Source: Hyalangium minutum (GTDB taxonomy: Bacteria > Myxococcota > Myxococcia > Myxococcales > Myxococcaceae). Taken from it: a stretch of DNA of 64,000 bases. The stretch covers positions 1,054,001-1,118,000 of the forward strand of contig NZ_JMCB01000003.1 of NCBI RefSeq assembly GCF_000737315.1, written 5' to 3'. The notes under the pieces were generated by a model. The model was given only the letters and a program-made list of their open reading frames with translations. It had not been told where the DNA came from and did not search any database. Made by a program: the position numbers and the translations under genes. Of the stretch, positions 1 to 64,000 are shown in pieces; position 1 is the first letter of the stretch; each line of letters opens with the position of its first letter.

Positions 1-267
1 CGCCGGTTCGAGATCGACATGCCGTGGGGAAAGAACAACGTCCAGTTCTTCACCTCCGGCGGCACCGGGTACGCGAACCTGTACGTGAAGTTCGAGCAGG
101 CGCCCACGCTCTACAACTACGACTGCAAGGTCGACGGAATCTCAACCAGTACCAACTGCTCGATGGGCTGGGGCAAGACGGGCCGCTACTACGTCCTCGT
201 CGAAGCGAAGCACACGCCCATCACCGGCATGCGCATCGGCGTGAACTACACGGATTATTACAACTAG
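1..267 (+). CDS. C-terminal part of a secreted peptidase with a PPC (pre-peptidase C-terminal) domain; 5' truncated by window edge
   Basis: Frame open from base 1. FTSGGTGYANLYVKFEQAPTLYNYDC matches the PPC pattern (SGGTGDADLYV..G..PT...YDC). Confidence 0.75.
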   Translation, partial: RRFEIDMPWGKNNVQFFTSGGTGYANLYVKFEQAPTLYNYDCKVDGISTSTNCSMGWGKTGRYYVLVEAKHTPITGMRIGVNYTDYYN

Positions 268-288
268 CCTCCAGAGGGCCCTGCGGGA

Positions 289-313
289 GAGCTCCCCTTC
301 CACAGGGGAGCTC
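289..313. terminator. GC-rich hairpin between convergent genes, likely bidirectional terminator
   Basis: GAGCTCCCCT-tccac-AGGGGAGCTC perfect 10-bp stem between stops at 267 (+) and 330 (-). Confidence 0.6.
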
Positions 314-329
314 CAACCGCACCCGCCGC

Positions 330-659
330 TCACGGTGCGGGGGGAGCGGCATCGCAGATCTTGTACTTCACCGGAAAGAAGCAGCCCTGCCACGGACAGT
401 TCGGAGATGCTGCCTGCTCCTTGTCCCTGGCGATGTGGGTCTGAAGCGTCTCTCCCTGAGAGAGGCAACGGACCTCCGGTTCGACTCCGCCGCAGCAGCC
501 ACAGCCGCAGGCCAGATAGGAATCCCCAGGCACCGGAACGGCCTCTTCCTCTGACAGCTGTTCTTCCTCTGGGAGTTGCTCGGTGTCCTGTCCATCGAGG
601 GGTGTCTCCGAAGCACATCCCACCATCAGGGCCCACAGCATCATGACTCGGATTCGCAT
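330..659 (-). CDS. Small Cys-rich lipoprotein
   Basis: MRIRVMMLWALMVGC lipobox, acidic linker, then CGCGCC...C...CPWQGC...C. Confidence 0.7.
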   Translation of the reverse strand: MRIRVMMLWALMVGCASETPLDGQDTEQLPEEEQLSEEEAVPVPGDSYLACGCGCCGGVEPEVRCLSQGETLQTHIARDKEQAASPNCPWQGCFFPVKYKICDAAPPAP

Positions 660-704
660 CCCCAGAAGATACGCTCCGGGATCACCACCGCATAGTCCCT
701 TCAA

Positions 705-1241
705 TCAAGCCTTGGCGCCGAGTCCAGTCCCCCCTGGATGGTCTCCGTGGGTGTTCCCGCGTCGCGTGCTCAGAAGCAGCAACCCGAAGCCGAGCACGAT
801 GGCGATGTCCGCCACGTTGAAGACGCCCGTGCGCACGGGGCCGATCCCGAGGACCATGAAGTCCACGACGCGCCCATCGTTCACCAGGCGGTCGAACCAG
901 TTGCTCGCACCACCCCCCACGCCCAGGGCGAGTGCCACGACTTGGAGCCGCCCGAGCTGCTGGCTCTTCACGAGGTAGAGCAGCCCGAGGAGGAGGATCA
1001 AGCCCACTCCGATCGTCAGCAGCCCGAACCGAAGGGCGGGGGGCAAGCGGCCGCCAAGGCTCAGGAACGCGCCGGGGTTCTCGGCGAAGACCAGCCGCAG
1101 GATCCCCCCCAGGAAGCTCTGGGCCGGCTCGTCGCGAAGGTGCGAGAGGGCCATCTGCTTCGAGGCCTGATCGCAGCCCACAGTCCCTGCCAGCACCAGC
1201 GAGATGAGGGTGAGCCGATACCCACGAGAGATCGATTCCAT
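705..1241 (-). CDS. lspA: Signal peptidase II (lipoprotein signal peptidase)
   Basis: CDQASK, ENPGAFLS, GGASNWFDRL, VVDF and GVFNVADIAI motifs with both catalytic Asp; four hydrophobic segments. Confidence 0.93.
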   Translation of the reverse strand: MESISRGYRLTLISLVLAGTVGCDQASKQMALSHLRDEPAQSFLGGILRLVFAENPGAFLSLGGRLPPALRFGLLTIGVGLILLLGLLYLVKSQQLGRLQVVALALGVGGGASNWFDRLVNDGRVVDFMVLGIGPVRTGVFNVADIAIVLGFGLLLLSTRRGNTHGDHPGGTGLGAKA

Positions 1242-1286
1242 CCTCTCAGAGTGCCAGACTTCCGCTGCTCCTTCCAGCAACAGTGC

Positions 1287-2537
1287 TCACACGAGCGTCT
1301 TGGGCGGAGTGCTTCCCGCATTGGCGGCTGCTGCCAGGAACTCTGCCTTTTTGGCGCCGTTCGCTGCAAACAAAGCTCGCAGCGAGTCACGAGCCCGATG
1401 TGGATAGTACAAGCCCTCAAAGGTGGAACACAGTCTCTGAGCTATCTCGTCCGTCATGGGATACTGTTGGATGAGCCAGGCGATCAGGCCCGGGTTGCTG
1501 TTGGCCCACTCGAAATTACCCACATACCCATCATTGAAGGCGTGATCTTGCAGTGCCTGGATGAGTCCGTGCTTCTCCAGGTCCGGCAGGTCCAAGGCCG
1601 CCGGGATGCTGTTGTTGATCCGGGTGACAACCCATTGATTTGCCTCGGGAAGCTCCGCTGCCGGAATCAGCCCGTTTCTTAGCAATGCAGCGTAGATGGG
1701 AAGATCTTGGGTGCGGCCTTCAAACAAGTGGCTTCGCCAGAGTTGCCTGATCAGAGAGGCATGCTCTGCCCAGAGCAACACGCGGCTTGGGTATTGTCTC
1801 AACAGCGCCACCAGGAGATTGGCATCCGCAGCCAAAAAGGTGCTCAAGCTGGTGGTCGCGCGACCGTCGTGGAGTTCGAAGACTGCTTCGAAAACAGAGG
1901 CGGCCGCATTGAGGTGCTGCCAGACGGTCGGGCCCTGCCCGATGTGAGACACAACCTCGGACCAAAAATGTGGCAACTCTGCCTGCGGCACGCCCGTGGG
2001 TATCATGGCGACAATCGGCATCATGCTCGCGCCCGGCGGAGTGAGATTGGGGTCGAAGTGACGCTCCAGTCTTTCCAGAATGTCCGCGATGCTGCCGTTG
2101 GGGATGAACTTCCCTGCGTTGGACTGAAGAAAGAGCCAGAATGCCTCGACATGAGCGCTTGCTATTTCGTCATTCTTGAAGTGAGCGCAGTCATTGCGTC
2201 GATCTCTCCAGTACTTGACTTGCTGGCGAAGATCGTCCGAGACATGGAAGATCTCTCTCGGGGAGCGCATCTGCGTGCAGTCGAACGTCTGGCTATCCCA
2301 GGTGTCTTCGTTCTGGAGATCCAGCAATATCTGGTTCCACTGGGCCGGGATGATGCCCGTGGGGCATTTGGCGGATAGAATTCGAAGGCGGACCGTGAGG
2401 CTCCAGCCGAGATAGCTGAAGAGCAAGGCAGCTCGATAGGCTCCCGCCTTGAAGCATCGTGTGGCCTCCTCGAGGGCTACACGCGCCTCTTTGGGCAGGT
2501 TGTTTTCCTGCGTCCACCGCTCAATCGGCAGTTGCAT
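1287..2537 (-). CDS. Hypothetical protein with N-terminal HEPN/DUF4145-like domain
   Basis: LEEATRCFKAGAYRAA helix and RRNDCAH (Rx4H) motif; GAGGAG RBS upstream; visibly lower GC than flanks. Confidence 0.65.
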   Translation of the reverse strand: MQLPIERWTQENNLPKEARVALEEATRCFKAGAYRAALLFSYLGWSLTVRLRILSAKCPTGIIPAQWNQILLDLQNEDTWDSQTFDCTQMRSPREIFHVSDDLRQQVKYWRDRRNDCAHFKNDEIASAHVEAFWLFLQSNAGKFIPNGSIADILERLERHFDPNLTPPGASMMPIVAMIPTGVPQAELPHFWSEVVSHIGQGPTVWQHLNAAASVFEAVFELHDGRATTSLSTFLAADANLLVALLRQYPSRVLLWAEHASLIRQLWRSHLFEGRTQDLPIYAALLRNGLIPAAELPEANQWVVTRINNSIPAALDLPDLEKHGLIQALQDHAFNDGYVGNFEWANSNPGLIAWLIQQYPMTDEIAQRLCSTFEGLYYPHRARDSLRALFAANGAKKAEFLAAAANAGSTPPKTLV

Positions 2538-2727
2538 GACAATCTCCTCTGGCGAAGCAATGGCGGGAGATGCTTATCAGCGAACAGTTCCCGGACGGAA
2601 GGGACGAGAGCCGCTAAAACCTATGTTACTCCGCGTGTGCCTCTCCCCCCCAGAGACGTTGCCTCATCATCATGATCGGCGTTCCTTCGTGCAGTGATGT
2701 CGGTTCCCTCCTCCGCCGGCGAGGCGG

Positions 2728-6222
<3,495 letters not shown>

Positions 6223-6239
6223 CCGCGAGCGAGCCGAGC

Positions 6240-7058
6240 GTGAACACGAAGGACTTCGACATCGAGCTGCGGTTGCTGCTCGATGCCATTTACCTCAAGT
6301 ACCACTACGACTTCCGAGGCTACGCGCTGGCTTCGCTGAAGCGGCGCCTGGTCCAGGCCACGGAGCGCTTTGGGTGCCAGAGCCTGTCCCAGCTCCAGGA
6401 CCAGGTGCTCCACGAGCCCACCGCCTTCCCGCGCCTGCTCGACTTCCTCACCGTGCAGGTGAGCGAGATGTTCCGGGATCCGCAGTACTTCCGCGCCCTA
6501 CGCGAGCGGGTCCTCCCGCACCTGCGCACCTACCCCTCGCTCAAGATCTGGGTGGCCGGGTGCAGCACCGGCGAGGAGGTCTACTCACTGGCCATCCTCC
6601 TGCACGAGGAGGGCCTGCTGGAGCGCACCCTCATCTATGCGACGGACATCAACGTGCACGCGCTCAAGAAGGCCGAGCAGGGCGTGTTCGACGCGGATCG
6701 TGTGCCCCTGTTCACCCGCAACCACCGCGAGTCGGGCGCCTCGAGCTCGCTCTCGGACTACTACACGGCCGCCTACGGGCATGTGGTGTTCGACCCGTCC
6801 TTGAAGAAGCACATCGTCTTCTCGGACCACAGCCTGGCCACCGACAGCGTTTTCGCGGAAGTGCAGCTGCTGTCCTGCCGCAACGTCCTCATCTACTTCA
6901 ACAGCGAGCTGCAGGATCGCGCGGTGGGGCTGTTCGCCGAAGCGCTCTGCCGCAAAGGCTTCCTGGGCCTGGGGTCCAAGGAGTCCCTGCGCTTCACCTC
7001 TCACGAAAGCGCCTTCTTGGATTTCGTCCGGGAAGACCGCATCTACCAGAAGCGATGA
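6240..7058 (+). CDS. cheR: CheR-type protein-glutamate O-methyltransferase
   Basis: GTG start at 6240; SEMFRDP, IWVAGCSTGEEVYS, ATDIN, CRNVLIYF. Confidence 0.95.
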   Translation: MNTKDFDIELRLLLDAIYLKYHYDFRGYALASLKRRLVQATERFGCQSLSQLQDQVLHEPTAFPRLLDFLTVQVSEMFRDPQYFRALRERVLPHLRTYPSLKIWVAGCSTGEEVYSLAILLHEEGLLERTLIYATDINVHALKKAEQGVFDADRVPLFTRNHRESGASSSLSDYYTAAYGHVVFDPSLKKHIVFSDHSLATDSVFAEVQLLSCRNVLIYFNSELQDRAVGLFAEALCRKGFLGLGSKESLRFTSHESAFLDFVREDRIYQKR

Positions 7059-7687
7059 GCCGCTCCATCCCCATCGAGAGCCCCACCGGGCTCAAACCCG
7101 AGAGCCTCCGAGGCCGGATTGACGCCGTGGTGATGGGCGCGTCCGCGGGCGGCGTGGAGGCACTGTCCGTGCTGCTGAGCGCCCTGCCCCACGGCTTCCA
7201 CCCCGCTGTCCTGATCGTCATGCACCTGCCGCGAGACCGGCCGAGCCTCCTGGTGAGCATCTTCCAGCCCAAGTGCCCGCTGGAGGTGAGAGAGGCGCAG
7301 GACAAGGAGCCCGTGCAGCCGGGCACCGTCTCCTTCGCACCACCGGACTACCACCTGCTGGTGGACACGGGGCCCACCCTGGCGCTCTCGGTGGACGAGC
7401 CCGTCCACTACTCACGCCCCTCCATCGACGTGCTCTTCGAGTCTGCCGCGGACGTGTATGGCCCCCGGCTCGCGGCCTTCGTCCTCACGGGGGCCAATGC
7501 GGATGGAGCGCAAGGGCTGGAGGCGGTGCGCGCGGCGGGAGGCGTCACGGTGGTGCAGCAGCCCAGCACCGCTCACTCACCCTTCATGCCTCAGGCGGCG
7601 CTCGCCCGAGGCCCCGCTGACTTCGTGCTCTCCCTGGAGCAGATGACCCACCTGCTGCAGGTGATGGGAGGCGCCCATGCTCTCTGA
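7055..7687 (+). CDS. cheB: CheB methylesterase, catalytic domain only (no receiver)
   Basis: ATGA overlap with cheR; GASAGG, MH, SRPSIDVLF, LTGANADG (Ser-His-Asp triad). Confidence 0.93.
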   Translation: MSRSIPIESPTGLKPESLRGRIDAVVMGASAGGVEALSVLLSALPHGFHPAVLIVMHLPRDRPSLLVSIFQPKCPLEVREAQDKEPVQPGTVSFAPPDYHLLVDTGPTLALSVDEPVHYSRPSIDVLFESAADVYGPRLAAFVLTGANADGAQGLEAVRAAGGVTVVQQPSTAHSPFMPQAALARGPADFVLSLEQMTHLLQVMGGAHAL

Positions 7688-8834
7688 CCCGAACTCCCCC
7701 TCGAAGAAAGCCGTGCCCATGTCCCCACGGGTGAAGTGCCTGCTCGTCGATGATCTGGAAGAGAACCTCCTCGCGCTCTCCGCACTGTTGCACCGGGAGG
7801 ACGTGCAGATCCTCCGAGCGCGCTCGGGGAGCGAAGCCCTCGAGCTGCTGCTCGCGCATGATGTGGCGCTGGCCTTCCTCGACGTGCAGATGCCTGAGAT
7901 GGACGGCTTCGAGCTGGCCGAGCTGATGCGAGGCATGGAGCGCACGCGCAACGTCCCCATCATCTTCGTCACCGCGGGAGCGAGCGATCAGCACCGGGTC
8001 TTCAAGGGCTACGACGCGGGCGCGGTGGACTTCCTCTACAAGCCGCTGGAGCCGCACGTGCTGCGCAACAAGGCGGAGGTCTTCTTCCAGCTCCACCGGC
8101 AGAAGCAGCAGCTGTCCGAGCAGCTCGACGAACTCACGGAGACGCTGCGCCTCAACGAGATGTTCACCGCGGTGCTCGGGCATGATCTGCGCAACCCGCT
8201 GAGCGCCATCATCACGGGGGCGGATCTGCTGCAGCGGCGCACCGAGGACGAGGCCGTGCGCAAGGCTGCCGGGCGCATGCTGGCGAGCGGCAAGCGCATG
8301 GGGCGGATGATCGAGGACGTGCTGGATCTGGCGCGGGCGCGGCTGGCGGGCGGCATTCCGCTGAAGCGGGAGGAGACGGACTTCGGGCAGTTGCTCCACC
8401 GCATCGTCCAGGAGCACCAGGCCGCCTGGCCCGAGCGCCGCATCGAGGTGTCTCAGCAAGGCAACAGCGTGGGCAACTGGGACCCGGACCGGCTGGCGCA
8501 AGTGGCGTCGAACCTCATCGGCAACGCGCTCCAGCACGGCGCCCCCACGGAGCCCATTCACATCCGCCTGGATGGCACGCGCGACGACGCCATCACCTTC
8601 TCCGTCGAGAATGTGGGCGTCATCCCGGACGACATGCAGCAGTCGCTGTTCGATCCCTTCCGCAGCGGGCAGCGCCAGCGTGGACGCAAGGAGGGCCTGG
8701 GGCTCGGCCTCTACATCGTCCAGCAGATCGCCCAGGCGCACCAGGGAGAGGTGACGGTGGAGTCAGGTACCACCCGCTACACGGTGTTCCGCGTGGTGCT
8801 CCCGCGCCGCGGGCAGGACGTCGTCAAGCTCTGA
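7677..8834 (+). CDS. Hybrid response regulator/histidine kinase (REC-HisKA-HATPase)
   Basis: CLLVDD...FLDVQMPEMDG...KP receiver; LGHDLRNPL; NLIGNALQHG; GLGLGL. Confidence 0.93.
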   Translation: MLSDPNSPSKKAVPMSPRVKCLLVDDLEENLLALSALLHREDVQILRARSGSEALELLLAHDVALAFLDVQMPEMDGFELAELMRGMERTRNVPIIFVTAGASDQHRVFKGYDAGAVDFLYKPLEPHVLRNKAEVFFQLHRQKQQLSEQLDELTETLRLNEMFTAVLGHDLRNPLSAIITGADLLQRRTEDEAVRKAAGRMLASGKRMGRMIEDVLDLARARLAGGIPLKREETDFGQLLHRIVQEHQAAWPERRIEVSQQGNSVGNWDPDRLAQVASNLIGNALQHGAPTEPIHIRLDGTRDDAITFSVENVGVIPDDMQQSLFDPFRSGQRQRGRKEGLGLGLYIVQQIAQAHQGEVTVESGTTRYTVFRVVLPRRGQDVVKL

Positions 8835-8969
8835 TCAGACGAGCCCCGCTCGTGGCACGGAGACGAAAGGGGGTACCGCTGCTCGGTTCCCCTGAAACCC
8901 GCCGGAAATTGGCCCGAGGGCAGTGACCGTGGGACTTTAGAAAGCGCTTTCAAGAGGAGCCTGCCAACA

Positions 8970-11015
8970 ATGCTTCGTCCGATCATCATGTCGGCCTGCG
9001 CGTGCCTTCTGCTCGCTGCTTGCAACGACAATCCCAGCACCCCTGACGATCCCCCTAGCGAATCTCCCGTCCCCCGCGGCGCCACCGTTCCCTGGGACGA
9101 GTATGAGGCCGAGGCGGGCGTTGCCTCCGGAGGAGCCACGCTCGAGCAGACCACCACAGGCCCGTGGCTGGAAGGCACGCTCTCTGGCGAGGCCTCGGGC
9201 CGCAAGGCGGTGACACTGCATGGTCCCACCAGCGCAGTCGCGTGGACGAGCCGCGTGAAGGCCAACTCTGTCGTGGTGCGCTACAGCGTGCCGGACGAGA
9301 AAGAGGCCCATCTGGATGTCTATGTGAATGACGCGAAGGTCGCCACGCTCACCGTCAACTCGGATTTCGCCTGGCTCTACACCGGCCCGAACAACACCGA
9401 GACGCACAACGCCTTGCCGCGCCAGCAGGTGGACGAGCTCCCCCAGACCCCGAGCGCCAACGACGTGGGCTTTGGCCTGCAGCTGCCTTGGACCGCCGCG
9501 CACCACATCTATGACGAGGCGCACGTGCTGCTGGCGTCCGACGGCAGGGCCACCATCAACCCGGGCGATGTGGTGAAGCTCGTCTCGCCGGATGCCTCCA
9601 CGGTGCTACCCGTCACCATCGACTTCATGGACCTCGAGCTCGTACCGGAGCCCCTCTCCGCCCCGGCGGGCTACGTCGTCGTGAGTGAGTTCACCGAAGC
9701 AGCGGTGGTGCAGGCCCTTCAGGCCGCCAAGGACGGCGGCAAGCCTGGCATCTTCCTCCCGCCTGGCGATTACGTGATGGCGCACGCGAACCCGGCGGCC
9801 CCCAAGGTCTATGTTCCCGCGGGCCTGACCGTCCAGGGCGCCGGCATGTGGCACACGCGGTTCGTGCCCCCTCCCCCGCAGCAGGTGGGCTACAACTACG
9901 AGTTCGGGTTCCGCCTGAGCGGCGACAACATCACCTTCCAGGACTTCGCCATCTTTGGAACCTGGCGCAACCGGACGGTGCGCTACAACAAGGACGCGGC
10001 CGCCATCGGCAACTGGCCGTGGGACAGCTACGACGGCATCGGGCGCGCCTTCGATCGCTACATGCACAACAACGCGGTCTTCAAGCGGCTCTGGATCGAG
10101 CGGATGATCGTGGGGGGCTGGGTCGAGGGCGGCAACAACATGCTGTGGGCGGACAGCCGGTTCCGCAACACCATCGCGGACGGCATCAACTTCTGCAACG
10201 GAACCACGAACTCGCGGATCGTGAACTGCACGGCGCGAAACACCGGCGACGATGCCTTCGCCATGTGGTCCGCCATCACCTGGGACAAGGCACCCATTGG
10301 AAACACGCCCTGGGTTCACCAGCCCGAGGGCCCCAACCAGGGCAACGTCATTGAGCGCTGCACCGCAGGCCTGATCTGGCGAGCCGCCGGCTTCGCGGTC
10401 TACGGCGGCCACGACAACGTCATCAAAGACTCGGTGGTCTACGACACCCTGCGCTACCCGGGCATTACCGTGGACAACGAGTTCGCGCCCCAACACGAGT
10501 TCTCCGGGCTCACCACCCTTCAGAACCTGACGGTGGAGCGCTGCGGAGGCCGCATGTGGTGGGACGACGACGGGGTACAGGGAGACGAGAACGCGCGGCG
10601 GAAGTATGGCGCGGTGTGGTTGTTTGCTGCCAACCCGTACTCTCCGGCTGAGCCGTACTCCTTCATCCGCTTCCAGGGCATCCGCTTGAAGGACATCGAC
10701 ATCATCGACCCCGCTTACTCCGGCGTCTTGGTTCAGACCACGCAGGGACAGCGGATCGATGACACCGAGTTCGACGGCGTCCGGATTGTCATGGAGCACT
10801 CCGGCGAGGTCGGCCTGGAGGCCAATGACTCGCACAAAGCACCGCCCAGCCCGTTCAACGGGAAGGTCGCCACCACGGGTTCGATCACCCTCAAGAACTC
10901 GAGCATCACCGGCCAGCGGGCCAACCCCGGAAACTTGTTCTCGAAGGACGAGATCTCCACCGGAACGTTCGTGTTCAAGGACGGCGGCGGGAACAGCTGG
11001 ACGGGCGATCGGTAA
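8970..11015 (+). CDS. Lipoprotein, GH87-like alpha-1,3-glucanase/mycodextranase (right-handed beta-helix)
   Basis: LLLAAC lipobox; GATVPWDEYEAE, SGEASGRKAVTL, QGAGMWHT, ADGINF, RNTGDDAFAMWS, WRAAGFAVYGG resemble GH87 catalytic modules. Confidence 0.8.
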   Translation: MLRPIIMSACACLLLAACNDNPSTPDDPPSESPVPRGATVPWDEYEAEAGVASGGATLEQTTTGPWLEGTLSGEASGRKAVTLHGPTSAVAWTSRVKANSVVVRYSVPDEKEAHLDVYVNDAKVATLTVNSDFAWLYTGPNNTETHNALPRQQVDELPQTPSANDVGFGLQLPWTAAHHIYDEAHVLLASDGRATINPGDVVKLVSPDASTVLPVTIDFMDLELVPEPLSAPAGYVVVSEFTEAAVVQALQAAKDGGKPGIFLPPGDYVMAHANPAAPKVYVPAGLTVQGAGMWHTRFVPPPPQQVGYNYEFGFRLSGDNITFQDFAIFGTWRNRTVRYNKDAAAIGNWPWDSYDGIGRAFDRYMHNNAVFKRLWIERMIVGGWVEGGNNMLWADSRFRNTIADGINFCNGTTNSRIVNCTARNTGDDAFAMWSAITWDKAPIGNTPWVHQPEGPNQGNVIERCTAGLIWRAAGFAVYGGHDNVIKDSVVYDTLRYPGITVDNEFAPQHEFSGLTTLQNLTVERCGGRMWWDDDGVQGDENARRKYGAVWLFAANPYSPAEPYSFIRFQGIRLKDIDIIDPAYSGVLVQTTQGQRIDDTEFDGVRIVMEHSGEVGLEANDSHKAPPSPFNGKVATTGSITLKNSSITGQRANPGNLFSKDEISTGTFVFKDGGGNSWTGDR

Positions 11016-11030
11016 CAGTACAGGACATAA

Positions 11031-11065
11031 GGGGACGGCGAGTTCCCCCAAGACTCGCCGTCCCC
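11031..11065. terminator. Hairpin between convergent genes, likely bidirectional terminator
   Basis: GGGGACGGCGAGT...ACTCGCCGTCCCC 13-bp perfect stem between stops at 11015 (+) and 11094 (-). Confidence 0.7.
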
Positions 11066-11093
11066 CACGTCTGCTCGCCGGGTGTTCAGCGGC

Positions 11094-12980
11094 TCACAGG
11101 CAGCGCAGGCAATGGCACACGTTGGCGCTGGTGCAGGACCCGCCGCGGCATCCGCTATCGATGCACTCCTCGATGCACGCCGTCGAATTGCACACGGGCG
11201 CCGGAGCGGTGACGAGGACGCTGACGTTCTGAGTGGCGTCACCGAACCCGCTCACGCCGTTCTGGAGCATCCTCCACTGGAAGTTGTAGGAACCGGTCCA
11301 TGAGGGGGCGGTGATGCTGAAGGTGAAGGTGACCTGCCCGCCCGGGCCGACCGCGTAGGGCAGCGTCACCCGGCTGGTCCCCCAGGTGGTGTTGTCCTGC
11401 GGGTTCTGCGAGCCCAGGAAGTAAGAGCCCGGAGACCAGGTGGTATCCCCCACATTCTTCAGCGTCACCGAGACAGTGGCGGAGGTCCCTCCCTGGATCG
11501 AGCTGGGAACGGACTGGGAGATGAACTGGGCGTTCTGCAACCCCGCCGTGACCGCCACCTGCACCGACGGCGTGGTGTCACCGAACCACTCCACGAACTC
11601 CCTCAACATGCGCCACTGGAACGGATAGGAGCCCGGCGTGGCGGGGGCGGTCACCGTGAAGGTGAAGGTCCCCTGCTGCCCCGGAGCGACGTTGCCCGGC
11701 AGGCTCACCCGGTAGAAGCCCCAGGTGGTGTTGTCCTGAGGGTTCTGCGAGCCGAGCACGTAGCTGTCCGCGGCGGTCCAGGTCGTCGAGCCCGCGTTCA
11801 GCATCGTCACCTGGGCCGAGTACGTGTGGCCCGCGATCATCGTCGTCGGGACCGACTGCGAGACGAACTGCGCGTGGTTGAAGTCCGCGATGAGGCCATG
11901 CCGGGCCAGGATGCGGTCCAGGTCCATGGCGGACTGGCCGCGGCTGATCCAAGCGTTGCGGAAGTCCCAAATGGTCGGCTTCGAGCCAAAGGCGCCAAGC
12001 TCGTTGTCGACGATGGAGAGGATCAGCCAGCCTTGATCCGAGACCCAATCATGGGGCTCGGGGTAGGAATTGGGCTCGGAGCCGGTGTCCAGCAGATCCC
12101 AGAGGGTGACGGACGGGTAGTACTCGATGTCGTCCTGAGGCGTTCCAGGGCAGCCGGTGCCGCTCTCCAGCGATGCAGCGCCCTTCATCACGCCTGGGAA
12201 GGCGCGCGCCACCGCATGGGCGTAGTAGGTGGCGAAGCCCTCCATCCAGGCCAGGCTCGTGGAGGACGGGAGGCAGCGGTAATGCACGGAGGGCTCCCAG
12301 GGCAAGCTGCCGATCTGCTCCTGGACGAAGTGGCCGTACTCGTGGGCGATCGTGAAGTCTTCGAAGGCCCGAGAGGGTTCGACCTGCATGGTGTTCCCCA
12401 CCGGATCGTAGAAGGTCTTGAACATGCTCGTGGTCTGGGCGCTCATCGTGGGCAGGTCGCTGTACGTCTGCGCCATGTACTCCCCCGCGAACCAGCCGAT
12501 GCGAGCGATGTTGAAGTTCTGGGCGGCCACCGCCCAGTCGAAGTGATGGGTGAAATCGAGGACGGCGCTGGAGTCGGTGACCGTCTGCTCGGGCAGCTCG
12601 TTGTACCAGGACTCGCCTACATGGGCGGTGTCATGAGGCCAAACGGTGATGTGAGCATTGGCCGCGTACACGCGAATCTTGTATTTCACGCCGGAGCCCG
12701 CCCAGGGCATGTCGACGTCAATCCAGCCATTGTCATCCGTCCAGACGCGCCGGTCCATGGCCCAATCCCAGATGCCCAGGAACCTGGGCGCATAACGCCA
12801 GATCTCGACCTTGACGTTGTTGACGGGGCGGGTGCTGGTGCTGCCGCTCAAGTCGTGCAGGTAGGTGAAGTGACCTTGGACCCTCTCGGCGTGGGCAGGA
12901 GCACTGACCAGCAGGAGTGCGGCCAGCAATAACAGGGGGGTAACGGCCGACAGCGGCCGCCACGTGATTCGAGCGTTCAT
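11094..12980 (-). CDS. Secreted gluzincin-like metallopeptidase with two NBR1-Ig-like domains and a C-terminal Cys-rich (defensin-like) tail
   Basis: Signal peptide ending APAHA; AHEYGH plus downstream WMEGFA; two repeats AQFVSQSVP...N.G.TTW...LGSQNPQDNTTWG...QWRM; 8-Cys tail. Confidence 0.75.
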   Translation of the reverse strand: MNARITWRPLSAVTPLLLLAALLLVSAPAHAERVQGHFTYLHDLSGSTSTRPVNNVKVEIWRYAPRFLGIWDWAMDRRVWTDDNGWIDVDMPWAGSGVKYKIRVYAANAHITVWPHDTAHVGESWYNELPEQTVTDSSAVLDFTHHFDWAVAAQNFNIARIGWFAGEYMAQTYSDLPTMSAQTTSMFKTFYDPVGNTMQVEPSRAFEDFTIAHEYGHFVQEQIGSLPWEPSVHYRCLPSSTSLAWMEGFATYYAHAVARAFPGVMKGAASLESGTGCPGTPQDDIEYYPSVTLWDLLDTGSEPNSYPEPHDWVSDQGWLILSIVDNELGAFGSKPTIWDFRNAWISRGQSAMDLDRILARHGLIADFNHAQFVSQSVPTTMIAGHTYSAQVTMLNAGSTTWTAADSYVLGSQNPQDNTTWGFYRVSLPGNVAPGQQGTFTFTVTAPATPGSYPFQWRMLREFVEWFGDTTPSVQVAVTAGLQNAQFISQSVPSSIQGGTSATVSVTLKNVGDTTWSPGSYFLGSQNPQDNTTWGTSRVTLPYAVGPGGQVTFTFSITAPSWTGSYNFQWRMLQNGVSGFGDATQNVSVLVTAPAPVCNSTACIEECIDSGCRGGSCTSANVCHCLRCL

Positions 12981-13057
12981 GGGGATGAGCTTTCGTGTTG
13001 AGCGACTTGGAATGAGGAGGGCCTCCATCCGAGGCATCCTCCCGCAGGCCGCCCATC

Positions 13058-13073
13058 AGCACTTGCCGTGCCA
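13058..13073 (-). promoter_or_regulatory. Putative sigma-54 (-24/-12) promoter for the metallopeptidase gene
   Basis: Minus strand reads TGGCACG-GCAA-GTGCT, matching TGGCACG-N4-TTGC with correct GG-N10-GC spacing, about 80 bp upstream of the ATG at 12980. Confidence 0.6.
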
Positions 13074-13296
13074 AGTGCGCTCGAGTGCTGCAACCGCGGC
13101 AAGTCCCCGAAATAGCGCAGGCGCGCCACGTGGCGGCCGCTGGGGAGGCTCAGCGGTGCGTGTTGCCGCTACGCGGTGGCGTCATCTCGCCACGCAGCAG
13201 CACGCCCAAGGTGATGCTATTAGCGGCGCTCACGGGCCGTGGGGCCCCAGACGAACCTGGGCGCAGCCCACGGCCCGTGAGCGCCGTGCGGGGACG

Positions 13297-14613
13297 CTAC
13301 TTGGGCTCCAGCGTGAGTTTCAGGGCTGGCGAGTCCTTCACCTGCCCCTGGTGCGTCACGCGTGTGCCCAGGATGAAGTGCGGCTTGAAGAAATCGACCT
13401 CCTTCTCTCCAGCGAAGGCCGTGAAGAAGCGATCCGCTCCGGCCGCCACCGCCGGCAGGAACTCCTGCGGCTTGTCTCCATCCGAGATGGCGAAGCCCCC
13501 GTTGTCCTTCACCTCTCCATCCTCCTCCAGCCGCGCGCCACGGATTCGACTCTTGTCGTTGCGCGTGTCGCTCCACACCACCAGCGAGTTCGAGTCATCA
13601 TGCGCCACGCGCGGCGTGATCTGATCCCCCGAGGCCTTCGAGATGGGGATGCCGTTCTTGTCATCCACCTTGCCGTCGCCTCGCACGCGCGCACCGAAGA
13701 TGTCGGCATCCCCTTTCCGGGTGTCCGACCAGACCACGTGGAACCTCTTCCCGCTCCAAGCCACATCCGGGGCCCGCTGCGCACCATCCGCCTCGGAGAT
13801 GGGGAAGCCATCTCCGTCGAGGATCTCGCCGTCCTCGGTGACCCGGTTGCCGAAGATGTCCTCCTCTCCCTCACCGCCGCGAGAGTCCGACCAGACGACC
13901 AGGAACACTTCCTTGCTGGAGCTCCAAGCCACGGCGGCATCCACGGCGAAGTTGTCGCCAGGGCTCAAGAACCGATCGGGATCATCGAGGACCTCGCCGT
14001 CCTTCGTCACCCGCGTGAAGAAGATGTCGGTCTCGTTATCCCCTTCCACCGTGAAGGTCACCACGCAGATGTCCTTGGAGCAGGCGACGTCAACCGGTCC
14101 GAAGGTCTCGTCTGAATTGATGACGTCGAAGACCGGGCCCACGACGTTACCATCAGGCTTCACCCGCACAGCCCTCACGCCATCGAACGACTCCCAGACC
14201 ACGAAGAAGTGCGTGCCATTGTAGGCGATGGCGGGCTCCCTGATAGCTTCGTCATCGGAGGCGTCACTGATGTTGATGCGGATTCCCTCCGGGTCGAGGA
14301 TCGTGCCGTCTGGCTTCACCCGCGTGCCGAACACCCCACCCTCACGGATGTCGTTCCAGACGACAAAGAACTTGCCCCCTCCAAAGGCGACGTCGGGGCC
14401 GAAGCGCGCCAGGGCCGCAGGCTTGAAGTCATCCCCCTCCCGTAGCGCGTGGACTGCGGCGCTGACGTCAGGAACCGCCTCCGCCTGCCCCACGTCCACC
14501 GCTTCGGATGAGTCCTCCTCCTCCTCCTGCACTGGCGCACAACCGGCCACCACCACCCCGAGCAAGACCACGCCACACACTCCCACGAAGCTCGACTTCT
14601 CGCTCCAGTTCAT
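13297..14613 (-). CDS. Lipoprotein with 7 tandem repeats (predicted beta-propeller), copy A
   Basis: VVVAGC lipobox, acidic linker, seven P.VA..G..F.VVW.D.R...IFG.RV..DG repeats. Confidence 0.8.
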   Translation of the reverse strand: MNWSEKSSFVGVCGVVLLGVVVAGCAPVQEEEEDSSEAVDVGQAEAVPDVSAAVHALREGDDFKPAALARFGPDVAFGGGKFFVVWNDIREGGVFGTRVKPDGTILDPEGIRINISDASDDEAIREPAIAYNGTHFFVVWESFDGVRAVRVKPDGNVVGPVFDVINSDETFGPVDVACSKDICVVTFTVEGDNETDIFFTRVTKDGEVLDDPDRFLSPGDNFAVDAAVAWSSSKEVFLVVWSDSRGGEGEEDIFGNRVTEDGEILDGDGFPISEADGAQRAPDVAWSGKRFHVVWSDTRKGDADIFGARVRGDGKVDDKNGIPISKASGDQITPRVAHDDSNSLVVWSDTRNDKSRIRGARLEEDGEVKDNGGFAISDGDKPQEFLPAVAAGADRFFTAFAGEKEVDFFKPHFILGTRVTHQGQVKDSPALKLTLEPK

Positions 14614-14797
14614 GTGCAACCCCCTTGGATGAGGTGGCGCAATCTCAAGCATCCCTCCCTCATGCGCTATCTACCCGGCGGGGCAGGAGGCGTGTGGACA
14701 GGCGGCGGCTCCGTCGACGCCCAAGGCCTGCCCTTGCGGAGCGCTCCGCAAGGGCAGGCCTTCCCATCCCCTTGAGATACACGCCTGCCCCGGGACG

Positions 14798-16081
14798 CTA
14801 CTTGGGCTCCAGCGTGAGCTTCAGGGCCGGCGAGTCCTTCACCTGCCCCTGGTGCGTCACACGCGTGCCCAGAATGAAGTGCGGCTCGAGGAAATCGACC
14901 TCCTGCGCGCCCGCGAAGGCCGTGAAGAAGCGATCGGCTCCGGCGGCCACCGCCGGCAGGAACTCCTGCGGCTTGTCTCCATCCGAGATGGCGAAGCCCC
15001 CGTTGTCCTTCACCTCTCCATCCTCCTCCAGCCGGGCACCCCGGATTCGGTTCTTCCCGTTGCGCGTGTCGGTCCACACCACCAGCGAATTGGAGTCGTC
15101 GTGCGCCACGCGCGGCGTGAGCTGATCCCCCTTGGCCTTGGAGATGGGGATGCCGTCCTCATCATCCACCTTGCCGTTGCCGCGCACACGGGCGCCGAAG
15201 ATGTCAGCGTCCCCATTCCGGGTGTCCGACCACACCACGTGGAACCTCTTCCCGCTCCAGGCCACGTCCGGGGTCAGCTGCGCGCCATCCGCCTCGGAGA
15301 TGGGGAAGCCATTGCCGTCGAGGATCTCGCCGTCCTCGGTGAGCCGGTTGCCGAAGATGTCCTCCTCTCCCTCGCCACCGCGAGAGTCCGACCAGACAAC
15401 CAGGAACACTTCCTTGTTGGAGCTCCAGGCCACAGCGGCATCCCGGGCGAAGTTGCCGCTCGTCACGGACTCGTCGTCAGCACGGAGCACGATGCCGTTC
15501 TTCGTCACCCGCCTGAAGAAGATGTCGTCCTCGTCATCCCCTGTCACCCTGAAGGTCACCACGCAGATGTCCTTGGAGCAGGCGATGTCGACCGGTCCGA
15601 AGGTCTCGCCTGAAGTGATGACGTTGAAGACCGGGCCCACGACGGTGCCATCCGGCTTCACCCGCACACCCGACACGCCATCGGCCCTCTCCCAGACCAC
15701 GAAGAAGTGCGTGCCATTGTAGGTGATGGCGGGAGGCCCGACGGCTTCGTCGTCGGAGTCGTCGCTGATGTTGATGCGGATGCCCTCCGGGTCGAGGATG
15801 TCGCCATCTGGCCTTACCCGTGTGCCGAACACTCCACCCTCGCGGATGTCGTTCCAGACGACGAAGAACTTGCCCCCTCCAAAGGCGACATTGGGGCCGA
15901 AGCGCGCCAGGGCTGCGGGCTTGAAGTCATCCCCCTTCCGCAGCGCCTGGGATTCAGCGCTGACGTCCGAGACCGCCTCGGATGAATCCTTTTCCTGCAC
16001 CGGCCCACAGCCGGCCATCACCGCCCCGAGCAAGACCACGCCACACATTCCCGCGAAGCTCGACTTCCCGCTCCAGCTCAT
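14798..16081 (-). CDS. Lipoprotein with 7 tandem repeats (predicted beta-propeller), copy B
   Basis: AVMAGC lipobox; closely similar to 13297-14613 along its whole length, identical C-terminus QGQVKDSPALKLTLEPK. Confidence 0.8.
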   Translation of the reverse strand: MSWSGKSSFAGMCGVVLLGAVMAGCGPVQEKDSSEAVSDVSAESQALRKGDDFKPAALARFGPNVAFGGGKFFVVWNDIREGGVFGTRVRPDGDILDPEGIRINISDDSDDEAVGPPAITYNGTHFFVVWERADGVSGVRVKPDGTVVGPVFNVITSGETFGPVDIACSKDICVVTFRVTGDDEDDIFFRRVTKNGIVLRADDESVTSGNFARDAAVAWSSNKEVFLVVWSDSRGGEGEEDIFGNRLTEDGEILDGNGFPISEADGAQLTPDVAWSGKRFHVVWSDTRNGDADIFGARVRGNGKVDDEDGIPISKAKGDQLTPRVAHDDSNSLVVWTDTRNGKNRIRGARLEEDGEVKDNGGFAISDGDKPQEFLPAVAAGADRFFTAFAGAQEVDFLEPHFILGTRVTHQGQVKDSPALKLTLEPK

Positions 16082-16269
16082 GTGCAACCCCCTTGGATTG
16101 AGGTGGCGCAATCTCAAGCATCCCTCCCTCATGCGCCATCCACCCGGCGGGGCAGAAGGCCTGAGCCTTTCGGCCATGGAGGCTGCCTGCGACTCCAGGT
16201 ATCCTCGCGCCGTCGCGCCCTGTGGCCGCAGGCGTGTGCCCCCCATCCTCTCTCTCCGGAAAGACACCC

Positions 16270-19200
16270 ATGTCACCGCGCCGTCGCGCCTCCACGTCTT
16301 GGAGCCCGCTGAATCCCTGGCTCGCCGCCGCGCTCTGTGGCGGCCTGATGTTTCTCTTCACCACCTGCTCTCCCACCGAGCTCCCTCCCGAGCCCTCCGC
16401 GTCTGTCGACGGCCCCCCCGCTGTCGAGGTCTCGCCCCCGTTCGACGTCCAGACCGTCATTCGCAGAGTGCGTCTGGCTTTCCGCTCCGAGTCCGGAGCC
16501 TTCACGACGGGTCAGGCCACCTACGCTGTGCGTGTGAGCTCCGAAGGGCTCGTCCAGTTCACGCCGCATCACGTACGGACCGAGCAGGAACCGCCCATCC
16601 TGAGCGAGCCCCTGAAGGTGAAGACGGCCTCCATCTCCCGCGGGCCCCAGCCGCTGCTGCAGGCGGCCCGGGCGTCCGTGCGTGAGGATGGAGCGCTGAC
16701 GCTGGCGCGGGGTCCGGTGGTGGAGGTGCTGCAGAACGGCGACGAGGGCCTGGAGCAGCGCTGGGAGCTGGCCGCGAAGCCAGCAGGCACGGGTGACCTG
16801 GAGGTGCGGGTGGAGCTGGCGGGGCTGGACTACGTCAGCGAGACGGCGCTGGGGCACCACTACGTGGACCGCAAGACGGGGCTCGGGGTGCGCTACGGCA
16901 AGGCCACCTGGGTGGACGCGGCGGGAGTGAAGACCCCGGTGGATTCCGTCCGAGAAGGCCGGGCGCTGGTGATCCGCGTGCCGGCGCGGGTGCTGGAGCG
17001 CTCGGCGTTTCCGGCGGTGCTCGACCCGATCATCTCCCCGGAGATCAGCCCGGACACGCCGGTGCCTGCCCCCAACAACACCGATGAGTCGTCTCCCGCC
17101 ATCGCGGCGGGTGGGGGCCTCTACTTCGTGGCGTGGACGGTCACCACCTCCAGCAGCAACCTGGATGTTCTGGGCACGCGCGTACGGGCCTCGGACGGCG
17201 CAGTGCTGGACGTGAACGGCATCTCCCTGGGTGTCGGTTCGGCCCATCAACTGAACCCGGCTGTGGCCTCCAACGGAAGCGACTTCCTGGTGGTCTGGGA
17301 TGACAGCAGCGACATCCGCGCCGCTCGGGTGCGTGGCTCGACCGGTCAGATCCTGGGCTCCACCTTCTATGTCTCGACTGCGGCGAGCTCCCAGGGCCAG
17401 CCCGCCGTGGCCTTCGATGGCACGAATTACCTCGTGGTCTGGGACGACTACCGCAACGGCTCGCACTTCGACGTCTACGGCTCGCGCGTGAGGGCGTCGG
17501 ATGGCGTGGTGCTCGACCCGTCCGGCCTGCCCATCTCCACCGCGGCCGGGTGGCAGACCGCGCCCTCGGTGCACTTCGATGGCACCCAGTACCTGGTGGC
17601 CTGGAGCGATACCCGTGGCAGCTCGGAGGCAGACCTCTATGGCACCCGCGTCAGCGTGGCTGGGACGCCGCTCGACCCCGCGGGCATCCTCATCTCCTCG
17701 GCACCGGGCTACCAGTTTTCCCCGTCTATCGCCTCCGCCGGCGGCCTCTTCTTCCTCGCCTGGGACGACCGGCGAAATGAAGCCCAGTCCGATGTCTATG
17801 CCGCGAGGCTCCGGGCGTCGGATGGCGTGGTGCTCGACCCCGCGGGCATCCCCCTCGCCACCGGCCCCGCCAGCCAGACCGGTGTCTCCGCCGCTTCCGA
17901 CGGGAGCCGCTTCCTGGTCGTGTGGCACCACTCCACGGACTCGAACAGCTCCGACGTCTATGGCCAGCGCATCGGCATGGATGGCGGGCTGATCGACCCA
18001 GCGGCCGTGCCCCTGTTCGCGGCCACCACGCGCCAAGAGCGGGTGCCCACCGTGGTGTTCGATGGAACCCGGTTCATGGTGGTCTGGGTGAACACCTGGA
18101 ACGGCTTCAGCCGCGGGGACATCCATGGAGGGAGGGTGCAGCCCTCGGATCTGGCGGTCATCGACACGCCTCCGCTGCTCGTCTCCAGCACCGCCAACTC
18201 CGAGGGCGCGCCCGCCGTGGCCGCGGGAGCCAACAGCTACCTCGTCGTGTGGATGGACTCGCGCGGCTGGACGGGCGGCTTCGGTATCCATGGCGTACGG
18301 ATCCGGGCGTCGGATGGCGTGGTGCTCGACCCCGTGGCCATTCGCATCTCTCCCGCCATCGCCGGAGCAAGCAACCCCTCGGTGGCCTTCGACGGGAGCC
18401 ACTTCCTGGTGGTGTGGAACGACTACCGGGGCGCGGGGCCCGCGACCGCGCATGTCTATGGCGCACGGGTCCGGGAGGCGGATGGCGCGGTGCTCGACAC
18501 GGAGGGCATCGCTATCGCCAACACCTCCCAGAGGACCCAGTCGCAGCCAAAGGTGGCCTTCGGCGAGGGGATCTACCTGGTGACGTGGACGGACAACAAC
18601 GTGTCGGGCACGGCCGCAGACGTGTATGCCGCGCGAGTGAGGGCCTCGGACGGAGGGGTACTGGACCCCACGGGAATCGCGGTGGCGACGGCGGCCCACA
18701 ATGAGAGCGGCCCCGCCACGGCCTATGGTGGCGGCACCTTCTTGGTGGCCTGGAGTGACACGCGGAACGGGTTCTTGGAGAGTGACATCTACGCCGCGCG
18801 CGTGAGGGCCTCGGATGGCGTGATACTCGACAGCCCGGGTTTTCCTCTCAACACCAGAACGGGCGCCCAGAGCTCCGTGGCCCTGGCCTTCGATGGGAGC
18901 CTCTTCCTGGCAGTCTGGAAGGATGAGCGCACCTCGAACGCGGCCCTCTACGGGACGCGGGTGAGGCCCTCGGATGGCACGGTGCTCGATACCGGTGGCG
19001 GCCGCGTGCTCTACCCGGACAGCAGCTACAAGGGCGCTCCTGCCCTGGCCTTCGATGGGAGCAGCTACCTGCTGGTATGGCGGGACAGCGTGGGCCTCAC
19101 GTTCCGGCTCAACGGAGGAAGGCTGGCGCCGGATCTCACCCAGCTGGATGCCAGCCGGTTCCTCATCTCCGACATGAGCGGGCAGGTGTCGAGCACGACG

Positions 19201-22200
19201 ACCCCCGCGGCGGCCGCCTGGGGACGAGGGCGGTTCCTCGCCGCCTATGAGCCTTACGACACCGTGGCCGTCCAACTCCGCGTCAAGGTGAGGCTGGTGT
19301 CCGACCCTGTGAATGGCTCGCGCTGCATGAGCGGCACGGACTGCACGAGCGGCTTCTGCGTCGACGGAGTGTGCTGCGCCACCGCGTGCACAGGGGGGAC
19401 GTGCAGCGGAGGGACGTGCGAGTATCCGGCCGCGCGGCTCATCTGCCCCGCGAACATGGTGGCCGAAGCCACCAGCGCCACGGGAGCGCTCGTCAACTAC
19501 CCTCCCGCCATGGCCACGGGGACGGCGCCGCTCACGGTGACGTATAGCCAGGCCTCAGGGACCCGGTTCGCGATGGGCACCACCCCCGTCAACGCCAACC
19601 TCGTCGACGGCGAGGGGCGCACGGCCTCTTGCTCCTTCTCCGTCACGGTGCGAGACAGCACCGCGCCCGCCCTCTCCTGCTCTGGGGACCTCGTGGCTGA
19701 GGCGACGGGCCCCTCGGGGGCCACCGTCAGCTTCCCGGCGCCCACTGCCACGGATGCGGTGACCGCGGCGCCCACCGTCACGGTGAGCCACGTCAGCGGC
19801 AGCACCTTCCCGCTCGGTGTCACCTCGGTGACGGCCACCTCGGCGGACGCGGCCGGCAATACCAGCACGTGCACCTTCACCCTCACCGTGCGCGACACCA
19901 CGCCTCCGTTGCTGTCATGTCCCGGAAACCTCACGGTGGATGCCACGAGCACCATGGGCGCCAACGTCACCTACCCGCCCGCCACCGCCACGGACTTGGT
20001 GTCGATCGTCACGCCCGGCTACAGCAAGGCCTCGGGCTCGCACTTCGATGTGGGCTCCACACCTGTCTCCGTCACCGCAACCGATGGCGCGGGCAACAGC
20101 GCCTCGTGCACCTTCACCATCACCGTGCGCCTGCCGCCCGCGCCCCAGCTCACCTGTCCCGCGGACGTGGTGGCTGAGGCCACCAGCGCCTCGGGGGCGC
20201 TCGCCGGCTACCCGCCCGCCACCGCCACCGGCAGCGAGCCGCTCACGGTGACCTACAGCCAGGCCTCGGGAACGCAATTCAGCCTGGGCGCCACCTCTGT
20301 TACCGCCACGGTGACCGATAGCCTGAGCCGCACCCACTCCTGCTCCTTCACCGTCACCGTGCGCGACACCACCGCCCCCTCCGTCTCATGCCCGGGAGAT
20401 CTCATCGCCGAGGCGACGGGACCGAGCGGAGCGGCGGTGAGCTACCTGCCGCCCACGACCACGGATGCCGTCACCTCCGCTCCCACCGTCTCGGTGAGCC
20501 ACGCCAGCGGCAGCACCTTCCCGCTCGGCTCCACCCGGGTGACCGCCACCGCGGCGGATGCGGCCGGGAACACCTCCACCTGCGCCTTCACCCTCACCGT
20601 CCGTGACACCTCAGGGCCCACGCTGTCCTGTCCCGGAAACCTCACGGTGGATGCCACGAGCACCACGGGCGCCAACGCCACCTACCCGCCCGCTACCGCC
20701 ACGGACTCGGTGTCGAGCGTCACGCTGAGCTACAGCAAGGCCTCGGGCTCGCACTTCGACGTGGGCTCCACGCCTGTCTCCGTCACCGCAACCGATGGCG
20801 CGGGCAACAGCGCCTCGTGCACCTTCACCATCACCGTGCGCCTACCGCCCGCGCCCCAGCTCACCTGTCCCGCGAACGGGGTGGCCGAGGCCACCAGCGC
20901 CTCGGGGGCGCTCGTCACCTATCCGCCCGCGACGGCAACCGGCAGCGAGCCGCTCACGGTGACCTACAGCCAGGCCTCGGGCACTGGGTTCGCGCTGGGC
21001 GCCACCTCCATCACCGCTACGGTGACTGACGGCCTGGGCCGCACCCACTCCTGCTCCTTCTCCGTCACCGTGCGTGACACCACTGCGCCCTCCCTCTCCT
21101 GTCCTCAGGACCTTGTGGCTGAGGCGACGGGGCCAAATGGAGCGGCCGTGAGCTACTTGCCACCCACGGCCACGGATGCCGTCACCTCCGCTCCCACCGT
21201 CTCGGTGAGCCACGCCAGCGGCAGCACCTTCCCGCTCGGCTCCACCCGGGTGAGCGCCACCGCGACAGACGCGGCCGGGAACGCCTCCACCTGCGCCTTC
21301 ACCCTCACCGTCCGCGACACCTCGGAGCCCACCCTCTCCTGCCCCGCCAGCGTGACAGCGGAGGCCACGAGCGCTCAGGGCGCGGCCGTCACCTATCCAC
21401 CGGCAACAGCCTCGGACACCTCGTCCTCGCCGACGCTCCACTACAGCCAGGTCTCCGGAACGCGCTTCAGCCTGGGAACCACGGCCGTCACTGTCACCGC
21501 CACGGATGGCGCGGGCAACACCTCCTCGTGCACCTTCACCGTCATCGTGCGCGATACCACGCCCCCAGCCCTCGCCTGTGGCGCGGACCTCGTCGCCGAA
21601 GCCACGGCACGGTCCGGTGCCAGCGTGAACTTCTCGTTGCCCACGGCCACGGACGCCGTCACCGCAACCCCTGTCCTCACGGCCAGCCATGCATCCCGGA
21701 GCCTCTTTCCCCTGGGAGCCACCCGGGTCACCGTGACGGCCTCGGACGAGGCCGGAAACACCCGCACGTGTGCCTTCACCATCACCGTGCGGGACACCAC
21801 CGCTCCGGAAGTGGGCTGCCCGGGTCCGCTCACCGCCGAGGCCGAGGACGCCACCGGCGCCCCCGTCGCCTTCTCCGTGCCCGCGCCGCGTGACACCGTG
21901 ACGTCATCGCCCACGGTGACAGCCAGCCACTCGCCCGGCAGCCGCTTTCCCCTGGGCACCACCCCAGTGCTCCTCTCCGCTTCGGACGAGGCGGGCAACA
22001 CCGCCTCGTGCACCTTCAGCGTCACCGTCCGCGACACCATTGTCCCGCAGCTCACCTGTCCGACGCATGTTCAGGTGATGGATGCGCCGCCGGAGGGCAT
22101 GGCCGTGAACTACCCGCCGGCCACCACCTGGGATGCGGTGTCCTCGCCCGTGCTGAGCTACAGCCAGGCCTCCGGCACGGTCTTCCCCGTGGGGAGGACT

Positions 22201-22410
22201 TCCGTGACGGTGACGGCAACGGATGCCGCCGGCAACAGCGCCAGCTGCGCCTTCGAGGTGCGCGTGGCCCCGTCCATCCAGGAGCCTCCGGAGCCTCCTC
22301 CCTCCGAGGGTTGTGGCTGTGGCGCGGGCAGCAGCACGTCCGCGGGCTTCAGCTGGGGAGCGTTGATGTTGCTCGCCTGGGGAGTGACTCGCCGCCGGCT
22401 CCCCTGTTGA
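16270..22410 (+). CDS. Large cell-surface protein: N-terminal domain, 14 propeller-type repeats, Cys-rich module, 12 HYR domains, MYXO-CTERM-like sorting tail
   Basis: 14 x PAVAFDG..YLVVW repeats; CMSGTDCTSGFCVDGVCC; 12 x C...FP.G.T.V...A.D.AGN...C.F...VRDT; tail GCGCG...WGALMLLAWGVTRRR. Confidence 0.9.
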   Translation: MSPRRRASTSWSPLNPWLAAALCGGLMFLFTTCSPTELPPEPSASVDGPPAVEVSPPFDVQTVIRRVRLAFRSESGAFTTGQATYAVRVSSEGLVQFTPHHVRTEQEPPILSEPLKVKTASISRGPQPLLQAARASVREDGALTLARGPVVEVLQNGDEGLEQRWELAAKPAGTGDLEVRVELAGLDYVSETALGHHYVDRKTGLGVRYGKATWVDAAGVKTPVDSVREGRALVIRVPARVLERSAFPAVLDPIISPEISPDTPVPAPNNTDESSPAIAAGGGLYFVAWTVTTSSSNLDVLGTRVRASDGAVLDVNGISLGVGSAHQLNPAVASNGSDFLVVWDDSSDIRAARVRGSTGQILGSTFYVSTAASSQGQPAVAFDGTNYLVVWDDYRNGSHFDVYGSRVRASDGVVLDPSGLPISTAAGWQTAPSVHFDGTQYLVAWSDTRGSSEADLYGTRVSVAGTPLDPAGILISSAPGYQFSPSIASAGGLFFLAWDDRRNEAQSDVYAARLRASDGVVLDPAGIPLATGPASQTGVSAASDGSRFLVVWHHSTDSNSSDVYGQRIGMDGGLIDPAAVPLFAATTRQERVPTVVFDGTRFMVVWVNTWNGFSRGDIHGGRVQPSDLAVIDTPPLLVSSTANSEGAPAVAAGANSYLVVWMDSRGWTGGFGIHGVRIRASDGVVLDPVAIRISPAIAGASNPSVAFDGSHFLVVWNDYRGAGPATAHVYGARVREADGAVLDTEGIAIANTSQRTQSQPKVAFGEGIYLVTWTDNNVSGTAADVYAARVRASDGGVLDPTGIAVATAAHNESGPATAYGGGTFLVAWSDTRNGFLESDIYAARVRASDGVILDSPGFPLNTRTGAQSSVALAFDGSLFLAVWKDERTSNAALYGTRVRPSDGTVLDTGGGRVLYPDSSYKGAPALAFDGSSYLLVWRDSVGLTFRLNGGRLAPDLTQLDASRFLISDMSGQVSSTTTPAAAAWGRGRFLAAYEPYDTVAVQLRVKVRLVSDPVNGSRCMSGTDCTSGFCVDGVCCATACTGGTCSGGTCEYPAARLICPANMVAEATSATGALVNYPPAMATGTAPLTVTYSQASGTRFAMGTTPVNANLVDGEGRTASCSFSVTVRDSTAPALSCSGDLVAEATGPSGATVSFPAPTATDAVTAAPTVTVSHVSGSTFPLGVTSVTATSADAAGNTSTCTFTLTVRDTTPPLLSCPGNLTVDATSTMGANVTYPPATATDLVSIVTPGYSKASGSHFDVGSTPVSVTATDGAGNSASCTFTITVRLPPAPQLTCPADVVAEATSASGALAGYPPATATGSEPLTVTYSQASGTQFSLGATSVTATVTDSLSRTHSCSFTVTVRDTTAPSVSCPGDLIAEATGPSGAAVSYLPPTTTDAVTSAPTVSVSHASGSTFPLGSTRVTATAADAAGNTSTCAFTLTVRDTSGPTLSCPGNLTVDATSTTGANATYPPATATDSVSSVTLSYSKASGSHFDVGSTPVSVTATDGAGNSASCTFTITVRLPPAPQLTCPANGVAEATSASGALVTYPPATATGSEPLTVTYSQASGTGFALGATSITATVTDGLGRTHSCSFSVTVRDTTAPSLSCPQDLVAEATGPNGAAVSYLPPTATDAVTSAPTVSVSHASGSTFPLGSTRVSATATDAAGNASTCAFTLTVRDTSEPTLSCPASVTAEATSAQGAAVTYPPATASDTSSSPTLHYSQVSGTRFSLGTTAVTVTATDGAGNTSSCTFTVIVRDTTPPALACGADLVAEATARSGASVNFSLPTATDAVTATPVLTASHASRSLFPLGATRVTVTASDEAGNTRTCAFTITVRDTTAPEVGCPGPLTAEAEDATGAPVAFSVPAPRDTVTSSPTVTASHSPGSRFPLGTTPVLLSASDEAGNTASCTFSVTVRDTIVPQLTCPTHVQVMDAPPEGMAVNYPPATTWDAVSSPVLSYSQASGTVFPVGRTSVTVTATDAAGNSASCAFEVRVAPSIQEPPEPPPSEGCGCGAGSSTSAGFSWGALMLLAWGVTRRRLPC

Positions 22411-22574
22411 ACCTCGAGCAGTCACGGTGCCCCAGAAGCCCACGCCCCGCTGCGCCCCGACTGGGTGAGACTGAAGGGAGACGCGAAGATGCCCTGCGGG
22501 GCAACGGCCATCCACCTCTCCGGCCCGAGGGAGCAGGGTTGCCGATCCGAGAAGGACAAGTACTTTCTCGTCCT

Positions 22575-24527
22575 ATGCGTCGACAATCCCTGCTCTCACC
22601 TGTGCTGGGTCTTGTCTTCTTTGCGGGCTGTTCTTCCACATCCTTGTCCCCAGAAACAGAGCCTGTCTTCACGACGATTGCGGACTCCGACGTCGCTGCG
22701 ACGCTCCCGGACAGTGCCTGGGCCACCTCGCCCGGAACCCGCCGCATCATCTATGTCAGCAAGCAGTGTGGCATCCGCCCTTGCACGGACAGTGAGACAT
22801 GCGGCACCTCGTGGGCCACGGCCTGCCGCACGCTGCACAAGGGACTCCACAAGCTGATGGCGGAGCCAGGCAATCCGAATCTTCCGGGAGCCGATGAGCT
22901 CTGGGTGAGTGGCGCGGCGGAGCCCTACTATGCCAACCACAGCTTCTACTGGGACCAGTATGGCTCCGGTACAGCGGAGCACCCCAAGGTGATCCGCGGG
23001 ATTCGCAGCGAGAGCGGCCGCCTGCCCCGGATCGTCGTCTCGCCAGATGATGTCCCCTACGTCTCCCTGTCCGGCTACACGAGCGGGCGCGACCCGGTGA
23101 CCCAGCAAGCCCAGCCAGCTGCCTTCACCTTCAGCGGGAGCGAGTATTGGATCCTCGAGGGACTGATCATCGACTGCAACAACATCCCCGTCTCGAACAC
23201 CCGCTATGTCGGCGTCTATGCGGTGGGCAATCCCAGTGTCCGTGCCAACCATCTGGTATTCAAGCAGCTTGACATTACACGCTGTGCGAACAGCGCGGTC
23301 CAAATCTCCAGCAGCGATGACATTGTCGTCGAGGGCGGATACTTCAGGAGCAACCAGAGAAAAGAATTCGACTCACAGTCCGGCAAGTGGCTCCGGGCCG
23401 ACTCCAATGGCGTGAGCATCTACGGGAGCACGCGCCGGGTCCTCATTCGCGGCAACACGGCCTATGGCAACACCGGTGACGGCGTCCAGTGCCAGGGACG
23501 GCTCACCCAGACGGCCACCAACGACGACGACCCCCAGCACATCACCATCGAGGGCAACCTCTTCTACGGCAACGACGAGAATGCCGTCGACATCAAGACG
23601 TGCCACCACGTCAGCGTCAAAGGAGCCAATCACTTCCTCGAATATCTGCCCGCCGACACCAACGGGGACGATCCCAACAATACAACCCAGTGCGGCGGGG
23701 CCGCCGTCATCGTTCACGAAGGCGCCACGCACATCCTGGTCGAGGACGCCCTCATCGAAAACGCGGGAGACGGGATCACCATCGGTAATGAGCGGTGGGA
23801 GGTCACGGATGTCATCATCCGGCGCAACCATATCCGCAACATCAATCAGAACTCCGCGATCATGGAGTCCACGGGCACCATCTTCTACAACTGCGGAGAT
23901 GGGATTGGGGTCAACCGCGGTGACCGCATCGAGGTGTACCACAACACGCTCCAGAACATCGAGCGCTCGGGCATCCGGGTAGGCGTGAACAGCGGGTATG
24001 TCGGCGCGAAGAACGTGCGGGTGTGGAACAACATCATCTTCAACGCCAAGGGGAATGCGTACTATCTCAAGAACAGCAATCCGCCCAGGCGATCGGCCGA
24101 GGTAGGCGGAGCGCTCGAATACCGCATGGACAATGCGCCGGGGCTCTACAGCCAGGCCAACCTGCTCTACCGCACGGGAGCACCGGTCTCCCTGATCAAA
24201 GTCTGGCTGAACAGCGATGGCTCTCGTTCCTGGCAGCCGATGAGTCTCTCGCAGTGGCAGGCGCAGACGCCCACCTCCGCCGAGGCCCAGGGCAACCTGG
24301 ACAATCCGGCCACAAGCTCGCTGCCGGGTACCCAAGAGGCGGATCCGCTCTTCCCGGAGGAGGGCGCCTATACCCTCCCAGGCTCTCCGGCCCGGGACAC
24401 CGCCCTCATGGGCAGCGGCAATGAGGGCCCCCACCAGCGCTGCAACGGAGCTCCGGACAAGGGCGCCTTCGAGAGCGACTGTGGGGCCGATAAATCGGAA
24501 CGCCGAGAGCGAGCCTCCCACCCCTGA
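22575..24527 (+). CDS. Lipoprotein with right-handed parallel beta-helix (pectate-lyase-like fold)
   Basis: MRRQSLLSPVLGLVFFAGC lipobox; repeated I.GN..YGN, DGVQ, ENAVDIK, IRRNHIRN, VYHNT, VWNNI; ends in PDKGAFE. Confidence 0.8.
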   Translation: MRRQSLLSPVLGLVFFAGCSSTSLSPETEPVFTTIADSDVAATLPDSAWATSPGTRRIIYVSKQCGIRPCTDSETCGTSWATACRTLHKGLHKLMAEPGNPNLPGADELWVSGAAEPYYANHSFYWDQYGSGTAEHPKVIRGIRSESGRLPRIVVSPDDVPYVSLSGYTSGRDPVTQQAQPAAFTFSGSEYWILEGLIIDCNNIPVSNTRYVGVYAVGNPSVRANHLVFKQLDITRCANSAVQISSSDDIVVEGGYFRSNQRKEFDSQSGKWLRADSNGVSIYGSTRRVLIRGNTAYGNTGDGVQCQGRLTQTATNDDDPQHITIEGNLFYGNDENAVDIKTCHHVSVKGANHFLEYLPADTNGDDPNNTTQCGGAAVIVHEGATHILVEDALIENAGDGITIGNERWEVTDVIIRRNHIRNINQNSAIMESTGTIFYNCGDGIGVNRGDRIEVYHNTLQNIERSGIRVGVNSGYVGAKNVRVWNNIIFNAKGNAYYLKNSNPPRRSAEVGGALEYRMDNAPGLYSQANLLYRTGAPVSLIKVWLNSDGSRSWQPMSLSQWQAQTPTSAEAQGNLDNPATSSLPGTQEADPLFPEEGAYTLPGSPARDTALMGSGNEGPHQRCNGAPDKGAFESDCGADKSERRERASHP

Positions 24528-24569
24528 GAAAAGTGGGACCTTCGCCTTTCAAGCGCCGCAGGTTCTCCC

Positions 24570-24907
24570 TCAGTAGAACCAGTAGCCCTCGGTCACCACC
24601 CAGAAGCGAAATGTTGTAGCTCGACACCGAGGCGAACATCCAGCCGCTCGAGTTCGATGCAGCCGCCGACGCGTTGCACATGGAGCCCGCGCACGTGACG
24701 TGGAGGGAGATCCTCAAGATCCCGCTGGCGATCGACTTCGGGAACGACACGCAGTTCAGAATCTTCGATCCCCAGATATTGGCCCAACCGAACTGCTCGA
24801 TCCCGAACTCAACGTTGGAGTCGTAGGGATCCGCAGGGCAGCTCGGATGGTATGCGGAGTCAAGCTTGCCCACTGCGATGCCGATGCCCCCGCCAGGCGC
24901 GTAGCCG
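24570..24907 (-). pseudogene. 3' remnant of an unknown gene with an apparent frameshift near its end
   Basis: Coding-like stretch GYAPGGGIGIAVGKLDSAYHPSCPADPY...FASVSSYN; the adjacent frame gives FRFWVVTEGYWFY-stop; no credible start. Confidence 0.35.
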
Positions 24908-24910
24908 GCG

Positions 24911-25093
24911 GTGTTGCTGGCGGGCCTCAACCTCTGGGGCACCCAACTGGCCGTGCTGCCCGCCTGCGACACGGGGCGCGGCGACATCAAGCTCGGTCAG
25001 GGGGTCCGTGCCACCAAGCCCCATCCCCACTATTGGGCACCCTTCATCGCGCTGGGCCGGGCCCCCCCTGCGCTCGCTTCTCCCGCCGTCTAG
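24911..25093 (+). pseudogene. CHAT (caspase-like) domain C-terminal remnant with internal deletion
   Basis: LAGLNLWGTQLAVLPACDTGRGDIKLGQGV joined directly to RATKPHPHYWAPFIALG; the intervening YGLRRA...SLW.V.D segment typical of CHAT domains is absent. Confidence 0.75.
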
Positions 25094-25566
25094 GCCGGCT
25101 GTGCTGGCCGCAGGCGCTGGATGACCTCGAGCGCTTCGGTGACGTGCTTCCTGGCGTTGAACTGGGAGTTGAAGACGTGCCGGACCGTACCGCCCTGGTC
25201 GATGACGTACGTCACCCGTCCCGGCAGCAATCCCAAGGTGCTGGGGACCCCGTACTCCTTGCGGACCTTGCCACCCTCGTCGCTCACCAGGATGAACGGC
25301 AGCCGGTGCTTCGACGCGAATGCCTCATGCGAGGCCGTCGACTGGGAGCTGATACCGATGACCTCGGCACCGGCCTCCTTGAAGGACTCGTACGAGTCCC
25401 GGAAGGAGCACGCCTCCTGGGTGCAACCCGGTGTGTCGTCCTTGGGGTAGAAGTAGAGGACCACCCACGACTTCTGGAGCAGTTCCTTCAGGCGGACAGC
25501 GGTACCGTCCTGCCGTGGCAGGGTGAAGTCGGGGGCCTGCTCTCCAGTCTTGATGCTCATGGTCAA
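25090..25566 (-). CDS. bcp: Peroxiredoxin, BCP/PrxQ family
   Basis: YFYPKDDTPGCTQEACSFRD; GRVTYVID. Confidence 0.95.
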   Translation of the reverse strand: MTMSIKTGEQAPDFTLPRQDGTAVRLKELLQKSWVVLYFYPKDDTPGCTQEACSFRDSYESFKEAGAEVIGISSQSTASHEAFASKHRLPFILVSDEGGKVRKEYGVPSTLGLLPGRVTYVIDQGGTVRHVFNSQFNARKHVTEALEVIQRLRPAQPA

Positions 25567-25714
25567 GGGCCTATCAGTGCGGGTGGGGACCCTGCGCTAG
25601 CGGCAGGGTCCGCACCCCAGCATACAGTCCGTACACAGAGAAGGGACAGGGGCACTGTTGGGTGCCCTCTGTCTGCTCAGAGCAAGGCGGGCGCCTGGTG
25701 TCTCTCAGCCCTCT

Positions 25715-26728
25715 CTAATAGGAGCGGTACTCATACACGTCCAGGACGTAGGAAGTGCCGTTGCGGCACTGAACGATGTACTTGCCGGTTCCGCCCCGAT
25801 CCACAGAGAGCCGCTCGACCCAGACCTGACCGGCAACGAGCGCTGGAACGGAGATGGTTCCACCCGTCGGCTGAGTAGGCCCAAACACAGCACCCTCGTG
25901 GCTATACCCCGTCGCGGATTGCGCGGGACAATTCGTGCCCAAGGATGACGCACCGATAGGGCCCTGCGGACCGATGGGCCCCTGCAGACCCTGGGGACCC
26001 TGCGGACCAACAGGACCCGTGGCCCCCTGGGGACCCTGCGGACCGGTGAGCCCCTGGGGACCCTCCGGACCCTGCGGACCAACAGGACCCGTGGCCCCCT
26101 GGGAACCGGGAAGCCCCTGCGAACCCGTAGCCCCTGTGGCCCCCACGGGACCAGGCTCTCCTCGAGGACCGGCGGGCCCCTGCGGCCCCGTGGCCCCCGT
26201 GGCACCTACGAGACCGGGCTCCCCCTGAGGACCGGCAGGACCTGTGTCTCCAGTCAGCCCCCGGGCACCCCGGGCTCCGGCAGGCCCCACAGGACCGGCA
26301 GGCCCCGCAGGACCGGCAGGCCCCGCAGGACCGGCAGGCCCCGCAGGACCGGCAGGGCCCGCCTCACCCCGGGGGCCTTGCTGGCCTACCGTGACGCCCA
26401 AGGCGGAGTTGTCCTCCGGGTTGGGGCCGCGAGAAACACTGACGAGATAAGTTCCCGGATTGTTGAGCAAGCCAAACGGAATGGAGAGCGAAAGTGTCGT
26501 ATTGGAATACGACACGACCGTGACGGGCATCCCTGCAAAAGCAACGGAAGGGGCCGTAGTGCCGAAGCCATCCCCGTAAACAAAGAGCCGTCCCGTGGAT
26601 GCTTCGGGATACGCGGAGGTGACCAGCAGGCGGGCCGCTTGCGCCGCACTGACTCCTGGCGCGAGAGCCAAAACTGCGGCAACGAGGGATACATACATCG
26701 GGCGATGCAAACCGTGACGCAATGACAT
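25715..26728 (-). CDS. Secreted collagen-like protein with N-terminal IPT/TIG-like domain
   Basis: Signal peptide; V.G.GFG...PSV.F.G...V.SYS.T.L (IPT); about 49 uninterrupted Gly-X-Y triplets. Confidence 0.9.
26283..26354. repeat. 18-bp tandem repeat (4 copies) within collagen gene
   Basis: GGCCCC(A/G)CAGGACCGGCA x4, encoding GPA-GPA. Confidence 0.85.
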
Positions 26729-26925
26729 GAGCCCTCAGCTAGAAACACTGCAAGTGAAGTTGCGAGGAAATGACACTCTCCCAGGGCCTATGCAACCGAA
26801 ATTAATGCTGCTGCATGTTCCACTGGCAGTGAATCATTCGAGCCGTTCCAGAGCAGTTTCAGGTGCCGCACCACCGCCGTGAGTCTGCTCACCTCAAGGA
26901 AAATGATTCATGAAATCGGCTGGAC

Positions 26926-28806
26926 TCAGTCCAGCGTCATGTACTCCGGGTTGGACACGGAGCGGGTGATCAGCGCCGACGGCCCTCCACTGTTCACGCA
27001 GTACCCCGTGGGATTGTCGCAGCCCGCCTCAGGATTGCCCCAGGCGCTGGTGATGTTCATCCACGTCAGGCTTCCGGTGTAACTCCCTTGCGGCTGCGAG
27101 GGGATCGTCACCACGTTGTTCCAGGTGTCCCACGCCAGCCCGGCGCTCGTATCATCCGCCAGGAAGTCTCCGTTGAAGATCGTCTCATAGATGTGCCGGG
27201 CCGCGTCGGGGTACAGTCCATGGGAGCCCAGGGCCGAGAAGATCTCCGGGTGCCAGCCCGTGAAAGCCAACTGCTTGTCCCCGTAGGTGAAGGTGCCGCC
27301 CCACGCATGCTGGCTCAGGTAGACCTGCGCTGGGCGCCCGTCGACGAAGCGCACCGTCATGTGCTCCCAGTCCCCCACGTGGTTGCCAAACGTGGAGTAG
27401 CCTCCCGCGCAGCCCCACGGTGAATACCACCCGATGCACACCCGCTTGCCGTTGTTGTACGGGTAGAAGGTCCAGTAGAGCACGTCCGTGATGTTCGTGG
27501 GCTGGCCGCCCTGGGTGCGGCGGATGACCTGGGCGTAGACGGGCACGGACGTCTGATCCGGCCGCTGGCCATCCAGGAACTGCGGATCCGTGCAGGAGTC
27601 GCAACCCAGCGCCTGGTTCGTCACCAAGTGCCCGTTCTCCTCATGCACGTTGGGCAGGAAGAACTCCGTGGAGGAGGGCCAGTAGTACTCCCCAGCGGCC
27701 AGCCACACGCGAGGCGCGAAGGCCGCGATCGTGAAGCCATCCACGGGCACGCCCCTCAGCTCCTCGTTGTCGGTGGCGCTCTTGTTGATGACCTGGTGAC
27801 GGCTGCCCCCATTGTCCCCATAGCTCGGCCGGCCCACGAAGGTGTTGGGCGCCAGGCCCCGGTGATCCCGCGCGACCGTCTGCCAGAGCCCCAGATCGTT
27901 CTTCGCACCCGATCCGCTGTCATCCCAGACCCAGACAGGATTGCCCGGCAGCACGTACGCGCTCTTCACGCAGCGGATCAGGTCCGTCGAGGGCTTGCCG
28001 TAGCCCTGCACCGTCACGGTGCCGAGGCAGGTGTAGCCCGCGGGAGCCACTGGCTCCCAGAAGGAGACGTCGTGCGTCCCGCCGGAGCCACTGTCGTTCC
28101 AGATCCAGTTGTAGTCGACGGGCCTTGCCAGCACATCCCCCTCGCCGCGCACCACGAAAGTGTTCACCGGCGCCGGACCATGGCCGGACACAGCGACATC
28201 CCCCAACGAGAAGAAGCCCGGGTACTGCCCGAGATCCGGGCGCCAGATGGAGACGTCGTCATCCGCTCCCGTGCCGCTGTCATCGTAGAGCCAGAAGAGC
28301 CGGCTCGCGTGCCGGACCTCGAGCCGCTGCGGGTACCGGAGGGGGGCCTTGTCCGAGCTCAGGGAGAACTCCGCGCTCTGTCCAGCCGTCGCGGTCGCCG
28401 CGACCACCCGATAGGTCCCCGGCGCCAACGGGGCGGAGATCTGCGCGTGGGTGCCTCCTCCCGAGTTGTTGTCCTGGGTGATCAGGTTGCCATTCCCATC
28501 GAGCAGATAGAGGTAGGCATCCGCCGTGGAGGTCAGCTTGAAGGTGACGGTGGCCGTCGCGCCCTCGTGGGTCACCAGGAACAGGCGGTTGCTGGGGCTC
28601 GAGGGGTTCTGGCCGCCAGAGCCCTGCCAATGGCCATAGACCGTGTTGCCATTGAAGCCGGGGTTGCGCAGCGCCTGGCGCGCCGAGCCCATCGTCTGGC
28701 CGTCACCCACGGCCTCGCCGGGCTCATCGGTAGGACCACAGCCCGTGACGGACAGGGAGGTCAGCGCAAGTGCTGCGCAGAGAGAACCCAACTGCTTGAT
28801 CACCAT
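26926..28806 (-). CDS. Lipoprotein with PPC-like domain and Vps62/DUF946-related domains
   Basis: LSVTGC lipobox; DAYLYLLD..GN.I.QD (PPC-like); W..DSG.G...DVS.W.P repeats, GYTCLG; FAPRVWL, LYWTFYPYN, NHVGDWEH, ALGSHGLY. Confidence 0.8.
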   Translation of the reverse strand: MVIKQLGSLCAALALTSLSVTGCGPTDEPGEAVGDGQTMGSARQALRNPGFNGNTVYGHWQGSGGQNPSSPSNRLFLVTHEGATATVTFKLTSTADAYLYLLDGNGNLITQDNNSGGGTHAQISAPLAPGTYRVVAATATAGQSAEFSLSSDKAPLRYPQRLEVRHASRLFWLYDDSGTGADDDVSIWRPDLGQYPGFFSLGDVAVSGHGPAPVNTFVVRGEGDVLARPVDYNWIWNDSGSGGTHDVSFWEPVAPAGYTCLGTVTVQGYGKPSTDLIRCVKSAYVLPGNPVWVWDDSGSGAKNDLGLWQTVARDHRGLAPNTFVGRPSYGDNGGSRHQVINKSATDNEELRGVPVDGFTIAAFAPRVWLAAGEYYWPSSTEFFLPNVHEENGHLVTNQALGCDSCTDPQFLDGQRPDQTSVPVYAQVIRRTQGGQPTNITDVLYWTFYPYNNGKRVCIGWYSPWGCAGGYSTFGNHVGDWEHMTVRFVDGRPAQVYLSQHAWGGTFTYGDKQLAFTGWHPEIFSALGSHGLYPDAARHIYETIFNGDFLADDTSAGLAWDTWNNVVTIPSQPQGSYTGSLTWMNITSAWGNPEAGCDNPTGYCVNSGGPSALITRSVSNPEYMTLD

Positions 28807-29032
28807 AGAGGCTCCTGGGAGGCGTGAAGCGAGGGCTTGTTCGGGCACGGCACTCTTCAGCCCCATATCAGAATCGGCTCTTACACGTTATCAAGGTTTT
28901 GCTGGTTGACTTGGCTTACTGCGCCACACCTCGCTGGACCCTCTGGCCGGCCGCCACCTCGACGTGCTGCCCTTCAGTGGCTCCGGGCCTTCCCGCTGCC
29001 TCAGGAGCCGCTCCCTGATAATTTCCGGTGCC

Positions 29033-31282
29033 ATGTCTGCCTCCCGTCCCTCCGCCACACGGGAAGCGAGTCCCGGAAGCCGCGACGCCCACGCGCTCGA
29101 GCGCCCTCCCCTCTCCTTGGAGGGAAGCCTCGAGCGCGTCACCTTTGCCAACGAGGAGGCCGCCTGGAGCGTGGTGAGGGTGGTGCTCCCCGGACGCAAG
29201 GAACCCATCACCGCGGTGGGCAACCTCCTGGGCGTCCAGCCCGGGGAGTCCCTGCGCCTCACCGGCCACTGGGTGCACGACCGCAAGTACGGCGAGCAGT
29301 TCCGGGTCATCTCCTTCGCCACGGTGAAGCCGGCGACGCTGGTGGGCATCGAGAAGTACCTCGGCAGCGGCTTGGTGAAGGGCGTGGGCCCAGCCATGGC
29401 CAAGCGCCTCGTGGCGCACTTCGGCCTGGAGACGCTGGACATCATCGACTCGAAGCCCGAGCGCCTGGCCGAGGTGAAAGGTTTCGGAGAAAAGCGCCGC
29501 AAGCTCCTGCGCGAAACCTGGGCCGAGCAGCGGGACATCCGCCAGGTGATGGTCTTCCTGCAATCTCACGAGGTGCCGGCCAGCTTCGCGGTGAAGGTCT
29601 ACAAGCAGTACGGTGCCCGCTCGATTGACGTCGTGCGCGACAATCCCTACCGGCTGGCCATCGACGTGTACGGCATCGGCTTTCTCACCGCCGACCGCAT
29701 CGCCCGTTCCCTCGGCGTGCCCTCCGACTCGCCCAAGCGCGCCGAGGCGGGGGTGCTGCACGTGCTGCGCGAGTTCTCCGAGGACGGCCACCTCTACGCA
29801 CCGCGCGACAAGCTCACCGCGCGCACGGTGGAACTGCTGGCGGTACCCCCTTCGCTCGTGGAGGCCGCCATCACCCGGCTGGACGCCGCCGAGTACATCG
29901 CCGTGGAGGGAGCCAGTGCCCTGGCCCACCCCCGCCCCGAGGATGCCTGCGAGGCGGTGTACCTGAAGGCCCTCCACGTCTCGGAGATCGGCGTCGCGAA
30001 CCTCCTCAAGGCGCTGTGCGCCTGGCCCTCGCGGCCCCTGGAGGTGGACGTGGAGCGGGCCATCACCTGGGCCGAGAGCCGCCAGGGCCTCTCGCTGGCT
30101 CCCGAGCAGAAGGAGGCGGTGCGGCAGGCCATGGTGTCCAAGGTGCTGGTCATCACCGGCGGCCCGGGCACCGGGAAGACGACGCTGGTCAACGTCATCC
30201 TCTCCATCCTGGAGAAGAAGGAGCGAAGAATCCTGCTGTCGGCGCCCACTGGGCGCGCGGCCAAACGGCTGGGGGAGACGACGGGGCGAGCGGCGGAGAC
30301 CATCCACCGGCTGCTCGAGTACAACCCGCGCACCCACAGCTTCCAGCGCGATCGGCACCTCCCGCTCGAGGCCGACGTGCTGGTGCTCGACGAGGTGTCC
30401 ATGGTGGACACCGTGCTCATGCTCAACGTGCTCAAGGCGCTGCCGCCCCACTGCCAGTTGCTGCTCGTGGGAGATGTGGATCAGTTGCCGAGCGTGGGGC
30501 CGGGCAGCGTCCTCCAGGACATCATCGCCTCCGGGCACGTGCCGGTGGTGCGGCTGAAGCACATCTTCCGCCAGGCCCAGGAAAGCCTCATCATCACCAA
30601 TGCCCACCGCATCAACCAGGGGGAGCTGCCCCAGGTGCCCCCCGCGGACGCGCTGGCCGACTTCTACTTCATCGAGAAGGAGGAGCCCGAGGCGATCCTC
30701 GCGGCCCTCAAGACGCTGGTGAAGGAGCGCATTCCGCGCCGCTTCGGGCTGCACCCGGTGGACGAGGTGCAGGTGCTGGTGCCGATGAACCGGGGCCTCA
30801 TCGGCACCGCGAGCCTCAACGCCGCGCTCCAGGAGCACCTGAACCCTTCGGGCGAGGAGCTCGCCCGGGGCAGCCGGACGTTCCGCGTGGGCGACAAGGT
30901 GATGCAGGTGCGCAACAACTACGAGCTCGGCGTCTTCAACGGAGACATCGGGCGGGTGGAGGTTATCGACAAGGAGGAGCAGTCGCTGGTGGTGCGTTAC
31001 GACGGGCGGCATGTGGCCTACGCTTGGTCGGACCTGGACGAGCTGGTGCTCGCCTACGCCACGAGCGTGCACAAGTCGCAAGGCAGCGAGTACCCGTGCG
31101 TGGTGCTGCCCCTGCATACCCAGCACTTCACGCTGCTACAGCGCAACCTGCTCTACACCGGGGTGACGCGAGGCCGGAAGCTGGTGGTGCTGGTGGGAAG
31201 CAAGAAGGCACTGGGGATCGCGGTACGCAACGGGGAAACGCAGAAGCGTTTCACGAGACTGGCCTCCCGGCTGCGAGACTGA
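29033..31282 (+). CDS. recD2: ATP-dependent RecD-like DNA helicase
   Basis: N-terminal OB/HhH (IEKYLGSGLVKGVGP), GGPGTGKTT, VLDEVSMV, GDVDQLPSVG, GDKVMQ, LAYATSVHKSQGSEY, RNLLYTGVTR. Confidence 0.96.
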   Translation: MSASRPSATREASPGSRDAHALERPPLSLEGSLERVTFANEEAAWSVVRVVLPGRKEPITAVGNLLGVQPGESLRLTGHWVHDRKYGEQFRVISFATVKPATLVGIEKYLGSGLVKGVGPAMAKRLVAHFGLETLDIIDSKPERLAEVKGFGEKRRKLLRETWAEQRDIRQVMVFLQSHEVPASFAVKVYKQYGARSIDVVRDNPYRLAIDVYGIGFLTADRIARSLGVPSDSPKRAEAGVLHVLREFSEDGHLYAPRDKLTARTVELLAVPPSLVEAAITRLDAAEYIAVEGASALAHPRPEDACEAVYLKALHVSEIGVANLLKALCAWPSRPLEVDVERAITWAESRQGLSLAPEQKEAVRQAMVSKVLVITGGPGTGKTTLVNVILSILEKKERRILLSAPTGRAAKRLGETTGRAAETIHRLLEYNPRTHSFQRDRHLPLEADVLVLDEVSMVDTVLMLNVLKALPPHCQLLLVGDVDQLPSVGPGSVLQDIIASGHVPVVRLKHIFRQAQESLIITNAHRINQGELPQVPPADALADFYFIEKEEPEAILAALKTLVKERIPRRFGLHPVDEVQVLVPMNRGLIGTASLNAALQEHLNPSGEELARGSRTFRVGDKVMQVRNNYELGVFNGDIGRVEVIDKEEQSLVVRYDGRHVAYAWSDLDELVLAYATSVHKSQGSEYPCVVLPLHTQHFTLLQRNLLYTGVTRGRKLVVLVGSKKALGIAVRNGETQKRFTRLASRLRD

Positions 31283-31362
31283 AGCGGTCCTCCCAGGAGC
31301 GGTCCTCACTCCCGGGCGGAGGCACACTGCGCTAGAGTCCTCTGGTTCCCGGAGGGGTCGAC

Positions 31363-32103
31363 ATGATCACCTTGCTCGTGCAGTTGGACCAGTTGCTGCG
31401 GGGAGAGTCGACTCGCCTGGAGCTGCTTCGCCGCGGGTCCATCGATATCTCGCCCGGTGCCATTGCCCTCATGTCGCTCCCGCTGAGTTTCTTCTCCGGC
31501 ATCTGCATGGGGGTGTTCTCACTGACCGGGTCTGGCTCACTCGCGCCCATGCAGATCATTGCCAGCGCCCTGAAGATGCCGGCGCTCTTTTTCCTGACTC
31601 TCGTCGTCACGTTCCCTTCGCTCTACGTGTTCAACGCCCTGGTCGGCTCGAGGCTGGCGCTCTACTCGGTGCTGAAGCTCCTGGTCGCCGCCATCGGCAT
31701 CATGCTGACCGTGCTGGCTTCCCTGGGGCCCATCGTCGCATTCTTCGCCGTGACCACGACCAGCTACGCCTTCATGAAGCTGCTGAACGTGGCGGTGTTC
31801 ACCATCGCCGGGGTGATGGGGGGTGGTTTCCTGCTCCGCACGCTCCATCGCCTCAACCTCGCGAGCGACGACACGCCCCCTCCCGCGAGCCCCGGGGCGC
31901 CGCGCGCGCTCCCTGTCGAGCCCGGCGCCAACGTGCGCAACCTGTTCCGCATCTGGGTGGTGGTCTTCGCCCTCGTCGGCGCGCAGATGGCCTGGATCCT
32001 CCGCCCCTTCATCGGCGACCCCGAACAACCCTTCCAGTGGTTCCGTCCCGTCACTTCCAACTTCTTCGAAGCCGTGTGGCGGGCCTTCCAGAGCCTCTTC
32101 TAG
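31363..32103 (+). CDS. Polytopic membrane protein of unknown function (paralogue 1)
   Basis: About 5 TM segments; SALKMPALFFLT...PSLY and GAQMAWILRPFIG motifs. Confidence 0.8.
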   Translation: MITLLVQLDQLLRGESTRLELLRRGSIDISPGAIALMSLPLSFFSGICMGVFSLTGSGSLAPMQIIASALKMPALFFLTLVVTFPSLYVFNALVGSRLALYSVLKLLVAAIGIMLTVLASLGPIVAFFAVTTTSYAFMKLLNVAVFTIAGVMGGGFLLRTLHRLNLASDDTPPPASPGAPRALPVEPGANVRNLFRIWVVVFALVGAQMAWILRPFIGDPEQPFQWFRPVTSNFFEAVWRAFQSLF

Positions 32104-32118
32104 GTGTCAGGCGGTGGC

Positions 32119-32799
32119 ATGAGCGGGCTGCTCCTCCAAGCGGTCGACTTGCTGCGGACGGGAACGCCCTCCTCGCGGCATTCCGAGGCTCCCCGCGTTC
32201 GCCTGCTGCTGACGCTGATCGTCCTCTTCGGTGCGGGCTACGGCGCCGCCATGGGCAGCTACGGCGGCGAGGTGGGGCTCGGAGGCGCCCGGCCGCTGCA
32301 GATGCTCTACGCGTCCGTCAAGGTGCCGCTCCTCCTGCTGGCGACGTTCGGTCTGAGCCTGCCCAGCTACTTCGTCATCAACTCCCTGCTGGGCTTGCGT
32401 GAGGATCTCGGCGCCGCGGTGCGTGCCCTATTGGCCACGCAGGCCTGCCTCACCCTCGTCCTGTGCGCGCTCGCCCCGTTCACACTCTTCTGGTACGTGA
32501 GCTACCGGGGCTACGAGGAGGCCACGCTCTTCAACGCGCTGGCCTTCGCTGTGGCCAGTGGCTCGGGCCAGGTGCTGCTGAGACGGCTCTATCGGCCGCT
32601 GATCGCGCGTGACGTCAGGCACCGCGTACTGCTGCGGCTCTGGTTGATCATCTACGCCTTCGTCGGCATCCAGATGGGGTGGCTGCTCCGACCCTTCATC
32701 GGAATCCCCGGCACACCTACCCGCTTCCTACGGGAAGACACCTGGAGCAATGCCTATGTCTTCGTGGCCGGCAGGATCTGGGAGGTTCTCAACCGGTAG
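32119..32799 (+). CDS. Polytopic membrane protein of unknown function (paralogue 2)
   Basis: ASVKVPLLLLAT...PSYF and GIQMGWLLRPFIG motifs shared with the upstream gene. Confidence 0.8.
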   Translation: MSGLLLQAVDLLRTGTPSSRHSEAPRVRLLLTLIVLFGAGYGAAMGSYGGEVGLGGARPLQMLYASVKVPLLLLATFGLSLPSYFVINSLLGLREDLGAAVRALLATQACLTLVLCALAPFTLFWYVSYRGYEEATLFNALAFAVASGSGQVLLRRLYRPLIARDVRHRVLLRLWLIIYAFVGIQMGWLLRPFIGIPGTPTRFLREDTWSNAYVFVAGRIWEVLNR

Positions 32800-32832
32800 T
32801 TGGGACGTGCTACGGCATTGCCCTCGTAACAG

Positions 32833-33100
32833 CTACTGCGTCCAGAAGATGGACGAGGTGCGATCATTCATCGCGTCCCCGACGTAGGGGCCCCCCCGCC
32901 GCAGTCGCCCAAGGGCCCTCCCACCGCCGGGCCGTTCGGGTAGTCGTAGTGGTACGAGTGATTGCACCCGGCGAAGGACTTCGACGCGGTGATGACGGAG
33001 CTCCAGAACGAGGGCAGGTTTGTGAAGTAGCTGCCGCACCCGCCCATTGGGCGTCGTACCGGCTGAAAGTGCTCGGCGTGAAGAAGCCCCAGTAACCCCC
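32833..33100 (-). pseudogene. Frameshifted remnant of a small beta/gamma-crystallin-like (inhibitor I36-like) protein
   Basis: GGCGSYFTNLPSFWSSVITASKSFAGCNHSYHYDYPN...DCGGG shifts at a G7 run into PYVGDAMNDRTSSIFWTQ-stop. Confidence 0.5.
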
Positions 33101-33104
33101 TTGG

Positions 33105-34262
33105 CTATGTCATGTACGAGATTTCGGGGGAGGCATTGGTGCGCACGGAATTGGTTTCCTCCGCCTCGTCGGCCAGATGCGCCATCCCTGCATGAAACGG
33201 AATCAGCGCGGCGAGTTCTTGTGCGTACTGCGTCGCAAACCGCTTGAAGGTACCTTCAATGCTGCCCGGCACCAGTGTGAGACGCTCCACCTCTGCGGGC
33301 ACTGTCTTGCCGGTCCTGTCGACGAAGTGCAGATTGACGTCGGGATAGTGCGCCGCAAGCGCCGTATTGAAGGCCCGTAGCACCCGGCGGCAGTAGGAGC
33401 AGGGGCGCTTGGTGCCGATAACCACCATTCGTGTCAGCGCCTCTCCATTCTTCAGCTTTTGTGCCAACACCCCAAGTAGGGCCTGCTCCGCATGGAGGGT
33501 CCCCTGAATGGTCTGGATGTCGGCCTTTCTGTAAATCTTCTCCCGCTTCTTGTTGTGCCAGAAGTCGAAGTTGGGAGGGTAGTATTTGCTGAGGGGGTAG
33601 AGGCCCTGGCCTGCCCTGTAGTTGGCCGCGAAGTACAGGGCCCCGTTGAGGATGGTGGCCTGGACCTCCATGATGTCCTCTTCCTTGTTGGCGCGGTCGT
33701 AGACGAATTTGGAGGCGACCTTGAGGAAGGTCGCCTCGGAGAGAGCCTCTCCTTCGGGCTGTAGCTGAACCAGGGCCCCAGCGGGCACTGGCTGCCAAAG
33801 CGTGTCATGCATCGCTGCCACGGACAGAGGTGCCTCCTCCAGGCGCGAGTCCAGGAGATGCCCGCCGCGCACCAGTCTCGCGGCCGCCCGCCGCCCCATG
33901 CTGTCCGCCTCGGCCTCGAGCGCCGCATCCTGGAGCACCACCCCGCTGCGGCCCCAGCGGCCGCGCGCCCGCCCCGTGCGCTGCTGGAGCACATGCGTGA
34001 GCTCATGCCCCAGTAACTCCAGGCCGCGCCCCGTCCGAGCCGAGTACTCACCGGGCGCGAAGTGGATGTCGGAGCCAAGGGTGAAGGCCCGCGCCCCCAG
34101 GGCACTGACGTGGGGCCCCACAAGGATGCGCACGTCAGAGAAGTCCGCATCAAAGAACTGCTCCATGGAGCGGCGCACGGACGGAGGCAGTGGCCTCCCC
34201 CCCGTGGGCAGCAGGAGGTCCTCGGCCAGGGCCGTCACGTTGCCTGGCCGAGAGGTTTGCAT
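33105..34262 (-). CDS. DUF4157 (eCIS core) domain protein with C-terminal Zn-dependent deaminase-fold toxin domain
   Basis: LP..VR..ME.FF.ADFSDVRI...GARAFT.GSDIHF...LLGHELTHVLQQ...LEAEAD (DUF4157); then HAEQ...KRPCSYC. Confidence 0.85.
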   Translation of the reverse strand: MQTSRPGNVTALAEDLLLPTGGRPLPPSVRRSMEQFFDADFSDVRILVGPHVSALGARAFTLGSDIHFAPGEYSARTGRGLELLGHELTHVLQQRTGRARGRWGRSGVVLQDAALEAEADSMGRRAAARLVRGGHLLDSRLEEAPLSVAAMHDTLWQPVPAGALVQLQPEGEALSEATFLKVASKFVYDRANKEEDIMEVQATILNGALYFAANYRAGQGLYPLSKYYPPNFDFWHNKKREKIYRKADIQTIQGTLHAEQALLGVLAQKLKNGEALTRMVVIGTKRPCSYCRRVLRAFNTALAAHYPDVNLHFVDRTGKTVPAEVERLTLVPGSIEGTFKRFATQYAQELAALIPFHAGMAHLADEAEETNSVRTNASPEISYMT

Positions 34263-34463
34263 CGGTTTGTGGGGATGAGGCACGGCGTACCTCCTGGAGG
34301 AGGCGGTCATCGTACCTGGGGGAAAAGAAGCGACAAGAATCCAGGCTCTGAGCCAGAACACGCCTGTTCGTCGGAGAGCCTCTGTCATCTGGAACGGCTC
34401 CGCCTGCCGGCGTGAGGACCTAGGAGGTTCTGTGTCCTTACCCTACCCCTCACCTCCTCGCTC

Positions 34464-34793
34464 TCAGGGAAGCAACTGGATGTCGTCGACGTAGAGCGAG
34501 CCCTGGTCTCCGCCCGACTGGTCCTGGAGGTAGAACTCCCGAAGCGTGCCAGTGCTCACACCGAGGGCGCTGAACGGGATGACGATCCGCTGCCAGGTGC
34601 CCGGAGTGATGGCGTGGCCCAGGGCGCCACGTCCAGACGGCGCTCTCCGAGCACATTCGAGCCATCGGTGAGCAGCACTCGCGCGATCTGCCCGCCGTTA
34701 CGGATGCCCTCGGTGCCAAGGTAGTAGGTCGCGGGGATGCCGCGTGCGTTGAGCGCCGGGCGCGCCGCAGTGAACTGCGAGGGCCAGCCGTCA
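34464..34793 (-). pseudogene. Collapsed remnant: polysaccharide deacetylase N-terminus joined to a carbohydrate-binding-module C-terminus, with frameshift
   Basis: DGWPSQFTAARPALNARGIPATYYL, then after a 1-nt shift LGHAITPGTWQRIVIPFSALG...QDQSGGDQGSLYVDDIQLLP-stop. Confidence 0.6.
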
Positions 34794-34816
34794 CTCCTTG
34801 AGCTCCGCAGCAGGGG

Positions 34817-35650
34817 TCATCGCACGATAGCGGTCTCCGTGATCATCTTGGCGATCCATTGCATGTAGTAATGCGTGCTCGTATACGTTGACGTCCCTCC
34901 GATGCTCACACTCGAGAGGATACCCACGAGCTGATTCTCACGAAAGCAACCTCCCCCGCTATCGCCACATGCTGCTAAAGCTTGACTCTGATCGGAGATT
35001 TGAAACACCTGTCCACCTTCTCCCGTATCAGAGACCGTATTGTTGCCGAAGCGGCGGGTTGGAACGGTGTCCCGATAGGCGCACTGCCCCTTGCCATCGA
35101 CCTGATCCACACCGAAACCCGTGACAGTGATGCTGGCGCCTGGGCTAACTCCGCCTGGATACAGTGAAGCGGAGGAAATGGCCTGTGCCACCGCTTGAGT
35201 AAGCCGAATCACTGCCAGATCCGCATTCGCTGATACAATCTTCTCCTGGCCATCCATCACCCTGAGCACGATCTTGAAATCGGGGTGAGGCAGCACATCG
35301 CCCTCGTACGCCTTGAAATCGCCTGGCTTGTTTGGCTCCGAGGAAGAGTAGACCGCCGTTTGAATGAAGGCCCGCTTCAAACAGGACTTGAGGTCTCTGA
35401 TCTTCGCGTCTCTATCCCAGCGGGCATTTCTGCACACACAGTGAGCTGCAGTCAGGATCAGCCTTGGATGGAGCAGCACTCCACTGCAGTACGGTCTGTT
35501 GTCCCCGTTTTTCGTGAGCGCAACCACCGATGAGTACGTGTTGCTGGCATCCCAGATACCGGGTGGCAGAACTGCAAGAACTTCGTCGCGCCGGGTTCGC
35601 GGAGCAGCCGCAGGTTGCTGCGTGGCACAACCACCGCACACGCTCACCAT
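34817..35650 (-). CDS. Trypsin-like (S1) serine protease, probable lipoprotein; likely true start 35698 interrupted by TGA at codon 5
   Basis: YCSGVLLHPRLILTAAHC, ADLAVI, CGDSGGGC (complete His-Asp-Ser triad). Confidence 0.85.
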   Translation of the reverse strand: MVSVCGGCATQQPAAAPRTRRDEVLAVLPPGIWDASNTYSSVVALTKNGDNRPYCSGVLLHPRLILTAAHCVCRNARWDRDAKIRDLKSCLKRAFIQTAVYSSSEPNKPGDFKAYEGDVLPHPDFKIVLRVMDGQEKIVSANADLAVIRLTQAVAQAISSASLYPGGVSPGASITVTGFGVDQVDGKGQCAYRDTVPTRRFGNNTVSDTGEGGQVFQISDQSQALAACGDSGGGCFRENQLVGILSSVSIGGTSTYTSTHYYMQWIAKMITETAIVR

Positions 35651-35713
35651 CAGGGCCGTCCATAGCCACCGCGCAGGCCAAACTCAAGGGATTGCCATGT
35701 GATCCTCGCAGCA

Positions 35714-36703
35714 TTACTTCATGCCACCGTCCATGCGCGGTGGGATGGTGATTGACTTCTGGATTTGAACGTTGAGCCACTCGCGATACAGGTGGACGCT
35801 CGTGCATCCCGGCATAGGCCCTGCCCCCTTACCGGATAAGCCGACGAGAGACATCCCCGTCTTGTCTTGGCGCAAGCACAGTTCTCCACTGCCCATGGTC
35901 AACGGTTCGCCATGCGGGGCAAGCACCATTTCATCAGCACCTCCAGCGGGGAGTCTTTTGACTTCCTTTTGGCCTGAACGCCTGACCCCATGAATGAAAT
36001 CGGTAGCCGCATCAAGACCGTATCCCGCGACACGGATGACTTCCCCCAATTTGACCTCAGAGTCCGCGAGGCGAACGGACATGGACGGATCTTCCACGGG
36101 GCTGTCCAAAAGAGCAACGGCGAGATCCGCATGACTGGAGAGGACAAGCGGCTGGGCATCCAAGAGGATTTTCAAAGCAGGGTGGACGCTCACCTGGGCG
36201 CGATACGTCTGGGCTCGAAATCCTGGAGGACCGTCGGAGCTTTCCGCTCGCGGAAAATAGGTGATCGTTGTCACCTCCATCTCTTCCGCACACGCCACCC
36301 CATCAATCACAAGCTGGGCATCACTTCCTGGCTCCACGAGTGAATGCCGCGGGCACACACAATGGCCAGCGGTCAGGACCACTCTTGGGCTGATAAGCAC
36401 GCCAGTGCACTTGAATGTTTCCCCTCCGTTCACAGAGGCCGCCACCATGGTGGCAAATGCGAATTGATTCTCCAGGTCCTCCACGCCATCGGAGAGGTCA
36501 ATCCGATCGTCAACAGGCAACACCTCACCCTCACGCAAGTTGGGCGATGAGGCATTCCCTCCATCCACACCGGATGGGCCTGCCCCTGCATCGGCGGCAA
36601 GTCTGGAGGCGGTGGAGCGCGAGGCGCATCTGCCGTAGGCGAAAAGCCCTCCCACGCAGAGAGTTGCGAACACAATCGCCTTCCAAGTTCCGCGCATGCC
36701 CAT
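35714..36703 (-). CDS. Trypsin-like protease homologue with degenerate Ser motif and N-terminal membrane anchor
   Basis: CTGVLISPRVVLTAGHC and ADLAVA present; GDSGG replaced by MGSGE. Confidence 0.8.
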   Translation of the reverse strand: MGMRGTWKAIVFATLCVGGLFAYGRCASRSTASRLAADAGAGPSGVDGGNASSPNLREGEVLPVDDRIDLSDGVEDLENQFAFATMVAASVNGGETFKCTGVLISPRVVLTAGHCVCPRHSLVEPGSDAQLVIDGVACAEEMEVTTITYFPRAESSDGPPGFRAQTYRAQVSVHPALKILLDAQPLVLSSHADLAVALLDSPVEDPSMSVRLADSEVKLGEVIRVAGYGLDAATDFIHGVRRSGQKEVKRLPAGGADEMVLAPHGEPLTMGSGELCLRQDKTGMSLVGLSGKGAGPMPGCTSVHLYREWLNVQIQKSITIPPRMDGGMK

Positions 36704-36707
36704 GGCT

Positions 36708-37472
36708 TCAGCTTTCTTCCCGAGACACCACGTCCCGCGAGAAGGACTCCCCGGGCACCTGCACGGCATGGAGCTGCTCGCGCAGCGAGCCCAACAGCTC
36801 AGGCGGATCTCCCTGGCGGAAAGCGGCGAGCCCGGCCTCGAAGTCGGCGCGCGCTCCTGCGGTGTCCCCCTGCCGGGCGCGCAGCACTCCTCGGTCCCGT
36901 AGCAGCTCTGGGTCCACCGGCTCGTCCTGATACGTGGCCAGCGCGTCGGTGAGATCCTGGATGGCCTCCGTCAGCTTTCCGAGCTGGGCCCGTGCCTGGG
37001 CGCGCTGCTGCAGGAGCCACGGGTTCCCCGGATCCTCGTCCAGCGCCTGCGTCCAGTCGCGCTCAGCCTCGGCGTGGCGACCAAGTGCTCGCAGGGACTC
37101 GGCGCGCTTCGCGTAGAGGATGACCAGCTTGCGGTGTCCCACGGCCTCCACCGTGTTGAAGTCGGCCACCGCCTCCTCGTGTCGGCCCACCCTTGCGAGC
37201 GTCAGGGCCCGGTGCAGCCGCGTGGTGAGGTGCCCCGGCGCCAGATCCAGGACACGGTCGAACCACTGGAGCGCCTCGGCGGGAGCACGACCCCAGACGG
37301 CGAGCGTCAGCCCCGCCTCCAGCAGCACTCGCACCTGTGTGGGGTGGGCCTCGGCCAGTTCCCGGATCCGCGCCAGCGCTTGCTCATAGCGCCCGGTGCG
37401 CCGCAGGCGATCCACCTCGCGCAGCGGCGCCCCCAGCTCCGGCAGCCACCGTGTGCGTCCCTTGTGCTCCAT
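36708..37472 (-). CDS. Tetratricopeptide repeat protein
   Basis: Multiple RA......G....A..D...AL...P helical repeats. Confidence 0.88.
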   Translation of the reverse strand: MEHKGRTRWLPELGAPLREVDRLRRTGRYEQALARIRELAEAHPTQVRVLLEAGLTLAVWGRAPAEALQWFDRVLDLAPGHLTTRLHRALTLARVGRHEEAVADFNTVEAVGHRKLVILYAKRAESLRALGRHAEAERDWTQALDEDPGNPWLLQQRAQARAQLGKLTEAIQDLTDALATYQDEPVDPELLRDRGVLRARQGDTAGARADFEAGLAAFRQGDPPELLGSLREQLHAVQVPGESFSRDVVSREES

Positions 37473-37538
37473 CCCTCGCCTTCCTCCGTCAGCAGCATCC
37501 TGACGGGTGAGCGGCCCCAGGGGAAGCCAGCTCCACGC

Positions 37539-39107
37539 CTACGAGCTGCACGAGAGCGCCGAGCACCCTGCCTTGAACCGCGCCCAATCCGGACGCTTCT
37601 GCGCGTACTTCTCACGTCCAGGTTGCTCGTCGAACGGCCGCCGCATCACGTCCAGCAGCGCGAGCACCCCCGAGTCATCCCCCGCATGCGCCGCATCGAT
37701 GGCCTCCTGGGCCAACCAGTTGCGCAGGACGTACTTTGGGTTCACCGCGTTCATGCGCTGCGCCAGCTCCGCCGGAGGTGCCTCCGCCCGCCGCGTGCGG
37801 TGCCACCAGGCCTGGAGCCACTCGATGCCCTTCGCCACGTGGGCCTCGGGCACCTCGCCGTAGAAGGTCTCGCGTACCACCGGAGGCAGCCCAGTGGGCG
37901 CCGTCTCCGCCGTCACGACCGAAGAGAGCCCCCGGAAGAACCGGGTCATGTCCGTCTCCTGCGCCGCTAGCCACGCGAACCCGTTGTTCACCAACGCCAG
38001 ATCCTCCTCGCTCCGGAGCGAGGACAGCCCGAGCTTCGCCGCGAAGCGCCGCGTTGCCTCCTCCTCGAAGGTACGCTGGTACTCGAGCAGCCCCGCCGTG
38101 AGCAGGTTCTCGTCATCCTCGAAGAGCGGCAGCAGCGCGACGCCCAGGCACTGGACGTTCCACAGTCCTATCGTCGGCTGGTTACCGAACCGGTAGCGGC
38201 GCTGCTCCGCATCGGTCGTGTTCGGCGTCCACCCTGGATTGAAGTCGTCGGTCCAGCCGTAGGGGCCGTAGTCGAGCGTCAACCCGAGGATCGACATGTT
38301 GTCGGTGTTCATCACGCCGTGCACGAATCCCACCGCCTGCCAGTGGGCAATGAGCTTCGCCGTGCGCCGCGCCACTTCGTGGAAGAAGGCCGCGTACGTC
38401 TCCTTGGACGGCTTGCCGAGTTCCGAGAAGAAGTGCGTCAGCGTGAAGTCCGCCAACTGCTTCAGCAGCGCCACGTCCCCCCGGCTGCTGCACAGCTCGA
38501 AGTTACCGAACCGGAGGAAGGTCGGCGCGACCCGGCAGACGATGGCGCCTGGCTCGGGCTCGGGGTTGCCGTCGTAGAACATGTCCCGGATGACCGAGTC
38601 CCCCGTCGCCACCAACGACAGCGCCCGGGTGGTGGGCACGCCGAGGTGGTGCATCGCCTCGCTGCACAGGAACTCACGAATGGACGAGCGCAGCACCGCG
38701 CGCCCATCCGCACGGCGCGAGTAGGGCGTGGGCCCCGCGCCCTTGAGCTGCAGCTCGTAGCGCGCCCCATCCGGAGCCACCAGCTCGCCCAGGACGATGG
38801 CGCGGCCGTCCCCAAGCTGCCCCGCCCAATTGCCGAACTGGTGCCCCCCGTAGTTCGCGGCATACGGCACCATCCCTGGCCAGAGCGCGTTGCCCGCCAG
38901 CACCTGCACCGCCTCGGGGGAGCGCAGGGTCGCCTCGTCCAGCCCGAGCTGCTGCGCCACCTCGGGAGACCAAGCGATCAGCCTCGGGGCAGGAACAGGC
39001 GTCGGCTCCACCTTCGACCACAGCGCGCCGTGCACCTGGCGCGGACGGCGGTCGATGAGGGGATCGCCGGGAGTTGACTCGAGGAAGCGGGAGCTGAAGG
39101 AAAGCAT
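37539..39107 (-). CDS. selO: Protein adenylyltransferase SelO (YdiU family)
   Basis: YGGHQFGNWAGQLGDGRA, QLKGAGPTPYSRRADGRAVLRSSIRE, HGVMNTDN, DYGPY, NPKYVLRN, C-terminal LSCSS. Confidence 0.96.
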   Translation of the reverse strand: MLSFSSRFLESTPGDPLIDRRPRQVHGALWSKVEPTPVPAPRLIAWSPEVAQQLGLDEATLRSPEAVQVLAGNALWPGMVPYAANYGGHQFGNWAGQLGDGRAIVLGELVAPDGARYELQLKGAGPTPYSRRADGRAVLRSSIREFLCSEAMHHLGVPTTRALSLVATGDSVIRDMFYDGNPEPEPGAIVCRVAPTFLRFGNFELCSSRGDVALLKQLADFTLTHFFSELGKPSKETYAAFFHEVARRTAKLIAHWQAVGFVHGVMNTDNMSILGLTLDYGPYGWTDDFNPGWTPNTTDAEQRRYRFGNQPTIGLWNVQCLGVALLPLFEDDENLLTAGLLEYQRTFEEEATRRFAAKLGLSSLRSEEDLALVNNGFAWLAAQETDMTRFFRGLSSVVTAETAPTGLPPVVRETFYGEVPEAHVAKGIEWLQAWWHRTRRAEAPPAELAQRMNAVNPKYVLRNWLAQEAIDAAHAGDDSGVLALLDVMRRPFDEQPGREKYAQKRPDWARFKAGCSALSCSS

Positions 39108-39303
39108 GTGGACTCAGATGCGCGAGCAGGCCCGGCGATGCGGGCTGAGGCCCCGGGCCTCGGTAGGGATCTGCCGCCCGGACGCTCGCGGGGCAAGCGG
39201 CTTGTTGCGCCTGTGAGCCCGTGTCCGGGAAGTCGCCAGGATTTCCCACGCTGGTATCCTCCCACCCCTGCCCCGCTGGGTTTCGAGGGCTGGTAGGGAG
39301 AGC

Positions 39304-40542
39304 ATGTCTGCGTGCCCGTGCTGCCTGGAACCGCTGAAGCCGGCCCTCATGGGCCTGGGCGGCCGCCGTATCGCGGGCTCGTGCGACATCTGTGGTGACG
39401 CCGTCTGTCAGACGTGCCTACAGGCGGGCACACCGGCGGTCGAGGCGCTCTTCCGCCGCCGGGCTCTCGAGGGCCACCCCGCGCCTCGCTCCTCCCGAGG
39501 CCAGGCCTGCCGCAGCTGTGTCTGGGACGCATTCGAGGCTCGCGGACAGCGCCCGCCCTTCCCCGAGCCCCCAGGCCGGCGCAGGCGAGCGGCCCAGGCG
39601 GCCTGCGGCCACGAGCGGGCCGTGAAATGGATGCAGTGCTGCCCCACCTGCGGCGCCGAGCTGAACTGGGAGGCCGAGCACGGCAACCCCGAGTGCGACG
39701 CGTGCGGTGCGCCCTCGCACCCCGACTTCAACGCCTGCTGGGCCTGCGGCGAGTCCTTCGAGGAGGACAACGCGCCCAGCGACACCGCCGAGGGCTATGT
39801 GCTCGCCTTCGATTGCAGCTCGCGCAAGTGCGAGGGCCGCGTGGCGTGGCTCATGCCGTTCTGCCCGTGGTGCGCCACGGCCCAGCGCTGGCAACCCTCC
39901 GAAGAGGCGGATGCCCCCACGTGCGTAGCGTGCGAGGCCCGGCTCGATCCCACCTGGGCCTTCTGCGTGTCCTGCGGCGAGGAGGCCCCGCTGCCCGAGG
40001 ACTGCTTCACGTGCGGCGCCTTGCTCGAGCAGGCAGAGGGCGCCGCGCGCTGCGAGCACTGTCAGCGGATCGTCTGTGACGCGTGCTTCGGCGACTACAC
40101 CCTGCCCGAGCCACGCGCCGGACAGCCTGGAGCGAGGGGCAGCACCGCCAGCGCTCGGGAGCTGTTGCTCTGCACGCCGTGCGCGGAGGAGCTCGGGGCC
40201 TCTCCCGTGGAGGAAGAAGCCCCGGCGGAGCCAGAGCCGGAGGCACCTGAGGAGCCGGAGGCCGACGAAGAGCCAGAGGCCGCTGAGGAGCCGAAGGCTG
40301 CTGAGGAGCCCCCTACGGCGAGAGCGGCGCCCGCCAGCAGTCCCTGGGAGGTGCTCGGCGTGGCTCCGGGCACGCCCCTCGCCGAGGTGAAGCGGGCCTA
40401 CCTCCAGCTCATCACCCAGTACCACCCGGACAAGGTGGCGCAGCTGGGGCCCAAGCTCCAGGCGTTGGCGGCGGAGGAGACCCGCCGGCTCAACCATGCG
40501 TGGAGCGAGCTCCGGCAACGCGCGGGCTCCGGCTCCCATTAA
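39304..40542 (+). CDS. Multi-zinc-ribbon protein with C-terminal DnaJ-like domain
   Basis: About 15 CxxC-type pairs, Glu/Pro linker, then PWEVLGV...EVKRAY...YHPDK. Confidence 0.85.
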   Translation: MSACPCCLEPLKPALMGLGGRRIAGSCDICGDAVCQTCLQAGTPAVEALFRRRALEGHPAPRSSRGQACRSCVWDAFEARGQRPPFPEPPGRRRRAAQAACGHERAVKWMQCCPTCGAELNWEAEHGNPECDACGAPSHPDFNACWACGESFEEDNAPSDTAEGYVLAFDCSSRKCEGRVAWLMPFCPWCATAQRWQPSEEADAPTCVACEARLDPTWAFCVSCGEEAPLPEDCFTCGALLEQAEGAARCEHCQRIVCDACFGDYTLPEPRAGQPGARGSTASARELLLCTPCAEELGASPVEEEAPAEPEPEAPEEPEADEEPEAAEEPKAAEEPPTARAAPASSPWEVLGVAPGTPLAEVKRAYLQLITQYHPDKVAQLGPKLQALAAEETRRLNHAWSELRQRAGSGSH

Positions 40543-40592
40543 TCCCGCCCCTCCACTCGCAGTGAAGGCAGACTTCGGATGAGATAGGCCCC

Positions 40593-41429
40593 ATGTGGCG
40601 CTTCGTCCTCGCAGTGGCCTTGGTTCTCGCGTGCGTACTGCCTTCCTCTGCCTGGGCGTGCAGCTGCGCGCCGGGAGGGCAGGTCTTCCCCAAGGAAGGC
40701 ACCCTCCCCCCCAACGTCACCTTCTACGCGGCGAAGGGCCACTACCGGCAGTGGGTGCTCCGGGAGAACCCCGGTGACGAGAGGGTGCCCTTGCAGGTGG
40801 TGGAGGTCGGCGACGACATCCTGCGGATCAGCCCGAGCACCCCGCTCGAGAACGGGAAGCGGTACACGCTGGAGGTGGATCCCAAGCTCACGAAGGGCTC
40901 AGGCTACAGGCCGGAGCCCGCGGCGGTCTTCGAGGTCCAGGGAGAGCCCGACACCCAGCCACCCCGCCCTCCCAGCTCAGTGGACGTCGACTACGAGCAC
41001 GGCATCGTCAACCGGTGGAGCAGCTGCGAGTCCGAGGAGGAGGGCTACACCGTCAGCACCGAGGGGGCCTCCGATGACCGAGTCCCCGCCGGGAAGCTGG
41101 CCACCGTCGTGGTCCCCGAGAACGACCCCGAGCGCATCCTGGCGCTGTTGCCTCCCGGCAAGGACTTCATCGGGCACACCACGTGCTTCTACAACTTCGA
41201 CATCGACAAGGCCCGAGGGACACGGGTGACGCTGCGAAGCGTGGACACCGCGGGCAACCTGTCAGCACCCTCGCCCGCGATCAAGCTCGCGCAGGGAACA
41301 CCGCTCTGGATCGCCACGCTGCTGCAGATCCTGCGCCACAAGGCTGTGCTCGCCGTCATCGTGCTAGGAGCGATCGGGGCGATCCTGTTCGTGGTCAGAC
41401 GGGCCCCTCGCGAGGCGCGTCCCCAGTAG
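40593..41429 (+). CDS. Exported protein with C-terminal membrane anchor
   Basis: Signal peptide ending SAWA, mature N-terminus CSC, beta-rich body, C-terminal TM followed by RR. Confidence 0.75.
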   Translation: MWRFVLAVALVLACVLPSSAWACSCAPGGQVFPKEGTLPPNVTFYAAKGHYRQWVLRENPGDERVPLQVVEVGDDILRISPSTPLENGKRYTLEVDPKLTKGSGYRPEPAAVFEVQGEPDTQPPRPPSSVDVDYEHGIVNRWSSCESEEEGYTVSTEGASDDRVPAGKLATVVVPENDPERILALLPPGKDFIGHTTCFYNFDIDKARGTRVTLRSVDTAGNLSAPSPAIKLAQGTPLWIATLLQILRHKAVLAVIVLGAIGAILFVVRRAPREARPQ

Positions 41430-41461
41430 TCCATCATTGACGCAGGAGAAGCGCGCTCGGC

Positions 41462-42880
41462 TCATGGGCCGTCGGGATCGTGGAGCCCGTGCTTCTTCAG
41501 CAGCTTGCGAAGGTAGACGCGGTCGATGCCCGCTTCACGTGAAGCTCGCGAGACGTTGCCCTCGCACCGCTCCAGGAGGCTCTTGAGGTAGTCGCGCTCG
41601 AACCCTTCGATGAGCCGCTCCTTGGCCTCCTTGAAGGGCAGATCCAGCTCCGGCGCGGCCGCGGCAGCAGCGGCGGCCGCGGTGACAGGGACGGCCACGC
41701 GTGGCTTGTCCTTGCTCCCCGGCGCCGAGGGAGAAGCGATGTCCGGCAGGCCCTCCTCCCCCATGTTCACCACGCGCTCCACCACGTTGCGCAGCTCACG
41801 CACGTTGCCCGGCCAGGGGTACTGCGCCAGCAGCGCCCGCGTCTGCTCGGACAGCGCGCTCGGGGGCCGCCCCATCCGCGTCAGCACCGTGTCCACCAGC
41901 AGCGTGATGTCCTCCAGGCGCTCGCGCAGCGGCGGCAACGTCACCCGCAGCACCGCGAGCCGGTGGAACAGGTCCTCGCGGAACTTCCCCACCTTCACCG
42001 CCGCCTCCAGGTCCACGTGCGTGGCCGCCACCACCCGCATGTCCACCGTGCGGTAGTCGTTGGCCCCCACCCGCTTCACCTGCCGCCGCTCCAGCACGCG
42101 CAGCAGCCGGGGCTGGATGTCCATGGGCAGCTCGCCCACCTCGTCCAGGAAGACGGTGCCGCCCTCGGCGCGCTCGAAGGCCCCGGCCCGGTCCGACTGA
42201 GCGCCTGTGAAGGCGCCCTTCACGTGGCCGAACAGCTCGGACTCGATCAGCGAGGGGGCAATGCCCGCCAGGTCCACGATGATGAAGGGGCCCTTGTGGC
42301 GCTTGCTCGCCGTGTGGATGCCTTCGGCGCAGCCCTCCTTGCCGGTGCCCGTCTCGCCCTGGATGAGCACATCCGCATCTCCGGAGCCCAGCCGCTCCAG
42401 GACCGCGAACACCTCGCGCATCTTCCGGCTGGCGCCCACCAGCGAGCCGAAGCTCGTGCGGGTGGAGGGCAGGATGACGCGCTCGCGCGAGTCCTCTGGA
42501 ACAATCTTCAGCTCGGTGGTGCCCAGCTTGAGCACGGCGCCGGGGCGGACCTCCAGCTCGGTGAAGCGCATGCCCTCGCAGAACGAGCCGTTGCGCGAGC
42601 CCAGGTCCCGCGCCAGCACCCCGCTCTCCTTCACCTCCAGGGAGAGGTGCTGCCGGGAGACAGCGCGATCCTTCAGGACGTAGTCACACCCGGACGCCGT
42701 CCCAAGCAGGTAGCGCCCGGCCCCGAGGGCGTGGCTCTTCCCCGCGTCCGGACCCGACAGGAAGACGAGCTTGACCCGCACCGGGCCCTTCCGCTCGACC
42801 GGAATGCTGGCAGTCTCGAACTGCTCGGAGTCCTGCTCGTCATCGTCTTCGTGGGGGGCCACGGCCGGGGACCATAGCAC
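41462..42880 (-). CDS. FHA-domain sigma-54-dependent transcriptional activator
   Basis: VSRQH...DLGSRNG (FHA); GETGTGKE, ESELFGHVKGAFTGA, FLDEVGE, WPGNVREL; C-terminal Fis-type HTH. Confidence 0.96.
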   Translation of the reverse strand: MLWSPAVAPHEDDDEQDSEQFETASIPVERKGPVRVKLVFLSGPDAGKSHALGAGRYLLGTASGCDYVLKDRAVSRQHLSLEVKESGVLARDLGSRNGSFCEGMRFTELEVRPGAVLKLGTTELKIVPEDSRERVILPSTRTSFGSLVGASRKMREVFAVLERLGSGDADVLIQGETGTGKEGCAEGIHTASKRHKGPFIIVDLAGIAPSLIESELFGHVKGAFTGAQSDRAGAFERAEGGTVFLDEVGELPMDIQPRLLRVLERRQVKRVGANDYRTVDMRVVAATHVDLEAAVKVGKFREDLFHRLAVLRVTLPPLRERLEDITLLVDTVLTRMGRPPSALSEQTRALLAQYPWPGNVRELRNVVERVVNMGEEGLPDIASPSAPGSKDKPRVAVPVTAAAAAAAAAPELDLPFKEAKERLIEGFERDYLKSLLERCEGNVSRASREAGIDRVYLRKLLKKHGLHDPDGP

Positions 42881-43005
42881 TCTCCTGGCGGCCTGCGTGG
42901 GGCTGTGTGTGGGTGCCCATCCGTGATGCCTGGAGTGACTGCCGGTCCGGGTGTACGGTCAGCCATGGCCGCACCAAGGCCGCCGCACTTGTTGGACACC
43001 CGACC

Positions 43006-43761
43006 ATGACGGAGCCCCTCCCGCCCTCACCGGATGCCAAGCGCGATGAAGACGATCTGAAGGAGTTCGATCTCTCGTTCTTCGAGATGGTCGCCCTGCG
43101 GTTGCAAGTGGTGGTCTTCGCCATCTTCACGCGGCTCACGGACCTGCTGTTGCTGCTGCTCCGGCCCCGGCTTCTGCCCGCGTACCTGGGGATCTGGTGG
43201 GCGGAGATCCTCCACACCCCGTATCGCGCGCGGCGCACCTTCGAGGTGGTCCGGGCGCTGAAGACCACCGGCCAGCGCTTCCGCGAGCTCATCTATGGTG
43301 AGACGCCGCTGGTGTCCGCGCTCTACCTCTTCAAGAAGGCGGGAGTCGGCCGAGGGAGCCGGTTGGTGGATCTGGGCGCGGGACGCGGGCGAGTGCTCAT
43401 CGCCGCGAGCTGGCTGGGGGCTGAAGCGCGGGGCGTGGAGCTGCTCGGGGACCACGTGACGCGGGTGGCTCCCCGGCTGAAGGCCGCAGGCATCACGCTC
43501 ACGGTGGGAGACATGACCCGCGAGGACCTCGGAGACGCGACCCACATCTTCACCAACTGGCTGGCCCTGACCCCCGAGACCCAGGCGCGCTTGATCGAGC
43601 GGTTCCGCACCTGCCAACCCGGGACGCGCTTCCTCACGGTGACCCACCCAATCGAGGGCAAGGGCTTCGTGCCCCTCTCCCGGCACTGGGTGCTCTTCAC
43701 CTGGGGTATCGAGAAGGTGTGGATTCATGAGTACCGGCCGGAGCCTCTGTCGCCCCCGTGA
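43006..43761 (+). CDS. Class I SAM-dependent methyltransferase
   Basis: LIYGETP, LVDLGAGRG, GVEL, GDM motifs. Confidence 0.8.
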   Translation: MTEPLPPSPDAKRDEDDLKEFDLSFFEMVALRLQVVVFAIFTRLTDLLLLLLRPRLLPAYLGIWWAEILHTPYRARRTFEVVRALKTTGQRFRELIYGETPLVSALYLFKKAGVGRGSRLVDLGAGRGRVLIAASWLGAEARGVELLGDHVTRVAPRLKAAGITLTVGDMTREDLGDATHIFTNWLALTPETQARLIERFRTCQPGTRFLTVTHPIEGKGFVPLSRHWVLFTWGIEKVWIHEYRPEPLSPP

Positions 43762-45400
43762 GCCGTCTTCGCAGCTCGTCGTGCAGCTGGGAGGACTCCA
43801 CGGGCCGGAGGCGGCAGCCCACGTACTTGTCCGGGCGCACCAGATAGGCGCACGGCGTTCCCGCCCCGAAGCGCAGATGAGCCTGCCGCTGAGCGTCCAC
43901 CAACACGCCAGGACCTCGCTTCTGAGGTTCCGGGGTCACCACGAACACGCGCAGCCACCCGGCGTAGGTGGACTCCAGCGAACGTGCCAACGCGAGCAGT
44001 TCTTCGAAGGGAGCCGGTGCGTCCAGCCCCTGGAAGAGCAGGAGCACATGAGAGGGGCCTCGAAGCGCCTCGTGCAACCGAGAGATCCCCTCTCCTTCGA
44101 TCGGTAGCTCCGGCACCCGCTCACCGGGCGCAGGACCTCGTGCGATCGGCGCGCTGGGGCCATCCTCGCCTCGCACCGTCTCCGTGGAGAGCGGACTGCG
44201 GAGATAGTGGAGGTAGAGCTGGGAGACGAACCGCACCAGCCGGCGCTGAAGCATGGCCTGCGACAGGATGGGAGCCGCCACGAGCGGGACCAGGTACTGG
44301 CGCGCGAACCTCGCCACGGGCCCCTTGGCCGCCGCGAACCCGAAGAGCCGATCCGTCCCCTCCAGCAACTTGCGGCCCACGGGCTCGCGCTCCGCACCGT
44401 ACGTATCCACGAGCGACTCGGCCGCCCGGCCCTGGAGGACGAAGGCCAGCTTCCACGCGAGGTTGTAGGCATCTTGGATGCCCGTATTCATGCCCTGCCC
44501 TCCCGCTGGGCTGTGGATGTGCGCCGCGTCGCCCGCCAGCAACACCCGCCCCTGCCGGTAACGAGACACGCCCCGGCGGTGCAGCCGGTAACCACTCGTC
44601 CATCGCGGCTCACTCAGCTGGGCCGGAACGGGTGCCAGTTGGGACACCACCTCCTGGAGCTGCTCCAGCGTGGGGGTAGGCATCTCTCCGGGCGGCGCCA
44701 TATCGCGAGGGATGATGGTGACCACCCGGAAGCGGGACTCGCCCCCAGGCATCGGAAACGCCGCCATCACGCCACGTCGCGAGGGCATCAGGTGAATCTC
44801 GCCCGGCTTCAGGGACCAGTTCACCCGGACATCGCCCAGCATGCAGACGTCTTCGTACGTCTCGCCCTCGAAGGGAATGCCCGCGGCCTTGCGCACCTGA
44901 CTGCGCGCGCCATCACACCCCACCAGCCAGCGCGCCCGCACCGTCTCCTGTCTCCCGTCCGTGTGCCGCAGGGAGACCTCTACCGCCCCCTCCGCATCCT
45001 TGTGTCCCTCGACCTCCACGCCCCACTCCACCCGCCCGCCTCTCGCCGTGAGCTGCTCCGTGAGCAGTGCCTCGGTGGCGTCCTGCGGGAGAATGAGGAT
45101 GAACGGATAGTGGGACTCCAGCCCGGCGAAGCCTCCCAAGCGCAGGTGCGCCTGCCGCCCGTTCCGAGCCACCAGGTTCGTGCCCTCCACGCGCATGCCC
45201 CGCGCCAGCGCCGCCTCCGCGAATCCCAGATCGTCGAACACCTCGAGTGTGCGCGCCTGCACCGCCAGCGCTCGCGACAGGGGCGAGGGCCCCTCCAGCC
45301 GATCCACCACGCGGGCCCGGATGCCGTAGCGCTCCAGACACACCGCCAGCGTCAGCCCCGTGGGTCCTGCCCCCGCGATCAGCACATCCACGTCCGCCAT
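43697..45400 (-). CDS. FAD-dependent monooxygenase (PheA/TfdB-like)
   Basis: VLIAGAGPTGL, GCDGARSQVR, LAGDAAHIHSPAGGQGMNTGIQDA. Confidence 0.93.
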   Translation of the reverse strand: MADVDVLIAGAGPTGLTLAVCLERYGIRARVVDRLEGPSPLSRALAVQARTLEVFDDLGFAEAALARGMRVEGTNLVARNGRQAHLRLGGFAGLESHYPFILILPQDATEALLTEQLTARGGRVEWGVEVEGHKDAEGAVEVSLRHTDGRQETVRARWLVGCDGARSQVRKAAGIPFEGETYEDVCMLGDVRVNWSLKPGEIHLMPSRRGVMAAFPMPGGESRFRVVTIIPRDMAPPGEMPTPTLEQLQEVVSQLAPVPAQLSEPRWTSGYRLHRRGVSRYRQGRVLLAGDAAHIHSPAGGQGMNTGIQDAYNLAWKLAFVLQGRAAESLVDTYGAEREPVGRKLLEGTDRLFGFAAAKGPVARFARQYLVPLVAAPILSQAMLQRRLVRFVSQLYLHYLRSPLSTETVRGEDGPSAPIARGPAPGERVPELPIEGEGISRLHEALRGPSHVLLLFQGLDAPAPFEELLALARSLESTYAGWLRVFVVTPEPQKRGPGVLVDAQRQAHLRFGAGTPCAYLVRPDKYVGCRLRPVESSQLHDELRRRLTGATEAPAGTHESTPSRYPR

Positions 45401-45533
45401 GGCTGCTCCTCCTCGCAGACCCGCCCAGCGGGCCTTCACCAGTCTCTCAGGAAAGCCTCCAGAGCGGGCGATCAAGCAAGGGCTTTCCCGGGCGCCCGTC
45501 GTCGCGACGTCCGGCAGGTGCCATCTGAAGCCC

Positions 45534-46424
45534 ATGATGGAGACCGGCACGAGGCGCATGCTGGGCGAGATCCTCCTGGAGCGGGGGCTGGTCAGCCGTG
45601 GCCAGCTCCGCCTGGGGCTCGTGCACCACCACGAGGCCCGAGTCCCCCTCGGCCGGGCGCTCATCCGCGAGCGCGTCTGCTCGGAGTCCGACGTGCTCCA
45701 AGCCCTCTCCGAGCAGCTGGGCCTCCCCACCGTGGAGCTGGACCGGGAGCCGCTGGACCGCAAGCTGGCCAAGCTCATCCCCGCCCGCATCGCCCGGCAG
45801 CACCGCGTCATCCCGCTCCGCTTGGAGAAACAGGACAAGGTGGTCCTGCACGTCGCCCTGCCGGCCCCCGCCTCCATCGAGGCACTCGATGACGTGCGCG
45901 CGGCCTCGGGCAAGCCCCGAGTGGAGCCTCACCTCGCCTCGGAGAGGGCCCTGGCTCGCGCGCTCACGGAGCTCTATGGCATCCGCGAGTCCTTCGAGCC
46001 GCCTGCGCCCGAGTACGACTCCGAGCCCGACCCCGACGCCCCGGTGTTGCTCTACGGCTGGAACCCGGTGACCGCGGTGCTCCTCTCCCGGATGCTCAAC
46101 CGCCACGGCTACGAGGGCAAGGCGGCGACCCCGCTGGAGGTACTGCACACCCATGCCACGGATCTGGTGATCGCGCCCGTGCAAGCCATGGAAGGGCTGC
46201 TCATGGGAGAGCTCCAGATCCCCGCCTCGCTGATCGTCCTCAGCAGCTCGGAGGACGAGGGCTTTGAGCGCGCCCACCAACTCGGCGCCAAGGGCTTCCT
46301 GGTCAACCCGATGGATGAGGAGATGCTGCTACGCGTGGTCCGCCGCCTGCGGCTCCCCCCGCCCAGTGGCCGGCGCGGCGGGATGGGTGCCTCGGACGGG
46401 GAGCACAAGGGCACGGAGGGGTGA
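45534..46424 (+). CDS. MshEN/GspE-N-terminal domain protein with C-terminal pseudo-receiver
   Basis: LGEILLERGLVS..QL..GL.....PLG..L; A...RVIPL; receiver-like tail DLVIAP...GAKGFLVNP. Confidence 0.8.
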   Translation: MMETGTRRMLGEILLERGLVSRGQLRLGLVHHHEARVPLGRALIRERVCSESDVLQALSEQLGLPTVELDREPLDRKLAKLIPARIARQHRVIPLRLEKQDKVVLHVALPAPASIEALDDVRAASGKPRVEPHLASERALARALTELYGIRESFEPPAPEYDSEPDPDAPVLLYGWNPVTAVLLSRMLNRHGYEGKAATPLEVLHTHATDLVIAPVQAMEGLLMGELQIPASLIVLSSSEDEGFERAHQLGAKGFLVNPMDEEMLLRVVRRLRLPPPSGRRGGMGASDGEHKGTEG

Positions 46425-47174
46425 GAGCAGCTGTCCGAGGTACCCGCGCGGGAACGGCTCGGTAAGCCCGAGCGCCCAGCGCTCCTCTCCTTCCGGACGG
46501 TGATACGTGCCGAAGATCCAGTCCATATAAGGAGCGAGGTTGGCGAAGTTGTGCCGCGTCTGCTCCACGCGGGCGTGGTGCCAGTGGTGCAGCTCGGGCG
46601 CGCCGAAGAGGAAGCCCAGCGGGCCGAGTGGCAGCCGTGCGTTGGAGTGGATGAAGGCGCCCCAGATGCTGCGGAAGGCCACCACCATGGCCAGTGGCCC
46701 GAGCGGGATGCCCAGCAGGAAGGCAGGCAGGTTGCACACGAGCTGGGTGGTGAGCCCATCCAGCGGGTGCTCGCGGTGCGCGGCCAGCCAGTCCAGGTGC
46801 TCCGCCGAGTGGTGCACGGCATGGAAGCGCCAGAGCCAGTCCACCTGGTGACACAGGCGATGCCACCAGTACACGCCGAGATCCGCAAGCACCACTGTCT
46901 CCACCACCTGGAGCCACGTGGGCTGGAGGCTCACCGCGTCGCGCAGCCACGCCAGAGCTTCCGGGCGGAAAAACTCCTGGAGGGACGCGAGCCCGAGCAC
47001 CACGAGCGGTCCCCACAGCAGGTACTGCCCCAGAAAGAAGAGGAGATCCACACCCCAGGCCGAGCGAAAGAGGCGCTGTCCGGCACGCGCGGGGAACGCG
47101 CGCTCCAGCGGCCAGAAAGCCAGGGCGAGCATCCCGAAGGAGAACGCCGTGCCCAGCAGGAGCTGCCGCATCAC
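46329..47174 (-). CDS. Sterol desaturase / fatty acid hydroxylase family protein
   Basis: His boxes HRLCH, HAVHH, HHWHH; NFA...DWIFGT. Confidence 0.92.
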   Translation of the reverse strand: MMRQLLLGTAFSFGMLALAFWPLERAFPARAGQRLFRSAWGVDLLFFLGQYLLWGPLVVLGLASLQEFFRPEALAWLRDAVSLQPTWLQVVETVVLADLGVYWWHRLCHQVDWLWRFHAVHHSAEHLDWLAAHREHPLDGLTTQLVCNLPAFLLGIPLGPLAMVVAFRSIWGAFIHSNARLPLGPLGFLFGAPELHHWHHARVEQTRHNFANLAPYMDWIFGTYHRPEGEERWALGLTEPFPRGYLGQLLSPLRALVLPVRGTHPAAPATGRGEPQAADHA

Positions 47175-47449
47175 CGCCCCTGTTGTTCCGGAAGCGACTG
47201 GGCCTGCCCTGGAGCCGCGCTCCCCTGCTCAGCAGGCTGGGCCGCCAGAGTCCCCGCGTCGGGCGCCGTCCCGGCGTCGGGCGGATCCCCAAGCCCCGCG
47301 AGCGCCTCGGGCGTGGCGCCGAACATGGGCCCGATCTTCGTTCCTGGCATGAAGGAGGCGCCTGCCGTGAGCACGAAGAGGATGACGATGGCCGCGAAGC
47401 CCACCAACGCGAGCATCCGGAGGATGCCCATTCCCAAAGTCCTGCCCAT
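47171..47449 (-). CDS. Small single-pass membrane protein
   Basis: Hydrophobic ILRMLALVGFAAIVILFVLTAGA then a PDAG-rich tail; stop overlaps the desaturase start. Confidence 0.6.
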   Translation of the reverse strand: MGRTLGMGILRMLALVGFAAIVILFVLTAGASFMPGTKIGPMFGATPEALAGLGDPPDAGTAPDAGTLAAQPAEQGSAAPGQAQSLPEQQGR

Positions 47450-47615
47450 TCCGTGCTGACTCCCTGGAGGCCTGGTGCCTCGCTGCCTCTCCAGTCTCTC
47501 ATGCTTCTCCCCTGGAGCACCAAGCCCCCCATCCGGGCGGGCAGATGGCTTGCCGGGAACTTCCCGCGTGAGGACCGTTGGCTCGAACCCTGAGACTTGC
47601 AAGGAGCCGCTCCTC

Positions 47616-48092
47616 ATGGACGCGATCGCAATGTTGAAGCAGCAGCACCAGGAAGTGGACGAGCTGTTCGACCGCATCCAGAAGGCGGACGCCGACGAGC
47701 GAATCACCCTCCTGGGACAGGTCTCCGAGAAGCTGACGCTCCACGCGACCATCGAGGAGCGGCACTTCTATCCGTTCTGCATGCGCATGGGCATCCAGGA
47801 CATGGTGGACCGCTCACTCCAGGAGCACGCCGAGGTCAAGCAGCTCATCGCGGACATCCTTCAAATGAAGCGCCACGATCCGCGCCTGATGCAGGACACG
47901 ATGAAGCTCATGAAGAGCGTGCAGGAGCACGTGAAGGAGGAGGAGAACGTGCTCTTCCCGCGGCTGACGAGCGTGGCCTCGGAGGGGGACCTTGGCACCG
48001 TGGCCATGGAGATGCAGCGCACCATGGACGAGATGTCCCAGCAGGAGCTGCTCAAGATGGCTGAGTACGAGGGCAGCACGGTGATGCCGTAA
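47616..48092 (+). CDS. Hemerythrin domain protein
   Basis: DAI..LKQQH, H...EE..FYP, EH...K, H..EEE..LFP. Confidence 0.9.
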   Translation: MDAIAMLKQQHQEVDELFDRIQKADADERITLLGQVSEKLTLHATIEERHFYPFCMRMGIQDMVDRSLQEHAEVKQLIADILQMKRHDPRLMQDTMKLMKSVQEHVKEEENVLFPRLTSVASEGDLGTVAMEMQRTMDEMSQQELLKMAEYEGSTVMP

Positions 48093-48231
48093 CGGTGGCA
48101 CGGGCGCGAGGGTCCTCGGGGAGACGTGAAGGAGGACCCTCGGCTGTCCGTCCGCTCCTGCTTCTCAAGTGCGTGCACGTGCTCCACCTTTCCCGCGCGA
48201 GCACACTCTGCCGCCCGCAGGAGCTCTCTCT

Positions 48232-50229
48232 ATGAAGCATCCCGCCTCGCCGCGTGTCGTCGCTCTCGTCGGTCCTCAGGGAGCAGGCAAGACGACCTTG
48301 CTGGAGTCGCTGCTGCGAGTCACTGGAGCCGGTCCCCTGCGAGCCACCGGAGGCAATGGCACGGCGAGCGGGCGTACGATGACGATGGAGCTGGCGGCGG
48401 CCACCACGGACTTCCTGGGGGAGCGCTGGACGTTCATTGACTGCCCAGGGGCTCCTGAGTTCTCGCTGGAAGCCCGTCACGCGCTGATGGTCTGCGACGC
48501 GGCGCTGGTGGTGTGCGATACCGGCCCGGATCGCGCGGCCGCCCTGTCGCCGCTGTTTCACTTCCTCGATACGCGCCACATTCCCCACCTGCTCTTCCTC
48601 AACGCGCTGGATCAGAGCGGCGCGTCGGTGCGCGGACTGCTCGACTCGCTGCAAGCCGTCTCCTCGCGCCCGCTGGTGCTGCGAGAGATCCCCTTGCGCG
48701 AGGGGGAGCGCATGGTGGGCGTGGTGGATCTCGTGAGCGAGCGGGCCTGGGGCATGACGGGCGAGCGGGAGGCCGCGCTCATCCCCCTGCCGGAGACGGA
48801 CCGGCCCTTGGAGGAGGCCGCGCGGCGGCAGATGCTCGAGCGGCTGGCGGATCAGGATGACGCGCTGCTGGAGCAACTCATCGAGGACGTCGTGCCTCCG
48901 CCGGGAGTCCTCTACGAGCAGTTGGCGCGGGCGCTGCGAGAGGACCGGCTGGTGCCCGTCTTCATCGGGTCGGCCGAGCGAGGGCTGGGCCTGTTGCGGC
49001 TGCTGAAAGGCCTGCGCCACGAAGTGCCCGCCGTCGAGGAGACGCGCACGCGCCTGGGGATCTCCACCCAGGGGGGCCCCCTGGTGCAGCCCTTCAAGAC
49101 GCGCCATCTGCCTCACGTGGGCAAGCAGTCACTGGCTCGCATCTGGCGAGGCACGGTGACGGATGGGGGCACCCTCGGCGGAGGACGCGTGAGCGGCGTG
49201 TTCCAGCCACATGGAGCGCGGCAGGAGGCGGTCCGCACGGCCCACGAGGGAGAGGTGGCGATCATCGGCCGGCTGGACGCGGCGCGAACGGGAGAGCGAG
49301 TGGAGCAGGACGAGGTCCGCCGCATCACCGGCTGGCCCGCAGCGTCCCCGCCCGTGCACCAGGTGGCGATCACCGCGCAGAAGCGCACAGACGACGTGAA
49401 GCTGCCTGGCGCGCTGGCCCGGCTGGTGGAGGAAGATCCCTCGCTCTCCGTGGACCAGGATCCCGACACGCAGCAGTTGCTGCTCGGAGGCCAGGGCGAG
49501 CTGCACGTGCGAGAGGCGATCGAGCGGCTGGGCGCACACCTGCGGGTGCCGGTGGTGATGCACCCCGTGCCCATTCCCTACCGGGAGACCATCCGGCGGC
49601 ACGGCGGGCACCACGCGCGCTACAAGCGCCAGTCGGGGGGCCATGGCCAGTTCGGTGACGTGGTGGTGGGGGTGCGGCCCCTGCCGCGCGGACAGGGCTT
49701 CAACTTCACCTCGGCAGTGGTGGGCGGTGCGGTGCCCCGGCAGTACATCCCCGCCGTCGAAGAGGGCGTGTTCCAGGGGCTACACCGAGGACCACTGGGC
49801 TTCCCCGTGGTGGACGTGGCCGTCACCTTGATGGGAGGCACCTACCACTCGGTGGACAGCTCCGATCAGGCCTTCCGCACGGCCGCGCGCCTGGCCATGG
49901 CGGAGATCCTGCCGAGGCTGGAGCCGGTGCTTCTGGAGCCCATCCTCCACGTGGAGCTCCACGTGCCGCGAGACGCGATACCTCGGGCCCAGCGGCTCAT
50001 CACCGGCCGACGAGGCCAACTGCTGGGCTTCGATGCGAACCTGGATCTGCCGGGCTGGGACATCCTCACGGCCTACCTGCCGCAGGCGGAGCTGAAGGGG
50101 CTCATCGTGGAGTTGCGCTCGGCATCGGCCGGCTTGGGCACCTTCGTGGCGCGGCACGACCACTACTCCGAGCTGATGGGCCGTCAGGCGGAGCGCGTGG
50201 TGAGCCACCAGCCCGTGGCGGAGCCATGA
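48232..50229 (+). CDS. Elongation factor G-like protein (divergent paralogue)
   Basis: GPQGAGKTT, DCPG, EEDPSL, GQGELH, PYRETI, KRQSGGHGQFGDV, YHSVDSSDQAF, LLEPI. Confidence 0.92.
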   Translation: MKHPASPRVVALVGPQGAGKTTLLESLLRVTGAGPLRATGGNGTASGRTMTMELAAATTDFLGERWTFIDCPGAPEFSLEARHALMVCDAALVVCDTGPDRAAALSPLFHFLDTRHIPHLLFLNALDQSGASVRGLLDSLQAVSSRPLVLREIPLREGERMVGVVDLVSERAWGMTGEREAALIPLPETDRPLEEAARRQMLERLADQDDALLEQLIEDVVPPPGVLYEQLARALREDRLVPVFIGSAERGLGLLRLLKGLRHEVPAVEETRTRLGISTQGGPLVQPFKTRHLPHVGKQSLARIWRGTVTDGGTLGGGRVSGVFQPHGARQEAVRTAHEGEVAIIGRLDAARTGERVEQDEVRRITGWPAASPPVHQVAITAQKRTDDVKLPGALARLVEEDPSLSVDQDPDTQQLLLGGQGELHVREAIERLGAHLRVPVVMHPVPIPYRETIRRHGGHHARYKRQSGGHGQFGDVVVGVRPLPRGQGFNFTSAVVGGAVPRQYIPAVEEGVFQGLHRGPLGFPVVDVAVTLMGGTYHSVDSSDQAFRTAARLAMAEILPRLEPVLLEPILHVELHVPRDAIPRAQRLITGRRGQLLGFDANLDLPGWDILTAYLPQAELKGLIVELRSASAGLGTFVARHDHYSELMGRQAERVVSHQPVAEP

Positions 50230-50378
50230 GCCGCGTGCGCGCGGCCTTCGATCCCGAAGTGCTCCTCTCGGTCGACCAGCTGTAGCTCAGGCGGCACCTG
50301 CCACATTCCAATACCGCCGACGATCCAGGGAGCGCCCAGGGATGACCGGCTGGAACCTGGATGCTAGGTTGCGCCGCC

Positions 50379-50648
50379 GTGCCACGCGTCACCTTTACCT
50401 CCAGCATCCAGCGCCATGTGTCCTGCCCCTCCGAGATGGTAACGGGGAAGACCGTGCGCGAGGCCCTCGAGCAGTACTTCGCCCGCCATCCTCAGGCACG
50501 GGGCTACGTGCTCGATGAACAGGGGGCGATGCGCCAGCACGTCGTCATCTTCGTCAACGGCGGCCAGATCCGCGATCGCGCGGCCCAACAGGATCCCATC
50601 AGCGAGTCCGCCGAGCTCTACGTCATGCAGGCACTCTCAGGGGGGTAA
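50379..50648 (+). CDS. MoaD/ThiS-family ubiquitin-like protein
   Basis: Beta-grasp pattern G.TVREAL...P....VLDEQG..RQHV.IFVNG; C-terminal LSGG. Confidence 0.9.
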   Translation: MPRVTFTSSIQRHVSCPSEMVTGKTVREALEQYFARHPQARGYVLDEQGAMRQHVVIFVNGGQIRDRAAQQDPISESAELYVMQALSGG

Positions 50649-50650
50649 CC

Positions 50651-51745
50651 ATGTCCGACCGCATCTTCGCCGCCACACGCAAGGGGCTCTTCGAGCTCCG
50701 CCGCACGCAGGGCCGCTGGCACATCGTCAACACCTCGTTCCTCGGGGACTCCGTCTCGCTGATGGGCAAGAACCCCGCGGATGGCACCCTCTACGCTGCA
50801 CTGTTCCTGGGCCACTTCGGCGTGAAGCTGCGAGCCTCCACCGACGGAGGCCAGCGCTGGGAAGAGCTGGCGGCCCCGGCCTTCCCGACGATTCCCGAGG
50901 GCGTCGTGGACACCCTGCCGGATGGCAAGCCGTGGCCCTGGCGCGTCGAGCAGATCTGGGCCTTCGAGGCCGTGGAGGACACGCTCTGGGTCGGCACGAT
51001 CGGCGGAGGACTCTTCCGCTCGAATGATCGTGGCCGCTCGTGGGAGCTGGTGCGCGGCCTCTGGGAGCACCCGCAGCGCAAGCAGTGGTTCGGCGGTGGC
51101 GCGGATCTGCCGGGCATCCACTCCATCTGCCCCCACCCGAAGAACCCAAACGAGCTCCTCGTCGGTGTCTCGTGTGGCGGTGTCTGGCGCACCCGCGATC
51201 GCGGCGAGAAGTGGGAGGTCGCCAGCCAGGGAATGTTCGCCGAGTACATGCCTCCCGAGCGGCGCGAGGATCCCTCCATTCAGGATCCGCACATGGTCGC
51301 GCGCAGCCCCTCACACCCGGATCGCCTCTGGGTGCAGCACCACAACGGCGTCTTCCGCTCCGATGATGGCGGCAACCGGTGGCACACCATCCACGAGAGC
51401 GCCCCGAGCGTCTTCGGGTTCGCCATTGCGGTCCACCCTACGGAGCCGGACACCGCCTGGCGAGTCCCCGCCATCAAGGACGAGCACCGCGTCCCCGTCG
51501 ATGGCCGCGTCGTCGTCTCCCGCACGCGCGATGCGGGCAAGACCTGGGAGGTGCTGCGCGAGGGCCTGCCCCAGGAGCACGCGTACGATCTCACCCTGCG
51601 CCATGCGCTCGACGTGGACGCCACGGGAGACCGGCTCGCGTTTGGCAGCACCACGGGCTCGCTCTGGGTCTCCGAGAACCAGGGGGACTCGTGGACGCAC
51701 ATCTCCGCGCACCTTCCCCCCATCTACGCGGTGCGCTTCGCCTGA
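50651..51745 (+). CDS. BNR/Asp-box repeat beta-propeller protein (sialidase-like fold)
   Basis: Repeated S.D.G..W boxes (STDGGQRW, SNDRGRSW, TRDRGEKW, SDDGGNRW, TRDAGKTW, SENQGDSW). Confidence 0.9.
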   Translation: MSDRIFAATRKGLFELRRTQGRWHIVNTSFLGDSVSLMGKNPADGTLYAALFLGHFGVKLRASTDGGQRWEELAAPAFPTIPEGVVDTLPDGKPWPWRVEQIWAFEAVEDTLWVGTIGGGLFRSNDRGRSWELVRGLWEHPQRKQWFGGGADLPGIHSICPHPKNPNELLVGVSCGGVWRTRDRGEKWEVASQGMFAEYMPPERREDPSIQDPHMVARSPSHPDRLWVQHHNGVFRSDDGGNRWHTIHESAPSVFGFAIAVHPTEPDTAWRVPAIKDEHRVPVDGRVVVSRTRDAGKTWEVLREGLPQEHAYDLTLRHALDVDATGDRLAFGSTTGSLWVSENQGDSWTHISAHLPPIYAVRFA

Positions 51746-51760
51746 GCTAGCCTTGAGCGG

Positions 51761-52501
51761 GTGAACGCCCGTCCTGATCCGGAGTTCCGCCCGCTCGGAG
51801 GCAAGGCCTACGGCTCCATCCCCCACCTGCCGGGCTCGCGCACGGGCCCGGCGGATCGGCACCTCTCGCCCACCCACGCGCGCATCTGCACCGAGCGTCC
51901 GCGCGATGCCCACGATCACGTGGTGGTGCTCGAGAAGCTGGACGGCTCCTGTGTGGCCGCCGCGCGCCTGGGGGACGCGATCGTGGCGCTGGGCCGAGAG
52001 GGCCGCCTCGCCGCGCACTCCCCCAACGAGGCCCGGCGGCTCTGGGCGGCCTGGGTTGCGCAACACTCGAAGCGCTTCCTCGCCACCCTCCAGCCCGGCG
52101 AGCGCCTCGTGGGCGAGTGGCTGGCCCTGGCGCATGGGACCCGCTATGCGCTGCGTCACGAGCCCTTCGTCGCCTTCGACCTCCTGAACGGCAACGAGCG
52201 ACGCCCCTGGCATGAGGTGCGAGCCCGGGTGAGCGTTGGGGGCTTCGTCACCCCGGGCCTCATCCACGAGGGTGGGCCGCTGAGCATCGACGCGGTGATG
52301 GCGCGCCTCCAGGGTGGCGGCTTCCATGGGGCGATCGATGCCGTCGAAGGAGCCGTCTGGCGCGTGGAGCGGCGCATCGAGGGTGCCGAGCGCGTGGACT
52401 TCCTCGCCAAGTACGTGCGGCCGGACAAGGTGGACGGCAGCCTATTGCCCGAAAACACCCACCTGCCCGCCGTCTGGAACTGGCGCCCGGAGCCGTCATG
52501 A
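51761..52501 (+). CDS. RNA ligase family protein (stand-alone nucleotidyltransferase domain)
   Basis: Motif I EKLDGS, III GEW, IIIa FVAFD, IV EGAVW, V LAKYVR. Confidence 0.85.
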   Translation: MNARPDPEFRPLGGKAYGSIPHLPGSRTGPADRHLSPTHARICTERPRDAHDHVVVLEKLDGSCVAAARLGDAIVALGREGRLAAHSPNEARRLWAAWVAQHSKRFLATLQPGERLVGEWLALAHGTRYALRHEPFVAFDLLNGNERRPWHEVRARVSVGGFVTPGLIHEGGPLSIDAVMARLQGGGFHGAIDAVEGAVWRVERRIEGAERVDFLAKYVRPDKVDGSLLPENTHLPAVWNWRPEPS

Positions 52502-53712
52502 GCCGCGAGGAGAGCTCCATGCCACGCGCGTTCTTCGTCACAGGCAACCAGTACAAAGCCGAGGAAGTCGCTCGGCTGCTCTCGGGCATCGACGTGGTCT
52601 GGCGCAAGCTCGCCCTCCCGGGGCACGAGCCCGCAGACGACGCGCAAGGCCCCATCGACCTGGGTGCCCTAGCGAAGCGCAAGGTGCTGGCGGCGTACCA
52701 AGTACTCGGCGCGCCATGCTTCGTGGAGACCACGGCGCTCGAGTTGGACAGCGGGGTCACACTCACGGGAGCCCGCTTCAAGAAACAGTGGCTCGCGCAA
52801 GGCGAGCGCGCGTTCCTGGACACCCATGGCGGCAACCGGGGCCGTGCGCGGGTGGCCGTGGCGTTCTCGGAGAATGGCCATCCGGGTCACGTGGCCCTCT
52901 TCGAGGGCTCCATGGCGGGCACGCTGCTCACGGAGCCTCGGGGCGAGGGCGGCTACGGCTGGGATCGCGCCTGGCTGCCGGATGGGTACGAGCGCACGCT
53001 CGGAGAGATGGCGCAGCACAAGTTCTTCCTCAACATGCGCCACAGGCCGTACCTCGAGCTGGCGGATCGACTCCGGGAGCAATCGGCGGGCGGGGCCTAC
53101 GAGGCGCACGTGACGATCGCGGCGCGCTCGGAGGACGAGTTCCAGCGCTTCCGTGCTTTCTGCGGCGCGGCGGGGGTGAAGTGCATCTTCATCGAGCTGG
53201 GCCAAGGCGAGGCGCGCTTCCAGCCCATGACTGCCTCCTACCACCACGGTCCGCTGAAGCAGGCGCAGGAGGAGGTACAGGCCTTCGCACGCGCGCTGGC
53301 GGTGGAGGGCTTCGACGTGACCCGCCTGAAGATCGAGGCGCTGGGCGCCAACAAGGACATTCCGAGCGATGACGCAACAGCCCGGGCCCAGCCCGCGAAC
53401 TACTTCGAGTTCCACGTCAAGGTGACGCTGCCCGCGGAGGGGGCGGACGTGGAGGCACTGCGGGCGCGGTGCGAGCGGTACGGTGCGCACCTGTCGCGGA
53501 ACGCGCGCAAAGTGCGGGCGGATGGGGGCGCCGAGCGCTTCGTCACGTTGCGAGTGAAAGGACTGGGCCGGGCGAACGCGGAGGCACGCTTCTCGGCGGT
53601 GCTGCGGGATCTGGCAGAGACGGGCCTGCCCCTCTCCTACCCGCTGCGCGAGTACACGGTGTACGACTCGAACCACGCACTCGATCGAGGCTGGGGCGAG
53701 GTGCGGTCATGA
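52498..53712 (+). CDS. HAM1/ITPase-like NTP pyrophosphatase domain fused to an uncharacterised C-terminal domain
   Basis: FVTGNQYKAEE, FEG...G.....RGEGGYGWD...P.GY..T.GEM; C-terminal half with YEAHVT, YFEFHVKV, HLSRNA, EYTVYDSN...D.GW; ATGA overlap with ligase. Confidence 0.85.
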   Translation: MSREESSMPRAFFVTGNQYKAEEVARLLSGIDVVWRKLALPGHEPADDAQGPIDLGALAKRKVLAAYQVLGAPCFVETTALELDSGVTLTGARFKKQWLAQGERAFLDTHGGNRGRARVAVAFSENGHPGHVALFEGSMAGTLLTEPRGEGGYGWDRAWLPDGYERTLGEMAQHKFFLNMRHRPYLELADRLREQSAGGAYEAHVTIAARSEDEFQRFRAFCGAAGVKCIFIELGQGEARFQPMTASYHHGPLKQAQEEVQAFARALAVEGFDVTRLKIEALGANKDIPSDDATARAQPANYFEFHVKVTLPAEGADVEALRARCERYGAHLSRNARKVRADGGAERFVTLRVKGLGRANAEARFSAVLRDLAETGLPLSYPLREYTVYDSNHALDRGWGEVRS

Positions 53713-54533
53713 GCCCCCCACCCGTCCTCCGGGCGGCCACGGGGCTCTTGCGGCGCCTCTCTCACTCGCCCGAGGCGGAGCAGCTCGTCCTGCGGGGCGG
53801 GATGATGATGCGCCTGTGGTCCGGTCCGGTACCTCGGCCGGTGGAGGACATCGACTTCCTGGCTCTCTTCCCCTTCGACCCGGCGGCGACCGCCGCAAGG
53901 CTGGAGTCCGTCTGCCACGTCGAGGCGGGCGATGGGCTCCGCTTCGGCACGCTCCGCTCCGAGGTGATCTGGGCGGAGACGAACTTCCCCGGCGTACGAG
54001 CCTTCGTGGATGTGACGCAGCCCGGAGGCGAAGCGCCTTTCGAGCTGCGGATCGACACGGGCTTCGGCGATCCGATGGATCCGCCCCCGACCTGGATAGA
54101 GCCAGCCTTGGAGGAAGGGCCCCCGGCCCGGGTCCTCGCCTGTCGGCCGGAAACTCTGTTCGCATGGAAGGTCCACGGCCTCTTCGAGCGGGGCAAGGGC
54201 CGCTTCCGCCCAAAGGATCTCTTCGACGTCTACCTGCTGGCGAAGCACTCGCCGCTCGCTCCAGCGCTGCTGCCCCGGGCACTCCGGCTCGCGTTCGACT
54301 CGCGGGGTGACTCGCTCGATCTCACCTCGCGGCTCATCTCGGGCGAGTTCGGCCGGAGCCCCTGGAGCATGGAGAAGTGGGCACGCTTCAGGCAGAGCCT
54401 GCCGGAGGGGCGCCCGGAGCAGCTCGCCGAAGTGGTGGCCTCGGTCGCGGCGGTGCTCGGTCCGGTGGTGGCAGCGGCCCGTGAGCTTCCACCGGCCGCA
54501 CGCCCACCCCCTGTCCACCCTCCTCCTCAGTGA
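53709..54533 (+). CDS. AbiEii/AbiGii (DUF1814)-family nucleotidyltransferase
   Basis: LRGG.......R..EDIDF, RIDTGFGDP, ETLFAWK, R.KDLFD; ATGA overlap with the upstream gene. Confidence 0.85.
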   Translation: MSPPPVLRAATGLLRRLSHSPEAEQLVLRGGMMMRLWSGPVPRPVEDIDFLALFPFDPAATAARLESVCHVEAGDGLRFGTLRSEVIWAETNFPGVRAFVDVTQPGGEAPFELRIDTGFGDPMDPPPTWIEPALEEGPPARVLACRPETLFAWKVHGLFERGKGRFRPKDLFDVYLLAKHSPLAPALLPRALRLAFDSRGDSLDLTSRLISGEFGRSPWSMEKWARFRQSLPEGRPEQLAEVVASVAAVLGPVVAAARELPPAARPPPVHPPPQ

Positions 54534-56110
54534 TCTCCGGTGTGGCCGTGGGACTGAGTGTGCGGCACGACCTCGAGCACTTCGGCCATTCCCAGGTCCC
54601 CATGCTCGGCGATGTGGCAGTGCATCATGAACTGGCCGAGGTAGCGAACGTAGCGAGTGCGCAGCTTGACGGTCTGCCCGCTGCGAACAATCACCGTGTC
54701 CTTCCAGAGGATCTTCCCGTCCTCGGTCGTCAGCTGGAACGGATTCACGTGGATGTGGAAGGGATGGTTGAAGTTCTGGGACGTCACGCTCCACTCCTCC
54801 ACCGCGTCCAGCATCAGCTTGCGCACCGCGTGGGGATCGAATTCCTTGCCATTGATCAGGAACCGCGGCGGCGTCACCGAGAGGTCGATGCTGAAGACGA
54901 CCTGCTGCTGCCCGGTGATCTCAGCGTCCTGGATGGGCTTGAACGGAGCGAGCGGCGCCAACTCCTGAGCCGTGGGGAGGCGCATCCTCTTCAGCTTGCC
55001 CTTCGCCACCACCACCCGAGCCAGGGTGTGCCCCGGTGCGGGAGCTGGCATGTTCTCGTCCACGAGGAAGTATGTCCCCGGCGGCAGCGGAGTCCCATTC
55101 ACCTCCGCCGCACGCACCATCACGTCCACGCGGTAGCCGGGATGCATCTCCGTCTCCGTCACCGCGTCGATCCGGCCGGTGGTGATGCCGTCATGCGCGA
55201 TCTGGAACTGCGTCAGGGGGAACTCCTGATTCCCCTGGCGACGAACCAGCCGGAGCTTGAGCATCTCCCGAAGGCCGCCGTGGATGAACCGCCAGCGCTG
55301 CACCTCACCAGGGAACAGCGTGTAGGTGGGCTCGACTTCTCCATTCAGCGTGAAGCGCCGCCCCTGGGTCGGCCACAGTCCATTCCTGAGCTGGTCATAG
55401 TTCTCCACCATGAAGGCCTGGTGCCCCGGCATCGTGGGATCATCCATCAGCTCATAAGGGATCTGCTGGAAGAGGATGATCCGTTCCTTGGCGGCGCGGA
55501 TGGCGGGCACCCTGTCGATGTCGCCTCGGATGATCAGTGGGCCGGCCATGCCGCTGGCAAGCTGGAGCGTCGCTGAGCCATGCTTGTGCGCGTGGTACCA
55601 GTAGGTGCCCGCGGGATGGTCCAGGGGGATCTTCACCTCGTACTCGAATCGATGGCCTGGAGTCAGGGCCAGCATCACGTTGTCCGCGTTCCCCGAGGGC
55701 GACACGTGCAGTCCGTGGAAGTGAAGATTCGTGGTGTTGAAGCCGTGAGGCTCGGTGCTCGGGTGCTCCATGCCATCGAGGGGCGGCGGCTCGGGAGGGA
55801 GCTGGTTCTCCAGGGTGATGTTGAGCGTGTCCCCGGGAATGGCCTCGATGAGCGGGCCGTGCAGCTTGCCGTTGTAGGAGCGCAGCTTGACCTGGTCCCA
55901 GGCGGTGCACCCTCCGTCCTGAACGCTCCGGCAGATCCGGTGCGTGGCATACCGGAGTTTCAGGTGGATGAAGAGATCGCGAGGAGAGCGCTGGCGCTTG
56001 CCACCGCGCTGATGCGCCTCCTCATGCGCGTCCTCATCATGACGGTCATGCTTCAGGAACCGTTGGTTCCGCTCGACGACTTCGCCCGGGGTCGCTGCTT
56101 CATAGGCCAT
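54527..56110 (-). CDS. Multicopper oxidase
   Basis: NLHFHG, YWYHAH, HPFHIH, HCHIAEHGDLGM copper motifs. Confidence 0.93.
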   Translation of the reverse strand: MAYEAATPGEVVERNQRFLKHDRHDEDAHEEAHQRGGKRQRSPRDLFIHLKLRYATHRICRSVQDGGCTAWDQVKLRSYNGKLHGPLIEAIPGDTLNITLENQLPPEPPPLDGMEHPSTEPHGFNTTNLHFHGLHVSPSGNADNVMLALTPGHRFEYEVKIPLDHPAGTYWYHAHKHGSATLQLASGMAGPLIIRGDIDRVPAIRAAKERIILFQQIPYELMDDPTMPGHQAFMVENYDQLRNGLWPTQGRRFTLNGEVEPTYTLFPGEVQRWRFIHGGLREMLKLRLVRRQGNQEFPLTQFQIAHDGITTGRIDAVTETEMHPGYRVDVMVRAAEVNGTPLPPGTYFLVDENMPAPAPGHTLARVVVAKGKLKRMRLPTAQELAPLAPFKPIQDAEITGQQQVVFSIDLSVTPPRFLINGKEFDPHAVRKLMLDAVEEWSVTSQNFNHPFHIHVNPFQLTTEDGKILWKDTVIVRSGQTVKLRTRYVRYLGQFMMHCHIAEHGDLGMAEVLEVVPHTQSHGHTGDH

Positions 56111-56235
56111 GGTTCTGCTCCTGAGCTCGGGACAGGCCACGGTGACCCGCCCTCAACAGGAGCAGAGTGAGTCCCTGCTCCATGTGACCTACGTGTTCCG
56201 GAAGGAGTCCTGCCCGGCTGTTCTCCAGGCAGACG

Positions 56236-57774
56236 TCATTCGCGGTTCCAACTCCGTCCTTGGCTCCCGAGCAGCTGCCGAGCCTCCTCGGGCCCCCAGC
56301 TCCCCGCCTCGTAGTTGGGTCCGGCCTTCGTCGCGCTCCAGGCCTCCAGCACGGGCATGACCAGTTCCCAGCTCCGCTCCACCATGTCCCGGCGGGTGTA
56401 GAGCGTGGAGATGCCCAGCAGTCCCTCCAGCAGCAGGGGCTCGTAGGCCTCGGGTAGCCGCTCCTCGAAGGCCTGCGCGTAAAGAAAGCTCAGATCCACC
56501 TCGCGCATGCCCAGGCCGCGGCCGGGAATCTTGGTGTTGATGCGCAGCGCCAGGCCCTCGTGGGGCTGGATGCGGATCACCAAGCGGTTGGCCCCCAACT
56601 GCTCCTGCCCTTGCATCCCCGGGAAGCGGAAGTGCCCAGGCTTGAATTGCACCACCACCTCCGTCACCCGTTCCTTGAGACGCTTGCCGGAGCGCACGTA
56701 GAAGGGCACTCCCGCCCACCGTACGCTGTCGAAGCGCATTGTCAGTAGGGCATAGGTCTCCACTCCGGAGTCGGGAGCCACGCCCGGCTCCTCGCGGTAA
56801 CCCGGGACTCGGACTCCGCCCAGTGCCCCCGCGCCGTACTGTCCCCGGATGCACTCCGAGCGGATGCGCTCGGGCGTGAAGGCGCGTGCCCGCTGCAAGA
56901 ACTCCACCTTGGCGGAGCGCACGGCCTCGGGAGAGAAGTTCTCGGGCGGCTCCATGGCCAGCAGCGAGAGCACCTGGAAGACGTGCCCCTGGATCATGTC
57001 CCGCACCGCGCCCGACTGTTCGTAGTACCCGCCGCGGCTCTCCACCCCGAGTGTCTCCGCATGAGTGATCTGCACGTGGTCGATGTGCCGGCGGCTCCAC
57101 AGAGGCTCAAAGAGCCCATTGGCGAAGCGGAGCACCAGCAGGTTCTGAACCATCTCCTTCCCCAGGTAGTGATCCATGCGAAAGATGCTGGGCTCCTCGA
57201 AGTGGCGGTGGAGCCTCGTGTTGAGCGTCCGCGCGCTGTCGAGATCGATGCCAAAGGGCTTCTCGACGATGATGCGCGCCCAGCTGCCGCCCCGAGCCCG
57301 AGACAGCCCCGCGGTGCCCAGGTGGTCCACCACCGTGCCGAACAGGGACGGCGCCACCGAGAGATAAAAGAGACGGTTGCCCCGGGTATTCCGCTCCCGA
57401 TCCACCTGGGCCAGCCGCTCGGCCAGCCGCGTGTAGTCCTCTCCCCGGGAGAGATCCATCGTCACGTAATCAAGCTTCCGGGCGAAGGCCTGCCACTCGA
57501 TCGGATCCACCTCCCCTACCGCCTGCTCCAGGCCCTGGAGCACGCTGGTGCGGAAGCCCTCGCGGTCCATCGCCGCGAGCGAGGCTCCCACCAGCGTGAA
57601 ACCTTCGGGCAGCAGGCCGCGCTCGAAGAGGCGGAAGAGCGCGGGCAGGAGCTTGCGGTGGGCGAGATCGCCCGAGGCGCCAAAGAGGACGAAGACGCAG
57701 GGCTCGGGAATGGCCTCACCCGCAGTTCCCATCGAGAGGCGCTCTTCTGTGTTTGCGATTGCTATCTGCGCCAT
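56236..57774 (-). CDS. zwf: Glucose-6-phosphate 1-dehydrogenase
   Basis: GASGDLAHRKL, EKPFG, RMDHYLGKE, YYEQSGAVRDMIQ.H, GVPFYVRSGKRL, EAYE.L. Confidence 0.95.
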   Translation of the reverse strand: MAQIAIANTEERLSMGTAGEAIPEPCVFVLFGASGDLAHRKLLPALFRLFERGLLPEGFTLVGASLAAMDREGFRTSVLQGLEQAVGEVDPIEWQAFARKLDYVTMDLSRGEDYTRLAERLAQVDRERNTRGNRLFYLSVAPSLFGTVVDHLGTAGLSRARGGSWARIIVEKPFGIDLDSARTLNTRLHRHFEEPSIFRMDHYLGKEMVQNLLVLRFANGLFEPLWSRRHIDHVQITHAETLGVESRGGYYEQSGAVRDMIQGHVFQVLSLLAMEPPENFSPEAVRSAKVEFLQRARAFTPERIRSECIRGQYGAGALGGVRVPGYREEPGVAPDSGVETYALLTMRFDSVRWAGVPFYVRSGKRLKERVTEVVVQFKPGHFRFPGMQGQEQLGANRLVIRIQPHEGLALRINTKIPGRGLGMREVDLSFLYAQAFEERLPEAYEPLLLEGLLGISTLYTRRDMVERSWELVMPVLEAWSATKAGPNYEAGSWGPEEARQLLGSQGRSWNRE

Positions 57775-57778
57775 GACT

Positions 57779-58528
57779 TCACCGTTGAAGTTGTCTAGGG
57801 AGGACGATCAAGTCCTCGAGCTCGACCGCAGGCAGCCCAGCCGCCTCCGCAATCGCGAAGTGCTCCGGCGCGTGATAGCCCCAGACGGCCCAGTGCGCCC
57901 GGAACCCAGCGCCGAGGGCGTCCTTGGCATTCAACACGTTGTCGTCGAAGAACCAGACGTCATCGGGAGAAACAGCAAAGGATTCGCTGATCGCCCTCAG
58001 CACGCGCACCTTGTCCCTGCACTCGCCGTGGATCCGCTCATCCGGGAGACGCAGGCCGGCGTGTTGCAACAACTCCTGGACCGAGCCGCTGTCCTTGGCG
58101 GTGACGATGCACACCGGCAACAGGGAGGTCCGCAGCATGTACTCCAGCCCCGGGTAGAACTGGTGGTAGGCCAGCCAGCGAGCGCGGAAGGCTTGCCGCG
58201 CGGCGCCCCGGTACTCGGTGACGCGGCCAACGAAGCGCTCGACCTGGCGTGGATCCAGGGCTCCGTAGGCCGCGTCGAACTCCGCCTGGCTCTCGAAGAA
58301 GCCCGCGTCGCTCTGGAAGGGCATGAAGAAATGCCCCAGGTGCTTGGTGAAGCTGCGGTGGTTCTTGAACCTCTCGATGAAGCTCGAGGGAATCTGGGCA
58401 AGGCCCTCATCGCTGAAGTGCTCGAGGCTCTTGCTGTAGTGGGCGTTCCAGCTCACCAGAACGCACTCGTTGAGACCATCGACCAGCAGTCCATCGAAGT
58501 CCAATGCCAGGACTTTCTTGGGGCGCAT
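57779..58528 (-). CDS. HAD-superfamily hydrolase
   Basis: ALDFDG (motif I), VTAK (II), K (III), FFDD (IV), WGY. Confidence 0.85.
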   Translation of the reverse strand: MRPKKVLALDFDGLLVDGLNECVLVSWNAHYSKSLEHFSDEGLAQIPSSFIERFKNHRSFTKHLGHFFMPFQSDAGFFESQAEFDAAYGALDPRQVERFVGRVTEYRGAARQAFRARWLAYHQFYPGLEYMLRTSLLPVCIVTAKDSGSVQELLQHAGLRLPDERIHGECRDKVRVLRAISESFAVSPDDVWFFDDNVLNAKDALGAGFRAHWAVWGYHAPEHFAIAEAAGLPAVELEDLIVLPRQLQR

Positions 58529-58549
58529 GTGGGGCCTTCCCTTTCAAGC

Positions 58550-59116
58550 TCACGCAGCAATGGTGGACGAGGACGGATTCCGGGCCGCGTTGGCCTCGAC
58601 CGCCGCGAACACAGCCCTCATGAACTTGCCCACGTACCCGTAGTAGGAGCAGGTGATGATGTTGCCGTCGACAATGACTTCCGCGTCGACCACATCGGCG
58701 CCGCTGTTGATCATGTCATCGACGATGCCAACGTACGAGCACACCTTCCGGCCCTTGAGCACCTTCGCGGAGATCATGATCCACGGGCCGTGACACAGCC
58801 CCGCGACGATCTTCCCCGCCTCATCCATCGCCTTGACGAAGGCCAGCACCGTCTTGTCCTGGCGGACCCGCTCCGGGGCTTCATGGCCGCCAGTGAGGAT
58901 GACCACGTCGTAGCGATCTACGGACAGGGCCGAGAACGGCATGTTGGGCTTGGCCGTCTTGTCCATGGGCAGCGGGACGTTGTACTTGCCAATGACAGGC
59001 TTGCCCTCCTTGGTGGCGATGTCGACGTTGTAGCCCTCCTCCTTCAGGCGGTAGTAGGTGTAGACGACGTCGTGATCCTGGAAGCCGGGGCCGGTGATGA
59101 TGACAGCGTTGAACAT
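58550..59116 (-). CDS. DJ-1/PfpI family protein
   Basis: GFQD, YDVVILTGG, AGLCHGPW nucleophile Cys, VIVDGNIIT. Confidence 0.9.
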   Translation of the reverse strand: MFNAVIITGPGFQDHDVVYTYYRLKEEGYNVDIATKEGKPVIGKYNVPLPMDKTAKPNMPFSALSVDRYDVVILTGGHEAPERVRQDKTVLAFVKAMDEAGKIVAGLCHGPWIMISAKVLKGRKVCSYVGIVDDMINSGADVVDAEVIVDGNIITCSYYGYVGKFMRAVFAAVEANAARNPSSSTIAA

Positions 59117-59165
59117 GGTGGTGCTCCTGTTTGATGGTGGGTTGAGGTGGTGACTGCGGCACGTG

Positions 59166-59942
59166 TCAGATGCGGGTGATCGCCAGATAGCGCTCGATGG
59201 ACTCGAGTTGAGAGAACCGGGCCTCACTGCTCTTGAAGATGGCAACCCTCTGCCCGAGGGCCCCAGCAGCCGACAGTGACACCGCGAAGTCGGGAAGCCG
59301 CCGGCTGTGCTTGATCCGAAGGCCGGTCAGGACATCGAACCGGAACAAGCCTTGGAGATCCTGCTCGCGGATCTTGGAGTAAGGCTGGGTGGGGTCCTCG
59401 AGCAAAGGGGCAATGTCCTGGGCGCTATTTCTGGACTCATACTGCTGGCCTTGCCGCCCATAGCGGTCTTGCTTGCGGATCAGGTCGAACTTGTTTCTCG
59501 GTGTTTCCACTTCGACCAAATGGGCTTCCCAGGGCCCCACGTTGTCGGTGGAGTGGAACACGCCCTTGGGGATGCGTGCGTATTGGCCCGTCTCGACGCG
59601 GATGGAGTGGCTCAGGAAGTTGATCTGCAGGCTCCCGCCCAAGCACATCAGCACGGTCTCCTTGCGGGGATGACAATGCATGGACGTGGATTGACGAGGA
59701 GCCAGCATCAGCTTCCACACATCGATCAACATGTCGGCATAAACTCTGTGTTCATACCCCCATGGCTTCTCGATGAGGGCGTCGAGATAGGCGTCCTTGG
59801 TGAAATCCTCGAAGCGGATGAGCTGTCCGCCCGCGAGCTCCTCGGAGAATGCAAAGACATCCTCCGCTGACACCTCGGACACATCAAAAGCAGTTCGCGT
59901 CCCCCTACCCTCGTCGTGTAGTTCCTGGTTCAGCTCCTGCAT
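59166..59942 (-). CDS. Cupin domain protein (sugar-phosphate isomerase-like)
   Basis: KPWG, STSMHCHPRKET, IPKGVFHS, EVETP...DL.R..DRYGR; AGGAG RBS. Confidence 0.85.
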   Translation of the reverse strand: MQELNQELHDEGRGTRTAFDVSEVSAEDVFAFSEELAGGQLIRFEDFTKDAYLDALIEKPWGYEHRVYADMLIDVWKLMLAPRQSTSMHCHPRKETVLMCLGGSLQINFLSHSIRVETGQYARIPKGVFHSTDNVGPWEAHLVEVETPRNKFDLIRKQDRYGRQGQQYESRNSAQDIAPLLEDPTQPYSKIREQDLQGLFRFDVLTGLRIKHSRRLPDFAVSLSAAGALGQRVAIFKSSEARFSQLESIERYLAITRI

Positions 59943-60124
59943 GGGTTTGGCTCCTGTCCAATTCCGCTGCCATTTCTATGGAGCCGCGTGCGGAACGTTG
60001 TGACGGACAGGTTGGATGTTCGTTGAGAGCAGCCGGGCGTGGAGACCACAGGACTGAGGTCGTCACATTGCCCACGAGCCCACTCTCTACGAAGGAGTCC
60101 CGCGAGGGATGCCACGAAAGGGGC

Positions 60125-60223
60125 AGCTTCGCGGTGCGGGATGGCCGGCTGGTGACGGGGCAGAACCCCGCCTCGTCCGTCGCCGCCGCGCGCGAGGTGC
60201 TCACCGCCCTTCAGGAGCGCTGA
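60125..60223 (+). pseudogene. C-terminal remnant of an Hsp31/ThiJ-type (class I glutamine amidotransferase-like) gene
   Basis: SFAVRDGRLVTGQNPASSVAAAREVL-stop matches the C-terminus of that family; no upstream body. Confidence 0.65.
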
Positions 60224-60245
60224 CGATTCAAATCAATCGCCCGGA

Positions 60246-60285
60246 GGAAGGGCAGGCAGGGGACCTGGACATCGCCTGCCTTTCC
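60246..60285. terminator. Possible bidirectional hairpin between convergent units
   Basis: GGAAGGGCAGGC...GCCTGCCTTTCC (12-bp stem, one G-T pair). Confidence 0.4.
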
Positions 60286-60352
60286 GCCAAGCCACCCCTC
60301 AGGAGGAGCAACCCATGGCTCGAATGATGTTCATCGTGCGGCGTGAGCGAGC

Positions 60353-62098
60353 TCACTTCTGGGCGGGAGGGGGGGAAGCAGCAGCCTCCCCCGGAGTCTC
60401 CACTTTGAAGCCCGCGCGCTCCAGCATGCTCCGCATCTCATTGCGTGCCACGGATTTGTTGAGCGCCTCGGTCGGGACCACCAGCTTCTTCTTGACCAGC
60501 TCCAGCAGCGCGTCGTTGAGCATCATCATTCCTGCCCCGCGCCCGGTCTGCATCACCGAGGGGATCTGGAATGTCTTGCCCTCGCGGATCAGGTTCGACA
60601 CCGAGCTGGTGCACAGCAGCACCTCTTGGGCCGCCACGCGCCCACCGCCAATTTTCTTGCACAGCGTCTGCGAGATGACGCCCTTGAGTGACTCGGACAA
60701 CATCATGCGAATCTGCGACTGACGGTCCGCTGGAAACTGGTCGATGATGCGGTCCACCGTGGAGGCCGCCGTGTTCGTGTGCAGCGTCCCGAACACCAAG
60801 TGCCCCGTCTCCGCCGTCTCGATGGCGATGGCGATGGTCTCCAGGTCTCGCATTTCACCCACCAGCACCACGTCCGGATCCTCGCGAAGCGCCGCGCGCA
60901 GCGCGTCCTTGAAGGAGTCCGTGTGGACGCCGATCTCCCGCTGGTTCACCAAGCACTTCTTGTTCGGGTGAACGAACTCGATGGGGTCCTCGATGGTGAT
61001 GATGTGATCCTCGCGGAACCGGTTGATGTAGTCGACCATCGACGCCAGCGTGGTCGACTTGCCCGAGCCCGTGGGGCCGGTGACGAGCACCAGCCCCTTC
61101 GTGAGGAAACACAAGTCCAGGATCTGCTTGGACAGGCCCATCTCCTCCGCGCTGCGGATGGTGTTGGGGATCTGCCGCATCACAGAGCCAATGCCCTTCC
61201 GATCCGCGAAGACGTTGACGCGGAAGCGCGCGGCCGGCAGCTCATAGGCAAAGTCGGTATCGCGCTTCTTCTCCCACTGCTCCTTGTTCTTGTTGGGAGC
61301 AATGCTGAAAACCATCGCCTTGAGGCGCGCGGAAGTCAGCGGGCCGTACTCCGGCAGCGGCACCATGTCGCCATCGATGCGCATGTGCGGCACCGTATCG
61401 CTGGACATATGGAGGTCCGAGGCCCGGCGGGCCAGCATCGTCTCCAAGAGGGAATTCATCTGCGCCCTCGCCTCGTCCTGTTCCTGGTCTCCCTCGACCA
61501 GGCCCAAGGAGACAGCGGGGGCGGGAGCAGGCGGGGGGGGATCCGGAGGCGGAGGAGCCGCCGGCGCCGCCGCCGGCGCCGGGACGCTGGAGGCCCCCTG
61601 CGAGGAGAGCACCGGAATGGCCGGCTGCGAATTGCGGCCTGTGGCAGCGGAGCGAGGCGCCACTACGGGCGCCGAAGGAGCGGCAGGAGCGGCAGGAGCA
61701 AGCGTGGGACGCGTGCTGGGCGCGCTCGGCGCGGGCGCCACCGGGGCGAGCTGGAGATTGTCCTCCTCCAGATCGATCGTGCCGTACATGGCATGGGGGG
61801 CGAAGGGCACCATCGACACCCGGGCACGGTCCTTCTCCAGCTCGAACTTCACCTGCACCGCGCCCGCAGGCGAGGAATAGGGAAACAGGGTGATCCCCCC
61901 GGCCGGAAAGGACGCGCGCTGATCCGAAGGTACCAGTTCCGCGACCGCCCCGATGATCTGCTGGGTCGTGAGCTGTTGCTTCAGGACTGGCAGCAGCCCG
62001 GTCGTGGTGCGAATGCTCACACCATTGCCGGTCTCCATGACGATTTCCAGACCAGAGTCCTTGAGCAACTTTTCGATGATGTAATCAATTCTGGCCAT
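60353..62098 (-). CDS. pilT: PilT/PilU family type IV pilus ATPase with N-terminal extension
   Basis: ASDLH, GPTGSGKSTTL, TIEDPIEF, ALREDPDV.LVGEMRD, ETGHLVFGTLH; AIRNLIRE-like VSNLIRE. Confidence 0.92.
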   Translation of the reverse strand: MARIDYIIEKLLKDSGLEIVMETGNGVSIRTTTGLLPVLKQQLTTQQIIGAVAELVPSDQRASFPAGGITLFPYSSPAGAVQVKFELEKDRARVSMVPFAPHAMYGTIDLEEDNLQLAPVAPAPSAPSTRPTLAPAAPAAPSAPVVAPRSAATGRNSQPAIPVLSSQGASSVPAPAAAPAAPPPPDPPPPAPAPAVSLGLVEGDQEQDEARAQMNSLLETMLARRASDLHMSSDTVPHMRIDGDMVPLPEYGPLTSARLKAMVFSIAPNKNKEQWEKKRDTDFAYELPAARFRVNVFADRKGIGSVMRQIPNTIRSAEEMGLSKQILDLCFLTKGLVLVTGPTGSGKSTTLASMVDYINRFREDHIITIEDPIEFVHPNKKCLVNQREIGVHTDSFKDALRAALREDPDVVLVGEMRDLETIAIAIETAETGHLVFGTLHTNTAASTVDRIIDQFPADRQSQIRMMLSESLKGVISQTLCKKIGGGRVAAQEVLLCTSSVSNLIREGKTFQIPSVMQTGRGAGMMMLNDALLELVKKKLVVPTEALNKSVARNEMRSMLERAGFKVETPGEAAASPPPAQK

Positions 62099-62102
62099 GA
62101 TC

Positions 62103-62573
62103 TCAGCGGGCGAGGGGTTCCACGTATGCGACGTGACGCTTATTGACGAGCGCTACGCGCTTGTCCTGGATGAGGCGGATGAACTGGGGGGCATCGTTGA
62201 GGAAGTCATTGAGCCGGGTGCGGCCCTCGGGCTGCATATAGACGATGAGCCCCTGCAGCCGCTGTCCATCCACCAGCCGGATCTCTACCTCATGCTCGGT
62301 CATGATGGTGAGCCTGTCCTCCTCGCGGAGCTCGTGCTCGACGTCGGTCCGGGCTACCGCGATGGCGACGCTGTTGAGGAAGGTGACCCTCCCCGTTGCC
62401 ACGTCCTGAGCGGGAATGAACCGCGACTCGCTGTTGAGCAGATCCGACAGCCGCTCGGTCTCGCTGTAGTGCGGGACCCCCGTCGTGAGGAAGACTGACA
62501 CTTCTCGCGCCTCACCGCCCGGGAGGATCACCTGGGCGATGATGGGCTGCTTGGGAACTCGAAATTCTTCCAA
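62103..62573 (-). CDS. Hypothetical protein with two internal repeats, co-transcribed with pilT
   Basis: TTG start; RLSDLLN...FIP and RLNDFLN...FI repeats; stop 4 bp before pilT start. Confidence 0.7.
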   Translation of the reverse strand: MEEFRVPKQPIIAQVILPGGEAREVSVFLTTGVPHYSETERLSDLLNSESRFIPAQDVATGRVTFLNSVAIAVARTDVEHELREEDRLTIMTEHEVEIRLVDGQRLQGLIVYMQPEGRTRLNDFLNDAPQFIRLIQDKRVALVNKRHVAYVEPLAR

Positions 62574-62780
62574 GGAAACTGCCTCCTCACACTGGGCCTC
62601 ACCCACTGCTCGGGTGAATGGCCGTAGGTCCCGCGCCACGTAGCGCCAGAATCCGGAGCGAATCCTATCGATTGCTTGCCAACCCGCAAGGCCACGAGCG
62701 CTCAGCCCCTTCACCCCATGGCCCCCGGCAGGTACTTTTGGGCAGATCGGCCGGGTCCCACGATGCCGTGAGGCATGGCC

Positions 62781-63380
62781 TCAGCCGTTCCAGCTGTCAG
62801 GGCTGCCCTGGACGACCTTGGTATCCGCCAGCATGTCGTGGATGCAGCGCCGCTCGTCACCGAAGATCATCAGCGCATCGATGAGGCCGAAGATCCCGCA
62901 GAAGCTGCCGATGACCGCAGGGATGCCGTTGCGCAGCAGCAGGATCCGGCCCAGGGAGGCCGGGCTCCCATCGGTGCGGACCACTCGGATGTTTCGCATG
63001 CGCTTGCCGATGCTCTGGCCACGCTGGGCCAGCGTGATCTGATAGCCGAGCACCCCCAGGGTCCCGAGTGCCCCCAGAAGGAAGGCGAAGCCCCCAGAGC
63101 CCCCATTGCGCACGAGGATGGCCCCGAGAATTCCCGCCCCCAGGAACGGAAGAACGAGGATGAAACTGTCCACCAGGTTGGCCACGAAGCGATCCCCCCG
63201 CTCCGCGAGATTCGGCGTGCGCTGGTCGCACACAGAGCAGTAGTCCTGGCCATCCGCGCCCACGCGATAGCAGGTTCTACAGGTATAGCTTCCGCAGCGG
63301 GTGCAGGTGGCGAGAGCCGGAAAGGAGGGATGACGCGCACAGAGCGCGCCCAGGGGGCTATAGGAACCAGGGGCTTCCAT
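62781..63380 (-). CDS. RDD family membrane protein with N-terminal zinc-finger
   Basis: CARHP...A...CTRCG...C..C...YC..C; R..A.LVD; GQSIGK....IRVV; HD..A.T.VV. Confidence 0.9.
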   Translation of the reverse strand: MEAPGSYSPLGALCARHPSFPALATCTRCGSYTCRTCYRVGADGQDYCSVCDQRTPNLAERGDRFVANLVDSFILVLPFLGAGILGAILVRNGGSGGFAFLLGALGTLGVLGYQITLAQRGQSIGKRMRNIRVVRTDGSPASLGRILLLRNGIPAVIGSFCGIFGLIDALMIFGDERRCIHDMLADTKVVQGSPDSWNG

Positions 63381-63460
63381 TGCCGACACTTCACCAGGAA
63401 AGGAAGCCAGCTCACAAGAGCCCCAGGGAGTACGGCCATAGGGACGGAGGCTCGCGCGAC

Positions 63461-64000
63461 TCAAAACCCCGTCGAGAGCGCGAGCTGCTCAGTTCGGTCC
63501 ACGTCCTCCTTCACCCGCGCGAGCTTCTCGCGGATTGCGGCGGGCGCATCGGGTCCCAGGGGGAGGCGCAATGTCGAGGTACTCGCGGCCACCGCATCCA
63601 CGATGGCCTTCGCGGCCTTCGCAGGATCCCCCGGCTGCTGGCCGTCGGACTGCTTCGCGTAGGCGCGCATCGGTCCAACCATCGCGGCGTACCCTTCTAT
63701 CTCCGGCATCAGCCGGAACGAAGGCCCCAGGAGCTTCGTGCGGAACATGCCCGGCTCGACGATGAGCACCCTCACGCCATGGGGCTCGACCTCTTTCGCG
63801 AGCGACTCGGACAACCCCTCCAGGGCGTGCTTGGCCGCGCTGTACGCTCCCACGCCCGGGTATGTCACGAGCCCAGCCACGCTCGACACCTGGACGATGG
63901 TCCCCGAGCGACGCTCCCGCATCAGGGGAAGCACCGCGCGCGTCACTGCCACCGCCCCGAAGAACAGCGCCTCGAACGCCGCCCTGAGTTCCTCGTCGCT
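63461..64000 (-). CDS. Short-chain dehydrogenase/reductase (5' truncated by window edge)
   Basis: IVQVSS, YSAAKH (YxxxK), VEPG.FRT, QPGDP.KAA, LRLPLG.DA. Confidence 0.92.
   Translation of the reverse strand, partial: SDEELRAAFEALFFGAVAVTRAVLPLMRERRSGTIVQVSSVAGLVTYPGVGAYSAAKHALEGLSESLAKEVEPHGVRVLIVEPGMFRTKLLGPSFRLMPEIEGYAAMVGPMRAYAKQSDGQQPGDPAKAAKAIVDAVAASTSTLRLPLGPDAPAAIREKLARVKEDVDRTEQLALSTGF

Follow-up and report, generated by a model that had tools for sequence, protein, structure and literature searches.

The reverse-strand gene at positions 33105 to 34283 of the analysed Hyalangium minutum DNA (a stretch of 64 kb, here called the window) probably encodes a modular injected toxin of the type 'PVC-metallopeptidase + variable toxin', with a divergent zinc-deaminase-fold tail (rough probability 0.65). 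The concept of joining a PVC-metallopeptidase (DUF4157) to a nucleic-acid deaminase is not new, since such toxins were described in 2011-2012 (Iyer et al., PMC3239186; Zhang et al., PMC3482391). The Hyalangium gene is a fresh instance of this documented architecture, and its divergent toxin domain comes from a rare family without database curation.

In silico, the product comprises a proline-rich N-terminus, a zincin-like DUF4157 domain, a linker and, at the C-terminus, a zinc-dependent domain of the deaminase fold. The N-terminal module would target a contractile injection machine (eCIS or T6SS) encoded elsewhere in the H. minutum genome, and the toxin may be released or processed by the DUF4157 metallopeptidase. 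Once in the target cell, the C-terminal domain would hydrolytically deaminate a base, with cytosine of DNA or RNA as the most likely target, His264, Cys295 and Cys298 (392-aa numbering) being predicted to hold zinc and Glu266 predicted to be the proton shuttle, and mutagenesis or lethal damage could be the outcome. If the domain is active, a compact (~220 aa), structurally divergent deaminase family without a solved structure or curated model joins the toxin repertoire, and predatory myxobacteria gain a candidate nucleic-acid-mutating weapon. Deaminase families of such kind have repeatedly yielded base-editing enzymes.

The toxin gene is a single intact gene with a GTG start at 34283, lying inside a maximal ORF of 427 aa that reaches 34388. 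In the earlier note the start had been placed at an ATG at 34262. The GTG is the likelier start, because AGGAGG is located 6 nt upstream of it, an independent gene call supports it and the closest homologues open at the equivalent GTG with VPH(P/F)H. The 427-aa ORF with its hydrophobic N-terminus was rejected as the product, as homologues and the ribosome-binding site favour GTG 34283. When the toxin gene was compared with three homologues, dN/dS was 0.40-0.49 in every module, and these values together with the strong ribosome-binding site indicate that the gene is live. Scans for promoters and terminators around the gene gave nothing informative, nor did a repeat search, in which no mobile-element boundaries were found. 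The gene and its main parts, in plain order, are as follows.

33105 to 34283, reverse strand: complete CDS, 392 aa plus stop (ORF list, independent gene call and homologue starts)
34290 to 34295, reverse strand: Shine-Dalgarno-like AGGAGG upstream of the GTG (read from the sequence)
34194 to 34283, reverse strand: short proline-rich N-terminal region, 30 aa, VPHPHKPMQTSRPGNVTALAEDLLLPTGGR (sequence)
33972 to 34193, reverse strand: DUF4157 / eCIS_core / 'PVC-metallopeptidase' domain (Pfam PF13699)
33981 to 34007, reverse strand: HELTHVLQQ, HExxHxxQ zinc-binding signature of the PVC-metallopeptidase (invariant in a 9-sequence alignment)
33903 to 33920, reverse strand: LEAEAD, conserved Glu-bearing helix, third zinc-ligand region of HExxHxxQ…E (alignment)
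33774 to 33971, reverse strand: Arg/Ala/Gly-rich linker, GC 0.76 (composition and sequence)
33108 to 33773, reverse strand: C-terminal deaminase-like toxin domain, 222 aa, aa 171-392 (family, AlphaFold2 model and sub-threshold Pfam matches)

The protein thus has four parts, namely the proline-rich N-terminus, DUF4157/eCIS_core, the Arg/Ala-rich linker and the 222-aa C-terminal domain. By analogy, the 30-aa N-terminal region may be equivalent in position to the disordered loading sequence of eCIS cargo. It is far shorter than the characterised loading sequences, a point against an injected toxin. For the DUF4157 domain, the match to PF13699 reached 90.4 bits (cut-off 22, E = 8.4e-26) and spanned model positions 1-78 of 79, corresponding to aa 66-139 in the 427-aa numbering and aa 31-104 in the 392-aa numbering. 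Both the DUF4157 call of the earlier note and the motif GHELTHVLQQ on which it was based (aa 127-136, 427-aa numbering) could therefore be upheld, with the Pfam score well above the cut-off. The HExxHxxQ…E signature, by which the PVC-metallopeptidase was defined (PMC3482391), is complete, and L122-E-A-E-A126 (392-aa numbering) is invariant in the 9-sequence alignment. DUF4157 sits N-terminal to a variable toxin domain, and homologues end in GNAT or in C-termini without a Pfam match. The C-terminal domain had also been described as lower in GC. Its raw GC is indeed lower (0.60 vs 0.68-0.76), but the gap is mostly due to amino-acid composition (codon positions 1 and 2); GC3 is 0.78 in the C-terminal domain, against 0.80-0.85 elsewhere in the gene and 0.87-0.91 for the core genes nearby.

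Within the C-terminal domain, the following conserved elements could be located.

33759 to 33773, reverse strand: LVQLQ, conserved [LVI]Q[RLM] motif opening the deaminase-like domain (48-sequence alignment)
33660 to 33671, reverse strand: MEVQ, strand-1 motif (family-wide, Q is invariant and E nearly so)
33618 to 33632, reverse strand: FAANY, with the invariant Asn (N51, domain numbering) closing strand 2 (alignment and model)
33483 to 33494, reverse strand: HAEQ, predicted zinc-ligand His and catalytic Glu opening helix 2 (alignment and model)
33390 to 33416, reverse strand: GTKRPCSYC (G-x-K-x-PCxxC), two predicted zinc-ligand Cys opening helix 3 (alignment and model)
33108 to 33143, reverse strand: conserved C-terminal tail RTNASPEISYMT (closer subfamily only)

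The motifs quoted in the earlier note are thus all present, and in the 427-aa numbering they lie at 240-244 (MEVQA), 253-257 (FAANY), 299-302 (HAEQ) and 325-333 (GTKRPCSYC). An 'N in/at the end of Str-2' is also listed for deaminase clades (PMC3239186). In the six-frame translation of the window [HC]xE…PCxxC occurs once, compared with 0.15 per window in shuffled windows, and as a sequence pattern taken alone it would be only modest evidence. That HxE/PCxxC is non-random follows from its invariance across 48-119 relatives. An exhaustive profile search placed the domain in a family that forms 132 clusters at 50% identity, metagenomic in nearly every case; word-indexed profile searches had added few relatives, and the exhaustive search was needed to reach this number. 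The distribution is rare and patchy and covers Myxococcota, Rhodospirillales and Acidobacteriota, and DUF4157 is carried by 21 of 119 relatives. Across the family Q, N, H, G, P, C and C are invariant, and A and E are nearly so. Among 119 sequences H264, C295 and C298 (392-aa numbering) never vary, and conservation reaches 90% or more at A265, E266, Q267 and P294. The 48-sequence domain alignment gave the same conservation of the zinc/catalytic motif, with G120, P124, C125 and C128 (domain numbering) invariant. The more distant members of the domain alignment stop after helix 4 and lack the C-terminal tail, in which R211 and A214 are invariant (alignment A5); immediately upstream of the tail, E203 and N208 are invariant in that alignment too.

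No Pfam or NCBIfam model matched the C-terminal domain above threshold. For the window protein the scores were 18-19.7 bits for PF14424 (gathering 29.6), 17-18.7 bits for PF00383 (gathering 25), 15-16.4 bits for PF14441 (gathering 27) and 13-15.6 bits for PF08210 (gathering 25). Sub-threshold matches to Toxin-deaminase, dCMP_cyt_deam_1, OTT_1508_deam and APOBEC_N could be found in the same region of all eight close homologues, and to SNAD4 in six of the eight, the best E among these deaminase matches being 1.5e-5. Fringe members of the family matched OTT_1508_deam (PF14441) at 9.6e-8, and hhalign of the family profile against one OTT_1508-bearing protein gave a weak match (probability 42.7% over 42 columns). 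When the PDB was searched by sequence, using the single protein and two profiles as queries, cytidine deaminases appeared first or near the top with HAE and PCxxC aligned, at marginal significance. Chance matches to thioredoxin/glutaredoxin CxxC proteins and to antibodies were also returned.

The C-terminal domain was modelled with AlphaFold2 from 48 sequences (pLDDT 91.5, pTM 0.90), replacing an earlier, poor model from an 8-sequence alignment (pLDDT 63). The predicted elements (domain numbering: H9-28, E34-42, E45-52, H95-108, E115-120, H126-142, E147-151, H175-190) follow the order α1-β1-β2-insert-α2-β3-α3-β4-loop-α4, which in the model matches the order of the deaminase fold. HAE (94-96) and PCxxC (124-128) are found at the starts of the consecutive helices 2 and 3, while the fifth core strand lacks a clear prediction. 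A comparison with Foldseek had been put forward as a check on a CDA-like fold, and the outcome pointed clearly neither way: the predicted topology fits, but no significant structural neighbour was obtained in the PDB or BFVD (best E = 0.22, TM 0.24-0.38). The top three PDB matches, 7bv5_D, 2z3j_D and 1tiy_B, which are ADAT2/3, blasticidin-S deaminase and guanine deaminase, were non-significant (E = 0.22-0.42, TM 0.23-0.36), as were the top annotated BFVD matches, CMP/dCMP and RibD deaminases.

The Foldseek result, with JAB/AMSH proteases among the weak matches, would also agree with a domain that keeps the zinc scaffold but is another hydrolase on a deaminase-like fold, or a zinc-dependent binding domain, and the invariant E-x-Q and large insert of the family itself could be taken the same way. 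Such a domain is nevertheless improbable here: the deaminase superfamily has as its signature HAE and PCxxC at the beginning of helices 2 and 3 together with the Asn closing strand 2, JAB domains carry a different motif set, and every sequence-profile match is to a deaminase. Combining the conserved HAE/PCxxC, the predicted topology and the consistent sub-threshold matches, it is concluded that placement of the C-terminal domain in the deaminase superfamily is well supported in silico.

Within this superfamily the domain falls, by its features, in the helix-4 division. Its nearest described group is AID/APOBEC-XOO_2897-OTT_1508, and the domain itself is a distinct, uncurated family. It shares HxE, PCxxC and a Gly/Lys motif before the cysteines with the OTT_1508-like deaminases (PF14441), which are grouped in the helix-4 division together with XOO_2897 and AID/APOBEC and for which links to PVC-metallopeptidase, T6SS and PVC delivery were reported (PMC3239186). 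The OTT_1508 clade is characterised by a GxxK that precedes CxxC and by an extended strand-4/helix-4 loop carrying an aromatic-xx-P motif and a conserved polar residue, in most cases His (PMC3239186). Unlike the GxxK…CxxC of that clade, the Hyalangium domain has a shifted G-x-K-x-P-C (G-T-K-R-P-C); the extended loop appears in the model at residues 152-174 (domain numbering), and the His/aromatic-xx-P loop signature could not be found in the 48-sequence domain alignment. The earlier suggestion of a possibly new deaminase clade agrees with the fact that no Pfam or NCBIfam model captures the C-terminal domain. [quoted passage not shown] That the domain founds a new clade with another substrate or context specificity (dsDNA, RNA, adenine or a new motif), and could serve as a base-editing scaffold, is rather unlikely.

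The earlier note had called the gene an orphan without eCIS structural genes, and both statements hold within the 64-kb window. Genes for an eCIS sheath, tube, baseplate, DUF4255 protein, spike or AAA+ protein were absent from all sizeable ORFs, and no T6SS, VgrG, PAAR or Hcp genes were found in the window. Seven other loci were examined, and no eCIS or T6SS genes were present within 10 kb of the homologues; a genome scan for related loci with a narrower alignment gave five genomes with relatives, among which that of H. minutum did not appear. In the literature searched, no record of an eCIS in H. minutum was found. The toxin gene adjoins clearly foreign trypsin-like genes and gene remnants, and the Polyangium relatives have a conserved syntenic, housekeeping-like neighbourhood. 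In the gene tables no neighbouring gene family was common to the homologue loci. A cognate immunity gene could not be identified either, as the neighbouring genes, including a 59-aa downstream ORF, gave no tblastn match in 13 loci. The lack of an evident immunity gene would be typical of PVC-type toxins and suggests that the targets are distantly related, be they prey or competitors; PVC-metallopeptidase-deaminase toxins are usually without immunity genes (PMC3482391, PMC3239186). The Hyalangium protein resembles these toxins in having no adjacent immunity gene, in coming from a free-living soil bacterium and in its N-terminal DUF4157 with HExxHxxQ…E ahead of a C-terminal domain that is variable and of deaminase type; it differs from them in that none of the curated deaminase families matches the domain above threshold.

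The absence of secretion machinery and of an immunity gene nearby, like the syntenic locus of the Polyangium relatives, would be expected of an intracellular, non-toxic enzyme, a salvage or modification deaminase or a regulator, in which DUF4157 is an ordinary peptidase or chaperone domain. The label 'cytidine deaminase' given by JGI to one relative also favours this. Such an enzyme is very unlikely, however, as the equivalog and family models for CDA, TadA, dCMP, guanine and RibD deaminases scored 11.9-18.1 bits against cut-offs of 114-275, the family spread is rare, patchy and almost entirely metagenomic, and the domain is fused to DUF4157, a marker of injected toxins. The dN/dS values of 0.4-0.5, like the atypical codon usage, are in keeping with an accessory gene.

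Deaminases serve in several defence systems, and the region around the toxin gene is variable and holds foreign genes and remnants, which would suit an anti-phage or abortive-infection deaminase whose targets, inside the producer cell, are nucleotides or nucleic acids of the phage or the host. This role is considered most unlikely, because, generic weak matches aside, PADLOC found no defence-system match for the deaminase domain or the neighbouring genes and the NCBIfam scan no match to a named family. In addition, no sensor or partner gene is conserved beside the homologues and DUF4157 is not a known defence module.

With an injected toxin as the preferred reading, the delivery machine has to be considered. 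DddA, acting on cytosine in dsDNA, and SsdA, acting on cytosine in ssDNA, are interbacterial deaminase toxins delivered by T6SS. They belong to clades other than that of the Hyalangium domain (SCP1.201-like and MafB19-like) and have cognate immunity proteins. The PDB searches gave no sequence or structural match to either. By analogy they may still be compared with the Hyalangium protein, in that a zinc-dependent deaminase-fold toxin domain forms the effector C-terminus and a relative of the Hyalangium domain lies in a T6SS cluster.

For an eCIS, the tested example is EAT11 of Amycolatopsis nigrescens, a DUF4157 + deaminase protein to which both E. coli and yeast succumb (Geller et al., 2021, PMC8213781). 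EAT11 is encoded at an eCIS operon, whereas more than 30 kb separate the Hyalangium gene from any gene of an injection system. Cgo1 and Cgo2, which are characterised cargo of AlgoCIS, have the layout NTD-DUF4157-CTD (2026 bioRxiv preprint), comparable to the N-terminal region, DUF4157 and variable C-terminal effector domain found here. However, the Cgo genes are encoded with their eCIS while the Hyalangium gene has none nearby, their loading sequences are long and disordered compared with an N-terminal region of ~30 aa, and their C-terminal domains differ from the Hyalangium domain. In AlgoCIS, DUF4157 is dispensable for loading.

Instead of eCIS cargo, the protein could specifically be a T6SS effector, with DUF4157 and the N-terminus coupling it to VgrG, PAAR or Hcp of the myxobacterial T6SS for contact-dependent killing. 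This is possible, if somewhat doubtful. DUF4157 is heavily enriched at eCIS loci across genomes (odds ratio 2614, PMC8213781), and 88% of the EAT training set lies no more than about ten genes from an eCIS operon. An eCIS is present in half of the surveyed Myxococcus genomes, and the M. xanthus locus has a DUF4157 gene at its margin. As in eCIS-associated toxins, DUF4157 is part of the Hyalangium protein, but no eCIS operon is located within about ten genes in the 64-kb window, and the window holds no T6SS linkage either. Such linkage was found for a relative of the deaminase domain and for a DUF4157 protein. A relative in a Magnetospirillum MAG, with 41% identity to the deaminase domain, directly follows tssA-B-C-hcp-tssE-F-G and is itself followed by a DUF4157 gene and vgrG, and is thus inside a T6SS cluster; this relative has no DUF4157 of its own, and its N-terminal motif differs (PPPT[RK]F), which speaks against the T6SS assignment of the Hyalangium protein. 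In Sorangium, a DUF4157 protein adjoins a T6SS cluster that contains a DUF4280 (PAAR-like) gene. DUF4157 has also been noted in some T6SS effectors in the literature. Since the Magnetospirillum relative adjoins a DUF4157 gene inside a T6SS cluster and no eCIS or T6SS genes are near the Hyalangium gene, an eCIS, which the earlier note had favoured, is not established as the delivery machine. If the domain is active, the same toxin family stands beside DUF4157 in a T6SS cluster, and the Pfam name 'eCIS core' is no proof of eCIS delivery. DUF4157 modules may serve both eCIS and T6SS delivery, and at a further locus several DUF4157 genes are grouped with DUF4280, which likewise favours a T6SS link.

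The toxin gene is found on contig JMCB01000003.1 of assembly GCA_000737315.1 from the myxobacterium Hyalangium minutum DSM 14724, and its product is most likely (with a probability of roughly two in three) a zinc-dependent base-deaminase toxin that is injected and acts against other organisms. GTG at 34283 is the likely start codon of a 392-aa product, according to an independent gene call, to the closest homologues and to the canonical AGGAGG that lies 6 nt upstream; the ATG at 34262, taken as the start in an earlier note, lies 21 nt inside this product. The maximal ORF is:
33105-34388 (-), 427 aa
Compared with three homologues, dN/dS was 0.40-0.49 overall and 0.28-0.54 per module, which indicates that this fast-evolving gene is under purifying selection. 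The observation as made in the earlier note was confirmed overall and its interpretation was supported in part.

In the N-terminal half, Pfam detects PF13699 (eCIS_core, formerly DUF4157) at 90.4 bits (cut-off 22); in the numbering of the 427-aa frame the match covers aa 66-139. HELTHVLQ…LEAEAD matches the intact HExxHxxQ-E signature that defines the 'PVC-metallopeptidase' (Zhang et al., PMC3482391) and is invariant among full-length homologues; the original DUF4157 call holds. The domain is bordered by:
N-terminal, a proline-rich stretch of 30 residues
C-terminal, an Arg/Ala/Gly-rich linker

For the last 222 residues, no Pfam or NCBIfam model scored above threshold. Weak matches to Toxin-deaminase, dCMP_cyt_deam_1, OTT_1508_deam and APOBEC_N were found at the same place in this protein and its seven full-length relatives, with SNAD4 matched in six of the eight, and in PDB sequence searches E. 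coli-type cytidine deaminases aligned on HAE and PCxxC. When 1.84 billion representative proteins were searched exhaustively by HMM, 132 clusters passed E ≤ 1e-3, of which 70 reached ≤ 1e-10 and 22 reached ≤ 1e-30. H264, C295 and C298 are invariant in the 119-sequence alignment, conservation is 90% or higher at E206, Q208, N221, A265, E266, Q267, G290 and P294, and the trimmed 48-sequence domain alignment gave the same pattern. The bare deaminase motif occurs once in the window versus 0.15 times expected by chance; the case for a predicted deaminase domain is carried by conservation across relatives and not by the motif alone.

An AlphaFold2 model of the domain, with the 48-sequence alignment as input, reached pLDDT 91.5 and pTM 0.90, with these elements (domain residues):
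9-28, α1
34-42, β1
45-52, β2, followed by an insert of ~40 residues
95-108, α2, opening with HAE
115-120, β3
126-142, α3, opening with PCxxC
147-151, β4, followed by a 23-residue loop
175-190, α4, followed by short C-terminal helices
The predicted order is that of the deaminase fold, with helix 4 following strand 4, an arrangement that Iyer et al. (PMC3239186) call the 'helix-4 division'; they also described a long strand-4/helix-4 loop uniting AID/APOBEC, XOO_2897 and OTT_1508 and suggested cytosine specificity from it. The CDA-like fold proposed earlier thus agrees with the predicted topology, but Foldseek returned no significant structural neighbour in PDB or BFVD. The top three PDB matches, all non-significant, were ADAT2/3, blasticidin-S deaminase and guanine deaminase (E = 0.22-0.42, TM 0.23-0.36), and the best annotated BFVD matches, also non-significant, were CMP/dCMP and RibD deaminases. 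Sequence and model together are read as showing a deaminase-like domain that is real but has diverged strongly.

The nearest described clade is OTT_1508-like, reported in PVC-metallopeptidase, PVC and T6SS contexts (PMC3239186), and seven fringe family members match PF14441 (best E 9.6e-8). The window protein is not assigned to OTT_1508 because it fell below the Pfam threshold, hhalign against an OTT_1508 protein gave 43% probability, and it carries G-x-K-x-PC, whereas the clade has GxxK…CxxC. Fusions of PVC-metallopeptidase and nucleic-acid deaminase, often lacking immunity genes, were described in 2011-2012 (PMC3239186, PMC3482391), and EAT11 of Amycolatopsis, a DUF4157-deaminase protein, kills E. 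coli and yeast (PMC8213781). The suggestion of a possibly new clade stands for the deaminase family itself, which is covered by no curated model or solved structure, but not for the architecture, of which the gene adds a further example. The find would gain in interest should biochemical work reveal an unusual substrate or an unusual sequence context.

The family is rare, most members are annotated as hypothetical and only 21 of 119 carry DUF4157. Sources other than MAGs and metagenomes are H. minutum, Niveispirillum irakense and two Polyangium species; MAG and metagenome members include Acidobacteriota, an uncultured delta-proteobacterium and Magnetospirillum. In the delta-proteobacterial MAG, the homologue P0008 (262 aa) and P0140 (103 aa), the ORF that follows it, jointly span the whole deaminase domain; the frameshift splitting them reflects an assembly error or marks a pseudogene. 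The distant Polyangium members (258-259 aa, without DUF4157) share a syntenic locus with housekeeping-type neighbours (SOD, GMC oxidoreductase, RNase T), and a convergent gene of 204-214 aa ~15 bp downstream possibly has an immunity role.
L004:10001-11039 (the same as L011:10001-10661), split homologue P0008/P0140
L015:10001-10780 and L016:7688-8464, Polyangium family members
Directly N-terminal to the deaminase domain, a conserved [LVI]Q[RLM] motif occurs family-wide, including members without DUF4157 (domain alignment A4, first columns), and may mark a junction for processing or recombination:
33759-33773 of the window, LVQLQ

As the earlier note stated, no eCIS structural genes were found among the sizeable ORFs of the 64-kb window; these also included no T6SS component, and neither system was found within 10 kb of homologues in seven other loci. 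eCIS loci show an enormous enrichment for DUF4157 (PMC8213781). Among the Myxococcus genomes surveyed, half carry an eCIS, and in M. xanthus a DUF4157 gene lies at the edge of the locus. In AlgoCIS, a characterised eCIS, the loading signal is the disordered N-terminus and DUF4157 is dispensable (2026 bioRxiv preprint). Either an eCIS or a T6SS may deliver the protein. The proposal of an eCIS cargo agrees with this enrichment, but is weakened by three T6SS/DUF4280 associations. In a Magnetospirillum sp. MAG, a relative of the deaminase domain (41% identical, 283 aa, without DUF4157) directly follows tssA-tssB-tssC-hcp-tssE-tssF-tssG and precedes a DUF4157 protein, an unknown gene and vgrG; a Sorangium DUF4157 protein adjoins a T6SS cluster that includes a DUF4280 (PAAR-like) gene; and five DUF4157 genes cluster with DUF4280 on another contig.
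L010:2831-14698 (JANQAI010000011.1), Magnetospirillum T6SS cluster with the deaminase-family gene
The Pfam 'eCIS core' domain is thus embedded in a T6SS locus at L010. PPPT[RK]F, usually followed by AQ[PA]K, is present in all three putative effector genes that lie in a row between tssG and vgrG (L010:9863-12700); the first two open with it, and in the third ORF as listed it is found further in. This motif occurs three times in the N. irakense homologue (L012:9611-10672) and may serve effector targeting in Rhodospirillales, as yet uncharacterised. No immunity candidate was identified, since tblastn of the window's neighbouring genes against the other loci gave no match and no neighbour recurs across the gene tables.

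The locus of the toxin gene looks like a variable, partly foreign patch, based on the gene's lower GC3 (0.78-0.85 versus 0.87-0.91 in neighbouring core genes), on two trypsin-like genes and on flanking remnants. The lower GC noted for the C-terminal domain is present as a raw drop, but mostly in codon positions 1 and 2. Both trypsin-like genes have a GC3 of ~0.63, compared with 0.87-0.91 in the genes around them, which suggests foreign DNA that was acquired recently, and the remnants suggest a decaying, variable locus. One remnant is a C-terminal fragment, '…EFYLQDQSGGDQGSLYVDDIQLLP', and the other a small Cys/Gly-rich fragment ending '…NDRTSSIFWTQ'.
34817-35650 and 35714-36769 (-), trypsin-like serine protease genes directly upstream of the toxin gene
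34450-34800 and 32830-33050 (-), gene remnants with frameshifts on either side of the toxin gene
31363-32103 and 32104-32799 (+), two paralogues in tandem, 32% identical and convergent with the toxin gene
16222-22410 (+), ORF of a 2062-aa protein with nine HYR domains and Ig-like segments
The tandem paralogues had no Pfam match and no counterpart near homologues; they encode hydrophobic proteins with a common C-terminal W-x-LRPFIG motif and look like putative multi-pass membrane proteins. The HYR protein probably belongs to the giant surface or adhesion proteins.

Follow-up and report, generated by a model that had tools for sequence, protein, structure and literature searches.

The locus lies within a 64-kb window (the whole stretch of DNA analysed) and consists of three genes on the forward strand: ORF1, coding for a predicted RNA ligase (positions 51761-52501, GTG start, 246 aa); ORF2, coding for a fusion of a HAM1/ITPase-like domain with a C-terminal domain termed here CTD (52498-53712, 404 aa); and ORF3, coding for an AbiEii/DUF1814 nucleotidyltransferase, or NTase (53709-54533). 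Read from the ATG at 53709, ORF3 has 274 aa; the ORF list also has a longer version that begins with GTG at 53469, and the start at 53709 is preferred because homologues support it. The sequence-only reading had described three genes joined by ATGA stop/start overlaps, and these were confirmed in the sequence at exactly 52498-52501 (ORF1/ORF2) and 53709-53712 (ORF2/ORF3). The -4 overlap recurs at the first junction in at least 12 other loci, and at the second in about 17 other loci and on a Deinococcus plasmid. The family calls of that reading (RNA ligase, HAM1, AbiEii) were also borne out by Pfam (PF09414, Ham1p_like, PF08843). A gap of 15 bp separates ORF1 from the upstream gene, and the neighbours of the module in the window are ordinary metabolic genes. 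No tRNA genes and no matches to Rfam families were found across the 64-kb window, and scanning for promoters and terminators near the operon gave nothing informative.

ORF1 matches the Pfam family RNA_ligase (PF09414; 1.3e-15, 58 bits against a gathering cut-off of 27) and comprises the nucleotidyltransferase domain only, as a predicted member of the ATP-dependent RNA ligase family. Motifs I, III, IV and V of the covalent nucleotidyltransferase superfamily are all present: the motif I (KxDG) sequence EKLDG at residues 58-62, with K59 within it, is followed by EW at 119-120, EGxVWRxE at 196-203 and KxVRxxK at 217-223. Across 38 orthologues, conservation is 95% or higher at K59/D61/G62, E119, E196/G197 and K217/K223. 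The protein carries no signature extra domain of any of the characterized subfamilies Rnl1-Rnl5, and single-sequence and profile searches of the PDB returned no close solved structure; the profile gave only weak matches over motif I, to Rnl3 and Rnl5 enzymes (E 0.006-0.2). Over 3700 homologues were found, phage-borne ones among them, and ORF1 matches phrog_38169; it thus fits RNA-ligase and not DNA-ligase families of Pfam and PHROG.

The N-terminal half of ORF2 (52498-53082, residues 1-195) is a HAM1 domain. Residues 12-174 match Ham1p_like (4.8e-18), the sole Pfam family found in ORF2 at E values up to 0.1, and the fold agrees with those of ITPA and KomB. The substrate-binding residues T15, N17, E77, T79, W155-D156 and R181 are retained, and an alignment of 32 sequences shows little or no variation at T15, N17, E77, T79, D156 and R181. 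The position of the catalytic Asp, D72 of ITPA and D69 of RdgB in the housekeeping enzymes, corresponds to residue 78 and is occupied by Thr. Across the 32 sequences this residue is usually Asn (19), Thr (6) or Ala (3); Asp occurs in none, and His in one only, the KomB reference itself. The second Mg-binding acidic region is variable in the same alignment, and ORF2 scores below every RdgB/HAM1 equivalog of NCBIfam (best 45 bits; cut-offs 145-272). In some close relatives the HAM1 domain is deleted in-frame.

The closest sequence match of the HAM1 half in the PDB is KomB of the Kongming system (8zsg, 5e-16). Both have the HAM1 fold, have lost the catalytic Asp and keep the nucleotide-binding residues, and in both the SHR motif is changed to xMR. 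According to the Kongming preprint, KomB binds dITP without hydrolysing it, and defensive HAM1 proteins always have His at the catalytic position and a SIR2 partner. Here, in contrast, the catalytic position is Asn, Thr or Ala and not the invariant His of KomB, the domain shares a polypeptide with CTD and a locus with NTase and ligase genes, and neither SIR2 (KomC) nor adenosine deaminase (KomA) was found among the module genes in any locus. Because the catalytic Asp is gone, as in the non-hydrolysing KomB, the HAM1 half probably serves in nucleotide binding or sensing rather than hydrolysis. The earlier suggestion that it removes an unusual nucleotide was not borne out, the Asp being missing from all 32 sequences. 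With such a dead HAM1 domain, the notion from Kongming that non-canonical purine nucleotides act as signals would apply to a second, unrelated effector as well.

The C-terminal half of ORF2, CTD (53083-53712, residues ~196-404), was modelled by AF2 (pLDDT 90.4) as two ferredoxin-like beta-alpha-beta-beta-alpha-beta repeats in tandem. Pfam scans of 26 members and a profile search against the PDB gave noise only, and no HTH, winged-helix or COG5340 domain was seen by Pfam or in the AF2 fold. Foldseek searches of the PDB returned TM scores below 0.4 only, to tandem ACT and chlorite-dismutase-like folds, and those of BFVD scores of 0.6-0.86, to uncharacterized phage and giant-virus proteins. The family has 2312 cluster representatives, from bacteria, algae, jumbo phages and giant viruses. 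Polar residues are kept at E202-x-H204-x-T206, QPMT (242-245), R276-x-K278-x-E280, YFE-x-H306, LSxN (332-335), T350-x-R352, E385...D390 and D396-x-x-W399, and the key ones are retained in the phage, algal and fusion versions. The resulting site is enzyme-like and matches no recognizable family. A 2H phosphoesterase, defined by two H-x-T/S motifs on a LigT-like fold, was rejected: HVT agrees with the first motif, but HVK stands in place of the second and varies in phages, and no 2H structure was among the top Foldseek matches. As to a CYTH/TTM tunnel or an ACT sensor, the topological similarity is weak (TM <0.4), and we draw no conclusion from it. CTD is about 45-55% identical to its cyanobacterial versions, compared with 33-43% for the NTase. 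Because it is conserved above the NTase and keeps its polar residues in stand-alone phage versions, CTD, to judge from these alignments, resembles a module that acts on its own, as an enzyme or in ligand binding. With no Pfam family, no solved structure and some 2300 cluster representatives, it is a good target in the search for a new activity.

ORF3 matches Pfam AbiEii (PF08843, 3.1e-33) and the PADLOC AbiEii model PDLC02319 (3.8e-98). Its catalytic motifs are intact (RGG at 31-32, D47-I-D49, DTGFGD and KDLFD), and G[GS], DxD and KDxxD are conserved in about 60 orthologues. All characterized close relatives, AbiEii and MenT1/3/4, are growth-arresting toxins that block tRNA charging, and tRNA is the substrate of the characterized DUF1814 enzymes. 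In AbiEii (T65), MenT1 (T39) and MenT3 (S78), a Ser or Thr two residues before DxD serves as the acceptor in antitoxin-induced auto-phosphorylation (bioRxiv 10.64898/2026.01.19.700257). An alignment of ORF3 with AbiEii of S. agalactiae (structure 9hlo_B) puts Val at the T65 position; in the ~60 orthologues it is Val, Ala, Pro or Cys nearly throughout, with Thr in one (L061).

The NTase has a constant partner. Among 70 genome loci of Myxococcota, Cyanobacteria and Planctomycetes, 67 have CTD immediately before an NTase of this clade, and CTD matches the PADLOC "AbiEi" model PDLC02277 (1e-63), which is association-based. The sequence-only reading had seen no antitoxin-like gene, and had named the finding of an AbiEi-type partner as a result that would speak against its view. 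It was correct that an HTH-containing AbiEi is absent; a conserved upstream partner is nevertheless present, inside ORF2 itself. A ligase accompanies the CTD-NTase core in 35 of 43 loci of the Myxococcota type, and in 27 loci the two-gene core has no ligase with it, so that the core can do without ligation. Chance does not explain the gene order, which dozens of Myxococcota genomes share, often together with the 4-bp overlaps and with ORF2 identity down to ~45%. There are loci with ligase and core and no HAM1, loci with HAM1 and no ligase, and, in cyanobacteria, two-gene CTD-NTase cassettes that stand alone. In most loci the ligase gene precedes the core and runs in the same direction; in L070 it follows the core, and on the Deinococcus plasmid NZ_CP097157 it is divergent from it. 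Overall the module is spread patchily, for the most part without synteny, and plasmids are among its carriers.

Fusions join every pair of parts. The ligase is fused to CTD in P0382, and CTD to the NTase in P0441, P0479 and P0444; in P0424 a metallo-beta-lactamase/tRNase-Z-like (Apyc1-like) domain precedes CTD, followed by AbiEii. P0449 and P0485 are four-domain proteins with a ligase of a different, T4 Rnl1-like family at the C-terminus; P0485 comes from the haptophyte alga Emiliania huxleyi, and in haptophyte algae NTase, HAM1, CTD and ligase form a single polypeptide in that order. What is observed directly is which domains are present, which of their catalytic motifs are intact or defective, that the linkage is conserved, and that fusions occur. 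The pair of CTD and DUF1814 NTase is, to judge from these loci, the ancient core of the module, and it is apparently in Myxococcota that this core acquired a dead HAM1 domain, N-terminal to CTD, and a minimal RNA ligase. Because the four parts are found together in operons of many bacteria and within a single protein in marine algae, we regard them as a real and previously undescribed RNA-end-handling unit, which may serve either repair or attack. That the three genes are a functional unit, as had been proposed, is upheld by co-occurrence well beyond close relatives and by the several fusion combinations. The claim of novelty also stood, since searches for AbiEii/DUF1814 together with RNA ligase, HAM1 and RNA repair recovered no description of the combination from the searchable literature.

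Jumbo phages and giant viruses have homologues of CTD alone, and there the domain is conserved though no NTase adjoins it. The CTD gene of phiM12 has an Rnl1 RNA ligase a few genes away on one side and a CCA-adding enzyme on the other, that of XacN1 lies three genes from an Rnl2-type ligase, that of RP13 among tRNA genes, and that of LAh_9 near TROVE-like and band-7 genes. The giant viruses that carry the CTD fold are rich in translation genes. The label of phrog_1247 suggests that fusions of a MazG-like domain with CTD may occur in phages.

A PADLOC scan of 126 flanking ORFs revealed no defence-island enrichment, the matches being scattered and generic (TnpB, a methyltransferase, a Ser/Thr kinase and a sigma-54 activator). 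The neighbours of one variant, L083, are defence-like. The genes that flank the module in the window are syntenic with L056 only, a relative in which the NTase is intact and the ligase, HAM1 and half of CTD have been lost. Gene decay is symmetric, in that CTD is broken and the NTase intact in three loci and the reverse holds in three, counts that are small and in which some breaks may be assembly errors.

We favour, at slightly less than an even chance, the view that the module is an "extend-and-seal" machine for the repair or processing of RNA ends. The NTase would add one or a few nucleotides, template-free, to an RNA 3'-OH, most likely that of a tRNA, as its characterized relatives do, and the ligase would then join the extended 3'-OH to a 5'-phosphate. 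CTD would be the obligatory partner; the conserved His/Glu/Lys/Arg/Thr site between its two beta-sheets would serve to recognize the RNA end, to prepare it or to gate the NTase. The HAM1 half would bind a purine (d)NTP without hydrolysis, for nucleotide selection or as an on/off signal. The substrates, the order of the reactions and a reparative rather than toxic outcome are what we infer here. The linkage of CTD and NTase (67/70) together with the ligase (35/43), the several independent arrangements through which the ligase is linked, the further fusions, the module-like behaviour of CTD, the phage CTD genes near RNA-repair genes and the NTase-ligase pairing already predicted for RNA repair argue for this view; the V/A/P residue at the phospho-acceptor position, the missing defence-island signal, the symmetric decay and L056 favour it over a strict toxin/antitoxin. 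Against it stand the characterized NTase relatives, all of them toxins, the partner-then-NTase coupled order, which is that of AbiE/MenAT, with PADLOC AbiE models for both genes, the closeness of the dead HAM1 to the defence sensor KomB, the defence-like genes around L083, and the 27 loci in which the core lives without a ligase. It seems possible, if rather doubtful, that CTD is a new enzyme fold and that the four domains form an unrecognized extend-and-seal pathway common to bacteria and haptophyte algae, with CTD alone in jumbo phages and giant viruses. Possibly, cleaved tRNAs would by such a pathway regain their missing nucleotides before they are religated, HAM1 selecting or sensing a purine nucleotide.

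Known repair systems offer parallels. A ligase, a template-independent NTase and a third protein are a described "syntax" of RNA repair, and the pairing of RlaP NTases with RNA ligases has been predicted to restore lost nucleotides before ligation (PMC7824862). The module shares this composition with RNA-repair operons (RlaP, CCA-adding enzymes, T4 Pnkp/Rnl1), and its phage CTD homologues lie near Rnl1/Rnl2-type ligases and a CCA-adding enzyme. It differs from them in that the NTase is a DUF1814 protein and not RlaP or a class II CCA-adding enzyme, in having no polynucleotide kinase or known phosphatase, and in that the third component is an uncharacterized domain. As neither a 5'-kinase nor a recognizable 3'-phosphatase was found among the module genes, classical heal-and-seal would be incomplete unless CTD supplies the activity. 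In kinetoplastid U-insertion editing (TUTase and REL1, a PF09414 ligase), an NTase likewise extends a 3'-OH and an Rnl2-type ligase seals it; the NTases of the two are not homologous, guide RNA and an editosome have no counterpart here, and the analogy is one of mechanism only.

The main rival to extend-and-seal, to which we allow a substantial but minority probability, is an abortive-infection or toxin-antitoxin system of the AbiE kind that carries its own nucleotide sensor. Here the NTase would be a toxin extending tRNA 3' ends and CTD a non-canonical, possibly enzymatic, antitoxin; the dead HAM1 would sense a non-canonical purine (d)NTP made in phage infection and cause release of the toxin, and the ligase would either assist as a co-effector, for instance by rendering the damage permanent, or serve in recovery. 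As in AbiE and MenAT, a DUF1814/AbiEii NTase with intact G[GS], DxD and KDxxD motifs lies downstream of an immediately adjacent, translationally coupled partner gene, and PADLOC AbiEi/AbiEii models match both. The lost Asp, kept binding residues and SHR-to-xMR change shared with dITP-binding KomB would suit the sensor, as would an N-terminal domain that appears swappable or dispensable (HAM1 deletions, the metallo-beta-lactamase of P0424, MazG-like per the PHROG label). The patchy, mostly non-syntenic spread with plasmids, the defence-like neighbours of L083 and the stand-alone cyanobacterial cassettes point the same way. Unlike in AbiE/MenAT, however, the partner has no winged-helix/COG5340 domain and no Pfam AbiEi family but a tandem ferredoxin-like fold, the phospho-acceptor Ser/Thr is missing, and an RNA ligase and HAM1 are attached, with all four domains fused in a eukaryotic alga. 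Moreover, the role of the ligase is not obvious in such a system, yet its linkage takes several independent arrangements, and it is also fused; CTD is the most conserved part and is kept in viruses without an adjoining NTase; CTD is broken in some loci with an intact NTase; the 126 flanking ORFs show no defence-island enrichment; and the invariant His and SIR2 pairing of the Kongming type are both absent. AbiE-type systems are reportedly among the most abundant defence and toxin-antitoxin systems. To our knowledge, their NTases have so far been known only as tRNA-poisoning toxins. A clade stably tied to an RNA ligase would mean that this chemistry also serves repair, or else that two enzymes together damage RNA in a new way.

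Two further readings are improbable, and to about the same degree. The sequence-only reading had no antitoxin, an NTase that marks an RNA end, a ligase that reseals or activates it and an active HAM1 that removes an unusual nucleotide. The three families are as it stated and truly linked, but a partner domain occupies the antitoxin position within ORF2, the HAM1 catalytic Asp is absent (32/32) with a variable second Mg-binding acidic region, and ORF2 falls under every RdgB/HAM1 equivalog cut-off. Alternatively, the target might not be an RNA end. The module could act on DNA ends in the manner of LigD (ligase, polymerase and 3'-phosphoesterase, in one polypeptide or operon), with which a ligase, an end-extending NTase and a putative phosphoesterase-like barrel would parallel the three activities that heal, fill and seal; LigD domains are unrelated and work on DNA ends, which makes this an analogy only. 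Or a nucleotide signal might be made and read, with the ligase-type adenylyltransferase making a dinucleoside polyphosphate and the HAM1/CTD part binding it; the recurrence of CTD beside domains of nucleotide-hydrolase type (HAM1, metallo-beta-lactamase, possibly MazG) may hint at this. However, ORF1 belongs to RNA-ligase and not DNA-ligase families of Pfam and PHROG, loci have ligase without HAM1 and HAM1 without ligase, and characterized DUF1814 enzymes act on tRNA. Finally, that the three genes are mere neighbours with unrelated functions, for which the ordinary metabolic setting and the 15-bp upstream gap might speak, is practically excluded, as order and overlaps are kept across a phylum and the Rosetta-stone fusions of every domain pair already refute it.

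The three genes described in the sequence-only reading, joined by ATGA stop/start overlaps and belonging to RNA ligase, HAM1 and AbiEii families, were recovered as claimed by ORF calling and Pfam searches. ORF1 (51761-52501, + strand) has a GTG start and codes for a 246-aa RNA ligase (Pfam RNA_ligase PF09414, 1.3e-15). ORF2 (52498-53712, +) codes for a HAM1 fusion protein of 404 aa, residues 12-174 of which match Pfam Ham1p_like (4.8e-18), and ORF3 (53709-54533, +) for a 274-aa nucleotidyltransferase (NTase; Pfam AbiEii PF08843, 3.1e-33). The overlaps lie at exactly 52498-52501 (ORF1/ORF2) and 53709-53712 (ORF2/ORF3), also on the + strand, and the GC content of the operon, about 0.70, is the same as that of its flanks. 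The ligase gene is directly preceded on its strand (50361-51745) by two ORFs, one ThiS/MoaD-like (95 aa) and one for a BNR/Asp-box beta-propeller protein (364 aa), and the gaps measure 3 and 15 bp; no linkage of these two ORFs to the module was found in other genomes.

The C-terminal half of ORF2 (residues ~196-404, hereafter CTD) had no Pfam match and matched the PADLOC "AbiEi" model PDLC02277 (1e-63). The earlier statement that no antitoxin-like gene is visible must therefore be revised: the partner of the NTase sits inside ORF2, as the CTD. The CTD is not AbiEi in the usual sense, because it lacks a helix-turn-helix and has no sequence relative in Pfam or the PDB. Its AlphaFold model (pLDDT 90.4) consists of two ferredoxin-like beta-alpha-beta-beta-alpha-beta repeats, for which Foldseek found only weak topological matches in the PDB, with tandem ACT domains and chlorite-dismutase-like proteins at TM <0.4. 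The same search returned no 2H phosphoesterase among its top matches, which speaks against that assignment. Matches to viral models were strong (TM 0.6-0.86) and all to uncharacterized proteins, of Aeromonas phage LAh_8, Sinorhizobium phage phiM12 and the giant viruses Klosneuvirus, Fadolivirus, Yasminevirus and Bodo saltans virus. Among 1.84 billion cluster representatives, a profile search recovered a family of 2312 members. The residues that are conserved follow an alternating pattern on the strands (E-x-H-x-T, QPMT, R-x-K-x-E, YFE-x-H, LSxN, T-x-R, E...D and D-x-x-W) and are kept in the phage, algal and fusion versions. Conservation of this kind suggests that the CTD has an active or ligand-binding site in its own right, beyond a toxin-binding surface.

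We then consider the distribution of the parts, assigned by an HMM census with a tblastn pass at 70 loci from a scan in which each GTDB species was represented by one genome. Ligase, HAM1, CTD and NTase occurred together at 27/70 loci, and CTD and NTase only at another 27; HAM1 was missing from seven loci with the other three parts, the ligase from six, and three loci were degenerate. From these combinations we conclude that the CTD-NTase pair is the core of the module. The pair is found in Myxococcota, Cyanobacteria (Rivularia, Calothrix, Scytonema, Mastigocoleus) and Gemmata-type Planctomycetes, and on Deinococcus and Streptomyces plasmids. In the census, ligase and HAM1 were confined to the 43 Myxococcota-type loci, 35 of which have the ligase. 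The 4-bp gene overlaps are widely kept across loci; at one locus (L070) the ligase lies downstream, and on the Deinococcus plasmid an ORF1-type ligase is transcribed divergently from CTD-AbiEii. Upstream of the module at two ligase-less loci, of Polyangia and Kofleriaceae, we noted genes for an ATP-grasp R2K_3 protein and an arylamine N-acetyltransferase (L013, 4052-5763) and for a patatin-like phospholipase (L017, 4611-5987). At nine Rivulariaceae loci (L044, L045, L048, L049, L051-L053, L057, L065) the pair, with 100-200 bp between CTD and NTase, adjoins two ~320-aa membrane ORFs, ctaB- and ctaA-like by eye. Its conserved position suggests vertical inheritance, unusual in a toxin-antitoxin cassette.

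Pfam scans of homologues identified fusions of the CTD with RNA ligase (P0382), with AbiEii (P0441, P0479, P0444) and with a metallo-beta-lactamase of the tRNase Z/Apyc1-like type, HxHxDH intact, followed by an overlapping AbiEii gene (P0424). Two proteins, P0449 (1398 aa) and P0485 (1030 aa; Emiliania huxleyi XP_005786036), combine AbiEii, HAM1, CTD and a T4 Rnl1-like ligase; Prymnesium has a related protein. The ligase of the algal proteins is of a different family from that of ORF1; what persists is the ligation function and not one particular ligase gene.

The HAM1 half of ORF2 is ITPase-like in fold and sequence, and scores far below all RdgB/HAM1 equivalog cut-offs. Among 32 aligned sequences, the catalytic Asp position (residue 78, KomB His65) is N in 19, T in 6, A in 3 and another residue in the rest; E77, T79, T15, N17, W155-D156 and R181 are conserved. 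The best PDB sequence match is KomB (5e-16), which binds dITP without hydrolysis (bioRxiv 10.1101/2024.12.20.629578). The SHR motif reads N-M-R here and S-M-R in KomB. The "defensive HAM1" clade of the same study has an invariant His and a SIR2 partner, neither of which is found here. The HAM1 half is accessory, because close relatives have lost it in-frame. In these Archangium and Myxococcus relatives (P0067, P0078, P0111; L012, L014, L015, L029, L037), ~15 N-terminal residues ('FVTGNQYKA') are joined to the CTD, and ligase and NTase are retained.

The ligase belongs to a family with >3700 matches, has motifs I, III, IV and V at least 95% conserved, and gave no close solved structure in PDB searches. 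Such ligases also stand alone in chromosomes, on a phage-like contig and in Flavobacterium phages. The metagenomic contig (L072/L073, 5001-5735) also has a DnaG-MCM primase-helicase and many small ORFs; its ligase and those of the Flavobacterium psychrophilum phages (H1-H7) are 37-58% identical to ORF1 and annotated as hypothetical. ORF3 matches PADLOC AbiEii (PDLC02319, 3.8e-98), and the NTase motifs G[GS], DxD, DxGxGD and KDxxD are intact family-wide. In contrast to AbiEii, MenT1 and MenT3, which auto-phosphorylate a Ser/Thr when induced by the antitoxin, the module NTase clade has V, A or P at that position.

In phages the CTD occurs as a gene of its own. That of phiM12 (gp254) is flanked by an Rnl1 RNA ligase and a CCA-adding enzyme, that of RP13 lies among tRNA genes, and that of LAh_9 near TROVE-like (DUF2828) and band-7 genes. 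In Xanthomonas phage XacN1 the CTD gene (ORF257) is three genes from ORF260 (L076, 1587-2237), annotated as "2'-5' RNA ligase"; its matches to RNA-ligase phrog_24030 (5e-63) and to the ORF1-family HMM (6e-9) indicate that it is probably a misannotated Rnl2-type ligase. In PHROGs v4 the CTD corresponds to positions 247-441 of phrog_1247, labelled "MazG-like pyrophosphatase". The family may include MazG-CTD fusions, or its label may mislead; the correspondence hints at a putative fusion of the CTD to nucleotide-hydrolase domains of a third kind.

How the module acts can be read in two ways that share one chemistry, in which the NTase would extend an RNA 3' end, and that differ in outcome and regulation. 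We tentatively favor an RNA extend-and-seal unit, for repair or processing. Linkage to a ligase recurs in independent arrangements, a eukaryote carries the four domains as one fusion, and viruses conserve the CTD alone, with RNA-repair or tRNA genes nearby in four of five examined phage contexts. Restoration of lost nucleotides by an NTase before ligation has been predicted (PMC7824862). The alternative, an AbiE-like toxin system with a nucleotide sensor, is somewhat less likely. In its favor, every characterized relative of the NTase is a toxin, the genes are ordered as in AbiE, both are covered by PADLOC AbiE models, the HAM1 half is KomB-like and the N-terminal domains are swappable; moreover, the pair is patchily distributed and occurs on plasmids, ligase-free two-gene cassettes exist, and one locus (L083) has a defence-like neighborhood. 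Extension and sealing is favored, in turn, by the missing phospho-acceptor of the NTase and by a PADLOC scan of 126 flanking ORFs, which gave no defence-island signal. Gene decay also argues for it, being symmetric (CTD broken with NTase intact at three loci, the reverse at three), although these counts are small and some breaks may be assembly errors. So does a close relative (L056; ~79-83% DNA identity in the flanks), in which ThiS, BNR, ligase, HAM1 and the first repeat of the CTD have given way to ~4 kb of different DNA (1952-6000; synteny with window 50225-53403), with a breakpoint within the CTD that leaves the NTase ORF intact.

PADLOC would call the CTD-NTase pair "AbiE". The CTD is an undescribed partner domain, and the literature that could be searched held no description of the ligase-HAM1 linkage or of the algal four-domain protein. 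We see a minor but real chance that the module represents a novel pathway for RNA ends, with a new enzyme fold at its center.

No tRNA gene or Rfam match was found in the whole 64-kb window. At its stop codon ORF3 shares 7 bp (54527-54533) with the end of a convergent ORF of 537 aa (54527-56140, - strand), multicopper oxidase-like by eye, and a terminator-like site is absent between the two. GC falls to ~0.61 at ~34000-37000 and ~58000-61000, against a background of 0.65-0.71, and these stretches could be islands.

Follow-up and report, generated by a model that had tools for sequence, protein, structure and literature searches.

A HAM1 domain predicted to bind nucleotides without hydrolysis, fused to a twin ferredoxin-like partner of AbiEii in a Hyalangium minutum gene cassette

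Three overlapping genes were found on the + strand of the window, the 64,000-nucleotide stretch of Hyalangium minutum DNA that was analyzed. The first (51761..52501, +) encodes a small ATP-dependent RNA-ligase-like nucleotidyltransferase of 246 aa (Pfam PF09414 RNA_ligase, E=1.3e-15). The second (52498..53712, +), described in the first-pass annotation and recovered at the same position in the ORF list, carries a HAM1-like domain followed by a twin ferredoxin-like C-terminal domain (CTD), and measures 404 aa from ATG 52498 or 397 aa from ATG 52519. The third (53709..54533, +) encodes a 274-aa AbiEii/DUF1814-family nucleotidyltransferase (Pfam PF08843 AbiEii, E=6.6e-33). The ligase stop and the start of the HAM1-CTD gene share 4 nt (TCATGAGC), the stop of the latter and the AbiEii start share another 4 nt (TCATGAGC), and the three genes are translationally coupled. 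Approximately 230 homologues of the HAM1-CTD protein were collected, mostly 380–400 aa in length. Since most of them (usual length 397 aa) start at the residue corresponding to Met8 and GAGGAG lies 6 nt ahead of ATG 52519, the real start codon may be 52519 rather than 52498. The order ligase, HAM1-CTD, AbiEii is retained at 46–51% identity, with flanking genes not conserved. Within the cassette, no Rfam families, promoter-like sites or terminator-like sites were detected; its surroundings in the window consist of housekeeping-type genes, with no recognizable defense island. A full-length AlphaFold2 model of the HAM1-CTD protein (pLDDT 92.3, pTM 0.87) suggests that the two domains form a single unit.

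The HAM1/ITPase-like domain occupies residues 12–190 (52531..53067, +). Pfam PF01725 (Ham1p_like) was matched over residues 12–174 at E=4.8e-18, above the gathering score, and membership in the family was supported by fold as well as sequence, with Foldseek TM scores of 0.74–0.86 to ITPA, KomB and PH1917 (0.86 to dITP-bound KomB, 9xvc_A; 0.78–0.80 to human ITPA). KomB was also the top PDB match by sequence (8zsg, E=5.3e-16). Alignments to human ITPA and KomB placed E77-T78-T79-A80-L81 (52726..52740, +) at the catalytic E-D-T/S-G-L position, opposite ITPA E71-D72-T73-C74-L75, and N179-M180-R181 (53032..53040, +) opposite ITPA S176-H177-R178, where KomB has S-M-R. T15-G16-N17..K20 and G152-Y153-G154-W155-D156 were retained relative to human ITPA. 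The motif assignments first read from the sequence, namely ETTAL with Thr in place of the general-base Asp, NMR in place of SHR, and intact TGN..K and G.GWD, were thus borne out by alignment to ITPA, and both substitutions proved to be family-wide.

Column statistics were compiled over 111 full-length homologues. The column of ITPA D72 contained N47/T24/S18/V9/A5/R4/L3/Q1 and no acidic residue (0/111); that of ITPA E44, which is Gly in the window, was likewise never acidic (0/111). In the S176-H177-R178 columns, Asn was found in 104/111, Met in 108/111 and Arg in 111/111 homologues. Equivalents of ITPA N16, K19, E22, E71, K89, W151, D152 and R178 were retained across the same set. The pair of acidic residues at E44 and D72 that marks an active pyrophosphatase is therefore absent, and NCBIfam equivalog scores all fell far under their cut-offs (45 bits against 203). 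Because the whole family lacks both acidic metal ligands yet retains the contact residues, and because the nearest solved relative is KomB, the HAM1 domain is predicted, very likely correctly, to be a hydrolysis-dead nucleotide binder. Two options had been offered for this domain at the outset, a non-catalytic nucleotide sensor or an enzyme of new specificity; the residue pattern favors a non-catalytic binder and disfavors the enzyme.

An active house-cleaning pyrophosphatase of altered specificity, to which the fusion merely adds an unrelated second function, would agree with the intact fold (TM 0.74–0.86), with the retained equivalents of E71, K19, K89 and R178, and with the label of non-canonical purine NTP pyrophosphatase that NCBI and JGI give the family. 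It is nevertheless very improbable given the non-acidic E44 and D72 equivalents in 111/111 homologues and the low equivalog scores; moreover, loss of hydrolysis in KomB accompanies a single Asp-to-His change at the same position, and the HAM1 domain is dispensable in close relatives. It was found removed in frame, with three different end-points, in relatives that retain the CTD, ligase and AbiEii, and is thus an accessory module. When HAM1 was used by itself as the query, 8 matches were returned, the stand-alone ones carrying canonical ED, EE or DD motifs. The domain shares with ITPA, RdgB and Mj0226 a common fold and the nucleotide-binding residues TGN..K, E22, K89, G-W-D and R178, but differs from them in lacking both acidic metal/catalysis positions, in having Met for H177, and in being fused to a second domain within a conflict-type operon.

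KomB has been reported to bind dITP without hydrolyzing it and to act as a dITP sensor (PMC13454610; bioRxiv 10.1101/2024.12.20.629578), and the defensive HAM1 clade has been described as carrying an invariant His in place of the catalytic Asp (bioRxiv 10.1101/2024.12.20.629578). Both KomB and the domain studied here combine a HAM1 fold and substituted catalytic Asp with retained nucleotide-contact residues, and both have S/N-M-R for S-H-R; among solved structures, KomB lies nearest in both sequence (E=5e-16) and fold (TM 0.86, dITP-bound form). The linkage of a nucleotide sensor to an effector in the Kongming (KomABC) anti-phage system offers a further likeness. The differences are that the Asp is replaced by Thr, Asn or Ser rather than by the clade-invariant His, that the E44-equivalent acidic residue is additionally lost, and that the HAM1 domain is fused to the CTD and partnered with an AbiEii nucleotidyltransferase, whereas KomB works with KomC, a SIR2 NADase. 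The cassette has no KomA-type deaminase, and no SIR2 (KomC-type) gene was found in the window or at loci L001–L005, where the neighbors are the RNA ligase and AbiEii. Membership in the KomB clade was accordingly rejected (Thr in the window, His in 0/111 homologues, no SIR2), and the same features, T/N/S in place of His and the missing SIR2 partner, count against the reading favored below. Kongming work tied hydrolysis-dead, signal-sensing HAM1 proteins to SIR2 effectors; here an independently inactivated HAM1 domain is joined to an effector of a different class, AbiEii, so bacterial conflict systems may use HAM1 nucleotide sensing as an input more widely.

The CTD (residues ~199–402; 53092..53703, +), which is matched by the PADLOC model for the AbiEi position, was modeled with AlphaFold2 at pLDDT 93.1 and pTM 0.88 as two beta-alpha-beta-beta-alpha-beta units. 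Its two halves had been noted as similar, and they are true repeats: aligned profile to profile, they gave 89.6% probability and E=1.9e-6 over 83 columns, with FEAHVT of the first paired with FEFHVK of the second. Strand 1 of the first half carries E202-A-H204-V-T206 (ExHxT; 53101..53115, +), which never varies among the fusion proteins, is ≥90% conserved across a diverse set of 54 stand-alone homologues and persists in phage homologues. Strand 1 of the second half carries the conserved E304-F-H306-V-K308 (ExHxK; 53407..53421, +). In domain numbering, Y113-F114-E115-H117 is invariant, phage homologues included, and K119 is conserved in bacterial but not phage CTDs. The terminal EYTVYDSN..LD.GW motif also held up: in domain numbering, E196, D201, D207 and W210 never vary, and the remaining positions are mostly close to invariant. 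Altogether ~17 residues, most of them polar, stay unchanged across the range from Myxococcota CTDs to phage homologues that are ~28% identical.

CTD homologues formed 2,478 representative clusters (50% identity) in a library of 1.84 billion proteins, a large family without a Pfam entry or solved structure; the CTD gave no match to Pfam, and a profile search of PDB sequences returned nothing credible. Foldseek against the PDB, proposed along with structure prediction in the first-pass annotation, matched the confident twin ferredoxin-like model only weakly, to HemQ/chlorite dismutase and ACT tandems at TM ≤ 0.36 (query-normalized), and these matches were not used functionally.

The paired ExH motifs had initially been likened to two-His (2H) phosphoesterases. 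With these enzymes (LigT/ThpR, CPDase, Trl1 CPD) the CTD does share an internal duplication and a conserved His motif in each half, HxT in the first, and an RNA ligase adjoins it or is fused to it in a manner recalling Trl1. The relationship did not survive comparison, however. No 2H Pfam model matched the CTD even at E ≤ 10, no 2H structure appeared among its top 50 Foldseek PDB matches, and hhalign against E. coli ThpR gave 2.3% probability. The CTD is built of tandem ferredoxin-like units with the His motifs on strand 1, which is not the 2H topology, and the second motif, HxK in bacterial CTDs, varies among those of phages. Two HxT/S motifs, a LigT-like bilobed fold and a 2H profile match, which together define the 2H enzymes, were thus not found. 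A putative active site of phosphoryl-transfer type is still plausible from the enzyme-like conservation pattern of the CTD.

Genomic partners were surveyed at 80 loci recovered with a CTD-only profile from at least four bacterial phyla (Myxococcota, Cyanobacteriota, Planctomycetota, Actinomycetota and Alcaligenaceae). A same-strand AbiEii ORF lay directly 3' of the CTD gene at 73 of the 80. Of the seven exceptions, three had no AbiEii, two were degraded copies, one was interrupted by an inserted gene, and one lay at the end of its contig. Pfam scans of the neighbors at the three loci without AbiEii, and of uncharacterized N-terminal extensions, identified only an LRR protein. The pairing was also seen on metagenomic and isolate contigs, where CTDs of Rivularia, Streptomyces and others stand alone, as they do in 93 of 145 representatives. 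LRR proteins and other defense-type genes recurrently adjoin the module. Natural fusions join the CTD to AbiEii (P0206, P0249, P0273, P0309 and others), to AbiEii and HAM1 in the order AbiEii-HAM1-CTD (P0303, P0328), to the ligase (P0216, ligase-CTD) and to a metallo-beta-lactamase/tRNase-Z-like domain (P0315). In the window, PADLOC model PDLC02277 ('AbiEi') matched CTD residues 201–399 at E=1e-63 and PDLC02319 (AbiEii) matched the downstream gene at E=3.8e-98, the adjacent pair that PADLOC takes as AbiE. The best PDB match of the downstream protein was AbiGII (9hlo_B, E=1e-9), with LRGG...EDIDF falling on the AbiGII catalytic motif. The CTD is a dedicated partner of this whole AbiEii clade.

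Homology of the CTD to canonical AbiEi (COG5340; AbiEi_1/3/4; PDB 6Y8Q) was considered and rejected: no AbiEi Pfam model matched at E ≤ 10, no AbiEi structure occurred among the Foldseek PDB matches, and the fold is twin ferredoxin-like. The N-terminal winged helix that precedes the COG5340 C-terminal domain in canonical AbiEi is absent.

The upstream protein matched phrog_38169 (E=6e-37) and was aligned with ORF260 of phage XacN1, by which motif I (EKLDGS), GEW, EGAVWR and KYVR were located (motifs IV/V seen). With PF09414 and the motif I lysine (KxDG) both present, it is predicted from its sequence to be an ATP-dependent RNA ligase. The same ligase is upstream at distant homologous loci as well, directly so at ~15 Myxococcota loci, and at locus L044 the order is CTD-AbiEii-ligase. 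Beyond Myxococcota it is rare, being missing at most CTD-AbiEii loci there, and the same HMM did not find it at 24/25 viral CTD loci. Like the HAM1 domain, the ligase is in essence an addition particular to Myxococcota. A role for the CTD in healing RNA ends for the adjoining ligase, as first suggested, is weakened accordingly, the suggestion having looked to the wrong neighbor: AbiEii partners the CTD at 73/80 loci and the ligase is nearly confined to Myxococcota.

Burroughs and Aravind are said to have proposed in 2016 a pattern of ligase, nucleotidyltransferase and end-modifier for RNA-repair systems. By analogy, the present cassette might be one in which the ligase seals, the CTD is a twin-His end-healing phosphoesterase/phosphotransferase, with rebuilding or tailing of the 3' end left to the AbiEii-type enzyme. 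The ~15 Myxococcota loci, L044 and the P0216 fusion speak for such a system, as do the P0315 fusion, the location of phage CTDs near RNA-related genes (XacN1, phiM12, LAh_8; tRNA genes at 5/25 viral loci) and the enzyme-like invariant His/Lys/Arg/Glu/Thr set of the CTD. It is judged unlikely, however, in light of the missing ligase at most non-Myxococcota CTD-AbiEii loci and 24/25 viral loci, of a gene order and 4-nt overlaps that resemble toxin-antitoxin (TA) modules, of a CTD that is not 2H and has no recognizable kinase or phosphatase family, and of a predicted hydrolysis-dead HAM1 domain without an obvious repair role. Characterized AbiEii and MenT enzymes, moreover, are growth-arresting toxins rather than repair enzymes (PMC11375011; 10.64898/2026.01.19.700257).

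Viral homologues of the CTD, annotated as hypothetical throughout, were found among phrog_1247 and phrog_25995 proteins (e.g., XacN1 ORF257, LAh_8 gp023, phiM12 gp254; phrog_1247 matches XacN1 ORF257 at E=1e-121) and in Klosneuvirus-type giant viruses, whose hosts are eukaryotic. The seven best viral Foldseek matches, phage and giant virus together, gave TM 0.68–0.85 (0.69–0.76 for giant viruses). These proteins have the identical twin ferredoxin-like domain and the same invariant residues but differ from bacterial CTDs in having no AbiEii neighbor: none was found within 5–6 kb on either side at 25 viral loci (0/25). Solitary copies of this kind fit a phage counter-measure. About half of the viral CTDs are fused to an N-terminal domain of NTP-pyrophosphatase type. 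In phages this domain is MazG-like by its PHROG label and intact EExGEL / EExxD motifs; a Pfam scan gave no MazG match. It is predicted to be active, in contrast to the HAM1 domain. Genes near phage CTDs include a PF09414 ligase (XacN1), Rnl1 and a CCA-adding enzyme (phiM12) and a TROVE-like DUF2828 protein (LAh_8).

Independent fusion of the CTD to two unrelated NTP-pyrophosphatase folds, HAM1 in Myxococcota and MazG-like in many phages, raises the alternative that the CTD processes or binds nucleotides as a module paired with such domains, manipulating a nucleotide pool or signal and not the toxin or RNA directly. Example roles would be acting on AbiEii-linked NMP, PPi or NTP, or degrading or sequestering a nucleotide signal. 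Such a module would accord with the giant-virus homologues in eukaryotic hosts, with the lack of AbiEii beside any viral copy examined, and with the weak resemblance of the fold to tandem ACT-type ligand-binding domains. It is judged unlikely all the same: the predicted inactivity of HAM1 makes a coupled two-step reaction unlikely in the Hyalangium protein, 93/145 representatives stand alone without any pyrophosphatase domain, and tight AbiEii linkage and fusions indicate a specific protein partner.

MenT toxins, which are relatives of AbiEii, extend tRNA 3' ends with nucleotides and halt translation, and for AbiEii itself a translation block and pyrimidine-specific nucleotidyl transfer have been reported. 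At a probability of about one half, the reading we favor is that the HAM1-CTD protein occupies the AbiEi, antitoxin or regulator position as the partner of AbiEii in a non-canonical AbiE-type cassette of toxin-antitoxin or phage-defense type, with HAM1 as a nucleotide-sensing input. The AbiEii pairing at 73/80 loci, the natural fusions, the PADLOC matches, the 4-nt overlaps, the KomB-like HAM1 domain, the solitary phage CTDs and the recurrent LRR and other defense-type neighbors speak for this reading. The CTD would restrain the AbiEii enzyme, either by binding it or by working, with a pocket lined with His, Lys, Arg and Glu, on the nucleotide or RNA end that the enzyme also uses as substrate. 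HAM1 would be an added input, in which binding of a purine (d)NTP alters the CTD-AbiEii interaction and toggles the nucleotidyltransferase on or off; the candidate ligand is a non-canonical purine such as (d)ITP or XTP accumulating under phage infection or stress. The ligase would be a lineage-specific accessory, possibly resetting or repairing RNA afterwards.

As in AbiE and MenAT, the core consists of two genes, the partner preceding an AbiEii-family nucleotidyltransferase, with overlapping start and stop codons; genomic locations are variable, and PADLOC labels the proteins AbiEi and AbiEii. The cassette differs from those systems in that the CTD shares no homology with canonical AbiEi (wHTH + COG5340), MenA1 or MenA3, has enzyme-like conservation and solitary viral copies, and has gained a HAM1 domain and a neighboring RNA ligase gene here. 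Several of these features count against an antitoxin: the CTD resembles an enzyme or ligand pocket more than a typical fast-evolving antitoxin, and it has neither a wHTH nor similarity to canonical AbiEi. Single-polypeptide fusions of toxin and antitoxin are unusual and count against classic TA logic, and the housekeeping-type neighbors in the window count against a defense cassette.

A bolder version of the AbiEii-partner reading, which we regard as improbable, makes the CTD a new enzyme family that directly counters AbiEii/MenT, captured by viruses as counter-defense, with HAM1 sensing a non-canonical purine in Myxococcota. Its pseudo-symmetric His/Lys/Arg/Glu pocket would remove nucleotide additions to tRNA 3' ends or prevent them, and phages and giant viruses would have taken up the CTD, often accompanied by an active MazG-like domain, for broad counter-defense. 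If true, this would be a second, Kongming-independent case of base-modified-nucleotide immune signaling, wired to a translation-targeting effector and with an RNA ligase for recovery.

Knowing the chemistry of the CTD would show how an AbiEii clade unable to use the published auto-phosphorylation control is regulated, and could expose a new phage counter-defense. Jumbo phages and giant viruses have both acquired the CTD. In characterized enzymes, a Ser/Thr phosphoacceptor lies just ahead of the catalytic DxD (AbiEii T65, MenT3 S78, MenT1 T39; 10.64898/2026.01.19.700257), and we infer from the text of that report that AbiEii T65 maps to the position of R-P-V-E-D-I-D. The published mechanism of neutralization by AbiEi, MenA1 and MenA3 is not directly transferable to the present clade, because CTD-linked AbiEii proteins lack this phosphoacceptor: the window protein reads R-P-V-E-D-I-D where AbiGII reads R-S-T-V-D-I-D, and Ser/Thr is missing there in ~58 of 62 CTD-linked AbiEii proteins.

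The flagged ORF (52498..53712, + strand; 404 aa) was the central gene of a plus-strand trio, lying between an RNA-ligase-like gene (51761..52501, +; Pfam PF09414, E=1.3e-15) and a gene for AbiEii, a toxin-type nucleotidyltransferase of the DUF1814 family (53709..54533, +; PF08843, E=6.6e-33). Pfam recognized Ham1p_like at residues 12-174 of the ORF (E=4.8e-18) and no family at residues ~195-404 in the window scan. The ligase/ORF and ORF/AbiEii junctions both read TCATGAGC, and stop and start therefore overlap by 4 nt at each. Two candidate starts were present (52498-52521): ATG 52498, which overlaps the ligase stop in ATGA, and ATG 52519 (Met8), which has a GAGGAG Shine-Dalgarno box 6 nt upstream and agrees with the 397-aa length of most homologues. 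Cassette neighbours looked like housekeeping genes, comprising an EF-G-like protein, a multicopper oxidase and a glucose-6-phosphate dehydrogenase (read from translations) and a ThiS/MoaD-like and a BNR-repeat protein (by Pfam). Window G+C was about 61-71%, and the nearest named homologues of the flagged protein came from Hyalangium, Pyxidicoccus and Myxococcus, which places the source in the Myxococcota. No sigma-70-like promoter was found within 50200-55000, the sole terminator-like site in that interval (minus strand, 52807-52791) did not exceed what shuffled sequence would yield by chance, and Rfam returned no family at gathering score over 1-64000.

Residue substitutions that the first-pass annotation had read in the HAM1 domain were all borne out by alignment to human ITPA: ETTAL aligned with the E-D-T-x-L catalytic motif and NMR with S176-H177-R178, and TGN..K and G.GWD were retained. 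Residue frequencies were then taken from 111 full-length homologues (ITPA numbering). The D72 column held N47, T24, S18, V9, A5, R4, L3 and Q1 and was acidic in none; the E44 column was likewise acidic in 0/111, H177 was Met in 108/111, and equivalents of N16, K19/R, E22, E71, K89, W151, D152 and R178 were 88-100% conserved. The closest solved relative by sequence was KomB (8zsg, E=5.3e-16), followed by the KomBC entry 9v0g and human ITPA (1e-10). In a full-length AlphaFold2 model (pLDDT 92.3, pTM 0.87), the HAM1 part superposed best on dITP-bound KomB (9xvc_A; TM 0.86, rmsd 2.3 Å) and at TM 0.78-0.80 on human ITPA. The earlier proposal of a non-catalytic nucleotide binder was thus upheld, with both acidic residues lost family-wide, contact residues kept and KomB nearest; the domain is very probably a nucleotide binder without hydrolysis. 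That it is a still-active ITPase of altered specificity, for which the kept contact residues might speak, is highly improbable given these losses, and scores against the NCBIfam ITPase equivalog models were far under cut-offs.

KomB, the HAM1-like subunit of the Kongming (KomABC) anti-phage system, is reported to have His65 for the catalytic Asp, to have lost hydrolysis, and to serve as a dITP sensor turning on the SIR2 effector KomC (PMC13454610; bioRxiv 10.1101/2024.12.20.629578). KomB also resembles the present domain in carrying S-M-R opposite ITPA S-H-R, where NMR is found here. Members of the described KomB clade always have His at the Asp position and KomC alongside (bioRxiv 10.1101/2024.12.20.629578); because both are missing here, the domain was placed outside that clade.

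The C-terminal domain (CTD, residues ~199-402) was modeled by alignment-based AlphaFold2 (residues 190-404; pLDDT 93.1, pTM 0.88) as two successive beta-alpha-beta-beta-alpha-beta (ferredoxin-like) units, with E-x-H-x-T on strand 1 of the first and E-x-H-x-K on strand 1 of the second. The two similar halves noticed earlier were confirmed as a duplication by profile-profile comparison (89.6% probability, E=1.9e-6, 83 columns). The CTD matched zero Pfam families, even at E<=10; a profile of 54 diverse members found no solved structure; Foldseek against the PDB gave only tandem-ferredoxin matches that were weak (query-normalised TM <= 0.36), with no 2H phosphoesterase among the top 50 hits; and hhalign against a hand-entered E. 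coli ThpR sequence gave 2% probability. The suggested likeness to 2H phosphoesterases therefore fails as a family assignment. Across 54 stand-alone bacterial homologues, and also in phage homologues about 28% identical, M55, R87, K89, E91, Y113, F114, E115, H117, S144, N146, T161, R163, E196, D201, D207 and W210 were invariant (domain numbering; add 189 for protein numbering), and H15, T17 and K39 were nearly so. This pattern is enzyme-like. Because conserved residues alternate along the strands, their side chains fall on a single face of each sheet, pointing to a putative polar cleft or tunnel that would separate the two halves.

Searching 1.84 billion representative proteins for the CTD gave 2,478 clusters at E<=1e-3 (1,845 at E<=1e-10). 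Among the 145 best new representatives, classed by local HMMs and Pfam, about two thirds were stand-alone proteins of about 205-240 aa and about 25 were HAM1-CTD fusions; the remaining fusions had the orders CTD-AbiEii (10), AbiEii-HAM1-CTD (2), RNA ligase-CTD (1) and tRNase-Z-like metallo-beta-lactamase-CTD (1). A scan of one genome per species with the CTD profile gave 303 relatives. In the best 80 of these loci (Myxococcota, Cyanobacteriota, Planctomycetota, Actinomycetota, Alcaligenaceae), an AbiEii ORF lay immediately 3' of the CTD on the same strand in 73; the exceptions were one contig edge, two degraded CTDs, three loci without AbiEii and one with an LRR gene between the CTD and a frameshifted AbiEii. 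Individual homologues on contigs of Rivularia, Streptomyces and uncultured bacteria were paired likewise. A PADLOC HMM named AbiEi covered exactly the CTD (PDLC02277, E=1e-63, residues 201-399), and the PADLOC AbiEii model matched the downstream neighbour (E=3.8e-98). By these matches and the pairing, the core unit is a module of two genes, CTD + AbiEii, whose syntax is that of AbiE/MenAT toxin-antitoxin pairs. The module occurred twice in tandem in Actinoplanes rectilineatus (locus L075, 3529-6479), and one CTD was followed by two AbiEii genes in locus L082 (5846-7566).

RNA ligase and HAM1 were additions found essentially in Myxococcota only. The ligase was upstream in about 15 loci, 3' of AbiEii in one (L044) and 3.7 kb off in one Gemmataceae locus; HAM1 was present in 9/80. 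In close relatives from Myxococcus, Archangium and Pyxidicoccus (proteins P0033, P0067, P0111; loci L014-L016, L018-L020), HAM1 was removed by in-frame deletions with three differing end-points that retained 12-36 N-terminal residues, suggesting repeated loss. As ligase, CTD and AbiEii stayed intact, HAM1 is an accessory module, and the core is self-sufficient without it. An LRR protein of roughly 600 aa with an N-terminal 'RLVYADWLEEQGE' motif, which we take to be TIGR02996-like, recurred beside CTD-AbiEii in several Myxococcota and Planctomycetota loci (L009:7406-9280, L067:5497-7323, L034, L038, L042) and may be a third component or sensor. In Archangium gephyra (L005:3345-5155), an AAA_15/AAA_21 ATPase gene and a 173-aa ORF directly 5' of the ligase-CTD-AbiEii cassette may be a neighbouring defence system. 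One full-length family member (P0047, Labilithrix sp. MAG) is named 'ankyrin' at NCBI, probably an annotation artefact, as its sequence holds no ankyrin-like repeats.

The AbiEii partner retained the hG[GS]...D-x-D nucleotidyltransferase signature (LRGG...EDIDF); its closest solved relative was AbiGII (9hlo_B, E=1e-9). MenT toxins transfer nucleotides onto the 3'-CCA ends of tRNA, and S. agalactiae AbiEii blocks translation and performs pyrimidine-specific nucleotidyl-transfer; the structurally unrelated antitoxins AbiEi, MenA1 and MenA3 neutralise these toxins by making them auto-phosphorylate a Ser/Thr in the active site (AbiEii T65, MenT1 T39, MenT3 S78) (PMC11375011; bioRxiv 10.64898/2026.01.19.700257). 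Where AbiGII has R-S-T-V-D-I-D, the window's AbiEii has R-P-V-E-D-I-D, and Ser/Thr was absent at this site in about 58/62 CTD-linked AbiEii proteins (commonest motifs R-E-P-G-D-L-D and R-P-V-E-D-[IL]-D). If T65 maps here, as we infer, this clade would have to be controlled by another mechanism, in keeping with its different partner.

At a probability of about one half, the flagged ORF would serve an AbiEii-type nucleotidyltransferase as its partner or regulator, within a cassette that is AbiE-like but non-canonical. The CTD would be the conserved module of this partner, with the dead HAM1 as an added input sensing a purine (d)NTP, by analogy with KomB. Toxicity of the window's AbiEii, its neutralisation by the CTD, and the HAM1 ligand and direction of its effect are what we infer. 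The AbiE frame and the PADLOC label on the CTD were already known; new are the coupling of an independently inactivated HAM1 to an effector other than SIR2, a large family of partner domains uncharacterised in structure and function, and an AbiEii clade that lacks the canonical phosphoacceptor. A full-text literature search found no paper linking HAM1 with AbiE or PF09414 with PF08843.

The CTD also occurred as solitary viral copies. Against a viral structure library its model gave strong matches (best seven, TM 0.68-0.85), including uncharacterised proteins of Aeromonas phage LAh_8, Sinorhizobium phage phiM12, Klosneuvirus, Fadolivirus, Yasminevirus and Bodo saltans virus; tblastn found 21 phage records (at least 80% of the CTD covered, E 3e-8 to 4e-15), and IMG/VR 19 further loci. 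AbiEii lay within 5-6 kb either side in 0/25 viral loci. About half of the 25 carried an N-terminal extension of roughly 100 aa, matching phrog_1247 "MazG-like pyrophosphatase" (Xanthomonas phage XacN1 ORF257, E=1e-121) with EExGEL and EExxD motifs; Pfam called no MazG in it. With the HAM1 fusions, this extension could suggest a nucleotide-processing or nucleotide-binding CTD coupled to NTP-pyrophosphatase-type domains, which we consider improbable beside the many stand-alone and AbiEii-paired copies. RNA-related neighbours were anecdotal: phiM12 has Rnl1 and a CCA-adding enzyme, LAh_8 has a TROVE-like DUF2828 protein, tRNA genes occur in 5/25 loci, and XacN1 has a PF09414 ligase (ORF260, L010:1587-2237; E=6e-26; annotated '2'-5' RNA ligase') that shares 26% identity with the window's ligase and lies 2.5 kb from the MazG-like-CTD gene. 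An RNA-repair cassette, with end healing by the CTD on behalf of the ligase, could draw on these neighbours and on the ligase-CTD fusion; weighed with the failed 2H assignment and the ligase's accessory status it is unlikely, if somewhat less so than the nucleotide-processing role. Both are compatible with the AbiEii-partner reading. DarG is an antitoxin that enzymatically undoes the chemistry of the DarT toxin; an antitoxin that similarly undid or pre-empted toxin chemistry would reconcile the enzyme-like conservation, phage copies and RNA-related neighbours. The annotated start of phiM12 gp254 (L012:5022-5627) probably cuts off about 26 residues, as its phrog_25995 match starts at profile position 27 and the annotated protein lacks the ExHxT strand.
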